The translations under genes were made by a program, and so were the position numbers. A stretch of DNA of 59,477 nt, counting the filler. It is 7 parts of 7 records of this genome, joined end to end, with 100 filler letters (N's around TTAATTAATTAA, not from the genome) between each part and the next. Parts side by side here need not be neighbours in the genome. Positions count along the whole stretch, not along the records: positions 1 to 12,047 come from SRR31156797_25270; 6 more parts are not named here. One strand, given 5' to 3'. Positions 1 through 59,477 of the stretch are shown here, piece after piece. Below the pieces are notes generated by a model. It was not told where the DNA came from, did not search any database, and was given only the letters and a program-made list of their open reading frames with translations. Position 1 is the stretch's first letter; each line of letters begins with the position of its first letter.

Positions 1-625
1 CCAGATCAACCCCCATTTCCTGTTCAACTCATTGAACACAGTTACATCCTTCTGCCGCACCAACCCGGACCGTGCCCGCGAACTATTGCTGGAACTTTCC
101 AAATACATGCGCAAAAACCTCGACAGCAGCCGCGGTTACGTACCTCTGCATGAGGAACTTGCTCAGCTGCACAGCTACCTGGCCATCGAACAGGCTCGCT
201 TTGGAGACCGCATCAAAGTTGATCTGGATGTAGAAGAGACATGCCTAGAATGGCCAATCCCACCGCTAATCATTCAGCCACTGGTGGAAAACAGCGTTAA
301 GCATGGTCTCATGGGACGCGAAGAAGGCGGCACCATTACCATAGACATTCACTGTAAAAATGAAGAGATGTACGTTTCCATCAAGGATGACGGCATTGGC
401 ATGGCGCAGGAACAAATTGAAGCAATCTACGCTAAACGAAAAATAGACTCCCGCGAAAAAGGGATTGGAGTCCGCAACTGCATCCAACGCTTAGAGCAGA
501 TTTACGGTCCGCAATATAAAATGCTCATCAGCAGTGAAGAAGGAATAGGAACCGAAATAACCTTTCGGGTTCCCAAACTGCGCACCGCCGTGCAGATGCG
601 GGAGTTTGCGAGGAATGCAGGGTAG
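1..625 (+). CDS. LytS/YehU-family sensor histidine kinase, C-terminal part (5' truncated)
   Basis: QINPHFLFNSLN at the window start, EQARFGDR, PPLIIQPLVENSVKHG, DDGIG and GIGVRN motifs (His_kinase PF06580 plus HATPase). Confidence 0.92.
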   Translation, partial: QINPHFLFNSLNTVTSFCRTNPDRARELLLELSKYMRKNLDSSRGYVPLHEELAQLHSYLAIEQARFGDRIKVDLDVEETCLEWPIPPLIIQPLVENSVKHGLMGREEGGTITIDIHCKNEEMYVSIKDDGIGMAQEQIEAIYAKRKIDSREKGIGVRNCIQRLEQIYGPQYKMLISSEEGIGTEITFRVPKLRTAVQMREFARNAG

Positions 626-694
626 GAGCTTGATTTAAATGCCCAGCTGCTCTAAATTGGGCTTCATAAATCTATACAATTAAAGGCCGCTATT

Positions 695-1123
695 ATGAGC
701 AAATGTTCCTGTAACACCCGCATATTCAATTCCTTTGCTGCACGTATTCAGACTCTGCATGAAACCGTGCACGCAAAATCCACCACAGGCATTAAGCTTT
801 ACAGCACTATCAGGACCCTTTGCGTAATCAAAAGTCTCAGCCGTATAGTTATCCGTAATTTTGCCAAGGATTGGCAGGAAGCATCCTGCCATTTAACAGC
901 CGATGAAGACTGTGCGGCAGTGCTTCAAAAAGCCGCCACTATCAAAGATCAACTAACCGAAGCCCATCTTCGACTTTGCACCCTGCCCTCTCCATTCGCA
1001 CGCTGGGCAGGCCGCAGGCTTACCGGGCCGCTCATGGACTGGAACGACCTTGTGCTTGATCTTTCAATTGCCTCGGACCCTGAAATTCAGCACTCCCTTA
1101 GCGAATTGGAAGAGGTGCTCTAG
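695..1123 (+). CDS. Hypothetical 142-aa protein, putative antitoxin
   Basis: Ends 1 nt before a RelE-like gene; acidic C-terminus DWNDLVLDLSIASDPEIQHSLSELEEVL. Confidence 0.55.
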   Translation: MSKCSCNTRIFNSFAARIQTLHETVHAKSTTGIKLYSTIRTLCVIKSLSRIVIRNFAKDWQEASCHLTADEDCAAVLQKAATIKDQLTEAHLRLCTLPSPFARWAGRRLTGPLMDWNDLVLDLSIASDPEIQHSLSELEEVL

Positions 1124-1124
1124 C

Positions 1125-1487
1125 ATGACCGAACTTAGGGAAACAGACGCCTACCTGCGCTACGAAAAAAATTTACTCAAAAAGTACCCGCAAGCCAAAC
1201 GGGACATTAAACGCGCCAAAAAGAAAATCCTTAGAAGACCGTCCCGCGGCGTTGTCTACCGGGGCCTCAACAAAATAGCCCTGCGCAAGATCAGAGTATC
1301 CATCAGAATCCTGCGCATCTCTCCCCGCAAGGGCTTACGTCTCTTTTACTTATACTCTGAAAAGAAGAACAAAGCCGTCCCCATCTTCATCTTTAAAAAA
1401 GGCCGCCCCCAGACCGAAGGTCAAGTCATGAAACTCTTCAACCGCGCTGTTAATGAGGTTGTGCAAGAACTCAAGAATGTGCATTAA
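1125..1487 (+). CDS. RelE/ParE-superfamily toxin-like protein (120 aa)
   Basis: ATG 1125 with GAGG RBS; very basic; LRKIRVSI...RKGLRLFYLY..KAVPIFIFKK resembles the RelE/HigB core. Confidence 0.65.
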   Translation: MTELRETDAYLRYEKNLLKKYPQAKRDIKRAKKKILRRPSRGVVYRGLNKIALRKIRVSIRILRISPRKGLRLFYLYSEKKNKAVPIFIFKKGRPQTEGQVMKLFNRAVNEVVQELKNVH

Positions 1488-1631
1488 CTTGAAAATTATC
1501 TTATTTGAACATTGCACACACAACCATTCTTGATTAGCCTTCGCCAATCATATTTCAAATTGTTTCTCACACAGGCTGATTCCTCTATCACGCCTGATTA
1601 ATCACCATATATAAAAATTCAGGAGCAGAAA

Positions 1632-2198
1632 ATGAAAGTTCTTTGCCTTCAAGGCAGTGCCAGAAAAAATGGCCATACCGCTAAAATGATCGAATGGGTT
1701 GAAGAAGAACTCAAGGAAATGGGCCACGAAGTTGAGTCCATCTACCTCAACGACAAGGACATGAAAGGCTGTATGGCCTGTGCCAAGTGTAAGGAAAAGC
1801 CGGAAGAAATCGGCTGTGTGATCAAAGACGATATCCCTGCAATTCTGGAGCAGATGGTTGCCGCCGACGCAGTTGTCTTCGCTTCTCCGCTCTACTTCTG
1901 GGGACCGTCCGCACAACTCAAAACAGTAATCGACAGAACATACAGCCTGTACGTGGACTACCATATGCCAACCCACGATTCCCTGATCAAAGGTCAGCGT
2001 CACGGCATTCTGATCACTGGCGGCGGACCTTACGAAAACAACGCTGCGGAAACCTTCACCGGACTCGCCAGAATGCAAAAACCGCACATGACCAATCACA
2101 CCGCAACTCTGTTCTTGGGTGGCTGTAAGAACCCCGAGAACCTCGGGGAAGAAGCCAAACAGAAGGCAATAGAATTTGCCAGAGAACTGGTTAAATAA
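1632..2198 (+). CDS. Flavodoxin-family iron-sulfur flavoprotein
   Basis: GSARKNGHT FMN loop, CMACAKC...C, FASPLYF; AGGAG RBS. Confidence 0.9.
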   Translation: MKVLCLQGSARKNGHTAKMIEWVEEELKEMGHEVESIYLNDKDMKGCMACAKCKEKPEEIGCVIKDDIPAILEQMVAADAVVFASPLYFWGPSAQLKTVIDRTYSLYVDYHMPTHDSLIKGQRHGILITGGGPYENNAAETFTGLARMQKPHMTNHTATLFLGGCKNPENLGEEAKQKAIEFARELVK

Positions 2199-2226
2199 AA
2201 CTCTTCGCACCCTTTCTTAAGAATAA

Positions 2227-2255
2227 GCCTGACGTGATTTCTAATCACGTCAGGC
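2227..2255. terminator. 13-bp perfect hairpin after the flavoprotein gene
   Basis: GCCTGACGTGATT-TCT-AATCACGTCAGGC; no clear U-tract. Confidence 0.5.
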
Positions 2256-2285
2256 CACCAAACAACCCCATCCCATCCATTATAA

Positions 2286-2316
2286 GTCGTTTCAAACACC
2301 GAAAACGGCATTTCAA
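2286..2316 (+). promoter_or_regulatory. Putative LytTR response-regulator binding site upstream of cstA
   Basis: Direct repeat GTCGTTTCAA-N11-GGCATTTCAA, 21-bp period. Confidence 0.7.
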
Positions 2317-2398
2317 ACACAAAGCATAGAATCCACCCCGTCCTTTATGCCAGAAGAGGGGCATAATTTTTTTCAGCAAAAGGACGGAGGAACTTCTT

Positions 2399-3817
2399 AT
2401 GCTATTTTTCTTTGCCTGTGTGGCAGCACTTATCGTCGGTTATCTTCTTTACGGTAAATTCGTGGACAACGTGTTCACCCCGGATGCAAAACGCACCACT
2501 CCCGCATACACTAAACGGGATGATGTCGACTACATGCCTATGCCCATGTGGAAACTCATGTTCATTCAGGTTCTGGACATTGCCGGGATCGGCCCCATCT
2601 TCGGCCCCATTCTCGGTGCCCTGTACGGTCCTGTTGCCCTCATCTGGATCGTTATCGGCTGTATCTTTGCCGGAGCCGTTCATGACTACTTCAGCGGTAT
2701 GCTTTCAATCCGCAACAACGGCGCATCCGTACCCGAACTGGTCGGTGAATACCTCGGTATGACTGCCCGTCAGGTAATGCGTGTCTTCGCATTCGTACTG
2801 CTCATGCTGGTCGGTGTTGTATTCGTACTCGCCCCCGCGAAGCTGCTCACCGGCCTGACCGGAGTGGAGACCGGAATCCTCGTAGCCTGCATCTTCGGAT
2901 ACTACTTCCTCGCCACCATCCTGCCCATCGATAAACTCATCGGTAAACTCTACCCCCTGTTCGGCGCACTGCTGCTGATCATGACTGTATCCCTTGCAAT
3001 CGCGCTCATGTTCAGCGGTCACACCATGCTGCCCAACCTCGATTTCGCAGTTAACTTCCACCCCGGAGACAAACCCATCTGGCCCCTGCTTTTCATCACC
3101 CTGTCCTGCGGCGCAATCAGCGGTTTCCACGCCACTCAGTCTCCGCTCATGGCCCGTTGCGTAAAGAATGAAAAAGAAGGCCGTCCCGTATTCTACGGCG
3201 CAATGATCATCGAAGGTATCATCGGCCTGATCTGGTGTACCCTCGGCCTGTCCTTCTACGAATCCCCCGAAGCACTCAACGCAGTTATCGCTGCCGGTTC
3301 CCCTTCCGCAGTAGTATCTGAAGTTGCAAACTCCCTGCTCGGCCCCATCGGCGGCATCTTCGCCATCGTAGCTGTTGTAATCCTGCCCATCACCAGTGGT
3401 GATACCGCTTTCCGCTCCACCCGCCTCATTGTAGCGGAAACCTTCAAAATGGATCAGGGTCCCGCAATCAAGCGTCTCATGATTGCAGTACCCCTGTTCG
3501 CTCTGGGTTACATCATCTCCACCCAGAACTTCTCTGCAATCTGGAGATACTTCGGTTTCTCCAACCAGTGCCTGTCCATGCTGGTTCTCTGGACCTCCGC
3601 AGTATACCTCGCCCAGCGTGCGAAACTGCACTGGATCGCATCCATCCCCGCAACCTTCATGACCGCAGTTGTTGCCACATTCATCTGTCAGGCCAAGATC
3701 GGTTTCGGACTGGACATGAACATCTCCATCATGATCGGTATCGCAGCAGCAGTAGCAACATTCGGTGCCTTCTTCGTGAAGTACGTTCGCCCCAAAGCAG
3801 CAGTTGAAGCCAACTAA
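2399..3817 (+). CDS. cstA: Carbon starvation CstA-family transporter
   Basis: IAGIGPIFGP, GAVHDY, CGAISGFHATQSP, PITSGDTAFRS; multi-TM; GGAGG RBS. Confidence 0.93.
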   Translation: MLFFFACVAALIVGYLLYGKFVDNVFTPDAKRTTPAYTKRDDVDYMPMPMWKLMFIQVLDIAGIGPIFGPILGALYGPVALIWIVIGCIFAGAVHDYFSGMLSIRNNGASVPELVGEYLGMTARQVMRVFAFVLLMLVGVVFVLAPAKLLTGLTGVETGILVACIFGYYFLATILPIDKLIGKLYPLFGALLLIMTVSLAIALMFSGHTMLPNLDFAVNFHPGDKPIWPLLFITLSCGAISGFHATQSPLMARCVKNEKEGRPVFYGAMIIEGIIGLIWCTLGLSFYESPEALNAVIAAGSPSAVVSEVANSLLGPIGGIFAIVAVVILPITSGDTAFRSTRLIVAETFKMDQGPAIKRLMIAVPLFALGYIISTQNFSAIWRYFGFSNQCLSMLVLWTSAVYLAQRAKLHWIASIPATFMTAVVATFICQAKIGFGLDMNISIMIGIAAAVATFGAFFVKYVRPKAAVEAN

Positions 3818-3857
3818 ACCATCTTCCTATAGATAAACACACCCCACTCCTTAATAG

Positions 3858-3894
3858 AAAGTCCCCCGCTTGCTGATGCAGGCGGGGGGCTTTT
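3858..3894 (+). terminator. Intrinsic terminator after cstA
   Basis: GTCCCCCGCTTGC/GCAGGCGGGGGGC stem followed by TTTT. Confidence 0.85.
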
Positions 3895-3929
3895 GTATGT
3901 TAAGCTTAGGCTAAAAATTCAGCACAACA

Positions 3930-3958
3930 TTTACAAGACGAGACATTTATTATATCAT
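3930..3958 (+). promoter_or_regulatory. sigma70-like promoter of the TPR-MBL gene
   Basis: TTTACA-N17-TATCAT. Confidence 0.6.
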
Positions 3959-3990
3959 CTCATATATTTAGCTAACAAATGAGGGGTTAC

Positions 3991-6483
3991 ATGAAAACAT
4001 CTGATGAATTAGTTCAGTTATTCAAAAACGAATGGAAATGGAAAATTACAACTAATGCCTGTCTCGACTTTCTAAACAATTGCTTAACTACAGCAGCGAA
4101 TATACAAGATAATTTATTAGTTCTTATCTTTGAAGGATTTACCCAACAGATCAAAAAGAATTTTTCTGATGCGGAAGATTTATTCCAAAAAGCTCATAAC
4201 ATTGACTCTAATTCTGATCTAGTTCTTTACGGTTTAAGCCTTTCAACTCATGCACAACACAAACTCGAACTAGCTCAAAAATATGCACAAGAAGCCTTAA
4301 TACTTGATCCAACATCTGCTCTCTTTCTATATAGATTAGGATCAGTATTATATAGCATGAATAACCTTTACGAAGCTGAACATAATTTAAGTAATTCAAT
4401 TTCTGAAGACAACAATTACGCCACCCCTCATATCTTACTAAGTAAGATATATCGGAGACAAGAACAATATAATGAAGCAATCCAACAAGCACAAAAGGCC
4501 CATACAATTAACCCTGACGATTACGAACCTCTTTACGAAATAGCGATTGCATATGATGGTTTAGGTGAAACCCTAAAAGCAGTTAAGTACTGTGAAGAAG
4601 CAATTACAAAAGAAAACACAACCACCTACCCTTATTATTTGATTTCAAATATATATACAAATCAAGAAGAAACACATAAGGCTATTGAATATTACGAAAA
4701 AGCATACAATCATGCACCAGACAACATTGACCCACTAATCAGAATTGCAGACATATACAATTCTCAAGACGACCCAGATACAGCACTAGAATACCTTACT
4801 GAAGCACATGAAGTTGACAACAACAGTTTTAGTTTATGGAATAATTTTGGTAACACCTACCGAAAACTCAAAGATTACAAAAAATCGCTTTCATCATATG
4901 AAAAATCTCTGCGAATCAAACCAGACTACACTATAGCACTTATAAACATAGCCCTACTTTACAACTACGATTTAAACAATGAAGATATTGCATATAGAAA
5001 CTTTGAGCTGGCATTGCAGTATGCACAACAGAATGACGAAGTATACATCTCTAATAGAGCCCAGTTCCATTTAAATAAAATTGAAGAGAAAAAACCAATT
5101 GTCGCTTTTTTAAATGCGGCTACTCCACCTAAAGAACCTGCTAAAAAGGTGCTTCGAGACACACTTAAAAAAAATATTATTCACGGTGACAATGCTTTAA
5201 GCATAGAAGACATAATACATGAAAACAAAAAGTCATTTCAAAACTTCCTAAAAGAACCAACAACGATAAATATAACCAGCGAAGATCAACAGAGCTACTT
5301 TCAAGTCCTAAGACGGTGGAATTCATACACGCCTATAATAGCTGACAACTTCCATATAAGCAAAGGAGGAGGTTATTTTTTAAAAGTCAATGGAAAAGGA
5401 ATTGTTATTGATCCAGGGTTTAACTTTATAGACAACTTTCGTGGAGAGCATCATTTCTTTTATGAAATAGATGCTGTTTTAATATCACATGCACATAACG
5501 ACCATACAGCAGACCTAGAATCAATACTAACCCTACTTTATAAATATAATGAAAGTATAAAAGGTGATCGAGACAACCCAAGTGAAGGATCTATAAGAGC
5601 AGAATTAGCAGAAAAACACAATAAAGCAGCAAATGACATATCAGACAGAGAAATAGATATAGCTTTCAACAAATCACCGAGACGGAAGACTATTGACCTA
5701 TACATGACACAAAGCACATTTAAAAAATATAGTGGCATGTTTAGTCTAATGAAAAGCACTAATTACAAAATACATATATTTGAAAGTGAAGACATAAAAA
5801 AAATCTGTAATATAGAGATAAAAGCATTACCAGCGAAACACCATGACATACTTTCCAACCAAGACTCCATTGGCTTTGCCTTCAACATCGGCAATGCCTC
5901 TATAGTGTATACGGGAGACACCGGCTGGGGCAAAACAATTGAAAAAAGTTATAGAAACTTAAGAAGAACGAGATTTTACAAAAATAAATCCTTCACACTT
6001 CTTGTTGCACATATAGGAGGTTTTAAAGCACATGAGATTAAATATGTTAACCCCAAAACACAAAGCGAATCATATTATAAATATCACTTAGGACGACTTG
6101 GACTCGCTAAAGTTAATGAACTGCTAAAACCAGACTTATGCTTCATTTCGGAATTTGGCGAAGAATTGAAAGGACACAGAATACATTTAGCTCAAATTTA
6201 TACAGATGCTTTTAAAAACACATCAAAACCAACCATTTTTTTCCCTGCCGACATCAATCTCACAGCTTTTTTGGAAACAGGTAAAATTAAAGCTGTTACA
6301 GCACTAGCTCCAGAAGCAAAGGAGCTGGAACATAGAAGAAAATTTGACGTTATATCACCAGATAAAGTCGGATTTAGACTTCTTCGAAAAGACTACTCCA
6401 TCCATTATTTTGAGAAAGAAGCCATTGACGAATGCGAACTTGTTAGTATCCTACATGAATTATATGATGACAGTATGAAATAA
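3991..6483 (+). CDS. TPR-repeat plus MBL-fold metallo-hydrolase fusion
   Basis: Tandem TPRs over about aa 45-370; IVIDPG, SHAHNDH (HxHxDH), PAKHHD, YTGDTG; GAGGGG RBS favours ATG 3991 over 3979; AT-rich relative to flanks. Confidence 0.88.
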   Translation: MKTSDELVQLFKNEWKWKITTNACLDFLNNCLTTAANIQDNLLVLIFEGFTQQIKKNFSDAEDLFQKAHNIDSNSDLVLYGLSLSTHAQHKLELAQKYAQEALILDPTSALFLYRLGSVLYSMNNLYEAEHNLSNSISEDNNYATPHILLSKIYRRQEQYNEAIQQAQKAHTINPDDYEPLYEIAIAYDGLGETLKAVKYCEEAITKENTTTYPYYLISNIYTNQEETHKAIEYYEKAYNHAPDNIDPLIRIADIYNSQDDPDTALEYLTEAHEVDNNSFSLWNNFGNTYRKLKDYKKSLSSYEKSLRIKPDYTIALINIALLYNYDLNNEDIAYRNFELALQYAQQNDEVYISNRAQFHLNKIEEKKPIVAFLNAATPPKEPAKKVLRDTLKKNIIHGDNALSIEDIIHENKKSFQNFLKEPTTINITSEDQQSYFQVLRRWNSYTPIIADNFHISKGGGYFLKVNGKGIVIDPGFNFIDNFRGEHHFFYEIDAVLISHAHNDHTADLESILTLLYKYNESIKGDRDNPSEGSIRAELAEKHNKAANDISDREIDIAFNKSPRRKTIDLYMTQSTFKKYSGMFSLMKSTNYKIHIFESEDIKKICNIEIKALPAKHHDILSNQDSIGFAFNIGNASIVYTGDTGWGKTIEKSYRNLRRTRFYKNKSFTLLVAHIGGFKAHEIKYVNPKTQSESYYKYHLGRLGLAKVNELLKPDLCFISEFGEELKGHRIHLAQIYTDAFKNTSKPTIFFPADINLTAFLETGKIKAVTALAPEAKELEHRRKFDVISPDKVGFRLLRKDYSIHYFEKEAIDECELVSILHELYDDSMK

Positions 6484-6527
6484 ACACCAACACAACCTAA
6501 TATTATATAAGCGAGCTGCTTAATATC

Positions 6528-6581
6528 CCTCCACTCCGGCACAATATCCAACAGCTCTCCGGTAATTGATCCTTGCCGGGT
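6528..6581 (-). pseudogene. Diverged duplicate of the atpG 3' end
   Basis: Reverse strand reads [14 protein letters not shown], then a 1-nt deletion, then AGVE; atpG reads [18 protein letters not shown]; 42/55 nt identical to 9655-9709 by manual alignment. Confidence 0.85.
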
Positions 6582-6589
6582 AAGAACCC

Positions 6590-6628
6590 AAAAAAAAAAG
6601 GCCCGCTCACAAAAGTAAGCGGGCTTTT
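6590..6628. terminator. Bidirectional intrinsic terminator
   Basis: A-tract, GGCCCGCT/AGCGGGCT stem, T-tract, between convergent genes. Confidence 0.85.
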
Positions 6629-6647
6629 CTAATTCTAACTTCCTTCC

Positions 6648-7769
6648 TCAATCCCCAAGATAAATCCTATACTTCAAAACAGCTGTTTGCCCATCGTCCA
6701 AATATTCAAACTCTATCATTTCCCCTTCTTCAATCATGACCTTGGCTGCGGACCTTGGCATAAGATATGGAGATTTCGTCAGCATCGCCATGGCCTTCTT
6801 TTTAGCATCGGCAAGTGCCGCCTTCTGTGATGCAATTTTCCTGTTCAGGGTATCAGATAGCTTGCTATGCCCCTTCCCGCTAACGACCAGCTCAAGGTTC
6901 TCATACTTGGGGGCAGGCTTCAGCTTTTCCGCAGGCCTTCCAGCTGCCGTACTGCCGGATTTCTCTTTATCAACATCAATAGCAGTATTGAATAAAAAAG
7001 AATCCACAAGAGAAGAAGAGCTCCATGGAACCTGCTTGCCCTTTGTAGCATGCTGCACGGCAAGCCGGACTTTCCGAAGCATGATCTCTATATCCGTATT
7101 CGGGCTAGAAATATTTTCGAGAAGAGCTTCGGTAAAGACTCCGTTACGCCCTTCACCGTCAGCAGCTACTTGGCCGGGGGCAGTCGCATATACTAGTATT
7201 GTCCCGGAAGGGGCCTGCATGACGGCCAATCCCCTGTTCTTTTGAAAAACAGCTCTGGAACCAGTCCCGGTAAAAGGATCATTCCGGCAGGCATCAAGGA
7301 TAATAATATTAACAGCAGTCCCGGCAGCCTGCAGAATCTCTAGGATATAATTCAAGCTTACACATTGAAATTTCACATCTGTAATGTTTTCGATCTTCGC
7401 ATCTACAGGGATGAGGTAATTTCCACCCCCTACCTGTACACCATGTCCGGCGTAGTAAAAGAGAGCCACAGAATTACGGGTAAGTTCGCTTGAAAACTCT
7501 GAAACCAAGCGTCCGGTTTCCTGCCTTGAACAATTGATTGCGCTTTTAACCTTAAATCCCAATTTATCCAACATGGTAGCGATATCTCGGGCGTCATTTG
7601 CCGGATTAGCCAAAGGGGCTTCGGGATATGCCGAATTCCCGATGACCAAAGCAAATCTTTCCGGGGATGCTGCAAGCGAGAAATCTGACGCAGCTACCGA
7701 AAAGATGAGAACAAACAGCAAACAGGCCGCCCGTATACAAGGACGGCCTGTTACATTTTCCTCAAACAT
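6648..7769 (-). CDS. Secreted caspase-family (peptidase C14) protein
   Basis: ALVIGNSAY, YAGHG (His), LDACR (Cys), KQVPW; hydrophobic signal-like N-terminus; ATG 7769 lies 4 nt after the upstream stop. Confidence 0.9.
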   Translation of the reverse strand: MFEENVTGRPCIRAACLLFVLIFSVAASDFSLAASPERFALVIGNSAYPEAPLANPANDARDIATMLDKLGFKVKSAINCSRQETGRLVSEFSSELTRNSVALFYYAGHGVQVGGGNYLIPVDAKIENITDVKFQCVSLNYILEILQAAGTAVNIIILDACRNDPFTGTGSRAVFQKNRGLAVMQAPSGTILVYATAPGQVAADGEGRNGVFTEALLENISSPNTDIEIMLRKVRLAVQHATKGKQVPWSSSSLVDSFLFNTAIDVDKEKSGSTAAGRPAEKLKPAPKYENLELVVSGKGHSKLSDTLNRKIASQKAALADAKKKAMAMLTKSPYLMPRSAAKVMIEEGEMIEFEYLDDGQTAVLKYRIYLGD

Positions 7770-7773
7770 TGTT

Positions 7774-8694
7774 CTACAAGTTGTCAGTATAGCCACTTTC
7801 TTTCTTTTTACTCTTTGCACGGTCTATAAAATAATCGTTGATGGCAATCAGAATAGGTCTTTTGGCATGCTCAGCATAAGTTGAAACATACAAGAGATCA
7901 CCACGGATATTCCAGATCCCCACTTTCTTGATATGATACCTTCCTTTATCGTCAGCCACCCTGTTCTTGGTAAAACGCTGGGGTTTACCAAATTTACCTA
8001 CGATAAGATCGAGCAACTTGTCCCCAAGCCCCGGTTCCGCATATTTGTCCACGAAAAAGTAAAGGTTATCTACTTTTCCATTTTCCATATCCAAAACCAT
8101 GTTACCATCAATACCGATAGGTGGCAGGTTATGCACTTCCAACTTTGCCGGATCAGTATAGAACTTGGTAACACAGGTCTTACCCGTATCGATCTGAGGA
8201 ACAGTTGTTATACTCTGTCCCGGGCAAGGCTGAACCTTTTTGGGTAATGGAGCACCGATAACGATCCCCCTCAAAGAAAACTTACCCGCGTAGTCCAGCG
8301 GTTTAATCTTATTAATAGACAAACCGAGCATTGGAACCATCCTCTCAAACAGCTCCAGTTCCGCCATGGTTTCATTGACCAAATTCTGCTCGTCAGCGGC
8401 ATATTCACAAACAGCCCGTGATTTTCCAACAAGGACATTACGGTAAAAGCAAAGTACCGCATATTTGTATGTGCCTATTTCAGAAATGACATACTTACGG
8501 AACCTGACACCGTTATCATAACTACTCCGGTCCCTGAAATGTGAACCCATGGCATCATTCACATCGTAAAGGGCTTCCCCGCCAGCCAGATCATTTACAT
8601 ACTTCTTACGTTTGTGCAGAACACACCCGGTAAGTGACGTAGCTATAAAAACCATTAGAAGTATAATGCAGCATATTTTTTTCATCTTAAACAC
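7774..8694 (-). CDS. Hypothetical lipoprotein
   Basis: MKKICCIILLMVFIATSLTGC lipobox. Confidence 0.75.
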   Translation of the reverse strand: MFKMKKICCIILLMVFIATSLTGCVLHKRKKYVNDLAGGEALYDVNDAMGSHFRDRSSYDNGVRFRKYVISEIGTYKYAVLCFYRNVLVGKSRAVCEYAADEQNLVNETMAELELFERMVPMLGLSINKIKPLDYAGKFSLRGIVIGAPLPKKVQPCPGQSITTVPQIDTGKTCVTKFYTDPAKLEVHNLPPIGIDGNMVLDMENGKVDNLYFFVDKYAEPGLGDKLLDLIVGKFGKPQRFTKNRVADDKGRYHIKKVGIWNIRGDLLYVSTYAEHAKRPILIAINDYFIDRAKSKKKESGYTDNL

Positions 8695-8699
8695 ACCAC

Positions 8700-9533
8700 C
8701 TAATCACCGGTAAGAATTGAAGAAATCATTGCCCTAACAACTCTCTTAAGACCATCCTGCATTCCGGTATCCGAAACGCCAGCCTGCCCAACCCAGAATA
8801 TCTGGGAGGTCTTAACGTCTACAACCTTTGCAGTCAGCCCAATACGAGAGATAGTAGAAAAAGTTCTCTTCGGCTTGGCGTAATAATCTTCCTGCCATTC
8901 ATCGATGGTCTTAGCCCGTTCCAACTCAGGAAGCATGATTCCAGTTCGGGCCGCAAATTTATCACTCTCCATTTCGTACTCTGACCGCTCACTTTCAAAC
9001 ATTTCAACATCCCGGTCATAGCGGGGAATATCATTTTTTACGATGATCCGGTTCAACGATATATTGAGGCTATCGGTGTACTTGTCGGTAACAGAGCCGA
9101 AAACGAAATAATCAGCATGAACAAGGCGCCCGATACGCTGGGCGATTTCAAGGTCAGTAAGCCCTGTCTTATGTTCACTCATCATAGCCTGCTCACGCAC
9201 AACCTTATCAATCTCTTCTCTGTCAATAACGTGGTATCCCTTAGTCTTGAGTTCAATAATCAAGCGATCTGAAACCATTGACCCCGAGGTGTTGTCATTG
9301 GCTTTGAAATTCATAATTGCAAAAGTTTTTTGTTTGGTGAGAGGCTTTTTATTCATCCTGAATGAATCAAGATTCATAGGGGTGACCACTGCTTCCTGAA
9401 TGGTTTCGTAAATGGATTTAGGTGGAATAGGATAAGCCGGAGCCCTTGGTTGTTTAGGGATACATCCCAACCCCAAAACTGAAACCGCCGCCAGAACCAA
9501 CACAACTTTAACAAACCGTAAATACTTCTTCAT
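8700..9533 (-). CDS. CsgG/HfaB-like (TolB-N fold) lipoprotein
   Basis: LGLGC lipobox; VIDREEIDKVVREQ, IGRLVHADYFVFGSV, AKVVDVKTSQIFW. Confidence 0.78.
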   Translation of the reverse strand: MKKYLRFVKVVLVLAAVSVLGLGCIPKQPRAPAYPIPPKSIYETIQEAVVTPMNLDSFRMNKKPLTKQKTFAIMNFKANDNTSGSMVSDRLIIELKTKGYHVIDREEIDKVVREQAMMSEHKTGLTDLEIAQRIGRLVHADYFVFGSVTDKYTDSLNISLNRIIVKNDIPRYDRDVEMFESERSEYEMESDKFAARTGIMLPELERAKTIDEWQEDYYAKPKRTFSTISRIGLTAKVVDVKTSQIFWVGQAGVSDTGMQDGLKRVVRAMISSILTGD

Positions 9534-9563
9534 ATGCCCCTCCCTAAATGATTTTAGTTCAAA

Positions 9564-9596
9564 TTAAACTTTAAAAGTATATAAAGTTTAAGTCAA
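9564..9596 (-). promoter_or_regulatory. sigma70 promoter overlapped by a palindromic operator
   Basis: Minus strand TTGACT-N17-TAAAGT; inverted repeat TTAAACTTTA-N8-TAAAGTTTAA at 9564-9591. Confidence 0.6.
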
Positions 9597-9637
9597 CGGG
9601 GTTTGCCAAATTGATGTGCTACTTTAGCGATTAGATA

Positions 9638-10498
9638 TTACCCTCCTACAACTGCCTCCACCCCGGCAACAATATCAAGTAACTCACCTGTAATATTCCC
9701 CTGCCGGGTGGTGCGGTATTCGGATTCTAGGACCTCGACATGTTCGATGATATTCTTCTCGGCTACCTGCATTGCGGCAAGGCGAGAACTGTTCTCGGCG
9801 GCTAAAGATTGAACAATTCCGCCGTATACGGAGATATACAGGTATTCCCTGAATAAACTTGAGAATAAATGTTGAACCGGGACATTAGTCATGGGTAGGG
9901 ATTTTCCATTCCATTTCGTGCTTCCGCTGCGCTTATGGAGTGGTAATATATGACGAAACGCAACCTTAGCCCCGTCGCTGACATGCAGGTTATTTACTAT
10001 GGTGAAATGGTTCATCCCGCGCTTGATACGCCACTCTTCCAAGTGCTGCTCTATGTCATCAACAATGGTATCAACTCCACGCAAGCTACCCGGCACCCGA
10101 AAATTCAAATCTACCTCGACGCCAGAATCCTCCAGCGCACCACGCACCCGCTCCCCGCAGGTCCAGCAGACTACCTTGTGACCTGCGCCATGAAGTTCAT
10201 CTACGACCTTTACTGTTTCGGCCCGTGCCAGCTCATTAAACTGTCCGCACATGCCCTGATCAGAACCGATAGCCAGCACCACGGCGACACCATCCCTTGG
10301 GCCATGAGGCAAGATTCCGGCATTGCGGAAAAAGACAGTCCAGCCCTGTTCGATGACCTCAGCATACTCACCGACTCCCTTAGCCGCATTCTCAAAATGG
10401 CGGATATTAACCGCAGCAAGGGCCTTCATGGTCTTGACCACCGAAAGCAAATCGCCCGTGGTCGCAATCTTTTTGCGCACGGCCTCAAGCTGCTGCAT
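9638..10498 (-). CDS. atpG: ATP synthase gamma subunit, N-ATPase type
   Basis: [52 protein letters not shown] before ATG 10498. Confidence 0.95.
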
Positions 10499-12011
10499 TC
10501 GCCTCCCTCCACTTCTGCATATGATGAGTGACCGCCTTTTCAAGCTCGGCCCAGATTTCATCCTTAGGTTCGGCCTGCGCCAGACGGCCCATAGATTCAA
10601 AGCTCTCTTCCATGCGAGTCAGCAAATATTCTTGCACTGCAGCTATGCGCTCCAGCGGGATATCATCCAGCAATCCAAGCGAAACCGTCCAGAGAATAAC
10701 CACCTGCTGGGCAGCGCTGAGCGGCGAAAAACGATCCTGTTTGAGCAATTCACGCACTCTCATTCCATGTTCAATACGGTTGCGGGTATCCTGATCCAGC
10801 CTTGTGCCGAACCTTGCGAACGCCTCCAATTCCTGAAACTGAGAGTAGGTCAACCGCAAATCGCCGGAAACCTTGCGATAAGCCTTGGGTTGTGCACGCC
10901 CACCCACACGGGAAACCGACTTACCTACATCAATTGCCGGGAGCATACCCTTCTGGAACAGTACCGGAGAAAGATAGATCTGTCCGTCGGTAATGGAAAT
11001 GAGGTTGGTGGGAATGTAGGCCGAAATGTTCTGAGCCTCGGTTTCCACTATGGGCAGTGCGGTTAATGTACCGCCGCCGTGTTCCGGCTTAAGCCTTGTG
11101 GACCGTTCCAGAAGTCTTGAGTGGATATAAAAGATATCGCCCGGAAAAGCTTCACGCCCCGGCGGACGACGCATAAGCAAGCTGAGCTGACGGTAGGCCT
11201 GAGCATGGCGGGTCAGGTCATCGTAGACAATGAGTACATCCTTACCCTGCTCCATGAAATATTCAGCCATACTCGTTGCCGCATAGGGCGCGATGTACTG
11301 CATACCCGAAGGCGCATCGCCCTCGACCACAACCACGAAAGTATGATCCATGGCCCCATGGTTACGCAAAGTATCAATGACTCGTGCCACCGAAGTACTG
11401 CGCTGACCGATGGCACAATAAACGCACACAACTTCACCCTGTTTCTGGTTCAGGATTATATCGAGAGCAATGGCGGTTTTCCCGGTCTGACGGTCGCCAA
11501 GTATCAATTCACGCTGACCGCGCCCGATGGGTATCAATGTATCAATGACCTTGATCCCACTCGCCATGGGAGTATCAACAGGAGCGCGCATCAGGATAGG
11601 TGGAGCTTCCGATTCCACCACACGGGTCTCGAATGTTTCCGGAGCAGGTCCGCCATCAAGAGGATTCCCCAACGGGTCCACAATGCGCCCGATCAGCGCA
11701 TCCCCCACCGGAACACTCAGCACCGTGCCGGACGGAACAGCCTCATCCCCGGCTTTAAGACCTGTATTGTCACCCAGCAATGCGATGCCGATCGAATCCG
11801 GCAGCAGATCAAGGGCCATACCCGGAACATCATTACCTAAAGTGATCAACTCTTCCGAGCGCACCGAGCCTAATCCCTGCACCTGCGCCACGCCACGAGC
11901 CACGGATAAAACCCGGCCAACTTCACGCGAGTCCGGGCTGTATTCCATCTTCTCGCGGCCCTTTTCATGAGCATTCAAGGCCTGATTTATATTTTTTTCT
12001 AGGAATGACAT
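10485..12011 (-). CDS. atpA: ATP synthase alpha subunit, N-ATPase type
   Basis: GDRQTGKT Walker [25 protein letters not shown]. Confidence 0.97.
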
Positions 12012-12047
12012 GTTGTTTGCCTCCGGCGGCTCTCCGAGGGCTTAAAC

Positions 12048-12147
12048 NNNNNNNNNNNNNNNNNNNNNNNNNNNNNNNNNNNNNNNNNNNNTTAATTAAT
12101 TAANNNNNNNNNNNNNNNNNNNNNNNNNNNNNNNNNNNNNNNNNNNN
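12048..12147. other. Artificial contig spacer
   Basis: 44 N + TTAATTAATTAA + 44 N; same spacer at 20158-20257, 25570-25669, 40312-40411, 46544-46643 and 53862-53961. Confidence 0.98.
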
Positions 12148-12148
12148 G

Positions 12149-12355
12149 TTCATCATCAGCCTCAAGGACACCTCCCTCCTGGTGGTGATCGGGGTGGGGG
12201 AACTGACCCGCCAGGGCCAGGAGATCATTGCGGTGAACTTCCGCTCCTTTGAGGTGTGGATGACGGTGGCGCTCATGTATCTTGTCATGACCATGACCAT
12301 TTCAAAATTGCTGCACATGCTGGAAAAACGCCTGCGGATCGACGCCACGTTATAG
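12149..12355 (+). CDS. Polar amino-acid ABC permease, C-terminal fragment (not in the ORF track)
   Basis: Manual translation [45 protein letters not shown]...LEKRL. Confidence 0.88.
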
Positions 12356-12424
12356 GAAAGACGGAAAAAACCTGCCCCATGGTAAGGAGAAAGAACATGG
12401 GGGTGGTGGCCCGGGGGAGTTCAG

Positions 12425-12871
12425 CTACCTCCGGGTCCCGGAGATGTTGAAAAGCAGATAACCGTTCTTGAACCGCGGGCCCCCGATGGTGATGCTGCCC
12501 CGGTTTCTCAACAACACTTCCGTGCCAAACACCCTGGCGCCCCCTTTGAAAATCCCGATCCGGTACTTGATCCGCCGGCCCTTAAGATCCAGGGGCACCA
12601 CCTCGAGGATTCTGCCCCCAGGCAGGCGCACCCGGCCCCGGGCGCCCCGGTCAAGATCCATGGCGGTCTGCTTGATAAGCTTGTACGAGGTATATTTAAA
12701 CACGGATTTCAGTTCCGGCCCGAGATCCCCCAGGCCCGGATCCACATGGACACCGTCCGACGAGGCATGGATCACCCGGATACCGGTCCGGACACCGGGG
12801 CCCGCCAGGAGCGCCCCTGGAAACAATAAGACAACAACGAGAATGATTAGGGGGGTCAAGGGTCTGATCAT
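12425..12871 (-). CDS. Secreted hypothetical protein, last gene of the ECF operon
   Basis: Signal peptide; GGAAGGA RBS. Confidence 0.7.
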   Translation of the reverse strand: MIRPLTPLIILVVVLLFPGALLAGPGVRTGIRVIHASSDGVHVDPGLGDLGPELKSVFKYTSYKLIKQTAMDLDRGARGRVRLPGGRILEVVPLDLKGRRIKYRIGIFKGGARVFGTEVLLRNRGSITIGGPRFKNGYLLFNISGTRR

Positions 12872-12887
12872 GGTTTCCTTCCGCGGT

Positions 12888-13370
12888 TCAGCTCTCCGTA
12901 TACCAGATTATCGTATGTTTTGACGCCTGTGTCTCTAAGATCATCACCGATGCAATCTCCCCTTCCACCGAGTTGACAATGGCGCTGGGACCGGCCACCG
13001 TGTCCCCCCGATAATAGACAAGGCTTGCCAGAAGTATTGCAGCAATGGAAGCCAGCTGCAAGACATTTCTTCCGGCTTTCATCAAATCGACCAAGTCTGC
13101 CCACAAAGGCTGCTTTTCCGCCCGGATCCGGGCAAGGATGCGCGCCCCGGACACGCCATGGGAAAGCCCTGAAACGTCCTGGTCCACCCCCTGGCTGAAG
13201 GTGCGGGAAAGCCCTTCCAGATATTCCACCACCGACCGGCAATGGACACAGGTGGTCAGGTGGTTTTCGATGGCGGACACCGTCTCCTGCTTGAGCTCCC
13301 CGTCAACATAGAGTCCCAGGGTTCCGGCATCATACTGTCCGCATGGATGGTTTAGCTTAAACGATTTCAT
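12888..13370 (-). CDS. Zinc-binding anti-sigma factor (zf-HC2)
   Basis: YVDGEL...HLTTCVHC plus one TM; abuts the sigma gene. Confidence 0.88.
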   Translation of the reverse strand: MKSFKLNHPCGQYDAGTLGLYVDGELKQETVSAIENHLTTCVHCRSVVEYLEGLSRTFSQGVDQDVSGLSHGVSGARILARIRAEKQPLWADLVDLMKAGRNVLQLASIAAILLASLVYYRGDTVAGPSAIVNSVEGEIASVMILETQASKHTIIWYTES

Positions 13371-13949
13371 CTATTTCTCCTGCCCCACCGCCTTGGAAAG
13401 ATGCTTCCGCGCCTGGAAGAGCCGTGATTTCACGGTGCCGATCTTTATCCCGAGGACCTGGGCAATCTCTTCATAGGAAAGCCCCTCAAGGGTGTTAAGC
13501 ACAAACACGACCCGGTTTTTCTCGGGCAGCTTTCCTGCGGCCTCCATGATACGGGCCTCAAGTTCCCTGCCCCGGTATTGGGCTTCTGGGGTGTCCACCA
13601 TCTGTTCCGTTGCCTTGACAAAGGCATGGGTGTCAAGGGAACCATGGCCCCACCGGAACCGCCGCTTCCACCGCCGTTTCCAGTTCAGGCTCAGATTGAT
13701 GGTGATCCGCACAAGCCAGGTGGCAAGTCCGGAATCCCCCCGGAAACCGCCGATATTCTTGTACACGCTCACAAACACATCCTGAACGATCTCAAGGCTC
13801 TCCTCCCGCTCCAGAACAATACCATAGGCCACCCGGATCAACCGGTCCCGATAGCGGTGAACAAGAATGCTGAACGCCCGATCCTGCCCGCGCTTCAGCC
13901 CTCTGATCAGCTGTTTTTCATCCGGCTCTCTTGTCGTTGTTCGTTCCAC
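13371..13949 (-). CDS. ECF RNA polymerase sigma factor
   Basis: EIVQDVF, WLVRITIN, EGLSYEEIA, GTVKSRL. Confidence 0.93.
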   Translation of the reverse strand: MERTTTREPDEKQLIRGLKRGQDRAFSILVHRYRDRLIRVAYGIVLEREESLEIVQDVFVSVYKNIGGFRGDSGLATWLVRITINLSLNWKRRWKRRFRWGHGSLDTHAFVKATEQMVDTPEAQYRGRELEARIMEAAGKLPEKNRVVFVLNTLEGLSYEEIAQVLGIKIGTVKSRLFQARKHLSKAVGQEK

Positions 13950-13981
13950 AGCACCCTATCAAAGGGAAACCCGGACCGGAA

Positions 13982-14398
13982 TCAATAGGGCCTCCGCCGC
14001 CGGTCCCGTTCCCGCCGCTTTTCCCAGAAGCCTTCCCTAACGATCACCTTCTCATGCCGGCCCGGCACCCAGTATCCCCTGCGGTTATAGTGCCCGGGAT
14101 TCCAGCGCAGTCCATGGATGGGTTCGACCCACACCCATTTGGCCCGGCCATGGCGGCGGTGCCTGGAATGCCAGTTACGGTGCTTGTTACGGTACCGGTA
14201 ATGTTTCCGTTTTTTTACCACACAGACATCCGCATCCCCGCGGATCCCATCGGCAATGGCAGCACCGAGGATCACGGCACCGGTGCCGATGACGATCCCC
14301 TCAACCAGGTGCCGGTCCCTTGACCCTGCATGGCCCGGCGCCACAACGACCGAGAGTAAAATTCCTGTGACAAGTGTCATGGCAATCCGTTTTTTCAT
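13982..14398 (-). CDS. Secreted Arg/His/Trp-rich protein with glycine zipper and WxxGxW-like repeats
   Basis: Signal peptide, GIVIGTGAVILGAAI, WNPGHY, WVPGRH, REGFW; GGAGG RBS. Confidence 0.72.
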   Translation of the reverse strand: MKKRIAMTLVTGILLSVVVAPGHAGSRDRHLVEGIVIGTGAVILGAAIADGIRGDADVCVVKKRKHYRYRNKHRNWHSRHRRHGRAKWVWVEPIHGLRWNPGHYNRRGYWVPGRHEKVIVREGFWEKRRERDRRRRPY

Positions 14399-14459
14399 TG
14401 CACACCTCCATTCATACCCGATTTAAAAACCATTGCAATCATCTTGTGTCTCTATGGGG

Positions 14460-14487
14460 TATGACACCGGAGATCAGGAATTGTTCA
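14460..14487 (-). promoter_or_regulatory. Putative ECF-type promoter
   Basis: Minus strand GAAC-N17-GTCATA upstream of the ECF operon. Confidence 0.55.
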
Positions 14488-14746
14488 AAAAAAAGTGTCC
14501 CTTGATCTGCCGTAAAGAAGAACCGTTACAAATAAAACCGCGACAATCAAAGGGCGGATCTTCCCAAGGGCCGAAATGCCCACGAATTCACAGCATTTCA
14601 CATGGAGTTCCTGTTTGATGAACCGCTCCTGGCCCTCCTCCGTTCGGAAATCACACCCTGTCAGCTGGAAGCAATTGCACGATCCAAACTCGTTTTCAAA
14701 CCGGGTCTTGAGTACCTCAACAGCGCCATAGGACTTTCCCCCCTTT
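14485..14746 (-). pseudogene. C-terminal remnant of a C-GCAxxG-C-C family protein
   Basis: RFENEFGSCNCFQLTGCD...KCCEFV present; the N-terminal half with the CGA motif is missing. Confidence 0.6.
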
Positions 14747-15178
14747 TCAACGGGAAGGCGGTCCGACGATCTTTTCGAGCAGATGGATAAAGGTTTCCCG
14801 TTCAGAGAGATCAAGCTTTTCCCGAATAAGCGCGATCATTTTATTCTCGGAAAGGGTTCGGGAGCGGGCGATATTTTTGCCTTTGTCGGTGAGTTCTATG
14901 AAAAAGATCCTGCCGTCATCGGGGGACCGAAGCTTGGTGACACATTCAAGCTTGATCAGCTTGTTCACGATCTCCGTTACCGACGGCTTGGTGATCCCCA
15001 GCATTTCCGCCATCCGGCTGGCGGTGAGATTGTCCTGCTCATCAATGAGTTTCAGATAATGGATCTGGTTGACCTGGAGCCTGTCCATCCCCAACTGCCG
15101 GGAAATCTCCAGGCTGAAGGCTGAAGAAGCCCCATAAAATGCCTTTACGGTTTGATGCAAACGGTCATTATCTGTCAT
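14747..15178 (-). CDS. MarR-family regulator
   Basis: AEMLGITKPSVTEIVNKL, DDGR..IELTDKG. Confidence 0.9.
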   Translation of the reverse strand: MTDNDRLHQTVKAFYGASSAFSLEISRQLGMDRLQVNQIHYLKLIDEQDNLTASRMAEMLGITKPSVTEIVNKLIKLECVTKLRSPDDGRIFFIELTDKGKNIARSRTLSENKMIALIREKLDLSERETFIHLLEKIVGPPSR

Positions 15179-15199
15179 CTCATTCCCCCTGTATTATTT

Positions 15200-15237
15200 G
15201 TTAGGTTCAAACTAACCAGTTGAAAAAGGTTTGTCAA
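15200..15237 (-). promoter_or_regulatory. Putative MarR operator and -35 box
   Basis: GTTAG-N7-CTAAC at 15200-15216; minus-strand TTGACA at 15237-15232. Confidence 0.55.
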
Positions 15238-15396
15238 CCCCCCTGCTCCTTGATATAGTATTGGAACATACTCCTTATTTCATCCCGCACTGCTTCAGGG
15301 GCTAGAATCGAGCGTCATTTCCATCCCCCCCTGTATCCACCCTTTGTGGATCCGATCACTAAGTTTATCCAGGACCCATAAGAATGGAGGTCTGTC

Positions 15397-16332
15397 ATGA
15401 ATCATACCAAAAGAATCCTGGTGACCGTGGATGCATCCGCCCACTCCCTTGAGGCGGTGCACTATGCGGGCGAATTTTTCTCGCCCGAGAACACTGAAAT
15501 CCAACTTTTCCATGTGGACACCCACATCCCGGAATCGTTCTGGGACATGAACCTGGGATCGGGGTTCCAGAGACGGATGGCCTCGGTCAAATCATGGACC
15601 CTGGAGACCCAGCGGGCCATGAAGGAGCAGATGGAGAACGCCAGAATGATCCTCCTGGACCAGGGATTTCCCTACAAGGCGGTCACCATCAAGCAGAAGG
15701 ACTCGGACAAGGGGGTGGCAAGGGATATCATCGAAGAGTCCAAAAAAGGGTTTGACGCCGTTGTTGCCGGCCGCACCGGCATCAGCCGGGTCAAGGACCT
15801 GCTCATGGGGAACATCGCCACAAAACTGGTGGGCAAGATCGTCGGGATTCCCCTGATCATCGTGGGGGCCTATACCAACCCCAGGAAGGTGCTGATCGCC
15901 TTTGACGGGTCAGAGAGTGCCACAAGGGCGGTGGAGTGCATCAGCACCATGATGGTCAAAGACGCAAGCAGCGTCAAAATCTGCTATGTGATCCGGACCA
16001 TCTCCGACCTTTACAGGAGCGCACCGGCCGATATCAAGGTGGTGGAAGAGGATATGTTCAAAAAAACCCGGGGGGTGGTGGAACCCCTGATCGAAAATGC
16101 CCTTGAAACCCTCATTTCCTCAGGGTTCAAACCCGAGAACGTCTCCCATGAGATCAAGCAGAACGAATACTCCCGGGCCCGGGCCGTTGTGGAGGATGCC
16201 ACCTCCCACCGCTATGGCACCATCGTGGTGGGCCGGCGGGGGCTGAGCCGTGTGGAGGAGTTCTTCATCGGCCGGGTGAGCAAAAAGGTACTCCAGCTGG
16301 GTGTCAACTCCGCCGTGTGGATCGTGAACTAG
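15397..16332 (+). CDS. Tandem universal stress protein
   Basis: Two Usp domains (ILVTVDAS...VVAGRTG; VLIAFDGS...VVGRRG). Confidence 0.9.
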   Translation: MNHTKRILVTVDASAHSLEAVHYAGEFFSPENTEIQLFHVDTHIPESFWDMNLGSGFQRRMASVKSWTLETQRAMKEQMENARMILLDQGFPYKAVTIKQKDSDKGVARDIIEESKKGFDAVVAGRTGISRVKDLLMGNIATKLVGKIVGIPLIIVGAYTNPRKVLIAFDGSESATRAVECISTMMVKDASSVKICYVIRTISDLYRSAPADIKVVEEDMFKKTRGVVEPLIENALETLISSGFKPENVSHEIKQNEYSRARAVVEDATSHRYGTIVVGRRGLSRVEEFFIGRVSKKVLQLGVNSAVWIVN

Positions 16333-17300
16333 GCGTGACGGTCGAGGATTCGCTCAAAGGAGGGGATAAACTCCAGGAGATCCGCAACGATACAGATGTC
16401 CGAATGGTTGAAGATGGCGGCATTGGGATCGGCGTTGACACTGACGATCAATTCTGACCCGGTAATACCGGCAAGGTGCTGGGACGACCCGGAGATGCCG
16501 CAGGCAATGTAGAGCTTTGGGGAGACCCTGGCGCCGGTGATGCCCACCTGGAACCGGTACGCGATCCATCCGTCGTCAACCAACGGACGGGAAGCGCCCA
16601 CCACCGCGTTTGGAAAACGGGCGGCCAAGCGCCCTATGAGATCGAGGTTCTCCCGCTCCCGTATCCCCCTTCCCGCGGCCACGATCACGGCGGCCCGGTC
16701 AAGGTCCTCCCCCCGGGTGGTGACGCTTTTGACGCCCATGGGTTGAATCCCACCGCCCGACACCCGGATCTCCATCCCAATGACCCTGCCCGGACGGGCG
16801 GCGGATTGTTTTTGCGCCCTGAAGGCGCCGGGCTGGACCATGACGATGCAGGGCGCGGTTTCCGGCCTCACAATGGCGTTTTGGGCGCCGTTCATCACCG
16901 GCCGTGAAAAAAGGGGACCGGCGTGATCCAGGAGAATATCGTTGACCCCGGCAATGGCGCCCCCCCCTAACCGGACCCCAAGGCCCGGTGCAAAATCCCT
17001 GCCCGTGGCCGTATGGCCAACAATGATGTACGCGGGCCCCATGGTGGTAAAAAGCTGGTGAAGCGCTTCCTTCCAGGCCTCGCTGTTATAGCCGTCCATG
17101 CCGGTGATGGCAAGGTCGATGGTCTCGACCCCCAAGCCTGCAATCTCCTTTGCCATGGCAGGATCTCCTTTGCCCGGCATCACGGCCACCACCTCCGCCC
17201 GGATATGGTCGGCCAGGATCGTTGCACAGGCCATCAGTTCATGGGTGACGGGAAGAATACCGCCGATGTCATGCTCCACAACCACTGCAACCCGCTTCAC
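16329..17300 (-). CDS. etfA: Electron transfer flavoprotein alpha subunit
   Basis: VAAGRG, GASRP, QVGITG, GISGSSQH. Confidence 0.93.
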   Translation of the reverse strand: MKRVAVVVEHDIGGILPVTHELMACATILADHIRAEVVAVMPGKGDPAMAKEIAGLGVETIDLAITGMDGYNSEAWKEALHQLFTTMGPAYIIVGHTATGRDFAPGLGVRLGGGAIAGVNDILLDHAGPLFSRPVMNGAQNAIVRPETAPCIVMVQPGAFRAQKQSAARPGRVIGMEIRVSGGGIQPMGVKSVTTRGEDLDRAAVIVAAGRGIRERENLDLIGRLAARFPNAVVGASRPLVDDGWIAYRFQVGITGARVSPKLYIACGISGSSQHLAGITGSELIVSVNADPNAAIFNHSDICIVADLLEFIPSFERILDRHA

Positions 17301-18028
17301 AGGATCCCCCTTTCCCTTAACAGGGCGAACAGGGCAAGGGCCTTGTCATCCACTGTTCCCCCGAGCACCCTCCCGGATCGGCTTTTGGGGGGCGCCTCCA
17401 GGCGAACCATGGTCTGGGTGTCGGCCATTCCCCCTGATACGGCAACCGTCCGGATCGTTTTTTTCGACGCCTTGAGCACCCTGGAAAGCGTTGGGTAACG
17501 GGGAGTGTTGATGCCCGCCTGAACCGTGATCAGGGCCGGCAGTCCCATGGAGAGGCACGCCCGCGCCCCCTTTTCCAGCTCCCGCTCCACCGTAAGAAAG
17601 GAAGCGCCCGGAACCAGGGAGGTGGCCACCACGCCGGTGGCACAGGGAAGGCCCAGCAGTTCCGCAAGGATGGGGCCGGTCTGCCCCTCCATCCGGTCCT
17701 GGGACATGATGCCGGTCACCACGAGATCGTAGGCGCAATCCTTGACGGCCCCGGCGATCAGTCCCGCCGTGACCGCCGACGACCCCTCCCGCTCCGTGAC
17801 CAGGTGACAGCCGTTGTCCGCCCCCATGCCAAAGGCCCGCTTCACCACCGCCACGGCCCGTTCCGGCCCCAGGGTGATCACATCCACCGCCCCGTCACGG
17901 CCGGCATCAAGAAACCGCTCCTTGATGCGGATCGCCTCCTCAAGGGCGTACTCGTCAAACCGGTTCATGGCCGGAGTGCGGCCATCCGCGGTTTCACTCA
18001 CCTGTTTGATGCAGACAAGAATCTTCAT
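17297..18028 (-). CDS. etfB: Electron transfer flavoprotein beta subunit
   Basis: MKILVCIKQV, NRFDEYALEEA, MGAD, NTPRYP. Confidence 0.92.
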   Translation of the reverse strand: MKILVCIKQVSETADGRTPAMNRFDEYALEEAIRIKERFLDAGRDGAVDVITLGPERAVAVVKRAFGMGADNGCHLVTEREGSSAVTAGLIAGAVKDCAYDLVVTGIMSQDRMEGQTGPILAELLGLPCATGVVATSLVPGASFLTVERELEKGARACLSMGLPALITVQAGINTPRYPTLSRVLKASKKTIRTVAVSGGMADTQTMVRLEAPPKSRSGRVLGGTVDDKALALFALLRERGIL

Positions 18029-18217
18029 GAAACGGTTATAGACACACAATGGACTCCGGATCAAGAAAAAAAGCGAACGTTCGTTCTATTTATTTCCCAC
18101 CCCATTCCCCAAAAAAATTTGACATTGCTAAGATCGTGCAAAAAATATACATACACGATAGATGGACCCTTATATTAATAGATGAACGCGTCAGACCGCC
18201 ATAAAGGAAATTTTACA

Positions 18218-19387
18218 ATGATCCAGAGCATACTTGATAATGACCTGTACAAATTTACCATGCAACAGGCCGTACATATGCTGTATCCCCGGGTGGATGT
18301 GGAATATGTATTTATCAATCGCTCCCATACGCCCTTTCCCGAAGGGTTTGCAGAAAAGCTGAAGATCGAAGTGGAACAGATGACCCAATTCAGGCTCACC
18401 CCGAAGGAGAAGGCATACCTGGCCCGGACCTGCTACTTCATGACCCCTGTCTACCTCGATTTTCTGGAACACTACACCTTTGATCCCAGCGAGGTCTCCA
18501 TCTCCCAGGACGGCAGCGATCTCGAGGTTACCATCAAGGGTCCCTGGTACCGAACCATCCTCTGGGAAGTGCCCCTCATGGCGATCATCAGCGAGCTCTA
18601 TTTCGTGATGACCAACGCCCGTCCCCTGCCGGACGCGGAGATCAAGGAGATCAACCTCAACAAGGCCAGGATCCTGAGCCAGAACGACATCAAGTTTGCC
18701 GATTTCGGCACCCGGCGCAGGTTCTCATCCTCCGGTCACGAGGGACTGATACGGGACATCATGGCGCTTTCGAACAACACCCTGATCGGCACCAGCAACG
18801 TCAACCTGGCAAGGCAGTTCGATATCAAGCCCATCGGCACCATGGCCCACGAATGGATCATGTTCCACGGGGTGCTCAACGGTTACAGGATGGCCAACCC
18901 CACGGCCGTGGAGTCCTGGGCCGCCGTCTTTCACGGCCACCTGGGCATCGCATTGACCGACACCTACACCACGGAGATTTTTCTTTCCACCTTTGACACC
19001 CTCCACGCCAAGCTGTTCGACGGGGTGCGCCACGACTCCGGCGATCCCATTGCGTTCATAGACCGGATCATCGAGCACTACAAGAAACTCCACGTGGATC
19101 CCATCACCAAGACCATCGTCTTTTCCGACGGCCTGGACATCGAAAAGGCGGTGAACATCCACAAGCACTGCGTCGGCAGGATCCGGGACTCCTACGGTAT
19201 CGGCACCAACCTCACCAACGACGTGGGGGTTACCCCCCTCAACATGGTGATCAAGATGGCAAAGTGCCGGACCGCCCCTGACAAGGAGTGGCACAAGGCG
19301 ATCAAGCTGTCCGACGATGAAGGCAAGCACACCGGGGACAGTGAAGAACTGGCCCATTGCCTCAACGTTCTGCAACGGGGAAGCTGA
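18218..19387 (+). CDS. pncB: Nicotinate phosphoribosyltransferase
   Basis: LDNDLYKFTM, DFGTRRR, GTMAHE, RHDSGDP, GIGTNLT. Confidence 0.95.
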   Translation: MIQSILDNDLYKFTMQQAVHMLYPRVDVEYVFINRSHTPFPEGFAEKLKIEVEQMTQFRLTPKEKAYLARTCYFMTPVYLDFLEHYTFDPSEVSISQDGSDLEVTIKGPWYRTILWEVPLMAIISELYFVMTNARPLPDAEIKEINLNKARILSQNDIKFADFGTRRRFSSSGHEGLIRDIMALSNNTLIGTSNVNLARQFDIKPIGTMAHEWIMFHGVLNGYRMANPTAVESWAAVFHGHLGIALTDTYTTEIFLSTFDTLHAKLFDGVRHDSGDPIAFIDRIIEHYKKLHVDPITKTIVFSDGLDIEKAVNIHKHCVGRIRDSYGIGTNLTNDVGVTPLNMVIKMAKCRTAPDKEWHKAIKLSDDEGKHTGDSEELAHCLNVLQRGS

Positions 19388-19394
19388 TCCCCTT

Positions 19395-20157
19395 CTATTC
19401 AACCAAGGAAAGGGAATTTGCCTCCAGGGGCAACCGGATGGTAAAGCAGGTCCCCTTTCCCTCTGAGGAATCCACCTCGATGGTGCCCCCGTGGTTCTCC
19501 CGGATGATGAAATAGGAAACCGAAAGGCCCAGTCCCGTCCCCTCCCGCACCCCCTTGGTGGTGTAAAACGGGTCGAAGATCCGTTTGGCCGCCCCGGGCG
19601 CCATGCCGGGCCCGTTGTCCTCAATCTCGATGCGGGCGTGGTCCCGCTCCTTTGAAATGCGGATGGCAAAGCAGGGTCTGGAATGGCCCGGCAGGGCCTC
19701 CCTGACCATGGCCTGGGCCCCGTTTTTGAGGATATTGAAAAAAACCTGCTGGAGCTTGCTGCGCTCGCAGGGCACCGGGGGCAGGTCGGGGGCATACTCC
19801 CGCTTGATGGCGATGGAGCGGAAATCATACTTTTTCTTCAGGCCGTAATCGTTTTCCGCGATCTCAAGGGTTGCGTCCATGAGTTCATGCATGGGGTGGC
19901 TTTCCACCACATCATTGCCCTTACGGCTGAAAGCGAGCATGTTTTCAACGATACGGGCGGCCCTGGACCCGGCCGTGATGGCGGATTCGGCAATGGAGAA
20001 GATATGCCGCTTTTCCATGTACCGCCCGATGGCATCGAGGGAGACGCCGCATTCCGCTGCGGTTTCCACGTTCACCGGCAGGGGATCCCTGAGGCGGCTG
20101 ACCAGCACCTGGAGATTCTGCATGATCCCGGCCAGGGGATTGTTGATCTCATGGGCC
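19395..20157 (-). CDS. Sensor histidine kinase, C-terminal part (5' truncated)
   Basis: AHEINNPL H-box at the contig edge, NILKNG, DNGPG, GTGLGL. Confidence 0.92.
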
Positions 20158-20257
20158 NNNNNNNNNNNNNNNNNNNNNNNNNNNNNNNNNNNNNNNNNNN
20201 NTTAATTAATTAANNNNNNNNNNNNNNNNNNNNNNNNNNNNNNNNNNNNNNNNNNNN

Positions 20258-21031
20258 GTAGTAGTCTCTGGCTCTCCAGGTCTGGGGTCCCGGGGGATTG
20301 TACTTGGCCAGCTCGGCGTAGTACTCGATGGCTTCCTTCATCTCGGGAGAGTTGAAGGTCAGGTTTCCGTCCTTGTCGAAGAGGCTTCCGCCGTTGGACA
20401 TGGCGAACTGGGTGAAGCACTGCTCCGCATAGGCCTCGGCCTTGGTTCCCACAAGGATGCCGTACTGGTTCTGATCGGGCTTGTAGAAATAGGCGGCGGC
20501 CTTCATGATGTCTTCCCAGCTGCTGGGAGGATTGAGTCCGGCTTCGGCGAACCAGTCGGCCCGGTACCAGATGCCCTGGACCCAGCCATGGTAGGGGACG
20601 GCGTAGTAGCTGCCTGCGGTGGCGCTCTCGTTCAGCTTCAGGGTGCCCGCATAGAACTCGTCCTTGCCCACGGCGTTGATCACGGCGCTGGCCGCGGCGG
20701 CGTCCAGGATGCCTTCGGAACCGAAGGAAACGGCGTTCTCGGCGGGGCACTCGATCATGGCGGGCAGGTTTCCGGCGGCCGCGGCGGTGTTGATCTGGGT
20801 AGCCATATCGTTTTCATCCACGGGGATCAGGTTGATCTTGATCTCGGGATTCATAACCATAAAGGTATCGATCAGAACCTGGATGTTGGCCATCCGGTCG
20901 GACTGGGTCTGGGTCGTCCAGAAATCAAATTCGACAGGACCGGCGGAAGCCTCCGCCGATTCCTTCTGACCCTCTGCGAAAGCGAAGGATACTGACAAAA
21001 TCAGCACAAGAAAAAGGGTAATTTTTTTCAT
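20258..21031 (-). CDS. Sugar ABC substrate-binding protein (3' truncated)
   Basis: Spirochaete-style AEGQKE N-terminus, YAVP, WYRADWF, PSSWED. Confidence 0.88.
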
Positions 21032-21100
21032 GACTCTCTCCTTTGAGATAATATATATCTCATTCTAATACGGGTATTTGGGGAAGACAGTCACGTTGGA

Positions 21101-21119
21101 GTACCAATTTGGTACCAAT
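21101..21119. promoter_or_regulatory. Candidate response-regulator site
   Basis: GTACCAATTTGGTACCAAT is both a palindrome and a direct repeat of GTACCAAT. Confidence 0.5.
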
Positions 21120-21155
21120 ACAATACTAAACCCTTATTCATCCTCAGTTTATCGC

Positions 21156-21857
21156 TCACTCTTCGTCGAGAAGGTAGCGGCAGTACTCCTTGAGCTCTGA
21201 ATTCCGGGCGGCCTTCATGGCGGCCATCCTGTCATGGATATTGAGCTTGTTGTAGATACGGCTGATATGGTTCTTCACGGTCTGGTCGGCCAGGAAGAGG
21301 CGGGCGGCGATATGGCTGTTGTCGTAGCCCCGGGACATAAGGTAGAGGATCTCCCGCTCCCGCCGGCTCAGGGAATCGATGTTGTACACGATCTCCTCCC
21401 CGGCGGGCTCCTCCCTCTTCGGCCCGGGCGGTCTCTCCTCCCTGTTGCCCGAGACCAGCTGGGCCGCCACGGAGGGGGAGATCTGCATGGTACCGGCGTT
21501 GACCGCCCGGATGGAGCTGATCAGATCGTCGGAGGGCATATTCTTCAGCAGATAGCCTACGGCTCCCCCTTTCAGGGCGTCGTGTACATAGGCGTCGTCG
21601 TCGAAGGTGGTGAGCATCATGATCCGGATGTCCGGCAGCACTCCGTGGATATAGCTTGCGGCCTGAACGCCGTCCATAACGGGCATCCTCACATCCATGA
21701 GGATGATATCGGGCCCCAGGCGCTCGGCGGCTTCTACCGCCTCCTTTCCGTTATAGGCCAGCCCCACCACTTCGATGTCTTCGGCCTTCATTCCGATAAC
21801 GGTCTGAAGGGTTTCCGCGAACAGGACCTGGTCATCCACAATCAAGAGACGGATCAT
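21156..21857 (-). CDS. NarL/LuxR-family response regulator
   Basis: IVDD, LMDVRMP, LSRREREIL, TVKNHIS. Confidence 0.93.
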   Translation of the reverse strand: MIRLLIVDDQVLFAETLQTVIGMKAEDIEVVGLAYNGKEAVEAAERLGPDIILMDVRMPVMDGVQAASYIHGVLPDIRIMMLTTFDDDAYVHDALKGGAVGYLLKNMPSDDLISSIRAVNAGTMQISPSVAAQLVSGNREERPPGPKREEPAGEEIVYNIDSLSRREREILYLMSRGYDNSHIAARLFLADQTVKNHISRIYNKLNIHDRMAAMKAARNSELKEYCRYLLDEE

Positions 21858-23161
21858 CTTTGCTCCTTATGTCCGGCCGGGGCTCCGCCGGAGTCCTGGC
21901 GATTATCCCGGATAGGCCCCGGGGGCCTTTTTGAGTCGTCAGGCAGGGGGATGGTGATGGAGACCTCGAACCCTCCGCTGATGTTCTGATAGCGGATCGT
22001 CCCTCCCAGCTCGGCCAGGCGTTCCTTCATCCCCGTCAGACCGATCCCCTCCTTCAGCTCCGCCGTGCCGCTGCCGTTGTCCTGCAGGCTGAGCTTGAGG
22101 ATCCGGTCCTGGATCCAGAAGTAGATACGGATCTCGCTGGCCCTTCCGTGGCGGAACGAGTTGGTCAGCCCCTCCTGGATGAAGCGGAAAACGGCCCTGT
22201 CGATCCGGATGCCGAAACTGTCGGGGGAGTTCCCGAACTCCACCTTCACAGAGATCCCCGTGGCCTCGGCGAAGGCGGACACCAATTTGAAGAAAGACCG
22301 CAGTCCCTCGGGCCGTCCCGTCTCCTTGGATCGGAGCAGCCGCATGGCCGCCCTGGTCTCCTCAAGGCAGATCCCGGCCTCGTTCATGGACTTGCCGATC
22401 AGTTCCCCGGCGCCGGCGGGATCGCTTTTCATCATCATGCCCGCGGCCTCCAGCATGATGCGGATATTGGTCAGCGAGTAACCCACCGTATCATGGATCT
22501 CCCGGGAGACCCGCTTCCTCTCCTTCTTCAGCGTCTCCAGTTCCAGACTGGAGCTGTAGCTCTGAAATCCCAGATTGGCCTTTCCCATGGTATTGAGCGC
22601 CTCGTCCAGACGCCTGATCATCAGCCTCTCCTCCCGGAGCTGTTTATCGCGCTTGGTGATTATGCCCAGTGTGGCGACCGCAAAGATTCCCAGTACGAAA
22701 AAGCTGATCAGCTCATGAAGCTCGGGTCCCGAAAGGTCGGTATAGAAGGCGCTGCGGGGTTTGAACAGAAGGGAACCGTAGACCAGCAGGGTTCCCATGG
22801 TGGCCGTATTCCAGGGAAACGGCACGTAAGCGGCCGTTTCCAGCCAGAGGGAAAGGAGAAGGGAGAATCCGATCCACAGCTTTCCTCCCAGGGGAAAGAT
22901 CAGGAGGAAGAGAAACCCCGCCTTGACGGCCAGGAAGGTGTACCGGCAGCCCCTCCAGAATGCCATGGCCAGAGAGAGGAGGAGGGAGAGCCCCAGGATC
23001 AGATCGAACTGCCATCTGAACTGCGCGGACGCGGGAATGTCCTCTCCCGACAGGCGGTACTGCAGGGCGGCCAGCAGAAGAAAAGCCGCTGAAAAAAAGA
23101 AAGTGCGGAGAGATCTGTCCGCTGAGGGGCTTTCAGGGCTGTGGGCGTTCGCGTTACTCAT
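21854..23161 (-). CDS. HisKA_3 membrane sensor kinase
   Basis: ERKRVSREIHDTVG, QEGLTNSFRH, GIGLTGMKER; start placed at ATG 23161 (uncertain). Confidence 0.9.
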   Translation of the reverse strand: MSNANAHSPESPSADRSLRTFFFSAAFLLLAALQYRLSGEDIPASAQFRWQFDLILGLSLLLSLAMAFWRGCRYTFLAVKAGFLFLLIFPLGGKLWIGFSLLLSLWLETAAYVPFPWNTATMGTLLVYGSLLFKPRSAFYTDLSGPELHELISFFVLGIFAVATLGIITKRDKQLREERLMIRRLDEALNTMGKANLGFQSYSSSLELETLKKERKRVSREIHDTVGYSLTNIRIMLEAAGMMMKSDPAGAGELIGKSMNEAGICLEETRAAMRLLRSKETGRPEGLRSFFKLVSAFAEATGISVKVEFGNSPDSFGIRIDRAVFRFIQEGLTNSFRHGRASEIRIYFWIQDRILKLSLQDNGSGTAELKEGIGLTGMKERLAELGGTIRYQNISGGFEVSITIPLPDDSKRPPGPIRDNRQDSGGAPAGHKEQR

Positions 23162-23243
23162 GGTTTCGACCAGTATAGAACGGAATCCACCATTAATGGA
23201 AACCCATTTTTGCCGGGAACGGATGGAAAAGACAGGGGCGGGA

Positions 23244-23996
23244 TCAGTGGGAGCTGAGCCGCTCCGAGACACGGGCGGCGGCGGCCATCACCAGTCCGGC
23301 CACCTTTTCCACGTCCATCTCTCCGAAATGGGTTTTGTCCCAGCTGGTGCTGACCGAAGCGACGATATCGTTCTTATAATCGTAAACGGGAGCGCCGACG
23401 CATTGAAAATCGAGCCGGTCCTCCTGATTGTCTGTGGTCCAGCCCCTGGACCTGCACTCGCCCATCACCCTGAGAAACTCATCGGGATCGGTGATGGAGT
23501 AAAGGGTGTAATGGACCATGCCCTTCTCCCCGATCAGGGCGCGTATGTCCTCATCCGATTTGTTCAGGATAAGAGACTTGCCCAGGGAGGTGGAGAACAG
23601 GGAGCGCCGCTGCCCGATAACAGAGTAGGCGCTGTCCACCTCGGCAGCGGAAACCCGGTCGATGTAACAGACCTCATGGTCCATCATGGTCGCCAGAAAA
23701 ACGGGGAATCCGGTCTGACGGGAAAGGTCCATCAGCACGGGCTGCGCCTCGGTCTTCAGTTCCAGATTGAAACGGAAAGGGCCGGTAAGGTCGAGGAATT
23801 TCAGTCCGATCTTATAGAGGTTGAGCTCGCTGTTCTTGTCTACGTAGCCTTTCTTCACCAGATCCGCCGTAATGCGGTAAACCGTACTCACCGGAAGGGA
23901 GAGGGCCGCAGCCATATCGCTGAGGATCATCCCCCGGGGGGTCTGGGAGAGAAGCTCGATAATGTCAAAAGCCCGGTCGATGGACTGAATGCTCAT
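23244..23996 (-). CDS. IclR-family regulator
   Basis: QSIDRAFDIIE, STVYRI, TSLGK, CVGAPV. Confidence 0.92.
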   Translation of the reverse strand: MSIQSIDRAFDIIELLSQTPRGMILSDMAAALSLPVSTVYRITADLVKKGYVDKNSELNLYKIGLKFLDLTGPFRFNLELKTEAQPVLMDLSRQTGFPVFLATMMDHEVCYIDRVSAAEVDSAYSVIGQRRSLFSTSLGKSLILNKSDEDIRALIGEKGMVHYTLYSITDPDEFLRVMGECRSRGWTTDNQEDRLDFQCVGAPVYDYKNDIVASVSTSWDKTHFGEMDVEKVAGLVMAAAARVSERLSSH

Positions 23997-24046
23997 AATT
24001 CCTCGATTTTGAAAGGATACCCGGCAAGCGGCCGGGTCCCTGTTAT

Positions 24047-24994
24047 CTATTCCCGATGAGGATAGTACAATTCTCTGATTCTGTCAGCAGTATCAGGGCT
24101 CACACTTAGCTCAAGGGCATCCATGTTCTCTTTAAGCTGTCCGGCCCGGCTCCCCGTAATCAGGGGGATGAAACCTTCCGCGGACATCCAGCTCAATACC
24201 AGGGTATTGGCCGACACACCCTGGGCGGCGGCATCCTCCCTGAAAAGAGCGACGATCTCGTTGTTCTGCGCCGTGTCGTACTCCTCCGGCATGGCACGGT
24301 CTTCCCTGCCGAAAAAGCCCTGAAGCAGGGGGGAGTAACAGAGCATGGCCACCCCCTCGCGCCGGCAATAGTCCAGGATCTCCACAGAGGCGGGAAGCTG
24401 ACGGCCGAAGTCGGCGTTCACCCTGGGCCAGAGGACGGACTGACGGGACTGAACGCAGCAGAAGGGCGTCCAGCCCTTGCCGCGCGCCAGCTGATTGGCT
24501 GCGGCCAGGCGCCAGGCATAGAAGTTACTGGCGCCCAGGGCGACGACCTTTCCGGCTTCCACCAGGGAATGGAAGGCCTCCATATACTCTTCCTGGGGCG
24601 TGTCGTAGTCATCGCAATGGGCGTAGAGGAGATCGATCTTCTCCAGGCCCAGGCGCTTCAGGCTCTTGTCCACTTCCCGGATAATCAGCTCTTTCTTCAG
24701 CCCCTGGGGAACGTCCCCGTAGGGGAAGCCCATCTTGGTCGCCACAAGGAGATCGTCCCGCCTGCCTCTGGATTTGATCCAGCGGCCCAGCACATGCTCG
24801 CCCACGGGCTCGGGAAAACCGGGAACCCATGTGGCGTACTTGTTGGCCGTATCGTAGAAGCGCCCTCCCCTCTCGTAATAGTAGTCCATTAGGGAGAAGG
24901 ACTCCTGTTCGGGAACCTTGATACCGAAGTACATGGTTCCCAGGCAGAGTCCGGAGGCGGACAGGGAGGAGCCGCCCAGTTTTACGGCTTTCAT
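24047..24994 (-). CDS. Aldo/keto reductase
   Basis: LGTMYFG, DTANKY, ATK, IDLLYAH, YSPL. Confidence 0.92.
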   Translation of the reverse strand: MKAVKLGGSSLSASGLCLGTMYFGIKVPEQESFSLMDYYYERGGRFYDTANKYATWVPGFPEPVGEHVLGRWIKSRGRRDDLLVATKMGFPYGDVPQGLKKELIIREVDKSLKRLGLEKIDLLYAHCDDYDTPQEEYMEAFHSLVEAGKVVALGASNFYAWRLAAANQLARGKGWTPFCCVQSRQSVLWPRVNADFGRQLPASVEILDYCRREGVAMLCYSPLLQGFFGREDRAMPEEYDTAQNNEIVALFREDAAAQGVSANTLVLSWMSAEGFIPLITGSRAGQLKENMDALELSVSPDTADRIRELYYPHRE

Positions 24995-25569
24995 GTGAGA
25001 TCCCCGCACCGAACCAGCACCTTCATCATGGAAAGGTCCTCGTCCAGGGCCTTGAAGGCGGTTTCCATCTCTTCCAGGGGGTAGACCTTTGAGATGATCT
25101 CTTCCGCGGGGAAATCGGGAGCGGTCAGGACCTGCAGGGCCGCATCGAAGTCCTCGGCCCCGTATACCCGGGCCCCCAGGAGCTCCAGCTCCTTCCAGAA
25201 GAAATCCTTCAGACAGACCTCGGGGTTCTTGCCGTAGATGCCGACCAGGACGATCTTTCCTCTGGGACGGGCGAACCGGGTCATGGAAAGGGCGCCGGGC
25301 TGGGAGGCGGACACCTCGAAGACCACGTCCGCCAGAGAGCCGTCGTTGAGCGTCCTGAGGGAGGCCTCCATATCGTCCTTCACGGGATTCAGGGTCTTGA
25401 TGCCCATGCCCTCGGCTATGGAGAGGCGGGTCTCGTTCACCTCGGAAAGGACGAAGTCCACGCCCCGGCTTTTCAGGACCTGGGCGATCAGGATGCCGAT
25501 GGGGCCGCCTCCGATGATCAGGGCGAAATCGTCCTTTGTGATCCCCGAGCGGCTGACGTCGTGGCAGGC
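24991..25569 (-). CDS. Zn-dependent (MDR) dehydrogenase, C-terminal part
   Basis: ACHDV...IGGGPIG, DVVFEVS, KELELLG. Confidence 0.85.
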   Translation of the reverse strand, partial: ACHDVSRSGITKDDFALIIGGGPIGILIAQVLKSRGVDFVLSEVNETRLSIAEGMGIKTLNPVKDDMEASLRTLNDGSLADVVFEVSASQPGALSMTRFARPRGKIVLVGIYGKNPEVCLKDFFWKELELLGARVYGAEDFDAALQVLTAPDFPAEEIISKVYPLEEMETAFKALDEDLSMMKVLVRCGDLT

Positions 25570-25669
25570 NNNNNNNNNNNNNNNNNNNNNNNNNNNNNNN
25601 NNNNNNNNNNNNNTTAATTAATTAANNNNNNNNNNNNNNNNNNNNNNNNNNNNNNNNNNNNNNNNNNNN

Positions 25670-26446
25670 AACGAGGCCGCCAAGGCCATGGAGAACAAGA
25701 TCATCACCAACGAGAAGCTCCGGAAGGAGCTGAACGCGGTTAAGAAGGAAGCCAAGGCGGCGGCCAAGAAGATCTCCCTCAATATCCCCAAGCTGAAGGA
25801 CTGCAAGTACCATCGGCCCGACGGCCCCAAGGGCGAGGGCTCCACCATCTTCATCACCGAGGGTCAGTCGGCCACGGGCTCCATGGTTTCCTGCCGGGAC
25901 GTCTACCTCCAGGCCATCTACTCCCTCAGAGGAAAACCCTGGAACTCCTACGGCAAGAAGCAGGCCGACATCTACCGGAACGAGGAACTCTACAACCTGA
26001 TGATGGCCCTGGGGATAGAGAACTCCATCGAGGACCTCAGATACGAGCGGATCGTGGTGGCCACCGACGCGGACACCGACGGTTTTCATATCCGCAATCT
26101 CCTTCTGACCTTCTTCCTCAACTACTTCGAGGAGCTGGTCCTGGGGGGGCATGTTTACATCCTGGAGACCCCCCTGTTCCGGGTCCGTAACAAGAAGACC
26201 ACCACCTACTGTTACAACGAGAAGGAACGGGATCAGGCCATGGCGGCCATCCGGGGGCATGAGGTCACCCGCTTCAAGGGACTGGGAGAGATCTCGCCCA
26301 AGGAGTTCGGTCAGTTCATCGGCGAGGACATGCGCATCGTCCCGGTAAGCATCAAGTCCATGAAGGAGGTTCCCACCATGCTGGAGTTCTACATGGGTAA
26401 GAACACCCCCGACCGCCGCAAATACATTATGGAGAATCTCGTCTGA
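25670..26446 (+). CDS. parE: Topoisomerase IV subunit B (5' truncated)
   Basis: ITEGQSA, LRGKP, TDADTDG, RFKGLGE. Confidence 0.93.
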   Translation, partial: NEAAKAMENKIITNEKLRKELNAVKKEAKAAAKKISLNIPKLKDCKYHRPDGPKGEGSTIFITEGQSATGSMVSCRDVYLQAIYSLRGKPWNSYGKKQADIYRNEELYNLMMALGIENSIEDLRYERIVVATDADTDGFHIRNLLLTFFLNYFEELVLGGHVYILETPLFRVRNKKTTTYCYNEKERDQAMAAIRGHEVTRFKGLGEISPKEFGQFIGEDMRIVPVSIKSMKEVPTMLEFYMGKNTPDRRKYIMENLV

Positions 26447-28383
26447 TGTCCTACGTAAACAAACTGTTCAATACCAACTTCATCGAATACGCCTCCTATG
26501 TCATCAAGGACAGGGCCATACCCCATCTGGACGACGGCCTGAAACCCGTGCAGCGGCGTATCCTCCAGTCCCTGTTCGATACGGACGACGGCAAGTTCAA
26601 TAAGGTCGCCAACATAGTGGGACACTGCATGCAGTACCATCCCCACGGGGACGCCTCCATCTACGGCGCCCTGGTCAACCTGGCCAACAAGGACCTGTTT
26701 ATAGACAAGCAGGGAAACTTCGGCAACATCTATACCGGAGACCCCGCCTCGGCGGCCAGGTATATCGAGTGCCGCCTTCTGCCCATGGCCAGGGACGTGC
26801 TCTACAATCCCGAGATCACCGACTTCGAGGACTCTTATGACGGCAGGCGGAAGGAACCCGTCGTCTTCCCCTGCAAGATCCCCCTGATCCTGATCCTGGG
26901 CGCCGAGGGCATCGCCGTAGGCATGAGCACCAAGATCCTGCCCCATAACTTTATCGAGGTCCTCCAGGCGGAGCGCTCCTTCCTGCTGGAGGAACCCTTC
27001 GAGCTCTATCCCGACTTCCCCACGGGCGGGCTAGTGGACGTTTCGGACTACAGAGAGGGGAACGGAAAGGTTCTGTCCCGGGCACGGCTGGACACGAGCG
27101 ATCCCAAGAAGATCACCGTTACCGAGCTTCCCTTCGGAACCACCACCGAGAGCCTGATCGCCTCCATCGAGGCGGCGGCCCGGAAGAACAAGATCAAGAT
27201 CGGCAGCATCAACGACTTCACCACCGAGAAGGTGGAGATCGAGATCAGGCTGCCCAGAGGGGTCCATACCAAGGACGTTCTGGACGGCCTGTACGCCTTC
27301 ACCGACTGCGAGGTTTCCCTTTCCGTCAATCTGCTGGTGATCGGCCCCGATTCCAAGCCCCGGGTGATGACCATCCCCGAGATCATCGAATACCACGCCG
27401 ATATGCTGATCAGGATCCTGAGAAAGGAGCTGAAGCTGGAGGAGGGCAAGCTCCTGGACAGGCTCCATATCCGGACCCTGGAAAGGATTTTTATCGAGGA
27501 GAGGATCTACAAGAGGATCGAGGAGATGAAGACCCCCGAGGCCATCCATCTGGCGGTCCGGGACGGATTCGTTCCCTTTATGGACGAGATCAAGCGCGAG
27601 ATCACCGAGGAGGACCTGGAGCACCTCCTGAAGATCCCCATCAGGCGCATCTCTCTCTATGACATCAACAAGATGAAGAAGGAGATGGACGAGATCAAGG
27701 CCCGGCTGAAAGAGGTCCGCCATCACCTGAGGCATATCAGGGAGTACGCCGTCTCCACCCTGGACGGCTTCATCGACAAACAGGCCAAGCTGATGCCCCG
27801 GCGCACCGAGCTGATGCAGATCCAGAAGGTGGATATCCGCGACGCCGCCCAGAAGAACCTGAAGGTCCGCTACAACAAAGACACCGGCTACATCGGCCAC
27901 GAGGTCTCCTCGGGGACGGTCATGTGCGAGGCCTCCGTCTACGACAGGGTCCTTATGGTCCGCAAGGACGCCACCTACCAGGTCATGGACGTGCCCGACA
28001 AGTTCTTCGTCGGCAAGGGGCTGCTCTACTGCGGCCTGACCGACAAGGAGACTATGGAGAGCACCGTCTTTTCCCTGGTCTACCGGAATAAGGAGAACGG
28101 CTATCCCTATATCAAGCGATGCAAGGTCACCCAGTTCATCCTGAACCGCGTCTACGAGCTTGTCCCCGAGGAGGGGCAGCTGATCCGTTTCACCACCAAG
28201 ACCGATGTGTCCGTGGTAGTGGATTTCAAGCAGAAGTCGCTGATCCGTTCGGCCGCGGATACCTTCCCCGTGGAAGACTATCTGGTGAAGGGGGTCAAGG
28301 CCCGGGGCGTGAGGATCAAGCCCAAGGAGTTCAGCAGTGCCCGTTTTATCAAGACCAGCACCCTGGAGAAGAAGGAGGGCTGA
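26446..28383 (+). CDS. parC: Topoisomerase IV subunit A
   Basis: DGLKPVQRR, YHPHGD, AARYIE; short C-terminal domain. Confidence 0.93.
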   Translation: MSYVNKLFNTNFIEYASYVIKDRAIPHLDDGLKPVQRRILQSLFDTDDGKFNKVANIVGHCMQYHPHGDASIYGALVNLANKDLFIDKQGNFGNIYTGDPASAARYIECRLLPMARDVLYNPEITDFEDSYDGRRKEPVVFPCKIPLILILGAEGIAVGMSTKILPHNFIEVLQAERSFLLEEPFELYPDFPTGGLVDVSDYREGNGKVLSRARLDTSDPKKITVTELPFGTTTESLIASIEAAARKNKIKIGSINDFTTEKVEIEIRLPRGVHTKDVLDGLYAFTDCEVSLSVNLLVIGPDSKPRVMTIPEIIEYHADMLIRILRKELKLEEGKLLDRLHIRTLERIFIEERIYKRIEEMKTPEAIHLAVRDGFVPFMDEIKREITEEDLEHLLKIPIRRISLYDINKMKKEMDEIKARLKEVRHHLRHIREYAVSTLDGFIDKQAKLMPRRTELMQIQKVDIRDAAQKNLKVRYNKDTGYIGHEVSSGTVMCEASVYDRVLMVRKDATYQVMDVPDKFFVGKGLLYCGLTDKETMESTVFSLVYRNKENGYPYIKRCKVTQFILNRVYELVPEEGQLIRFTTKTDVSVVVDFKQKSLIRSAADTFPVEDYLVKGVKARGVRIKPKEFSSARFIKTSTLEKKEG

Positions 28384-29659
28384 CGGCTCCCTTCTTCGTA
28401 TAAGCGTTTTTCTCTTTCTCCTGTTCGCCGCGGCGGTCAGCCTGAGTGCTCAGGAAACCGGCGGGCAGGGAAGCTCCGGTCCGGATGCGGGCGATCGGGA
28501 GGGCGTGATCTTTACGGTCAGGCCCGGCGAGAAATACCGGGTCATCGAGAAGTTCAACCTCAGCCAGTATAAAAACGGCCGCTATCTGGGCCATGTCTAC
28601 CGGGAGAACCGGGGCGTCTACGAGACGGCTCCGGCGGGGAACGGCCAGTTCCGGGTGGACGGACGGATCTACCATCTGGAGGAGAAGACCAAGGACGGCT
28701 TCCGGACCGCCTCTGCCCTGAGGGGGACCGAGGACAGCTCCTACAGCATGCGCGAGCAGGGGCAGATGCAGGTCCCGGGCACCGCCTATCCCCGTCTGCG
28801 GGGCTTTCCCACGTTTCCCGACAAGGCGGTTCTGCCCGGGCAGAAATGGGAGGCCTTTCTGGACGTGGTGATCACATCCCCCGACGGCCAGACCAGGGCG
28901 GTGCTGCCCCAGTACTGCGAATACACCTTCGTGGGCGAGGATGTCTGGGAGGATCGCCCTGTCTATGTGATCAAGGCCCAGTACGCCGTCCGCTATAAGC
29001 AGGGGACCTCCTATGAGGCCGAGTCCTTCCTGAGGGCCCTGAGCGGGAAGCATGTGGTGGCCCTGATGATCGACAAGGAGACCCGGGAGTTCCTTCTGAT
29101 GAAGGATATCATGGAGGAGGAGTACCTCTACCGAGACGGAACCAGCCTCCGTGAGAAGGGCTTTCTTCTGACCTTCTACAAGGGTATCGCCCTTCTGGAC
29201 CGCCCCGGCATCGTCCGGGAGGCGCAGAAAACCCTGGCCGAGGAGCTGGAGGAGCACTTCGAAGAGAAGGGCGAATCCCTGGAAGAGCAGGTTGCCATCG
29301 AGGAGCATGAGGAGGGGCTGGCCCTGAATCTGAAGAACCTCCACTTCAGGCCCGACCAGGCCGTCCTGCTTCCCGAAGACAGGACGCTGCTGGATACGAT
29401 CGCCGCGGTCTTGCAGAAGATCCCGGAGAGGAGCTTCCTGGTCAGGGGGCATACCGCCGACGTGGGGAGCATGGAGTCTCAGCTTCTCCTCTCCCAGCAG
29501 CGAGCCAAAAAAATCGTGGATGAACTGAGCGCCCGGGGGATCGATGCGGAGCGCTTCCTCTATACCGGCCTGGGGGGCCTGGAGCCCGTGGGTGACAACG
29601 CCACCGATGAGGGGCGGAAGATGAACCGCAGGGTGGAGATCGTTATTCTGGAAGATTGA
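28337..29659 (+). CDS. OmpA-family protein (start uncertain)
   Basis: Signal-like FLFLLFAAAVSLSA; GHTAD, LSQQRA, NRRVEI. Confidence 0.85.
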   Translation: MPVLSRPAPWRRRRADGSLLRISVFLFLLFAAAVSLSAQETGGQGSSGPDAGDREGVIFTVRPGEKYRVIEKFNLSQYKNGRYLGHVYRENRGVYETAPAGNGQFRVDGRIYHLEEKTKDGFRTASALRGTEDSSYSMREQGQMQVPGTAYPRLRGFPTFPDKAVLPGQKWEAFLDVVITSPDGQTRAVLPQYCEYTFVGEDVWEDRPVYVIKAQYAVRYKQGTSYEAESFLRALSGKHVVALMIDKETREFLLMKDIMEEEYLYRDGTSLREKGFLLTFYKGIALLDRPGIVREAQKTLAEELEEHFEEKGESLEEQVAIEEHEEGLALNLKNLHFRPDQAVLLPEDRTLLDTIAAVLQKIPERSFLVRGHTADVGSMESQLLLSQQRAKKIVDELSARGIDAERFLYTGLGGLEPVGDNATDEGRKMNRRVEIVILED

Positions 29660-29777
29660 GAAAGCCAGCGGCGATATAAGGCATGGCCGCCGGTCTTCCT
29701 CCGGCCCCGGACAGGCCTTCCCGGAGGATAGAATTGCTTTTAATTCCCGCCGCAATAGTGTAAGGTAGAAGTCAGCC

Positions 29778-30590
29778 ATGGTTCACAAAGACAGAAGGCC
29801 CCTCGTGATGGGCATTATTAATTGCACCCCCGATTCTTTCTACTCCTCCAGCCGCCGAAGCGGTGCGGCTGCTGTCCTCGAACAGGCCCGGGCCATGGTC
29901 CGGGACGGAGCCGATATCCTGGATCTGGGCGGAGAATCCACCCGCCCCGGATCCGCCTATGTGAGCGAAGCCGAGGAGCTGGATAGGGTCGTCCCCGCAG
30001 TGGAAGCGATCAGAGCGGAGCTGGATGTCCCCCTCTCTATCGACACCCGCAAAAGCGCGGTGGCCCGCGCCTCCCTGGCCGCCGGCGCCGATATGATCAA
30101 CGATATCTCAGCCCTCAGGGACGATCCGGATATGACGGCTCTGGCCGCCGCAGAAGGCTGTCCCGTCATCCTGATGCATATGCAGGGGACTCCCGAGACC
30201 ATGCAGAACCGACCCTCCTACGACTCTGTGGTGGATGAGGTTCTGGACTTCCTCCACGGCGCCGCGGAGAAGGCGGAGGCCGCCGGGATCAGGAAGGAGA
30301 ACATCGTCCTGGATCCGGGCATCGGGTTCGGGAAGAGGCTGGAGGACAATCTGGAGCTGATCCGCAATATCCACCGCTTTTCCGAGAGGGGCTACGCCGT
30401 CCTCATGGGGCTCTCCCGGAAATCTTTTATCGGACAGATACTCGATGTGGAACCCGAGGACAGACTGATCGGCTCCCTTGCGGCCAACGGCTTCTGCGCC
30501 GCCCGGGGGACGGATATCCTCAGGGTCCATGACGTGAAAGAGACGGTCCAGATGGTCCGCATGCTTCAGGAGATCCTATGGAAGGACTGA
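29778..30590 (+). CDS. folP: Dihydropteroate synthase
   Basis: NCTPDSF, GGESTRPG, DPGIGFGK, SRKS, RVHDV. Confidence 0.95.
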   Translation: MVHKDRRPLVMGIINCTPDSFYSSSRRSGAAAVLEQARAMVRDGADILDLGGESTRPGSAYVSEAEELDRVVPAVEAIRAELDVPLSIDTRKSAVARASLAAGADMINDISALRDDPDMTALAAAEGCPVILMHMQGTPETMQNRPSYDSVVDEVLDFLHGAAEKAEAAGIRKENIVLDPGIGFGKRLEDNLELIRNIHRFSERGYAVLMGLSRKSFIGQILDVEPEDRLIGSLAANGFCAARGTDILRVHDVKETVQMVRMLQEILWKD

Positions 30591-31372
30591 TAGACAGCTG
30601 GGCGCTGCGGGAGGTCATCAGGCCCGCCATCGATATAGGGCTTTTGGCCTTTCTGATCTACAAGGCCTACAACATCATGGAGGAGACCCAGGCCATCCAG
30701 CTGCTCAAGGGCGCCTCCTTTTTGGTGCTGATATACGTGTTCGCCTGGGTGCTCCAGCTCAGCACCCTGCTCTGGATCCTGAACCTGCTGGCCCCCGGTA
30801 TCTTCATCGGCGTGGCCATCGTCTTCCAGCCCGAGCTCAGGAGCATCTTCACCCGCATCGGTCAGCGCGATTTCTTCCGCCTCCAGGCGAGGAGCCGCTC
30901 CCTGCAGCTGGACTCCATCCTCGGCGCGGCGGAGGTGCTGTCGGGACAGAAGCGGGGCGCCCTCATCGTATTCGCCAGGAACGTGGGTCTGAAGAATATC
31001 ATCGACACGGGAACGAAGCTCAACGCCGATCTGACCTCCTCCCTGATCATCACCATCTTCGGGCACGATACGCCCCTCCACGACGGCGCCCTGGTCATTC
31101 AGAACGGAGAGATCGTGGCGGCCGGCTGCTTCCTGCCCCTCTCCAGGCAGGCCGACATCAGAAGGAGCTTCGGCACCCGTCACAGGGCGGCCCTGGGGCT
31201 GGCCGAAGAGACGGACGCGGTGGTCCTGGTCGTTTCCGAGGAAACGGGGGCCATCTCCCTCTCCTACGACTCCCACATCTTCTACGCCCTGTCCCTGGAT
31301 GAGGCGCGTTTTCGTCTGAAACAGCTGTTGAATCTCCGGGATGACCACGGAGATGAGGGATACGGATCATGA
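30578..31372 (+). CDS. cdaA: Diadenylate cyclase
   Basis: Three TMs, HDGA, GTRHRAA. Confidence 0.95.
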   Translation: MEGLIDSWALREVIRPAIDIGLLAFLIYKAYNIMEETQAIQLLKGASFLVLIYVFAWVLQLSTLLWILNLLAPGIFIGVAIVFQPELRSIFTRIGQRDFFRLQARSRSLQLDSILGAAEVLSGQKRGALIVFARNVGLKNIIDTGTKLNADLTSSLIITIFGHDTPLHDGALVIQNGEIVAAGCFLPLSRQADIRRSFGTRHRAALGLAEETDAVVLVVSEETGAISLSYDSHIFYALSLDEARFRLKQLLNLRDDHGDEGYGS

Positions 31373-32322
31373 CGAAGATATCAGTTCACGGGCTTTTCGA
31401 CCGATGGCAGGCCAAGATCCTCTCCCTTCTCTGCGCCGTCCTGCTCTCCTTCTTCTATCAGATAAACAACATGGAGGAGCGCTACTTCAGCATCCCCCTC
31501 CAGGTCCAGACCTCTGAAGGCCTCTCCCCCTCGGGTGACTATCCCCGCTCGGTCAGGGTGAATCTGAGAGGCACCGAGGATGTGATCTACTCCATCATGG
31601 ACGACGAGATAAGCGCCGTCGCCGACTTCCGGCAGTACAGGGGGGAGGGGACCTACAAGGTTCCGGTCAATATCAGTCTGGGGAAGGCCTACGGCCCCGC
31701 CGAAGACACCATGGAGATACGCGTGGAGCCCTCTGAGATCACCATCAGCCAGGAGGAGGAGCTGGTGCGCAGCCTTGAGATCCAGCCCAGCCTGAGCGCC
31801 TTCCCGCCCAACGGTTACGAGCTGGTTCAGTTCTTCGTTTCCCCCTCCTTCGTCACCGTGCAGGGGCCCCGTTCCCAGCTGCAGGATGTGAAATCCATAC
31901 AGACCGAGGAGATAGACCTCTCCGGCCGCTACGACGACTTTACCGTCAGCTCCCGTCTGATCCCTCCCGGCAGCAACGTCAGCTTCCCCGGAGGGAATAC
32001 CATCGAGTTCCGGGGGGTCGTCGATGAGGCCGTGGTGATACAGAACCTGAGCAATCTGGACATCGTCTCGGTGGATCTGGATCCCCGTTTCGCCATCACG
32101 GAGAACCTTCCCGAGGTCTCCATCACGATACAGGGCAGTCAGCTGCTTCTGGAGGAGCTGAGGCCGAGGGACCTGCACTTCTACATCGACTGTTCCCGTA
32201 TCATCGTGCCGGGTACCTACACCCTCCCCATTCAGGTGGACATCCCTCCGGGCGTTGCCGTTCTGAAATACAATCCCCGGGAGATCCCGGTATCTTTCAG
32301 TGAAGCGGGAGGCGAGCCGTGA
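31369..32322 (+). CDS. cdaR: CdaR/YbbR-family regulator
   Basis: N-terminal TM, YbbR-like repeats, follows cdaA. Confidence 0.85.
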   Translation: MTKISVHGLFDRWQAKILSLLCAVLLSFFYQINNMEERYFSIPLQVQTSEGLSPSGDYPRSVRVNLRGTEDVIYSIMDDEISAVADFRQYRGEGTYKVPVNISLGKAYGPAEDTMEIRVEPSEITISQEEELVRSLEIQPSLSAFPPNGYELVQFFVSPSFVTVQGPRSQLQDVKSIQTEEIDLSGRYDDFTVSSRLIPPGSNVSFPGGNTIEFRGVVDEAVVIQNLSNLDIVSVDLDPRFAITENLPEVSITIQGSQLLLEELRPRDLHFYIDCSRIIVPGTYTLPIQVDIPPGVAVLKYNPREIPVSFSEAGGEP

Positions 32323-32702
32323 TCGCAGGAACGGGCATCGATATTGTGGATATAGAGCGCATCCGGCCCTGGCTTGAGCGGGAGGATCTGCTTCACCGTT
32401 ATTTCAGTGAAGACGAGATCGCCTATGTGAAAGGGAAGGGGAAGAACGCAGCCGCCTCCCTGGCCGCCCGCTTTTCCGCGAAAGAGGCCTTCGGAAAGGC
32501 TCTCGGGACCGGCCTGAGGGGGATCGCCCTCAAGGATATTGAGGTCGCCCTGGACGGGCATGGAAAGCCCGAACTCATCTTAAGAGGCTCGGCGGCCGAG
32601 GCTCTGGATCAGAGCCGGGGGGGACGGGTGTTCCTCTCCCTGAGCCATGACGCCACGTTCGCCATAGCCCAGGTCATCATCGAGGAGGAGCGGCATGGCT
32701 GA
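32319..32702 (+). CDS. acpS: Holo-ACP synthase
   Basis: GIDIVD, RFSAKEAFGKALGTG, SLSHD. Confidence 0.95.
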   Translation: MIAGTGIDIVDIERIRPWLEREDLLHRYFSEDEIAYVKGKGKNAAASLAARFSAKEAFGKALGTGLRGIALKDIEVALDGHGKPELILRGSAAEALDQSRGGRVFLSLSHDATFAIAQVIIEEERHG

Positions 32703-33552
32703 GAAGCCGATGAAAGTCACCTACATGTCCAAGCAGGAGCTCTCCTGCCCGGTGTGCGAGAATCAGTTCCGCAAGGAAGAGCTCCTTTCCGGGGGGGGGC
32801 GGATGAACGCCGGCGAGCTCACGAAGGAGCTCCACCGCATCTACGAGCCTACGAAGAAGTACGGCGCCGTCTATCCGCTGCTCTATCCCGTTACGGTCTG
32901 CCCCTCCTGCTACTACGCCTCCTACGCCTCCGATTTCAACGCCGTGGACGGGGAACGGGCAAATAGGCTGAGGGCGGAGATCGGGGACAGGAAGACCGCC
33001 CTGAACCGGATTTTCCCCGATCTGGATTTCCATGACTCCCGTACCCTGGCGGAGGGAATCGCCTCCTATGCCTTCGCCTCCATGTGTTACGAATCCGCTC
33101 CCCTGGCGACGGCTCCCCGCTTCAAGCAGGCCATGTCCTGTCTCAGGGCCGCCTGGCTCTGCATGGACTATCACAATGAGGAGAAGAGCGGGAACTACGA
33201 CTACCTGGCGCAGGTCTTCTACCGCAAGGCCGCCTTCTTCTATACCCGCGTGGTCGATCTGGAGCAGAAGGGAGAGGAGTCGGTTGAGAATATCAGCCAT
33301 CTGGGACCGGATATCGATAACAACTTCGCCTTCGACGGGGTGCTCTACCTCTCGGGGGTTCTGGAATTCAAATACGGCCAGAGGAGCAACCCCGAGCGGC
33401 GGGGAAGACAGTTGAAGAAGGCGCGTGCCACTGTCTCCCGGATCGTGGGCATGGGAAAGTCGTCAAAGTCGAAACCCTCGGCCCTTCTGGAGCTGGCCAG
33501 GGATCTGCACAAGCAGATCAAGGAAGAACTGGATGCCCTCGGAATCTCGTAA
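32695..33552 (+). CDS. DUF2225-like zinc-ribbon protein
   Basis: CPVC...CPSCYYA, LRAAW. Confidence 0.75.
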   Translation: MAEKPMKVTYMSKQELSCPVCENQFRKEELLSGGGRMNAGELTKELHRIYEPTKKYGAVYPLLYPVTVCPSCYYASYASDFNAVDGERANRLRAEIGDRKTALNRIFPDLDFHDSRTLAEGIASYAFASMCYESAPLATAPRFKQAMSCLRAAWLCMDYHNEEKSGNYDYLAQVFYRKAAFFYTRVVDLEQKGEESVENISHLGPDIDNNFAFDGVLYLSGVLEFKYGQRSNPERRGRQLKKARATVSRIVGMGKSSKSKPSALLELARDLHKQIKEELDALGIS

Positions 33553-34381
33553 ACCGGAACCGCCCCGTTCAGAGTCGCCTGAACCGGGACGGCCCGTTCC
33601 GGCGCCGCCCCATCGGGAATCGCGCAAGATAAGGCTGGACCTCTCCTATGACGGGACGGAGTTCGAAGGCTGGCAGAGGCAGAAGAGCGGCCGCACCGTA
33701 CAGGGCGAGATCGAGAAGGCCCTGAAGACCCTTCACAAGGGAAGGGATATCGCCCTTGTGGGATCGGGCAGAACCGATTCGGGGGTCCATGCCTCCTGTC
33801 AGGTGGCCCATTTCGAATCCGCGGGGAGCTCGGTCCCCTCGGATCGTTTTATGCAGGCCCTCAACTCCCAGCTGCCCCGGGATATCCGTATACAGAGAAG
33901 CCGGGAGGTACATCCCGGCTTCCACGCCCGATACGACGCGGTGATGCGGGTCTACCGCTACTATCTGATCAAGCCGGAGCATCAGAAGGCCCACATGACG
34001 GCCTACTCGGCGGTCTGCCTTCAGGATCTGGATCTGCCCCGGCTGAATGAGATGGCTCTGGCCCTGACGGGGAGTCACGACTTCAGTTCCTTCGCGGCGG
34101 CGCGGGATCCCAACGAAAACAAGGTCAGGACCGTACACAGCGCCCGCTTCTTTTCGGAAGGGCCCTATACGGTCTTCCGGGTTGCAGGAAACGCGTTTTT
34201 ATGGAGAATGGTCCGAACCATGGTGGGCACCCTTCTCCTCCTTCTGGAAAAGGGGGGAGGGCCCGAGGATGTAAGGGCCATCCTGGAAGCCCGGGACAGA
34301 ACCAAGGCAGGTCCCTCGGCCAAGCCGTGGGGCTTATTTCTGGATAAGGTGATTTATGGATCGGAACACGTTATATACTGA
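33533..34381 (+). CDS. truA: tRNA pseudouridine(38-40) synthase
   Basis: YDGTEFEGWQ, GRTDSGVHA, FLWRMVR; likely ATG 33533. Confidence 0.95.
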   Translation: MPSESRKPEPPRSESPEPGRPVPAPPHRESRKIRLDLSYDGTEFEGWQRQKSGRTVQGEIEKALKTLHKGRDIALVGSGRTDSGVHASCQVAHFESAGSSVPSDRFMQALNSQLPRDIRIQRSREVHPGFHARYDAVMRVYRYYLIKPEHQKAHMTAYSAVCLQDLDLPRLNEMALALTGSHDFSSFAAARDPNENKVRTVHSARFFSEGPYTVFRVAGNAFLWRMVRTMVGTLLLLLEKGGGPEDVRAILEARDRTKAGPSAKPWGLFLDKVIYGSEHVIY

Positions 34382-35057
34382 CTTCTGGGAGCTCCTGAGC
34401 AAAAGCGAGGACTATCTGCGCTACGGCATGCGCTCGTCCCGGGGAGACGCTCCCGATTTTTCGGCTCCTCCCGAACCCGAACCGCTGAGTCCGGAGCCCC
34501 GGGGGCACGAGGAATTTCCCGTTCTCGATCCCGACAACTGCGCGGACTGCCCCCTGGCGAAGGCCGGCCGGCGCGCTGTTCCCTCCATGGGCAATCCCGG
34601 GGCGGATCTCTGGGTGTTCACCGATCCACCCGGGCTCGAAGCCGAGAAAAACGCCTTTCCCCTTATGGGGGACGAGATGGACTATTTCTCCAAATGGATG
34701 AAGGCCATCGACCTGGAGCTTCCGGATGATCTCTACCTTCAGAATCTGATCCGCTGCCGCCCCCCCGGGAACAGGCCCCCCTTTCCCGAGGAACTGAATC
34801 GCTGCGGCAGGGAGCTGATTCAGCGTCTGAAGACCCACAGGCCCCGGGTCATCCTGGCTCTCGGACCCAGTCCGGCATCATGGTTTACGGGCCGAAGGGG
34901 AGGGAAGGTCAGCGCTCTGCGCGGTCAGGTCTACAACTGGGAGGGGATCCCCGTTGTGGTCAGCTATTCCCCGGATCAGGTGCTCAGTTACGGAGAGCTG
35001 AAACGCCCCGTCTGGGAGGACCTGAAGGGAGTGCGGAATATCCTGAATGGCAACTGA
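34356..35057 (+). CDS. Family-4 uracil-DNA glycosylase-like protein with degenerate active site
   Basis: CADC, NLIRCRPPGNR, ILALG; TDPPG replaces GEAPG and YSP replaces YHP. Confidence 0.8.
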   Translation: MDRNTLYTDFWELLSKSEDYLRYGMRSSRGDAPDFSAPPEPEPLSPEPRGHEEFPVLDPDNCADCPLAKAGRRAVPSMGNPGADLWVFTDPPGLEAEKNAFPLMGDEMDYFSKWMKAIDLELPDDLYLQNLIRCRPPGNRPPFPEELNRCGRELIQRLKTHRPRVILALGPSPASWFTGRRGGKVSALRGQVYNWEGIPVVVSYSPDQVLSYGELKRPVWEDLKGVRNILNGN

Positions 35058-37014
35058 GTATCTCGAGATCGCTTTCAATCTGCCCCTGGACTCGGTGTTC
35101 TCATACGCCCTCCCCGGGGATGAGGACCGTCCGGCGAAGGATCTGATAGGCTGCCGGGTGTCCGCCGATTTCGGCAGGCGCAAGCTGACGGGCTGGGTGG
35201 TCTCGGTAGGGAATGAACTCCCCGAAGGGGTCAAAGAGGCCAAACCTGTCAAACGGGTGATGGATGAACAGCCCCTATTCGACGAATCCCTCCTGGAGCT
35301 GGCCCGCTGGATGGCGGATTTCTATCTCTGTTCCCTGGGAGAGGCCCTTTCGGTCATGCTGCCCGGAGGGAAGCGGGAGAAGGATCTCCCCCCCTTGGGG
35401 CTGGGGGGCGCCGAGGAATCCCATACCCCTGTAAAGCTGTCGGAGGATCAGGAAAAGGCCTATAGGGATATACGGGACGGGAAGGGGTCCTTCCACTATC
35501 TCTACGGCATAACGGGCTCGGGAAAGACCGAGGTCTTTCTCCGTACCGCAGAGGATGTTCTGGCTCAGGGAAAGAGCGTTCTTTTCCTGGTTCCCGAGAT
35601 CTCTCTGACCCATCAGATGGTGGACGATCTTTCGGGGCGTTTCGACACCCGCCCCGCCGTGCTCCACTCCCATCTGACCCCTTCCCAGAAGCTGACCGAA
35701 TGGCGTCGCATCCAGTCGGGTGAGGCTCGCATCGTGCTGGGCGCCCGCAGCGCCGTCTTCGCCCCCATCAGGGATCTGGGGCTGATCGTGTTGGACGAGG
35801 AGCATGAGACCTCCTATAAATCCGGTTCGGCCCCCCGGTATCACGGCCGCCAGCTGGCCATGAAGCGCTGCCGCAGCGAGGGCGCCAAGCTCCTGATGGG
35901 AAGCGCCACGCCCTCGGTGGAGTCCTGGCATCTGATGTCCACAGGGGCCTTTCGCCGCCACGTCCTGACCGGCCGTCCCGCCGGGGGAGCCCTGCCGGAA
36001 ATCGATATCGTGGACCTCCGGAAGTCGAAGAGCCTTCTGTCCCAGGATCTGATAGCCACCATGGCCGGAGTCCTGGGAGAGAAAAAACAGGTCATTCTCT
36101 TCCTCAACCGCCGCGGCCACTCCTATTTCTTTCACTGCCGCAGCTGCGGATACGAAACCAAGTGCCGTCAGTGCAGCGTTCCCCTGACCTATCACAAAAA
36201 CAGGAACCGGATGATCTGTCACTACTGCGGTTATCAGGAGCCCCCCCTGAGCCTCTGCCCTTCATGCGGCTCCATGGACGTGGGTTATGCGGGCTTCGGC
36301 ACCGAACAGGTGGAGGAGCAGGTGGCCGCCGTCTTTCCCGAGGCCCGGATCGCCCGCCTGGATACGGACAGCGCCCGGAAGAAGGGGGTGCTCCAGGACA
36401 CCATAAAGCAGTTCCGGGAGGGGGATATCGATATCCTTCTGGGGACGCAGATGGTGGCCAAGGGGCTTAACTTTCCCGGTGTGAAGCTGGTGGGCATTGT
36501 GCTGGCGGATACGGGGCTCTCCCTTCCCGATTTCCGGGCGTCCGAGCGCTCCTTCTCCCTGATCGTACAGGTGGCGGGCCGGGCCGGACGCTACAGGGAC
36601 GACGGCCGGGTGCTGGTCCAGACCATGCGCCCCGAAAATCCCGCGGTGGTTCTGGGATGCGAAGGGGATATGGAATCCTTCTACGCCTATGAGCTGGAGC
36701 AGAGGCGGATGATGTCGTTCCCCCCCTTCTCCAGACTGATCCGCATCGTGTACCGGGGGAAGAGACAGGATACTGTTCTGGATGGCCTGGACGCCCTGAC
36801 CGAGCGCTTCCGGCAGGCCGGGCTTCCTGAGGTTCTGGGGCCGGCCGAGTGTCCCCTGGGCGTGATCGCCGGCAACTACCGCTATCATACGCTGATACGA
36901 TGCCGGGAGGACTTTTCGGGCATACACCGGGTGGCCGCCTCCGTCCTGAAGACGACGGAGATTCCCCGGGGCGTATACCGCGAGATCGATATTGATCCGG
37001 TGCAGCTGCTGTGA
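35047..37014 (+). CDS. priA: Primosomal protein N'
   Basis: GITGSGKT, DEEH, SATPS, four CxxC, QVAGRAGR. Confidence 0.96.
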   Translation: MATEYLEIAFNLPLDSVFSYALPGDEDRPAKDLIGCRVSADFGRRKLTGWVVSVGNELPEGVKEAKPVKRVMDEQPLFDESLLELARWMADFYLCSLGEALSVMLPGGKREKDLPPLGLGGAEESHTPVKLSEDQEKAYRDIRDGKGSFHYLYGITGSGKTEVFLRTAEDVLAQGKSVLFLVPEISLTHQMVDDLSGRFDTRPAVLHSHLTPSQKLTEWRRIQSGEARIVLGARSAVFAPIRDLGLIVLDEEHETSYKSGSAPRYHGRQLAMKRCRSEGAKLLMGSATPSVESWHLMSTGAFRRHVLTGRPAGGALPEIDIVDLRKSKSLLSQDLIATMAGVLGEKKQVILFLNRRGHSYFFHCRSCGYETKCRQCSVPLTYHKNRNRMICHYCGYQEPPLSLCPSCGSMDVGYAGFGTEQVEEQVAAVFPEARIARLDTDSARKKGVLQDTIKQFREGDIDILLGTQMVAKGLNFPGVKLVGIVLADTGLSLPDFRASERSFSLIVQVAGRAGRYRDDGRVLVQTMRPENPAVVLGCEGDMESFYAYELEQRRMMSFPPFSRLIRIVYRGKRQDTVLDGLDALTERFRQAGLPEVLGPAECPLGVIAGNYRYHTLIRCREDFSGIHRVAASVLKTTEIPRGVYREIDIDPVQLL

Positions 37015-37104
37015 TGAATTGACTTTAGCCGCGGCTTATGAGTATTCTTTCACTGATGCCCGGGCGCTTTTGCGCCGCCCCGCATCCATGAGAAGAGGTA
37101 ATGT

Positions 37105-37605
37105 ATGGATATATACACGATAGATATAGACAAGGAACTTGAGGTTCTCAGAAATAAATCGCTTCCCGTTAAGGATATCAACGGCGAGCTGGTGGAGTAC
37201 ACAAACCGGATGATCCAGGCCATCGACGGCATCGGAATCGGTCTGGCCGCGCCCCAGGTGGGACGGAACGAGCGATTCTTCGTCGTAAACATCGATGAGA
37301 GGACGGGTCCCCTCGTCTTCTTCAATCCCGAGATCATCGGGACGAGCGAGGAGCTCTCCTCCTACGAAGAGGGCTGCCTGAGCATCCCCGGCATGTACGG
37401 CGATGTCAAACGCCCCGCCGCCATCCAGATCCAGGCCTGGAACCAGAGGGGGCGCCCCTTCAAGCTGGAGGCCGACGGCCTGCTGGCCACCTGCATACAG
37501 CACGAGCTGGACCATCTGAACGGCGTCATGTTCATCGACCACCTCAGCGACAGGAAGCGTGAGAAACTGCTGAAGAAATATATGAAAACCCTGGGGGCCA
37601 CATGA
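37105..37605 (+). CDS. def: Peptide deformylase
   Basis: GIGLAAPQ, EGCLS, HELDH. Confidence 0.96.
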   Translation: MDIYTIDIDKELEVLRNKSLPVKDINGELVEYTNRMIQAIDGIGIGLAAPQVGRNERFFVVNIDERTGPLVFFNPEIIGTSEELSSYEEGCLSIPGMYGDVKRPAAIQIQAWNQRGRPFKLEADGLLATCIQHELDHLNGVMFIDHLSDRKREKLLKKYMKTLGAT

Positions 37606-38555
37606 GAATACTCTTCGCCGGCACCCCCGATATAGCCGTTCCCGCTCTCAGGGCCCTGGCGGCGTCTCATGACGTGGCCGCTGTTCTGACAAATCCAGAC
37701 CGGATCCAGGGCCGGGGCAGGAAGATCCACTCCTCCGAGGTCAAGCTGGCCGCCGACGAGCTGGGATTGAAGGTCCTCCAGCCCCAGAAGCTGGACGCCG
37801 GCTTCCGCGAGGAGATCGCCGGGATGGGGATAGAGCTTCTGGTCTGCATCGCCTACGGGAAGATCTTCTCCCAGGCCTTTCTGGACCTCTTCCCCCGGGG
37901 CGGGATCAACTTCCATCCCTCCCGCCTTCCCGACTTCAGAGGCCCCTCGCCCCTGAACGCCCAGATCCTGAGGGGTGACGCCCTCGGCGCCGTCACCGTC
38001 CAGACCCTGGCGAAGGCCATGGACAGCGGAGACATCCTCCTGCAGGAGGACATGCTCCTGGATGACCGGGAAACCACGGCCTCCCTTTCCGAAAAGGCCG
38101 CCCGCATGGCGGGGAGCTGCCTCCTGAAGGTCCTCGCTTCCATGGAGGAGGGGAGCCTGGTGCCCCGCCGGCAGGATCATGACAAGGCGACCTTCTGTTC
38201 CCTTATCGGAAAGAACGACGGGCTGATGGACTGGGGCCTGAGCGCCGTCCGGCTGGACAGGATCGTCAGGGCCTATACGCCCTGGCCCCACGGGTTCACA
38301 TTCTGGAAGGGGCTGCGTCTGAATATCCTGGAGGCCGCTCCCTATGCGGGCCCGGCTCCCGTCGTTGAAAACACGGCGCCCGGAACCGTGGCGGGACTGG
38401 ACAAAAAAGAGGGAATTTTGGTACAAACTGGTGATGGGGTTCTGGCGTTGAAGCGCCTGCAGCTTCAGTCTAAGAAAGCCCTGGACTTTAAATCTTTTCT
38501 CAACGGTTCGAAAGATTTTAGAGGTTCGGTACTGGGAGAAGAGCATGATCTCTAA
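37602..38555 (+). CDS. fmt: Methionyl-tRNA formyltransferase
   Basis: FAGTPD, NFHPSRLP.FRGPSP, MDSGD. Confidence 0.95.
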   Translation: MRILFAGTPDIAVPALRALAASHDVAAVLTNPDRIQGRGRKIHSSEVKLAADELGLKVLQPQKLDAGFREEIAGMGIELLVCIAYGKIFSQAFLDLFPRGGINFHPSRLPDFRGPSPLNAQILRGDALGAVTVQTLAKAMDSGDILLQEDMLLDDRETTASLSEKAARMAGSCLLKVLASMEEGSLVPRRQDHDKATFCSLIGKNDGLMDWGLSAVRLDRIVRAYTPWPHGFTFWKGLRLNILEAAPYAGPAPVVENTAPGTVAGLDKKEGILVQTGDGVLALKRLQLQSKKALDFKSFLNGSKDFRGSVLGEEHDL

Positions 38556-39591
38556 AATCAAAAGTATGATACAAGCCCCCGCGATGGACTCTCTTCAGGG
38601 AAAATCGGATCTGGGTACGAGGGATGAGAAGAACTTCTTCCGCATGGCCCTTATGATGATTCTCGGGGCCCTTCTCCTTCTCTTTCTGAGTTTCATGATC
38701 ACCTTTTTCGTCTCCGTCAGAGGGGCGGAACAGACCCTGGTGCCCGATGTCACCGGCGAGCTTCTTATGGACGGGCTTATCAGCCTGCAGGAGAAGGAGC
38801 TTTATCCCAGGATACAGGTCCGCTACACTGAGGATCCCCTGGAGAAGGACAGGATCATAAGCCAGGAGCCCAAGGCCGGGAGCGTCGTCCGGGCGGGGAA
38901 ACGGATCAAGCTGATGATCAGCAAGGGGGCCGTCGTTGACAAGGTGGGCTCCTATACGGGCCAGAGCCTTTCGGATGTGAAGACCCATCTTCAGACCCTC
39001 TTCGCCTCCTATACCCCCCTGATGGTGATAAAAGAGCCTGTTGTGTTCGTGTTTGACGATGCCCCCGCCGGTACCATTCTCGAACAGTATCCCCCCGCCG
39101 AAACGCCCCTTGCCGGCATGACCGAGCTGGTCTTTATTGTCAGCCGCGGTCCCGTTGGCGAGACCTATAATATCGATGACTTCGGCGGCCTGAAGTGGAT
39201 GGACGCCCTTAACCGTCTCGTCCGTTCCAACCAGCCCTTCGTCTTCCGCTTCTCAGAAGGAGAGGAGGACCGGGACGCCATGGTTCTGGAACAGCAGCCC
39301 AGGGCGGGCAGCCAGGTCCGGGCCGGCACGGTGGTCGAGCTGACCCTGTCGGGAGTGAAAAAATTACCAAGGGATGAGAAGCTCGGCATTATCGAAGTGG
39401 CCCTTCCCGAGTATCCTGTGTCCGTTAAGCTGACGGTGGAAAGGACGGAGACGGGAGGACGGCCCGAGACTGTCCTCGAGATGATGCATCCCGGCGGCCT
39501 GTTCGCCTTCCCCTACAGGGAGAAGCTGGGAACCGAGATCACTGTAAAGGTGTACGACGAGGTCGTGAAGACCGTGGATGTGGTCGAATAA
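38545..39591 (+). CDS. PASTA-domain membrane protein
   Basis: One TM then VPDVTG...IISQEP repeats. Confidence 0.88.
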   Translation: MISKIKSMIQAPAMDSLQGKSDLGTRDEKNFFRMALMMILGALLLLFLSFMITFFVSVRGAEQTLVPDVTGELLMDGLISLQEKELYPRIQVRYTEDPLEKDRIISQEPKAGSVVRAGKRIKLMISKGAVVDKVGSYTGQSLSDVKTHLQTLFASYTPLMVIKEPVVFVFDDAPAGTILEQYPPAETPLAGMTELVFIVSRGPVGETYNIDDFGGLKWMDALNRLVRSNQPFVFRFSEGEEDRDAMVLEQQPRAGSQVRAGTVVELTLSGVKKLPRDEKLGIIEVALPEYPVSVKLTVERTETGGRPETVLEMMHPGGLFAFPYREKLGTEITVKVYDEVVKTVDVVE

Positions 39592-39638
39592 GACGCTGTG
39601 CCGGACTTTTTCCGCTTCGCATAAAAAAGTATGACTTG

Positions 39639-39667
39639 AAAAAAGCTCCCGGCCGGGAGCTTTTTTT
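39639..39667. terminator. Bidirectional terminator
   Basis: A6-GCTCCC-GGCC-GGGAGC-T7. Confidence 0.88.
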
Positions 39668-39839
39668 ATCTGCAGAAGGGCTGAGCGATTTGAAGGGAGG
39701 CTGGCCGGCTTTCAGAATGACCGGCAGGTTGGCAACCCCACCGGCGAAGCGCCCGCCCTGTTGAACGACAGCCGCCGCAGCTTCCGTGGATGCACTGGAA
39801 CATGCATGGCGCTCCGGAGGCTGTCAAAAAACGGTGCGG

Positions 39840-40311
39840 CTAATCAGTCAAAGCAGCCCTGAAGAGATCACCCCTTTCATGGAGATAGCGCAGCGTCCGT
39901 TCCTGTATGCCCTCGAAGAACTCCTGTTCCAGTGTGCAGCAGGGGACGCCCGTATAGCGGTAATGCCAGCTCTCCCACATATAGCCTGTATACTCCTCCA
40001 TGCCCACGGGGTAACTCAGGGAGAAACCGTAGCGCCAGGCGTTCTCCTTCAGCCATTTCCCCTCGGCGGTTTCGGCGAAGCTGTCGTCAATGCTGCCGAA
40101 GTCCATAGCCGTCCCCAGCTGGTGCTGGGACTTGCCGGGTCTGGCGGAGTAGCGTTCAGCCGCTTCCACGCTGTCGCTTGCCGCATAGCGTTCGAAGAGC
40201 ATCTTCTGGTAGTCGTAGGGGCGATAGGCCGAAGAGATCATCAGCCTCAGTCCTTCCGAGCCGGCGGCTTCGCTCATGGCGATCAGCTGGGGCAGAACCC
40301 GGGCGCTCAGC
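39840..40311 (-). CDS. M15B (VanY-type) D,D-carboxypeptidase (5' truncated)
   Basis: SAYR, SQHQLGTAMD, ESWH. Confidence 0.9.
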
Positions 40312-40411
40312 NNNNNNNNNNNNNNNNNNNNNNNNNNNNNNNNNNNNNNNNNNNNTTAATTAATTAANNNNNNNNNNNNNNNNNNNNNNNNNNNNNNNNN
40401 NNNNNNNNNNN

Positions 40412-41525
40412 CATTGGTCCCCAGATCAATGAGGAGGGTGAGGATTCTGCTTCGATGAATACCGGTGGCCAGGATACATGCAATGGTATCACTTCCCACA
40501 AATCCCGCCTTGAGCGGCGGGAGGTGGGCATAAGCCGAGGCGCCGACTCCAACCCCCAAATCCCTGGCTTTATAATCCTGAGCTTCTTGAAGGACAGGCG
40601 CATAAGGGGCCATGGAAAGATAATGGGGATCGAGGCCTACCAACAGGTGATGCATGGCCGTGTTCCCCACAATGACGGCCTCCACAATCCGATCCGGGTC
40701 AATTCGAGCCTCTGCGGCTGCCGAAGCAACCAATTCATTGAGGCACAAAACAATACGGGAGCGGAGTTTTTCAAGACCGTTCGGGTTTTCCACACAGAAG
40801 GATATGCGGGTAATGACATCATCCCCAAAGGGAACCTGGGGATTCATGGATGCTTTTACCGAGCGTTTTTCCCCGCTCACCAAATCCATGAGGAAACAAA
40901 CCACGGTGGTGGACCCCACATCAAAGGCCACGCCGAATAGCCCCTCCCCTCTTCCCTGGTAAAGATCAATGATCTCATCTTTGCCCCTTACGGTCACGGC
41001 AACCCCTTTTCGGTTTGAACGTAACGCCTGGGAGAGTTTTCTTAACACAAAAGGATCCATTGCGGGCCGCCGAATACCATGGGTTTTCACAAGGGCAAGC
41101 ATCAGTCTTTCCCGGTCGGCGATCACAGGGTCCAGTACGGGAGACGGGACTTCCACAAAAAGTTGCCTGATGTTGGGACGGATTCGGGGAGAAACGGTGT
41201 GTTTTGTATTACCTGTCAGGATAACAGGGTCGGTGATCCGGCTCTCTGCCGGAATCGATACCACGGCGTCGTGGCGCAGCCAGGTCTCACAGGCCAGACG
41301 GTACCCTTTTTCGACCTTTCCGCCTAAAACAGTGTTTTCACGGTCTGAAGGCGGGGGCAAAGGGCTATCGGTTTCCTGAATGGTAACCATGCACCTGCCG
41401 CATTTTTTCTTTCCGCCACAGGTGGATTGCAAGGGGATGCGGGCATCCTGCGCCAATTGCAGGATGGTTTTCGAACCGTCTGTTTGAACGGCCTTTTCAA
41501 AGGGTGAGAATATGATTTTGGGCAT
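40412..41525 (-). CDS. RACo/ASKHA reductive activator of corrinoid proteins (3' truncated)
   Basis: N-terminal 2Fe-2S CGGKKKCGRC...LAC, DVGSTT, NPQ..GDDVITRI, GNTAMHH, DLGTN. Confidence 0.9.
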
Positions 41526-44177
41526 TTATCCTATTCCCAACATATTCTTAATCTTCTTCACCCCGTCCGCAGCATCCCTGGCATGGGCGTCTCCACCGCA
41601 GGCTTCAACAAACTTCAGGGTCACGGCAGCCCCACCGCAAATCACCTTCACCCGGCCCGCAAGTTCGCTGTTTTTGATGGCATGTATTGTCTCCTCCACA
41701 TGGGGATCGCCCGTGGTCAACAGCGAAGAAAGCCCCACAATATGAGCATCGTTTTCCTTTGCGGCCTCCACAAATCTTTCAGCAAGCACGTTCTCCCCCA
41801 GGTCTATCACCCGGAATCCCGAGGTCTCCAACAGGAGTTTGGTGAGGTTTTTTCCGATATCATGAAGATCACCAAAGACCGTTCCCAGAACAACAGTGCC
41901 CAGCCCCTTGGTATCAACCTCTTTTGTAAGAAAAGGTTTGAGCAGGTCCACGCATGCCTGCATGGATTTGGCCGCCATCATCATTTCGGGAACAAAAATT
42001 TTCTTTTTCTCAAATTTCTCCCCCACGATGTTCAGCCCCGGAATCAGGTAGCGGTTGACAATGTCTTGGGGATCGGTGCCTTGGTGGAGGGCGTTTTGGG
42101 TATATTCAACCGCTAATTTCCGCTTTCCCGAAATCACCGCCTCTTTGATACGTTCCAGATTCCCATCATCCTGAATCTTTTCTTTCACGGCGGTTTCAAT
42201 CGCTTGACTCTTCCCCAATTTTTTTGTGGAAGTGGAGAGGTAATTCATGCAAAATTCATCTTTTCCGAGAAGAAGATCCGCCAGCAGTGTGGCCCGCCGC
42301 ATTTCCCAAATGGTGGGATCGGCAATGGGGCAAGTTAAGCCGTTTAAGACCGCCATGCTTAGGAAAATCGCGTTGATGGATGAACGTTCGGGAAGGCCGA
42401 ATGAGATATTGCTAAGCCCCAAGGTCTGATTGACCCCCAGCTCATCCCGTATGAGCTGAAGCGCCCGAAGGGTTTCAAAACCTGCCTGGTCATCGGCGCT
42501 GATGGCCATGGCCAGGGGATCAATGATCACATCCTCCCGTGGAATGCCTTCCTGTTGGGCACGATCCAGAATCAAACCGGCAATTTCAAGGCGCTTTTCC
42601 GCTTCCTTGGGGATTCCGTTATCGTCCATGGTGAGCCCGATGACGGCCGCATTGTGCGCTTTCACAAGTGGAAGGATCCGGTCCAGCTTGTGCTTCTCGC
42701 CATTGACCGAATTGACCAGTGCTTTCCCTTTATATACACTGAGACCGGCCTCCAATGCCTTGGGCAGGGCCGAGTCGATACAAAGGGGTACGTCCGTAAT
42801 TTCCTGTATGGCCATAATGGCTTCTCTTAACATTTTGGTTTCGTCCATGCCCGAAACCCCCACGTTGACATCTAGGATATGAGCGCCCTCCTCCACCTGA
42901 CGGATGGCTTCAGACCGGACAAGATCCAGATTTCCCGCCTCCAGTGATGCCGCCAGTTTTTTACGGCCCGTGGGGTTGATGCGCTCGCCGATGATCACCA
43001 GGGGGCGTGAAGGTCCGATGGTGACCGTTTTGGTACCGCTCGACACACTGCTTTCAACAGCTGTGGCGATTTTTCCCAAACCTTGGAAGAATGACCGGGG
43101 TGAAGCGGTGGCAGCATGCCGGTTGATTTTGCCGTATTCCGCAGCCGTCGTAAGCGCCGTCCTGACATTTTCATCGGGCGTACCATAGGTCAACCCCACC
43201 GTATCGATGGAAAAATTCTCAAGGGGGGCGCCATTGTCGATTAACCGCCTCACCTCCGCCGCCACTTCTTCCGGGTGGCCGTTTTTCATCAACACGGGGC
43301 TGATGCGGGCATTGACCGCCACATGAGGACCACATACATCCCGGGTCCTTTTCACATCCGAACCGAAGCCGATCTCGACAAACTCCAGATGGCGCACCTT
43401 TGCGTATCCCTCCAGGACCTCATCAACGGATCCGCAATGGTGAATCCCCACCGGATGACAGGCATCCGCCACCCGGTTGTCGTATTCCAGGATGTGAGAC
43501 TCATAGGTCTCCAAAGAAATCTGTTCGGCCGTGCAGTTGGGGAACACATAAAGCTTGGGGTCACACATGGGCGTCACATCTACGGCACCGGTGCCGGTGG
43601 TCTCATGGTTGAATTTGAAAAGCTGAATAATGGAATCCGTGCAAACCTGCATCAAATGACGGCATAATGTCGGATTCTCATAAAAGTCAAAATAGAGCTG
43701 ATCGCCCCTGATCTTAAGGGCCAGATTCTGAACACCCGTGGTATTGATATCTCCCACCACCTTGCCGTATTTTCCCTTCAAATATTCAATCTGCCGGATC
43801 ATCTCCGTCATGGGATGGGAATTGAAGATATCGGGCACTTCCAGTTTCATGATTTCATCTTCGGATAGATTCAGGGGCATGGCCCATGGAAGGGCATCGT
43901 CTTTATAAATGATCTCGCAACCGAAGATGGAAGGGAGCATCACCATCCCGAAGGTGATCAGGGGTTTGGGTTCCGGGTGCGGATTGCCGAGCCCCACATC
44001 CCCGAATCGCTCATGGAGGCATTTTTCGATGGTCATCCTCGTTTCGACCCTGGCTTCCGGATCAAAGTAGTATTTCTTTCCAAAAGATATGCCGTAGTGT
44101 TTGTTAAACCAGTCCGGATAGAAACCGACGCCCAGAGGGATGTGGTCTTTTTCTCTCATAATATCTTTCTCCTTCAT
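41526..44177 (-). CDS. Corrinoid methyltransferase fusion: UroD/MtaA-like + pterin-binding + B12 cap + B12-binding
   Basis: GIHHCG, TPDENV; IIGERINPTG, LDVNVG, GLSNISFGLP; FVPEMM; GDLHDIGKN, GLSSL, GGA. Confidence 0.88.
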   Translation of the reverse strand: MKEKDIMREKDHIPLGVGFYPDWFNKHYGISFGKKYYFDPEARVETRMTIEKCLHERFGDVGLGNPHPEPKPLITFGMVMLPSIFGCEIIYKDDALPWAMPLNLSEDEIMKLEVPDIFNSHPMTEMIRQIEYLKGKYGKVVGDINTTGVQNLALKIRGDQLYFDFYENPTLCRHLMQVCTDSIIQLFKFNHETTGTGAVDVTPMCDPKLYVFPNCTAEQISLETYESHILEYDNRVADACHPVGIHHCGSVDEVLEGYAKVRHLEFVEIGFGSDVKRTRDVCGPHVAVNARISPVLMKNGHPEEVAAEVRRLIDNGAPLENFSIDTVGLTYGTPDENVRTALTTAAEYGKINRHAATASPRSFFQGLGKIATAVESSVSSGTKTVTIGPSRPLVIIGERINPTGRKKLAASLEAGNLDLVRSEAIRQVEEGAHILDVNVGVSGMDETKMLREAIMAIQEITDVPLCIDSALPKALEAGLSVYKGKALVNSVNGEKHKLDRILPLVKAHNAAVIGLTMDDNGIPKEAEKRLEIAGLILDRAQQEGIPREDVIIDPLAMAISADDQAGFETLRALQLIRDELGVNQTLGLSNISFGLPERSSINAIFLSMAVLNGLTCPIADPTIWEMRRATLLADLLLGKDEFCMNYLSTSTKKLGKSQAIETAVKEKIQDDGNLERIKEAVISGKRKLAVEYTQNALHQGTDPQDIVNRYLIPGLNIVGEKFEKKKIFVPEMMMAAKSMQACVDLLKPFLTKEVDTKGLGTVVLGTVFGDLHDIGKNLTKLLLETSGFRVIDLGENVLAERFVEAAKENDAHIVGLSSLLTTGDPHVEETIHAIKNSELAGRVKVICGGAAVTLKFVEACGGDAHARDAADGVKKIKNMLGIG

Positions 44178-44539
44178 ATTTTTAAATGGAGGTCATTTAC
44201 ATAACGGAGATGCGAATGGGATCGAACACACGATGTCTAATGGCCGGATGACATGATACCGTGAATTTTTATTAACGCGCGCATTCATTGCTGTCAATAG
44301 AAATATAAAAAGCGGAGTGGAACAACATCCATGGATTCAAGATTTAGGGACTTCCAAAATAAAGATATGGACAAATTCCTTCCGCAATATTCCCATGGAA
44401 AATCGCATCAAAACTCTCGACATTGGGAACCGTATGGATTAGGCTGTTTCGGATTTTCAGAAAAGGACCTGGGATATTTAAAGTATCGGGACCTTCGATC
44501 CCTAATTGTATTGAGGGGAATTAAGGAGCAAAAAGAATA

Positions 44540-45667
44540 ATGGTTGAAAAGACGGAAAACCAGGGTCAGGCCTGGATAAAAAACCAAGTCATGGAACAGG
44601 GACTATGCACCGGTTGCACAGCCTGCGTGGGCTTGTGTCCCTATCAAAAATTCTACCGTGACCAAACCGCCATCATACATGGGTGCGATCGCACCTGGGG
44701 ACGTTGCTCGGCTTACTGCCCCCGCGGACAGGTGGATTTGACCGGTCTGCGCAAGGCCATGTTTGACCCGGCTGATCTCACCTCCGAACTGGGCGCCGTC
44801 AAAGGCTTCTACATGACCCGTGCAAAAGATCTTCAGGTGCGGAACCGGGCGCAACACGGGGGGTCGGTGAGTACGCTGGTGGCTCTCGCCCTGGAGCAAG
44901 GATTAATCGACACCTCGGTACTGGCCGGACGAGAGAAAAAACATCGCTCCGAAAGTATCGCCGTCTCCGACCCCGCCCAGGTCTGGTTGTTTGCGGGGAG
45001 TAAGTTTTCGGTTTCGCCGACTGTGGCAAAATTCAATGAAATAAGCCAGGGCGACCCCTCCAGAATCGGCGTGGTGGCCACGCCCTGTCAGGCACTGGCT
45101 CTGGCTCGAATGCGGGTATACCCGCAACCCGGAGACGAACCGCGGGTCAAGAAACTGGGCCTGGTGATAGGGCTCTTCTGTGGATGGGCCCTCTCCTCCA
45201 AAGAACTGGACCGGCTCATAAGGGAAAAAGCCGGCTCCGCCAAGATCACAGGCATGGACATACCGCCCAGCAAACACCGGATCATGGAGATCCGCACCGA
45301 AAAGGGAACCATTGAGATACCCATGGAGGAAGTACAAACCTGCGTACGCGAAAGCTGCCGGTACTGTTATGACCTCACCTGCGAATTCGCCGACCTGTCG
45401 GTGGGTTCTGCCCGCAGCCCTGAAGGCTGGGAGGTTGACCGGGGTTGGAATCAGGTTCTGGTCCGGACCGACAAGGGGCAGGAATTATTGGATTTGGCCC
45501 GCGCCCGGGGCGTATTGGAATTCAAAGAGGTCCCGTCGGACAACCTGGACAAACTCAAGGCCGCATCCCTGGGCAAAAAAAATACCTGTATGGCCCAGCT
45601 GGAGGAGGTCTCAGGGAGCAAAGATGATTTGATCTACACCGGAAGGGAGGCGGTTTTATGTCAATAG
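44540..45667 (+). CDS. FrhB/FdhB-family protein with ferredoxin domain
   Basis: CTGCTACVGLCP, QHGG, ATPCQ, GLFC, CRYCYD, ADLSVG. Confidence 0.88.
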   Translation: MVEKTENQGQAWIKNQVMEQGLCTGCTACVGLCPYQKFYRDQTAIIHGCDRTWGRCSAYCPRGQVDLTGLRKAMFDPADLTSELGAVKGFYMTRAKDLQVRNRAQHGGSVSTLVALALEQGLIDTSVLAGREKKHRSESIAVSDPAQVWLFAGSKFSVSPTVAKFNEISQGDPSRIGVVATPCQALALARMRVYPQPGDEPRVKKLGLVIGLFCGWALSSKELDRLIREKAGSAKITGMDIPPSKHRIMEIRTEKGTIEIPMEEVQTCVRESCRYCYDLTCEFADLSVGSARSPEGWEVDRGWNQVLVRTDKGQELLDLARARGVLEFKEVPSDNLDKLKAASLGKKNTCMAQLEEVSGSKDDLIYTGREAVLCQ

Positions 45668-46543
45668 TCAGTAGTGGGGCCAAAGGAGAAACAGCACTGC
45701 TCATGGGCAATGACGCCATCGCCCGCGGGGCCCTGGAAGCAGGGGTCAGGGTGGTGGCCGGATATCCGGGAACCCCCTCCTCCGAGATCATACAAACCCT
45801 GGCCGGAGTGGCGTCGGATCATGGGCTCTACGTGGAGTGGTCCGCAAACGAAAAGGTGGGGCTGGAAGTGGCGGCAGCAGGCTCCTTTGCCCAGCTCAGA
45901 TCCATGGCGGTGATGAAACAGGTTGGGGTGAATGTGGCCTCGGACTTCCTGCTACACCTGGCCGAGTGCGGCACCCGTGGGGGTATGGTTCTGGTCACCT
46001 GCGAGGACCCGGGGGGACTCTCCAGCACCAATGAGGGGGACTCCCGCCATTATGCCAAAATGATGGAGTTTCCCCTGGTGGAGCCGGCCAATTTTCAGGA
46101 GGCTAAGGACATGACCGCCTGGAGCTTTGAGCTCTCCGAGAAAGTGCGGAATGTGGTCATGTTCCGCTCGGTGACCCGCATGTCCCACGCCAGCGGTAAT
46201 GTGGTACTGGGCGAGCTCAGTTCCAATTTGATGGCCCCGGGCACTTCAGAAGCCCGGTTCCGGTTTGATGGTGACATGATGGATCAGATGGGAGGACCGG
46301 TGGTCACCTTCCCCGGCATGGTGGATGCCATGCACCGCCGCCAGTTGGAAAAACTGGAGATGGCCCGGGAGATATTTGAGACGTCACCGTTTAATACCTA
46401 TACCGGCCCCCACCGGCCGGAACTTCTGATCATCACCAGTTCTGCAGCCGATCTATACACACGGGAAGCACTGGACCTGCTGGGCCTGGAGGAGCAGGTG
46501 GGACTTTTGAAACTGGGCACCACCTGGCCGCTTCCGCCCCGGT
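45658..46543 (+). CDS. iorA: Indolepyruvate:ferredoxin oxidoreductase alpha subunit (3' truncated)
   Basis: MGNDAIARG, YPGTPSSEI, NEKVGLEVA, MKQVGVNVA. Confidence 0.88.
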
Positions 46544-46990
46544 NNNNNNNNNNNNNNNNNNNNNNNNNNNNNNNNNNNNNNNNNNNNTTAATTAATTAAN
46601 NNNNNNNNNNNNNNNNNNNNNNNNNNNNNNNNNNNNNNNNNNNTGAGTGCAACGCAGATATCGGGCAAATTGGGTCGAGATCAAGGCGCACACTGGATTC
46701 TTGTTGGTCAGATTCGTAATGATCAGGAACAAAACATATGAAAAAATACTCCCCCTACAACAAATCAGAAAAAGGAGCAGGTTCACTCCACCCCTGCTTT
46801 TTCGTTGCCCGACCTCCAATTCTGCTTTACCGGTTATGCCTCCCTCTCACTTTCTGGAGCTGTCAGGGTCGACGACGATCTGAGCTCAACCCACAACGCT
46901 TTTAGGTTCTCTATTTTTTCTCAAGTCCACGGGCCATGTCTCGATGAATCCATATGAGAAATCACAACAAACCCGCGTAGGAAGAGAAGA

Positions 46991-47200
46991 ATGCTACAAG
47001 CGAAAATTGTTTCAACGGAAATCTACGCACCACCCAAAAAGCAATCTGCAAAAGAACTGGCGGATCTGATCGGAAAAACCGAACAATGGATGTTGTCGCG
47101 AACCGGTGTGGCGGAGCCAAGGATCGCCGAAGAGCCCATGGACGTAATGGCGGGTCACACACAAATGAAAGCCGGGGTGATGAAACCCGGCATTCTATGA
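46991..47200 (+). pseudogene. N-terminal remnant of a FabH-like 3-oxoacyl-ACP synthase III
   Basis: AKIVSTEIYAP...ELADLIGKTEQWMLSRTGVAEPRIA; similarity ends near aa 55. Confidence 0.7.
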
Positions 47201-47242
47201 GGAGAAGGATGAAAAGAAGTCTGATTTCCTCTTTTCATCAGT
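47163..47242 (-). ncRNA. Candidate sRNA B
   Basis: 12-bp 5' hairpin, UCCUUCUCCUC tract, GCCGGG/CCCGGC terminator; TTGACA upstream. Confidence 0.5.
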
Positions 47243-47299
47243 ACCCCTTTTTGTATTTCTTGCCGGATTGTCAAATTCAAAGATTCCTGAAGGAACAGA

Positions 47300-47378
47300 T
47301 TAAAAACGCCGGGGCTTGGCAGAACCCCGGCGTTATGGTTGGAGGTAAAGAGGCATTACCGTTTTGCACTCTTTATGC
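47300..47378 (-). ncRNA. Candidate sRNA A
   Basis: UAAAGAG/CUCUUUA 5' hairpin, ACCUCC tract, AACGCCGGGG/CCCCGGCGUU terminator plus U-run; TTGACA upstream. Confidence 0.55.
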
Positions 47379-47807
47379 TGATATAATCGGCACGATTAGA
47401 GTATTGTCAAACAAAAGACAGTTATTCTACCATACGAACCCAGCAGGAATCATCCCTCTGAAAACATTTCACTGACACACCAGGATTTTACTATGAAAAA
47501 TTGGAAACGGCTACCTGTTCTTTATTTCTCTTTTCGGGGCTCGCCTCTCCATCGCATGCCCTACTGGACGAGGGGAAAGGCGCGGTGCCTCCAGATATGA
47601 TGACCGTGGCGTCTCATTTCGGCTATTATTTTTCAGGCTTGTTGGCTGTTGCGCTTGCATTTCCCTTGGCCAAAAACTGGCTACGCAATTTCTGCAAAAC
47701 AAGATCCGTTGATTTTTGGTCCATTGTTCAGCCTCTTGTGTCAAAAAGTTAATTCAATCATAACGCTCCGACTCGTCCAATCATCGGAGACCGTTATCAT
47801 AGGCGGA

Positions 47808-48047
47808 TCATCCCCCAGCGATGGGTTGATACATGCAGACGTAGTTATCTGGCAGCAGTTTCCTGGAATCGCTGACCACGATCCTGTCTACCGAGATGAT
47901 TCCGATTTTTTTTCTGGGGATGGATAGCTGGGCTATCAGATCGCCGACAACTGTTCCCTCAGGGATCTCAATAGCCATTCCTGTGAGCCGATCATGATCA
48001 GGAAAACCGTTCCCCAGGGTACCATACAATCTGACGTGTATTTTCAT
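47808..48047 (-). CDS. MoaD/ThiS-family protein
   Basis: 79 aa ending PIAGG; follows AOR. Confidence 0.88.
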   Translation of the reverse strand: MKIHVRLYGTLGNGFPDHDRLTGMAIEIPEGTVVGDLIAQLSIPRKKIGIISVDRIVVSDSRKLLPDNYVCMYQPIAGG

Positions 48048-48049
48048 TA

Positions 48050-49771
48050 TTAAAACGCAAAAGTTTTATCCATATCTTCATCGCTGATCACGACAACCGT
48101 GTTATGCGGCGGAAGCGGTTCTTCATAGAACATCTTGGGAAGCCTGTCATCCTTGTTGGTAAAACCTGCGCCGCGATTGAAATCTCTCTCGGCTTTCAAA
48201 ATACTAGTGCCCAAAGAAGTCCAGTCTTCCTCGCTAAATGGCCTTCCAAGCTTTATGGACACCATTTTGCAAGCGTTGTCCATCCCTGCGCCGAAACCGC
48301 TCTGTGCAAAATCACAAATACCGACGGTATCAACGACTGCCATATGGATCTGGGCGTCTCTGGATGCCTTGACCTGCCCTTTGGCAGAGAATCGATCCAG
48401 TGTTCCGCCAAAATCTTCGAGGTTCTGGTCAACGATCCACCCGGCGGTATGGTCTCCACCCATCGGTGTCGTGGCATAAGTTACCGCCATACCCTGAATA
48501 GCTCTCGGGTCATAGGCGGCTATGCTCTGGTTTTTTACTACCGGCACACGATCATGATGGAAGTGTTGACCTACTGCGGCTGGTCCATTGCCGAGAATCA
48601 GGCCCATTTCGGTTCCTTCCGAAACGGCTTCCACCATCTCGATGGCCGCCTGGGCATTTCCAAAAGGTTTGTATCCGGCATCCATTGCAACGGCAACGGC
48701 GACACCCGTGCTGATCGTGTCCAAACCAATATCATCACAAAGAAAATCTAGCTTAGCGATGGCATCAAGATTGCTGTTGCAAAGCATTCCACCCATAGAC
48801 CAGATGGTTTCGTACTCCAATGAAGAAGTCACATAATCGCCCTTCTCATCGACGTACTCATTTGAGCAGCGGATGATGCACTGGGCACACCCCATGTGGG
48901 TGTTCTTGCCGCCGCGCTTTTTGATGGTTTCGGCCATGGTTTCACCGGTGATTTTCTCGATTTCATCGAACTGCCCTTCGCGTGCATTGCAGGTGGGGAA
49001 AGCGCCAACGGCGTTAATTGGCGCGACCAGTACAGCGGATCCGAGTTCAGCCAAAGCCTGTGTAAAGTCATCGTCGCTGACAGCTTTAGCAAATTTCTTG
49101 GCAGGTTCTTTGAAAGCTTTGGCATCAATCCGCGGGAATTTGGCTTTCCCGCTTCGATCAACAAGAATCGCCTTTAACCCCTTGGATCCCATAACAGCGC
49201 CCAGGCCGCCACGCCCGGCGGCTCTGCAGGGTCTGCCGTCGACATCTGTTGTTTGTATCGATGCGGCTGTCAGCAAATACTCGCCGGCAGGTCCGATGCA
49301 GGTGATACTATGCTTGGGTCCATAGCCTTTTTTAAGCTGCCGCACCAATTCGTATGTTCTTAACCCCTTATACTTTTGGCCGTCGATGAGTTCTGCGCTG
49401 CCATCGAAATGGATGGCGAGCAGGTAACAGGTATTCTTCGCAGGTTTACCTGTAATTACAACCGCCGTTATGCCTAAGTGCGCAAGATCAGCGGCAACGG
49501 TTCCTCCGACATTGCTTTCTTTAATGCCGCCGGTCAAAGGGCTTTTCGATCCGATTGAGAGACGACTCGAATTGACCAAAACGGTCCCGCTAAGATAACC
49601 AGGCGCAATAATAAGCTTATTTTCTTCGCCCAAAGGGTCACATGTCGGCGGAACAGTTTCGTTGAGCATCATTGATGTCAGCCCTCTACCACCCATACCT
49701 GGCAAAGTATCGGAGACATCTTTACTTTCAATTGTTGCGGTGGTCATGTTTATTTCAATGATTTTCATCAC
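48050..49771 (-). CDS. aor: Aldehyde:ferredoxin oxidoreductase
   Basis: KSPLTGGIKESNVGG, GRGGLGAVMGSK, CAQCIIRC, EYET, DDIGLD. Confidence 0.93.
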   Translation of the reverse strand: MMKIIEINMTTATIESKDVSDTLPGMGGRGLTSMMLNETVPPTCDPLGEENKLIIAPGYLSGTVLVNSSRLSIGSKSPLTGGIKESNVGGTVAADLAHLGITAVVITGKPAKNTCYLLAIHFDGSAELIDGQKYKGLRTYELVRQLKKGYGPKHSITCIGPAGEYLLTAASIQTTDVDGRPCRAAGRGGLGAVMGSKGLKAILVDRSGKAKFPRIDAKAFKEPAKKFAKAVSDDDFTQALAELGSAVLVAPINAVGAFPTCNAREGQFDEIEKITGETMAETIKKRGGKNTHMGCAQCIIRCSNEYVDEKGDYVTSSLEYETIWSMGGMLCNSNLDAIAKLDFLCDDIGLDTISTGVAVAVAMDAGYKPFGNAQAAIEMVEAVSEGTEMGLILGNGPAAVGQHFHHDRVPVVKNQSIAAYDPRAIQGMAVTYATTPMGGDHTAGWIVDQNLEDFGGTLDRFSAKGQVKASRDAQIHMAVVDTVGICDFAQSGFGAGMDNACKMVSIKLGRPFSEEDWTSLGTSILKAERDFNRGAGFTNKDDRLPKMFYEEPLPPHNTVVVISDEDMDKTFAF

Positions 49772-49786
49772 GCTCTCCTCTGATTC

Positions 49787-50239
49787 CTATTTTACCCTCA
49801 TGGGGTTTATTACAACTACTGGAACGGGGGATCGGCTGATAACCTCTCCAGCAACGCTTCCTAAGAAGGTTTTCTTGACCCCCCTTCTCCCGTGGGTTCC
49901 CATAATAGCAAGATCAATACTTTCATTGTTTATATAATTGAGAATTTCTTCTGCTGGATCACCCACCGCTATGATTTTCTTTTGGACATTAACGCCTTCA
50001 AAATTTTTCGATGCGCACTCGTCGAGTTTGTCTTTAGCCTTTTCAACCAAAACGTCTTTTATTGTTGATACTTCACCAGGTGTATTAAATAGGTCGTCTC
50101 TTGAGAGCCGAACTACGAAAATCAGGTGGGCAACCGCATCAAATTTGCCAGCGATGTAATTGGCAGTTGGAATAACCTTTTCAGTAAGTTCAGTTAAACT
50201 AATGGCATATAATATATTTTTAAATTCTTTTGTCTTCAT
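49787..50239 (-). CDS. Universal stress protein
   Basis: GDPAEEIL, MGTHGR, LGSVA. Confidence 0.9.
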   Translation of the reverse strand: MKTKEFKNILYAISLTELTEKVIPTANYIAGKFDAVAHLIFVVRLSRDDLFNTPGEVSTIKDVLVEKAKDKLDECASKNFEGVNVQKKIIAVGDPAEEILNYINNESIDLAIMGTHGRRGVKKTFLGSVAGEVISRSPVPVVVINPMRVK

Positions 50240-50400
50240 ATCAACTCTCTCAATTTAAAGAATTCTGTTTAAGCGTTATCTATCACCTAAATTGGGCGAT
50301 TCAAATTTTGGTCTGCAGAAAAATTTGGGTACGGTTAAAGAAAGAGACGCCATCGTTTCCTTGCTTATTCTTACGTATTGATGTTTTAAATATTCTTGAT

Positions 50401-51819
50401 TTAATTGTTCGCCTTCACATCGGCCAAAGGTGCGTCCATCTTTTTCATAATCCAAACTTTCATTAAAAATGCATAAACCATAAAGGCAATAAAAAATGAA
50501 GGAATACCCGCTGTAATATAAGGGAAAAGTCCATTGGAACTTGTCCAGCTTAAAGGCTCCAGGGTCCAAAGATAGAATCCAGCAGCGACAACTGTGGCAA
50601 TGAGCGCAGCCGGGTTAGTACCTTTCCAATAGGTGTACCCGGATTCACGGTTATAAAGCTGCCGTAATGACCAAGCCCATTTTCCGCGACCGATAATAGC
50701 ATAATCGGCCATCATGATTCCGCTATAGGTCCCGGTCAACAAAGCAATGTACGCCAAATAGACGCCATAGTGTTCAAAAACCACAGGATTTTCCAAAACC
50801 AAAGCGAATACCGAACAAATGATGACGGTTGTAGTCCATTTGGTTTTTGGGAAGCGGCTGCGATATGTGATGGACATCGGGTAGACAAGACAACTCACAG
50901 AACCGATGTTGGCCAGGGCAAACATGGCCAAGCCGATTACGGCCACTATCGGGCTACCCAAGGCGATAATCCATTCGCTGGGGTCATAAACCTTCAAAAC
51001 CAATGCCGTGAAAGCGGAAAAAATACCTGCAGAACATGCAAGGACGCCCCAGCCCCAAAGGCATCCATGGAAGGCTGCGCGTTCGCTTTTCGCCAGCCGG
51101 GTCCACTGTCCGAACCAAAAGGCCCATGAGAACCCCAAACCCACATTCCATTCGATGGCGGAAGCGCGACTCCAAGCAAGTGTTGCCAGGGGCTCGGCCG
51201 GTTCCTGCGAATAAATATGGTCGACACCATATTTGCTTAGAATTAGATAGATAAAATAAACCAGAACCAGCATCAGAAATAATGCGGTCATACGCGTAAA
51301 CCATTTTAGCACATTCGGCCCCAAGTAGGCGACATACGCTCCAATGGCTGTGGCAATAAACGCAAAAAGGATTGCCCCTGGAACTTCACTGGATAGAAAA
51401 GTCGGACCGTTAAAATATTCAACGAATTTTATGGCGCTCTCCCCGAACAAAAAGGCAGAATAGGCAATCCATCCAAAACTTGAGGAGATATACATAATGA
51501 GCCATAAATCTTTAAATTTATGCCCCAGGACTGCCGCCGAACCTTGCCATTGTTCAACACCGTATCTGGCAAAGATTACCGCCATTGGTGCGATCAGTAG
51601 TAACGGAAAACAATTTCCAAAAAGGACAATCGGTATAGCTTCATTGGCTTTGACCGCCAAACCGGTGAGGCTTCCAACCAAAAAGAACCAGGCAGCGATA
51701 CCGAAGCATATTTGCACTGCCATCAGGTCGACGACTCCGTAGATCCGATCTCCTGTATTCGCTGGAACAACATTAAAGAAAATATCGGAAAGAACTCCTT
51801 TTTTCATTTTACCCTCCAT
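50401..51819 (-). CDS. NCS1 (purine/cytosine permease-like) transporter
   Basis: About 12 TMs, ARYGV, WTRLAKS, GIMMADY. Confidence 0.8.
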   Translation of the reverse strand: MEGKMKKGVLSDIFFNVVPANTGDRIYGVVDLMAVQICFGIAAWFFLVGSLTGLAVKANEAIPIVLFGNCFPLLLIAPMAVIFARYGVEQWQGSAAVLGHKFKDLWLIMYISSSFGWIAYSAFLFGESAIKFVEYFNGPTFLSSEVPGAILFAFIATAIGAYVAYLGPNVLKWFTRMTALFLMLVLVYFIYLILSKYGVDHIYSQEPAEPLATLAWSRASAIEWNVGLGFSWAFWFGQWTRLAKSERAAFHGCLWGWGVLACSAGIFSAFTALVLKVYDPSEWIIALGSPIVAVIGLAMFALANIGSVSCLVYPMSITYRSRFPKTKWTTTVIICSVFALVLENPVVFEHYGVYLAYIALLTGTYSGIMMADYAIIGRGKWAWSLRQLYNRESGYTYWKGTNPAALIATVVAAGFYLWTLEPLSWTSSNGLFPYITAGIPSFFIAFMVYAFLMKVWIMKKMDAPLADVKANN

Positions 51820-51970
51820 TCCAGGTTTTTTACTTCAATAAAATTTAAACTGTAAGATAAAATCAGTTCTACGATTAAGAATCGCCTAGTCTAGGTAGAA
51901 TAAAGATAGAGGTATTTATCAATTACAGGGTTGATACTATTTCAGTTTATTGAAAGCGTTCACTGAAATG

Positions 51971-52189
51971 CTAAAGGAACGATACAAATAACCATATGAC
52001 AATTAAAACATTAATAGAGAGTGCAATAATATAATCTCTTTTCGTTAGGCGAGGTATCCAGCCGGCACCATCTTTGACAAGGTCGGGTTCATGTTTTTCT
52101 TCGAATTCTTCCACTCGCCGGGTGATCTGATCTCGCATCGCTTCGTCTATGCCGGGCAAGTTTATGCCCATTTTTTTTGCGTTAGCCAT
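51971..52189 (-). CDS. Small membrane protein
   Basis: GGAGGT RBS; C-terminal TM; precedes the transporter. Confidence 0.7.
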   Translation of the reverse strand: MANAKKMGINLPGIDEAMRDQITRRVEEFEEKHEPDLVKDGAGWIPRLTKRDYIIALSINVLIVIWLFVSFL

Positions 52190-52311
52190 TCATTTCACCT
52201 CCCTTAACATGATCAATTTAAGTAGTAATTGGTTTGTCAAATACTCCGCCTTGGTCGAAAACTGACAAAAAGGTTGGTTATTACGGTATCAAATAGTGTA
52301 GTGATTAGGCT

Positions 52312-53861
52312 TTATCGTTTTTGGGAAGAATGTTGCATCACAATTTCCGCAATATCTTTTAAGTCTGGCACCTTAATGTCTTTGTCATAGTTTCCTCCTG
52401 CATCATCGAACATGATCATGCAAAAAGGGCATGCCGCCGCCAGTACATCACATTTTTTTTCGACCGCTTCGTCCATTCTCAAGGCGCTTATGCGTTTTTT
52501 TTCATTCACCTGGAAGAATGCATTGCCGCCACCACCACCACAGCAAAATGACTTTTCCCTGTTATTGGGTAGTTCTGTTAGCCATCCGGCCTTGTGAAGG
52601 ATATTCCGTGGAAAATCGTAAATACCGTTCAATCGCCCCAGGTTACATGGATCATGGTAACTAATGTTCACTTTTTGTTTTGGCTGTTCCATGTGGATCC
52701 GTTTTTCTTGGATCAACTGATGGATCAGTTCCGTGTGGTGGACAACCTCGTACTCCCCTCCGAAGTCGCGATATTCATATTTGAGCATGTTGTAGCAATG
52801 CGGGCAGTGAACAAGGATTTTTTCGGCGCCGTATGAATTAAACAGCTCGATATTCTCTATGGCGATCATCTGAAAGAGGCCTTCCTCTCCGATCCGCTTT
52901 GCCGGTTCTCCGCAGCATCTTTCTTCCTCTCCAAGGATGCCAAACTTGATTGCCGCATCTTTCAGGATGCCGATAACCGCGTCTGTTATTTCCTGACACC
53001 GGGGGTTGTAACAGGAAGAACAACCAATAAAATAGAGAAACTCTGGGCTCTCCGCCTCTTGTATGGACGACGGTGGATCATCCTCCAGCCATTTGATTCG
53101 ATCATAGGAGGGCAAGCCATATGGATTGCCGTTTCTTTCCATGTTGCTAAGAAGGGTTATTTTATCTTCGTCCTCGAATCCCGTGTTGACAATATGCCTT
53201 CTGAAATCAATGAAATGGTCGACATGGCGGATGAAGGCGGGGCACGATTCGATACAGGCATAGCAATTGGTGCATCCCCACATCTCTTCGGTGCTGATCA
53301 TATCATCGAAAAAGGAATTGCCCGTCGTCCCATTGAGAATATCGGATGACACTTTCTGGACAACGCTGCGAGGGGATAGCAATCTACCGGCGTTGCTCGC
53401 AGGACAGTTTTTTTCGCACCGACCGCAATTAATACAACTGGTGAATTGAAGCCTTTCTTTCCATTCAAACGCCTCGGATGAACCAATGCCGATCTGCCCG
53501 ATTCCTTCTTCATTTTCGTTGTCTTCTTCTTCCAGTTCCAATATGTTAAATGGTGTGTCCAATTTTGCTTTTTCAGCGCCGATTCTTGGTGGGTTAACGA
53601 TACAATTCAATGGAATCAGAAGAATATGCCGTAATTTAGTGTACGGCAGGATGGCTATGAAAACCATACTCAACGTCATATGAAAAAACCACAACCATCT
53701 GTATAGATTCAAAATCGGTTCCATATCGGAACCAAATGGAATCACAGATTGCAAAAAAAGACCGATATAGGATGTGACGACGGCTTTTTCCGGGTCCAGT
53801 TGGATGCGGAACCCTTCTAAAAAGAAACCAGTCAGCACGATACCCAGCAGCAATAGTAAAA
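52312..53861 (-). CDS. Membrane Fe-S oxidoreductase, HdrD/FadF-like with CCG domains (5' truncated)
   Basis: TMs, CINCGRCEKNCP, CTNCYACIESCP, CCG, HDPC, CCGGGGG, CPFC. Confidence 0.9.
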
Positions 53862-54211
53862 NNNNNNNNNNNNNNNNNNNNNNNNNNNNNNNNNNNNNNN
53901 NNNNNTTAATTAATTAANNNNNNNNNNNNNNNNNNNNNNNNNNNNNNNNNNNNNNNNNNNNCTGCCCCTACACGGTATTATGCGATTATTTGTGTAATTC
54001 ATTATAATTTTCTTACTTATCTTAATATAAAAATATGAAGTTTAACTTAAAACATAATTATTTTATAATTAATTTTCTCAAGTTTTATTAGATTTAAATA
54101 CACTAATTCATATCTTAAATTTGACAAAAATATTTTTTAGTGATAGCATTAAAATGGAATTTTAAGGAAAAATAGTTTTAAAATTCAAAAATATACGTAG
54201 AGGGCAGACTA

Positions 54212-54442
54212 ATGGGTGAATATTTTTTAGATTTAGACGATCAAATTAAATTAACGATAAAAACAAGATATAAATTATTGGATGTATTAAATCATCAATC
54301 TTATTATTCAAATAATCTTGACGATTTACTTAAAATTTATGATATGATTCAATCAAAAAAGGCAATATATGAAGTAATTAGCATTAAAAATGATAAGATA
54401 AAAATGCGTGAAATAATGTCTTATAAAGGGAAGTTATTTTAA
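54212..54442 (+). CDS. Hypothetical 76-aa protein
   Basis: GAGGG RBS; TTGACA at 54121 upstream; open frame in AT-rich DNA. Confidence 0.55.
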   Translation: MGEYFLDLDDQIKLTIKTRYKLLDVLNHQSYYSNNLDDLLKIYDMIQSKKAIYEVISIKNDKIKMREIMSYKGKLF

Positions 54443-54475
54443 GAAAAATTATTATTTTGCAATAAGATACTAGGA

Positions 54476-55681
54476 GTGAAAAAGATGCAGACCATAGAAA
54501 CATTTAATTCCCCGATATATATGAATAAAACAGATGTATTCTATAGACTTCCATCTGCAGTTGATTTAGATGAATTTTGGGATGATTTGATAGAGTATAG
54601 GAGAAATAACTCTATTAGCTTAGAAGTTAAAAATTTATATAGAAACAATTTTTATATTTGTTTAACTGATCACTTGAAAGAAACTATAGTTGAAATAGAT
54701 GATCTCTCGAAAAAAAACATTTTGGCAGATCTAAAACCGGAAATTAGAGATGAGTTAATAAAAAATGCAATGGAAACAGAGGCGTATTTTACATCACTAA
54801 TAGAAGGAATAGACGTTTCGTGGGATAAAAGTCGAAGATTAATAGAAGGAGCTGAAGAAGCTAAAGATATTAGTGAACAAATTGTAATCAATAGTTATAA
54901 TGCTCTGATGCATATGAGCGACAATCTGGATGCTGATATAGATGAGAAGTTTATATTTAAATTATACAGTATAATAACAGACGATATTCTGGAAGATGAT
55001 GAAACAATAGAAACATATAGGCCAGAGGGAAGCTTCACAAAGCTAATAGGTAAAAAAGAGTACTCAGCACCACTGCATGAAGAGATTGAAGTGATGATAA
55101 GCGATTTGCTGGAGTTTATAAATCTTAATAAAGAAATAAGACTTCATCCTTTGTTGAAAGCAAGCATAATCCATTTTTATATCCTTTATGTTCAACCTTT
55201 TTCATTTGGAAACGGTATATTGGCACGTGCAATTGCGTATATGTATTTATTAAAAAATGGCTTTGATGTATTTAGATATTTTTCTTTATCAAGTATGCTG
55301 AAAGACCAAAAAATGAAGTATAATAACTCTCTAATAGAAGTAGAAGAGTATAAAGAGGATATTACTTATTTTTGTGTTTTTAATGCTGAAATAATGATAA
55401 AAAATATAAAGCAGATAATAGAGGACTTTAATAAAAAATATAAGCTAAAAGTTATCGAGATGAAAACACAGGATCTGGGCTTTGAACTGAGTAAAAGACA
55501 ATTAAAACTGATAGAGAGAGTGATGAAATACTCTGTTAAATCAATTGATATAGAGTACTATAAAAAATTCAATAAAGTAACTCAGGAAACTGCTCGTACA
55601 GATATGGAAGAGCTGGTAAAGTTTGAAATATTTTATAAAGAAAAACATGGTAAAAAGTTTGTATATATAATGGTTGAATAA
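54476..55681 (+). CDS. Fic-family protein with non-canonical motif and C-terminal wHTH
   Basis: TSLIEG inhibitory helix, QPFSFGNGILAR, TARTDMEEL. Confidence 0.85.
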   Translation: MKKMQTIETFNSPIYMNKTDVFYRLPSAVDLDEFWDDLIEYRRNNSISLEVKNLYRNNFYICLTDHLKETIVEIDDLSKKNILADLKPEIRDELIKNAMETEAYFTSLIEGIDVSWDKSRRLIEGAEEAKDISEQIVINSYNALMHMSDNLDADIDEKFIFKLYSIITDDILEDDETIETYRPEGSFTKLIGKKEYSAPLHEEIEVMISDLLEFINLNKEIRLHPLLKASIIHFYILYVQPFSFGNGILARAIAYMYLLKNGFDVFRYFSLSSMLKDQKMKYNNSLIEVEEYKEDITYFCVFNAEIMIKNIKQIIEDFNKKYKLKVIEMKTQDLGFELSKRQLKLIERVMKYSVKSIDIEYYKKFNKVTQETARTDMEELVKFEIFYKEKHGKKFVYIMVE

Positions 55682-55685
55682 AATC

Positions 55686-55726
55686 AAATCCCCTCAATAA
55701 GCTATATGCTGATTGAGGGGATTTTT
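55686..55726. repeat. Repeated hairpin/terminator, copy 1
   Basis: AAATCCCCTCAAT-N13-ATTGAGGGGATTT between convergent genes. Confidence 0.8.
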
Positions 55727-55741
55727 ATTTTAACATCTCTT

Positions 55742-56509
55742 TTAGTCGTCTTTTTTTAGTCTTTTTTGAACTTTAGCCCAGCTTGGTGTGATTAAGAAAC
55801 TCTCTTCCATTCCATCAATGATTTTTTCAAATTTTTTGTATGGAATAGCAAATGACAGAGTATTAGGGAAAACAGAAGGTCTTGCACTTACATCAAACAT
55901 TCCCATTATACTTTTTGGCTTATCTTTTAGAGCTTCTACTCTCGGATAAGTAATAATTGATCCACATCCAGATACAAATGGTGAAATGATACTACTCGGC
56001 TCACTCTCTTCGAAATTATCAAGAGTAAATATAGCTGATAAAACATCAGGTGTGCTAAAGAAAATAACAGCCTCCGGATTATCCTTTTCAGTTAATTTAT
56101 CCCATCTTTTAAATACTAAGTTTTTCCCGCCAGCTTCCATTTTAGGCACTGTTTTGATATATTCTAATGCTAATTCAGGAGTTCTTTTGTATCTTTCTCC
56201 CTCCATTTTTCCTTCAATTCCACATGAAAGGAAATATTCGAAATTCGGCATTTTGATTTGTTTGAATCCTGTATATGAAGCTCCACCCGGACATCCAAAT
56301 GAGTTTTCGTTAAAAATAACATCTTTTCCATCAAATGCTTTTCTAAGTTGCCCTAAGAAACATACAAAATTTGGTGGAGTTACTTTTGGTGCAACTATAG
56401 TTTCACCCTCAATATCCTCATCAGTATAATAAAAAGCAATTGGTAATCTTGCTTCTCCAAAATATTTTTCCCATAATTCCACAAATTGATCCCTAATTTT
56501 TATATCCAT
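55742..56509 (-). CDS. DUF169-family protein
   Basis: LPIAFYY, CFLGQL, GCPGG, SGCGSI, GMFDVSAR; GGAGG RBS before ATG 56509. Confidence 0.78.
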   Translation of the reverse strand: MDIKIRDQFVELWEKYFGEARLPIAFYYTDEDIEGETIVAPKVTPPNFVCFLGQLRKAFDGKDVIFNENSFGCPGGASYTGFKQIKMPNFEYFLSCGIEGKMEGERYKRTPELALEYIKTVPKMEAGGKNLVFKRWDKLTEKDNPEAVIFFSTPDVLSAIFTLDNFEESEPSSIISPFVSGCGSIITYPRVEALKDKPKSIMGMFDVSARPSVFPNTLSFAIPYKKFEKIIDGMEESFLITPSWAKVQKRLKKDD

Positions 56510-56941
56510 AATCGCCTCCCTTGATTTTATTTGAAACATAAAATTTAAATCTGTATTTTATTCTAACATATCTAACGGAAAAAGACCATTGTTTATTTGT
56601 TTGGTAATTAATGGTTCACAAAATGAGCAATTAAAGTAAGAGGGAAAAGTTAAAAGCTTAAATTTCGTAACTTTAATAGCTAAATAATTTTAATAATACG
56701 CAAAATTGTCGAATTCTAAATTTTTCGATAAAAAAATATAGATGTTCCGTTTATAAGTTGTTATTTTCACTTTATATAAATTTTAATTAGTATTTTAGAA
56801 CAGTTACTTACAAATTATCCATAAAATAGAATTTGTATCTTAAAGAAAAATATTAATTTTATCTAAGATGTTTTTAAACTTTGAGGGGTAATATCAAAAT
56901 AGAGGTTAAATTATAACTAAAACTAGCAAAGGGGTAATGCA

Positions 56942-57577
56942 ATGGTAGAGATATTTGTTAAGAAAAAATTGAAAAAAGAAAAAATAGACTTGAACTGCAA
57001 ATTTTCCCTTGAAAAAGGAGAAGTAACTACTATATATGGAAAGTTAGGCTCTGGAAATATGAAATTATTGGATGTAATTGAGGGAACACTGGCAGCAGAT
57101 GAAGGATATATGATAGATTCAGATGATGAACATAAATTAAATGTAGTTGCATACGCTGAGAACTTTAAGTACAAGAATAATAAGAGTATAAAAAATAATA
57201 TCTTAATGATAGCCGGAAGAAAAAATCGTAAATTTGCAGAAGAAGTATTGGAGCATCTTGAACTTAAGAGATTTGAGAAACAGCTACCATCATCACTTAA
57301 TAAAAGAGATTTTGAAAAGTTTACACTTGCAATGTGTTTGGTAAAAACTCCGGATATATTAGTATTACATAAGTTTTATAACTCTTTTAGTTTTGATATA
57401 GAGAGTCAGTTAAAATACTTCTTAGAAAAATGCAATATGGCTGTAATTGCCATCACGGAGAATTTTAAAAATGTACCGAAATTAGCATCAAAATTATTAT
57501 TCATTCATGAAGGTGAAATTAATAAAACGATAATCTTGAAAGAAGAAGAGAGTAAAAAATTAGGATTAGCATTTTAG
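56942..57577 (+). CDS. ModC-like ABC ATPase-fold protein with degenerate motifs
   Basis: GKLGSGNM at Walker A, LNKRD at the signature, LVLHK at Walker B. Confidence 0.7.
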   Translation: MVEIFVKKKLKKEKIDLNCKFSLEKGEVTTIYGKLGSGNMKLLDVIEGTLAADEGYMIDSDDEHKLNVVAYAENFKYKNNKSIKNNILMIAGRKNRKFAEEVLEHLELKRFEKQLPSSLNKRDFEKFTLAMCLVKTPDILVLHKFYNSFSFDIESQLKYFLEKCNMAVIAITENFKNVPKLASKLLFIHEGEINKTIILKEEESKKLGLAF

Positions 57578-57605
57578 ATAAAAATAATAACCGAATAAAA
57601 TAGAA

Positions 57606-57643
57606 CCCCTCAATGAGTTATATACTGATTGAGGGATTTTTTT
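57606..57643 (+). repeat. Repeated hairpin/terminator, copy 2
   Basis: CCCCTCAAT-N13-ATTGAGGGATTTTTTT. Confidence 0.8.
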
Positions 57644-57729
57644 GTTTGATAGGCTTCTAAATGTCTTGAATCAGATATTTTTTGGTGCTATACTTAAAAT
57701 AAGAAGTAATAAAATTAAGGGGGAAACTG

Positions 57730-57900
57730 ATGGATAAAAGAATAGCTAAAGATACAGGATGTCCATTTTGTGGAAATACTTTTTTTGAAGGAAACTTGGT
57801 AGGTGTTTACGAAGAGGACGGTAAATTGGTGATATATTGTCCGGGCTGTGGCTATGATATCGAAGTGCGAATAGGCGAAGACGGTAAAGTTTACTTTTAA
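57730..57900 (+). CDS. 56-aa zinc-ribbon microprotein (not in the ORF track)
   Basis: MDKRIAKDTGCPFCGNTFFEGNLVGVYEEDGKLVIYCPGCGYDIEVRIGEDGKVYF; AAGGGGG RBS; followed by a terminator. Confidence 0.85.
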   Translation: MDKRIAKDTGCPFCGNTFFEGNLVGVYEEDGKLVIYCPGCGYDIEVRIGEDGKVYF

Positions 57901-57901
57901 G

Positions 57902-57940
57902 AAATGAGTGTTATATTTCGAATATAACACTCATTTTTTT
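57902..57940 (+). terminator. Intrinsic terminator
   Basis: AAATGAGTGTTATAT/ATATAACACTCATTT plus T-run. Confidence 0.88.
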
Positions 57941-58084
57941 ATGTATTTCGCAATATTGATTTGCATTTTACCAAAAGCACCATGCAGTTAACCATTGTAA
58001 GGGCTACAAATAACTTAATTTACTATATAATTAATTTAAGAACGAAAGCTTAACTAAGCAAATTATAAGTATGGAGGAGTTATT

Positions 58085-59455
58085 ATGAAGATAACAGTTT
58101 TGATTGGAAGTCCAAAGGGTGACGTTAGTATTACTTATCAATTTTTGAAATATATAGAGAAAAAATTTCCAAATGTAGAGTTTGAGGAGTTTAAAATATC
58201 ACAGCAAATTAAATCAATTGAAAATAATAATAATAAGTTTGATGAAATTATGAACTCAATTAAGAGTTCCGACGCTGTATTATGGCTAACACCTGTATAT
58301 CATTTTACAATTCCGGGTCAATTAAAAAGATTTGTAGAATTGATATTCGAAAGAGGTTGTGAAAACTATTTTAAAGGGAAATATGCCACATTGCTAACTA
58401 CTTCGATTCATTTTTATGATCATATGGCAGAAAACTATATTCAGGGAATTTCAGAGGATTTAGAGATGAAATATGTTAGAGGTTTTTTAGCTGGAATGAA
58501 TGATCTGCCAAAACAGGAAAAAAGAGATATGTTAATTGATTTTTTCACTGATTTCAAAAGAAAAGTTGAAAATGAAATTTCAGTGAACTCAATATTTCCA
58601 AAGGTAAATAAAATTGATTGGGAATTTAATCCACAAAAAATTGAAGAAGTTTCGAAAAATTCTAAGCATAAAATACTTGCAATTACAGATATAGAAAATA
58701 ATGATTCAAATATAGCTAAGATGCTGGAAACGTATAAAAAGTTAATTCCAAATGAAATTGAAATAATAAATCTAAATGATCTAAATATAAAATCAGGCTG
58801 TATCGGATGTTGTATTTGTGGTGGAAATAATGTATGTAGTATATCTGATGATTTAATTGAAATTTATCATGACAAAATGGAAAAAGCTGATGCAATAGTA
58901 TATTTCGGAGAGATTAAAGATAGGTATCTTTCAGCGAAATTCAAAATATTCTTTGATAGGAGTTTTGTAAGAGGACATGCTCCAGTTTATACAGGAAAAC
59001 ATATAGCATATGTAATATCGGGGCCTCTTTCTCAAATTCCAAATTTAAGAGAAGAAATCAGAGCTAGAACTGAAGCAGGAGGATTAAATTTTGTAGATGT
59101 AGTCAGTGATGAGATTGTAGATGAAGGTGAACTGGTTAAAAAATTAAAAGACAGTGCTGAGAATTTAATTTATTACCTAAATAATAATATCAGTACACAG
59201 TCAGGATTTTATGAAACATCGGCTCATAAAATTTTTAGAGATTTTATACATGGAATTAGACCTGTTTTCGCTGCCGATCATAGATTTTACGCGAAAAATA
59301 AAGGTTATGATTTTCCTAATAAAAATATAATAAAAACGTTCTTTAGTCAATTTCTTTATATTTTACTTAAAAATAAAAAAATAAGAAAAGTTTTTAATAC
59401 AAAAATGAAAGTGCAAATGATTATGCCCTCTAAAAGAGTAGTAGATGAATTTTAG
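58085..59455 (+). CDS. Tandem flavodoxin-fold (FMN reductase / Fe-S flavoprotein) protein
   Basis: GSPKG..SIT, TPVY, second domain CIGCCIC...C; GGAGG RBS. Confidence 0.85.
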   Translation: MKITVLIGSPKGDVSITYQFLKYIEKKFPNVEFEEFKISQQIKSIENNNNKFDEIMNSIKSSDAVLWLTPVYHFTIPGQLKRFVELIFERGCENYFKGKYATLLTTSIHFYDHMAENYIQGISEDLEMKYVRGFLAGMNDLPKQEKRDMLIDFFTDFKRKVENEISVNSIFPKVNKIDWEFNPQKIEEVSKNSKHKILAITDIENNDSNIAKMLETYKKLIPNEIEIINLNDLNIKSGCIGCCICGGNNVCSISDDLIEIYHDKMEKADAIVYFGEIKDRYLSAKFKIFFDRSFVRGHAPVYTGKHIAYVISGPLSQIPNLREEIRARTEAGGLNFVDVVSDEIVDEGELVKKLKDSAENLIYYLNNNISTQSGFYETSAHKIFRDFIHGIRPVFAADHRFYAKNKGYDFPNKNIIKTFFSQFLYILLKNKKIRKVFNTKMKVQMIMPSKRVVDEF

Positions 59456-59477
59456 TTTCTTTTTAATACATCACTTC

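Follow-up and report, generated by a model that had tools for sequence, protein, structure and literature searches.

A horizontally acquired TPR-MBL gene occupies a variable site between cstA and atpG

Comparison with congeneric genomes gives good support for regarding the TPR-MBL gene as horizontally acquired, strain-specific cargo at cstA|atpG, a variable hotspot in the chromosome of a Maridesulfovibrio, a sulfate-reducing bacterium. Its product joins a hypervariable TPR array to a conserved MBL domain predicted to be a phosphodiesterase of the RNase Z branch. The window, that is, the whole 59,477-nucleotide stretch of DNA analysed, contains the following features at and around the gene.

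3853-3897, + strand: intrinsic terminator hairpin of cstA, at the left insert border (terminator scan; fold dG -36.7, z -7.0)
3897-6527, no strand assigned: strain-specific AT-rich insert with the TPR-MBL gene (no DNA match in congeners; GC 0.33-0.35)
3930-3958, + strand: promoter-like TTTACA-17-TATCAT (10 of 12 consensus positions match)
3979-6483, + strand: TPR-MBL ORF, listed with 834 aa (830 aa from ATG 3991, where it probably begins)
3981-3986, + strand: Shine-Dalgarno-like GAGGGG, 4 nt upstream of ATG 3991 (read directly from the sequence)
6528-6582, no strand assigned: remnant copy of the atpG 3' end, about 80% identical (blastn to the atpG ends of congeners G024 and G020; compared side by side with 9656-9711)
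6597-6628, no strand assigned: bidirectional terminator hairpin, common to the convergent caspase gene (z -4.9 and -5.4)
6648-7820, - strand: caspase gene (Peptidase_C14), 165 bp downstream of the TPR-MBL gene (PADLOC 'caspase' model, E 6e-14)

To place the insert we used 26 congeneric genomes, the genus having been reached via the family locus L015. Window positions 3904-6592 have a DNA match in none of the 26, and on the left side blastn homology to relatives stops at 3894-3903. Sixteen genomes are informative in that they carry both flanks, cstA and atpG, on one contig. In eight of these the two genes are adjacent, 28-180 bp apart, while the other eight hold different cargo at the site, including PDC-M07A with PDC-M07B in G014 (E 1e-124 and 2e-45), RHH with ParE in G011 and G013, a 653-aa Mrr-like protein with an Mrr_cat domain in G016 (E 1e-4) and DUF4160 with an HTH protein in G009. 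A search of 5.8 billion proteins gives the TPR-MBL protein a best homologue with only 56% identity across the MBL half, compared with a 96% identical relative for AtpG. Because DNA of the gene is lacking in all 26 congeners, half of the 16 informative genomes have an empty site, the closest relative is this distant and the clade of the protein mixes many phyla, we conclude, as the initial annotation had proposed, that the gene was acquired horizontally; it is an accessory gene and not part of the core genome.

Base composition differs as well. GC is 0.33-0.35 across 4001-6500 versus 0.45-0.56 in the flanks overall (cstA 0.55-0.56, atpG/atpA 0.53-0.56), which bears out the earlier description of the gene as much more AT-rich than cstA. 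On the right side, the copied atpG 3' end can be recognized as the old site border ahead of the caspase cluster. We assign the hairpin at 6597-6628 to that cluster because homology to G009 resumes at 6593, and it can work in both directions because an A-run precedes it and a T-run follows it. We looked for insertion signatures but found neither a target-site duplication nor terminal inverted repeats that were convincing. The sole flanking repeat is an 11-nt GGGCTTTT(G/C)TA present at both terminators, which may be due to chance. Each of 305 words sampled from 3700-6700 occurs in the contigs of run X1, which is probably the source sample, and of the sequencing runs searched this one alone carries the stretch; no RNA run was among those listed.

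The ORF probably begins at ATG 3991, since the Shine-Dalgarno-like GAGGGG falls within the listed ORF ahead of that codon, and the resulting 830 aa agree with the length given by the initial annotation. Two of its other statements hold as well: terminator hairpins lie on both sides of the gene, and direct reading of the translation reveals no hydrophobic N-terminal stretch that would suggest a signal peptide. The protein is predicted to be cytoplasmic and single-chain. A dedicated promoter and ribosome binding site had also been proposed. The latter may correspond to the GAGGGG motif, and promoter-like matches in the region are no commoner than chance (11 found versus 10.5 expected from shuffles). 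Rfam gives no match at gathering thresholds in the whole window, and six window proteins have no exact-sequence match in the protein collection searched.

A hypervariable TPR array is joined to a conserved MBL domain

Profile matches, alignments and an AF2 model divide the protein into four parts.

4000-5112, + strand: TPR solenoid, aa 8-378, the hypervariable half (about ten helix hairpins and a capping helix)
5113-5289, + strand: helical linker, aa 379-437 (lower model confidence, block pLDDT 64-84)
5290-6258, + strand: predicted MBL phosphodiesterase core, aa 438-760 (metal motifs in invariant alignment columns; AF2 model with pLDDT 89 and pTM 0.90)
6259-6480, + strand: C-terminal beta-rich subdomain and terminal helix, aa 761-834 (conserved in the family; predicted secondary structure)

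The long TPR array reported earlier is matched by Pfam TPR families (TPR_2, E 9e-31) and appears in the model as 20 paired helices (aa 8-351) followed by a long capping helix and then the MBL domain. The two halves evolve very differently. Across 43 homologues the TPR half has a median identity of 20% and lengths of 215-566 aa, whereas the MBL half has a median identity of 50% and lengths of 378-428 aa. A variable repeat half is thus joined to a conserved catalytic half, and the asymmetry is of the kind that would be expected of a sensor-like repeat domain fused to an effector domain.

All motifs previously quoted for an intact MBL metal site and the stretch preceding it are present in the translation (LRRWNSYTP 444-452, SKGGGYF 461-467, HAHNDH 504-509, KHHD 620-623 and GDTG 646-649). 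HAHNDH, KHHD and GDTG form part of a complete set of the five MBL metal motifs (Asp; HxHxDH; His; Asp; His), with ligands D478, H504/H506/D508/H509, H621, D647 and H678 (plus H703) invariant or nearly so in alignments of 44 and 11 sequences. Three Pfam MBL profiles score above their cut-offs, Lactamase_B_2 (PF12706) with 52.7 bits versus 27, Lactamase_B_3 with 30.9 versus 24 and Lactamase_B with 23.8 versus 22.7. In structure searches, which mostly span model residues 37-376, 102 solved chains reach Z >= 8 to the AF2 model of the MBL domain and all 50 of those listed have the MBL fold, in agreement with an alpha-beta/beta-alpha sandwich. The comparison with RNase Z- and PhnP-type enzymes suggested by the initial annotation gives Z-scores of 25.0 for 1zkp (B. 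anthracis ElaC homologue), 23.7 for 2cbn (E. coli ZipD/RNase BN), 21.8 for 3zwf and 22.2 for PhnP, with yeast PDE1 (22.2), RNase J (22.2), Apyc1 (21.6) and CPSF73 also among the neighbours. It is well supported that the C-terminal domain adopts a binuclear-metal phosphodiesterase fold of the RNase Z/ElaC branch; its activity is predicted from this model.

Within that branch the domain stands apart. It shares with RNase Z, ElaC and RNase BN the fold (245-250 residues aligned to 1zkp and 2cbn), the HxHxDH motif and the further His/Asp ligands, but it scores only 24.0 and 24.7 bits on the NCBIfam RNase_Z/ElaC equivalogs TIGR02651 and NF000801 (cut-offs 292.95 and 252), with matches confined to aa 465-520. 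The first loop of RNase Z is a glycine-rich motif, whereas that of the TPR-MBL protein reads RRWNSYTP...KGGG. The TPR-MBL protein further differs in having a helical insertion (about 60 aa) behind motif 2, an additional subdomain (about 75 aa) at the C-terminus and the fused N-terminal array of ten TPRs.

The MBL module belongs to a widespread family with varied genomic company

The RRWNSYTP...KGGG...SEFGEE module belongs to a distinct, uncharacterised MBL family. It comprises 1226 cluster representatives at E <= 1e-30 from many phyla including archaea, most of which are TPR fusions. Our literature search yielded no description of TPR-MBL proteins and none of DndB with MBL in defence, and only non-specific mentions of SIR2 with metallo-beta-lactamase among type III CRISPR accessories (e.g. 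in the available excerpt of PMC10910872). Family members occur in 3 of the 26 congeners, all at loci other than cstA|atpG. Two of these copies are reliably placed in a different tree clade from the window protein, while the third, in G002, sits on a 3.5-long branch and its placement is unsure. When 2.9 million viral contigs were scanned for the family pattern, only five weak matches at the motif level came up (26-40% identity across about 50-80 aa) and none was a family member, and we therefore do not regard the gene as a phage anti-defence gene. A phage origin is likewise rejected, as the window gene is chromosomal and its structural matches in BFVD (best E 4.6e-9) are weaker than those in the PDB.

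Members without TPRs, whose MBL modules have signatures in common with the TPR-fused module, are located directly downstream of a DpdB-like gene at all four genome loci and at all eight metagenome loci with upstream sequence (PADLOC DpdB, E 1e-30 to 1e-37). These operons also carry SNF2/ZorD-like, GHKL ATPase, Mrr, radical-SAM or MTase/ResIII/BglII genes. The constant DpdB-like neighbour and the SNF2 helicases resembling DpdE/ZorD recall Dpd/Dnd systems, but the scanned proteins of the operons have no PADLOC or Pfam match to other Dpd/Dnd genes, and the window gene has no DpdB neighbour. In one case (locus L030) the module is fused to SIR2 and encoded between cmr6 and cas6 in a Cmr CRISPR operon. 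In the family tree, the DpdB-paired and SIR2-fused forms do not share a clade with the window protein, and their genomic context may not be transferable to it.

The immediate neighbours of TPR-fused homologues are mostly housekeeping or unknown genes (e.g. FBPase, RNase Y, EPSP synthase, POR, LeuRS, DHQS), including RNase Y at L009 and DHQS II downstream at L019, L128 and L138. The nearest relative with genomic context, L079, has a 1050-aa SIR2_2+TPR gene 52 bp downstream; two further neighbours there have no PDB sequence match. Around 20 TPR-fused homologues, PADLOC matches at E <= 1e-10 were found for 7 of 113 proteins within 4 kb versus 11 of 86 at 5.5-10 kb, a near-versus-far comparison within these loci that reveals no gradient towards the gene, and several of the matches are generic (ABC ATPase, radical SAM, RmuC). 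A clear enrichment of defence genes around the homologues was thus not seen in this sample. The search for a known defence family also came back empty, with none of the 5027 PADLOC-DB v2 models matching the TPR-MBL protein at E <= 1.

A possible role in defence and competing explanations

We tentatively read the TPR-MBL protein as a conflict effector directed against phages or other mobile elements, in which an RNase Z-branch phosphodiesterase with a variable TPR array has been acquired as cargo; this is possible, if somewhat short of probable. In the mechanism that we envisage, the N-terminal array of about ten fast-evolving TPRs would be the ligand- or protein-binding part and would recognize a protein derived from an invader or from stress. 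Once it has bound, the array would recruit or release the MBL domain, and cleavage of nucleic acid by this domain would lead to restriction or growth arrest. A nucleic-acid substrate, regulation by the TPRs and a defence outcome are all inferred, and both the defence role and the gating by TPRs are plausible hypotheses. The evidence bearing on defence is only circumstantial. In favour of the candidate defence protein suggested by the initial annotation, the cstA|atpG site carries toxin-antitoxin (TA) and defence-type cargo in congeners, and TPR-less relatives reside in DpdB/Mrr/SNF2/GHKL operons or, as a SIR2 fusion, in a Cmr operon, but the PADLOC results count against it, and phosphodiesterases of cyclic nucleotides and small molecules are found among its closest solved relatives. 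Precedents exist both for MBL nucleases as defence effectors (available excerpt of PMC12799240) and for sensor-effector defence proteins without an NTPase (accessible part of bioRxiv 10.64898/2026.01.04.697583).

An alternative that we consider unlikely, yet deserving of attention, is an accessory, non-immune RNase Z-like enzyme of RNA processing or turnover, horizontally acquired, whose TPRs dock on a cellular partner such as the ribosome, the degradosome or a regulator. The structural proximity to RNase Z, RNase J and CPSF73, the many housekeeping neighbours of TPR-fused homologues, RNase Y and DHQS II among them, and the missing PADLOC match and gradient would all suit such an enzyme. It accounts less readily for the patchy distribution in the genus and the mixed-phyla clade, for a position in a hotspot where congeners carry TA and defence cargo, and for a hypervariable TPR half attached to a module that recurs in DpdB/Mrr/SNF2 and Cmr operons.

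Less probable again is a YhfI/Apyc1-type cyclic (oligo)nucleotide phosphodiesterase that degrades a second messenger or the signal of CBASS, Pycsar or type III CRISPR systems, with the TPRs serving localisation. Foldseek and VIA both place YhfI (6kns, 6knt) and Apyc1 (7u2s, 7u2r) among the best matches (Foldseek E 1e-10 to 6e-13), the ESM Atlas neighbours consist of generic MBL and Apyc1-like clusters only, with PF23023 in 65-74% of members, and the SIR2 fusion lies in a type III CRISPR operon. The Apyc1 profile PF23023 itself, however, gives a weak match of 14.4 bits versus a cut-off of 50, and the TPR-MBL module is about 400 aa rather than about 250 aa long and TPR-fused. Apyc1 functions in phage-host conflict; for a phage anti-defence form of this kind, the viral contigs scanned contained no family member. 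Beside the window gene we saw none of the genes of CBASS, Pycsar or type III systems, and the DpdB, Mrr and SNF2 partners of relatives point to DNA.

We regard a non-nucleotide ester hydrolase, e.g. an aryl- or alkyl-sulfatase of the MBL type or an enzyme of the phosphonate pathway, as improbable. The MBL-fold arylsulfatase 8gyg is the best PDB sequence match (E 1.8e-6) and the top Foldseek match (Z 24.3), and PhnP-family structures are also close, but the protein shares only 17% identity with 8gyg, neither sulfur nor phosphonate genes lie next to its gene, it is TPR-fused and apparently cytoplasmic, and the family keeps company with DpdB, Mrr, SNF2, SIR2 and Cmr genes.

The caspase gene next door suggests, at first sight, that the TPR-MBL protein is the nuclease half of a canu-like caspase-nuclease system, and canu loci with TPR domains are described in the available excerpt of PMC12799240. 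This pairing is largely refuted and very hard to credit, as the caspase gene runs convergently behind a terminator, its product has, by reading, a signal-peptide-like N-terminus and the next two genes have lipobox-like motifs (one of these genes is CsgG-like), the caspase cluster occurs in G009 at 87% identity with no TPR-MBL gene beside it, no caspase or trypsin neighbours were seen at 20 genome loci (two genes per side) and 35 metagenome loci (one gene per side), and the MBL domain is nearer to ElaC (Z 25.0) than to the ComEC MBL domain (9ic4, Z 16.4), the type found in the canu/Hachiman nucleases. The caspase gene looks exported and independent of the TPR-MBL gene. The same source describes the HamM, Avs1-associated and CanC MBL pro-nucleases as ComEC-like, encoded by separate genes and switched on by a partner protease; in the protease-gated canu type, gating involves two disordered insertions (PMC12799240, excerpt). 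The likeness of the TPR-MBL protein to these is that of an MBL-fold hydrolase as candidate immune effector; it lacks a conserved protease partner and has its sensor-like domain fused in cis. The MBL model has one low-confidence loop (aa 451-461).

Returning to the conflict-effector reading, a broader and more doubtful version would make the RRWNSYTP...KGGG...SEFGEE module an unrecognised family of immune effector phosphodiesterases wired in three ways, as TPR-fused single genes, as DpdB-paired genes of restriction-like operons and as SIR2-fused type III-B CRISPR accessories, with the Maridesulfovibrio gene as a new single-protein anti-phage system in a cstA|atpG defence hotspot. If the defence reading is true, bacterial immunity would gain an effector family that is widespread yet has gone unannotated so far, with an RNase Z-like nuclease type distinct from the recently described ComEC-like MBL nucleases. 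Its compact sensor-effector layout would allow the TPR array to be mined for phage triggers, and the DpdB-paired and Cmr-embedded relatives would represent testable new restriction and CRISPR-accessory modules. If it is wrong, the TPR-MBL gene is still a clear case of single-gene cargo turnover at a chromosomal hotspot of a sulfate reducer.

Among known systems, repeat-sensor proteins with an effector and no NTPase (Dsr1/DSR2-type SIR2 proteins and Avs7-sensor fusions) share with the TPR-MBL protein the layout of a variable alpha-solenoid sensor or sensor-like part and a conserved enzyme in one polypeptide. The abbreviation MBL in the Figure 2 legend of bioRxiv 10.64898/2026.01.04.697583, as far as the accessible part goes, implies that some Avs7-sensor proteins carry an MBL domain. 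The sensor of the Avs7/Dsr1 proteins is bilobed, whereas the sensor-like part of the TPR-MBL protein is a canonical N-terminal TPR array and its putative effector an MBL domain of the RNase Z type.

The TPR-MBL gene is strain-specific cargo at a variable chromosomal site

The open reading frame as listed encodes 834 amino acids, and its translation contains every motif quoted in the initial annotation. Pfam places strong TPR matches at approximately aa 40 to 360 and a Lactamase_B_2 match (52.7 bits, cut-off 27) on the protein. Direct reading of the N-terminus revealed no hydrophobic segment.

Features of the TPR-MBL gene and its surroundings (window positions; aa, protein positions)
3853-3897: strong cstA-terminating hairpin (dG -36.7, z -7.0)
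3930-3958: promoter-like TTTACA-17-TATCAT
3979-6483, + strand: TPR-MBL ORF, 834 aa as listed
3981-3986: Shine-Dalgarno-like GAGGGG, upstream of ATG 3991
aa 444-452: LRRWNSYTP
aa 461-467: SKGGGYF
aa 504-509: HAHNDH
aa 620-623: KHHD
aa 646-649: GDTG
6528-6582: atpG 3'-end remnant (55 nt, ~80% identical to 9656-9711), after the TPR-MBL gene and before the caspase cluster
6597-6628: bidirectional terminator
6648-9533, - strand: three-gene envelope cluster (caspase, lipobox-like 306-aa protein, CsgG-like protein)
6648-7820, - strand: caspase gene (Peptidase_C14), convergent with the TPR-MBL gene

As initially annotated, the gene is bounded by terminators and is more AT-rich than cstA, with a GC content of 0.33-0.35 across 4001-6500 compared to 0.55-0.56 in cstA and 0.53-0.56 in atpG/atpA. 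For the promoter and ribosome-binding site proposed there, a Shine-Dalgarno-like GAGGGG precedes ATG 3991, and promoter-like matches are equally common in this AT-rich DNA and in shuffled sequence (11 vs 10.5). Because of this GAGGGG, ATG 3991 is probably the start rather than ATG 3979, yielding a protein of 830 aa. The listed ATG 3979 has no ribosome-binding site.

The AtpG protein encoded beside the gene shares 96% identity with its counterpart in 'Desulfovibrio sp. JC022' and 77-90% with many Maridesulfovibrio proteins, so the host lineage is a well-sampled one. For the MBL half, by contrast, the closest of 5.8 billion proteins, from a Desulfobacterales MAG, is only 56% identical. Within 26 species genomes of the genus, including Maridesulfovibrio sp. 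FT414 (G001, locus L015), three encode the MBL module, every copy at another locus and only distantly related. When window 1600-12000 was searched as DNA, the flanks of the site were matched in all 26 congeners, but no matching piece in any genome overlapped 3904-6592. Sixteen genomes carry both flanks on the same contig and are informative for the site. In eight (G024, G023, G018, G017, G021, G004, G003 and G001) cstA and atpG lie 28-180 bp apart, in seven (G008, G020, G025, G013, G016, G011 and G014) the gap is filled by other inserts of 0.7-2.7 kb, and G009 has another insert, of 0.76 kb, ahead of its copy of the caspase cluster (87% identity). These comparisons uphold the horizontal acquisition suggested by the initial annotation. 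Homology to congeners stops at 3894-3903 and restarts at 6593 (in G009). The 55-nt remnant looks like the former terminus of atpG, pushed aside when an element inserted at the 3' end of that gene. Every one of the 305 31-mers sampled from 3700-6700 turns up in the contigs of a single run, which is probably the source sample. A second assembly, drawn from the same sample and so not independent data, thus reproduces the junctions.

The alternative inserts (18 ORFs; L066-L073, the cstA-atpG gaps of G008, G009, G011, G013, G014, G016, G020 and G025) differ from genome to genome.

Content of alternative cstA-atpG inserts in congeners
G014: complete PADLOC candidate system, PDC-M07A + PDC-M07B (E 1e-124 and 2e-45)
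G011 and G013: RHH + ParE
G016: 653-aa protein with Mrr_cat (E 1e-4, 22.7 bits, cut-off 21)
G020: Mrr_N-like ORF, under cut-off
G009: DUF4160 + weak HTH
G025: DUF2442-like ORF, under cut-off
G008: no recognisable content on ORF examination

The cstA-atpG junction is a variable hotspot genus-wide, and the TPR-MBL gene is strain-specific cargo in this conflict-gene hotspot.

A hypervariable TPR array is fused to a conserved MBL module

Among 1.84 billion cluster representatives, a profile search identified 2489 proteins at E <= 1e-3, of which 1226 reach E <= 1e-30. The best 150 representatives comprise 19 TPR-annotated proteins already found by protein search and 131 new ones, of which 102 carry an N-terminal extension of at least 100 aa, 19 consist of the module only and 10 are C-terminally extended. 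Direct matches to the window TPR half were found for 51 of the 102 N-terminally extended proteins; a further 48 are joined to these transitively, by a loose criterion and with no Pfam call, and three are unlinked, one being SIR2-like. All architectures share the signatures LR[KR]WNSYTP, KGGGYF, DPGxNF, SHAHNDHT, xDTG, NHLGxxG and SEFGEE. Across 43 homologues the TPR half has a median identity of 20% and a length of 215-566 aa, compared to 50% and 378-428 aa for the MBL half. The TPR array fused to the MBL domain is hypervariable.

A quick maximum-likelihood tree of 66 module sequences (L010 dropped with a module below 300 aa; L006, L022 and L026 not entered) assigns the window protein to a 31-member clade of TPR fusions (SH-aLRT support 100%) that includes Bacillota, Thermodesulfobacteriota, Planctomycetota, Ignavibacteriota, Nitrospirota, Spirochaetota and Chloroflexota, nearest to L079 and a Desulfobacterales MAG. 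The congener copies of FT414 and G013 fall in another clade (support 99), and that of G002, on a branch of length 3.5, is placed unsurely. DpdB-paired forms cluster together (support 91).

Genomic context differs between TPR-fused and TPR-less forms

The surroundings of TPR-fused homologues present a mixed picture. Mobile, toxin-antitoxin or defence-type genes are immediate neighbours at about a dozen of 55 loci: L011 (AbiZ and integrase), L002 (D5 primase), L014 (RT), L004 (Tn5 fragment), L018 (YhgA-like transposase), L019 (AAA_21 ATPase), L025 (YafQ), L079 (SIR2_2+TPR), L114 and L116 (MazF), L082 (recombinase) and L106 (DDE transposase). The remaining neighbours are housekeeping or unknown genes. 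Around 20 TPR-fused homologues, PADLOC matches at E <= 1e-10 involve 7 of 113 near and 11 of 86 far proteins, so there is no gradient toward TPR-MBL genes.

Of the relatives with context, L079 (6011-11503) is the nearest, at 54% identity across 441 columns aligned for the module tree. In the same orientation, 52 bp after its TPR-MBL homologue, lies a gene for a 1050-aa SIR2_2+TPR protein, and the two may be repeat-sensor effectors arranged as a gene pair. Radical-SAM or SPASM genes directly adjoin TPR-MBL genes at L004, L091, L110 and L113, some from related metagenomes. In the Altarchaeum-type lineage the TPR-MBL gene is in conserved, housekeeping-looking synteny, followed each time by a 3-dehydroquinate synthase II gene (L019, L128 and L138).

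At four of four genome loci (L013, L016, L017 and L021, the last with a second copy, L022, on the same contig), the gene immediately upstream of module-only and C-extended forms is DpdB-like, matching PADLOC DpdB at E 1e-30 to 1e-37. All eight metagenome loci that include upstream sequence show the same arrangement (L115, L121, L125, L132, L135, L141, L145 and L150), and truncated locus L119 is also consistent with the pairing. Exceptions are L012 (536 aa, no DpdB) and L029, whose upstream sequence is absent. Operon partners include SNF2 helicases (ZorD/DpdE-like), GHKL ATPases, radical-SAM proteins and Mrr nucleases; L121 has MTase, ResIII and BglII genes resembling type III restriction-modification. 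The DpdB-like gene and the module form a conserved pair. The MBL partner has no PADLOC model, so the pair may represent an undescribed restriction- or modification-type system. In a Desulfobacterium MAG, a type III-B CRISPR operon encodes a 773-aa SIR2+module fusion (L030:7818-10139), flanked by cmr5/cmr6 on one side and cas6 on the other; among the best 150 representatives this fusion forms one cluster only (P0299).

The predicted structure is of the RNase Z/ElaC class, with a proposed sensor role for the TPR array

The C-terminal 437 aa were modelled at pLDDT 89 and pTM 0.90, and the full-length protein at pLDDT 90 and pTM 0.75.

Domains of the full-length model
aa 8-351: about ten TPR hairpins
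aa 355-378: long helix
aa 379-437: less confident linker
after aa 437: MBL core, then a C-terminal beta-rich subdomain

Structural neighbours of the MBL model (Foldseek and full VIA scan)
1zkp, ElaC homologue: Z 25.0 (250 aligned, rmsd 3.3)
8gyg, MBL arylsulfatase: Z 24.3
2cbn, E. coli ZipD/RNase BN: Z 23.7
3g1p, PhnP: Z 22.2
4ojx, yeast PDE1: Z 22.2
3bk1, RNase J: Z 22.2
6v4x_H, CPSF73 chain of the human machinery for histone pre-mRNA 3'-end processing: Z 22.0
7u2r, Apyc1: Z 21.6
9ic4, ComEC MBL domain: Z 16.4

The likeness to RNase Z/PhnP-type folds anticipated by the initial annotation is thus recovered, and by fold and intact motifs the module is a binuclear-metal MBL phosphodiesterase, structurally in the RNase Z/ElaC class. 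It stays under the cut-offs of the curated models for RNase Z (24 bits, cut-off 293) and Apyc1 (14.4 bits, cut-off 50), and a PDB sequence search gave no match better than E 1.8e-6.

We tentatively favor a defence or conflict effector, in which the TPR array would bind a protein cue and, once bound, control or target the hydrolase, which would cut nucleic acid. DSR2 operates by the same single-chain sensor-effector logic. This logic is also shared with Dsr1 and Avs7, single-chain sensor-effector defence proteins (bioRxiv 10.64898/2026.01.04.697583). A literature search found no description of the TPR-MBL family or the DpdB-MBL pair, though supplements of the cited papers could list such proteins. 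A non-immune RNA or nucleotide enzyme is unlikely but deserves consideration: RNases are among the structural neighbours. We regard a cyclic-nucleotide phosphodiesterase as improbable; PDE1 and Apyc1 are structural neighbours, but the curated Apyc1 model is missed. Another kind of esterase, for which the arylsulfatase is the structural precedent, is very improbable.

The neighbouring caspase cluster is a separate insertion

By reading, the caspase has a signal-peptide-like N-terminus; the 306-aa protein has a lipobox-like motif and no Pfam match, and the CsgG-like protein likewise has a lipobox-like motif. The cluster occurs in one of 26 congeners only (G009), indicating a second, independent insertion at the cstA-atpG site. 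In the recently described canu system, whose loci include TPR domains, the MBL pro-nuclease is ComEC-like and is switched on by a caspase (PMC12799240). Despite this and the adjoining caspase gene, we rejected the TPR-MBL protein as the nuclease of a canu-like system, a reading with scarcely any credibility: the caspase gene is convergent, its product and its cluster neighbours carry signal-peptide- or lipobox-like features, G009 has the cluster without the TPR-MBL gene, none of the TPR-MBL homologues examined lies beside a caspase gene, and the module resembles the ElaC homologue more closely than the ComEC domain.

Elsewhere, window GC is very uneven, at ~0.58-0.64 in 16000-40000 and 0.25-0.30 over the last 5.5 kb (54000-59477), which may reflect further islands or mosaic or mis-joined sequence.
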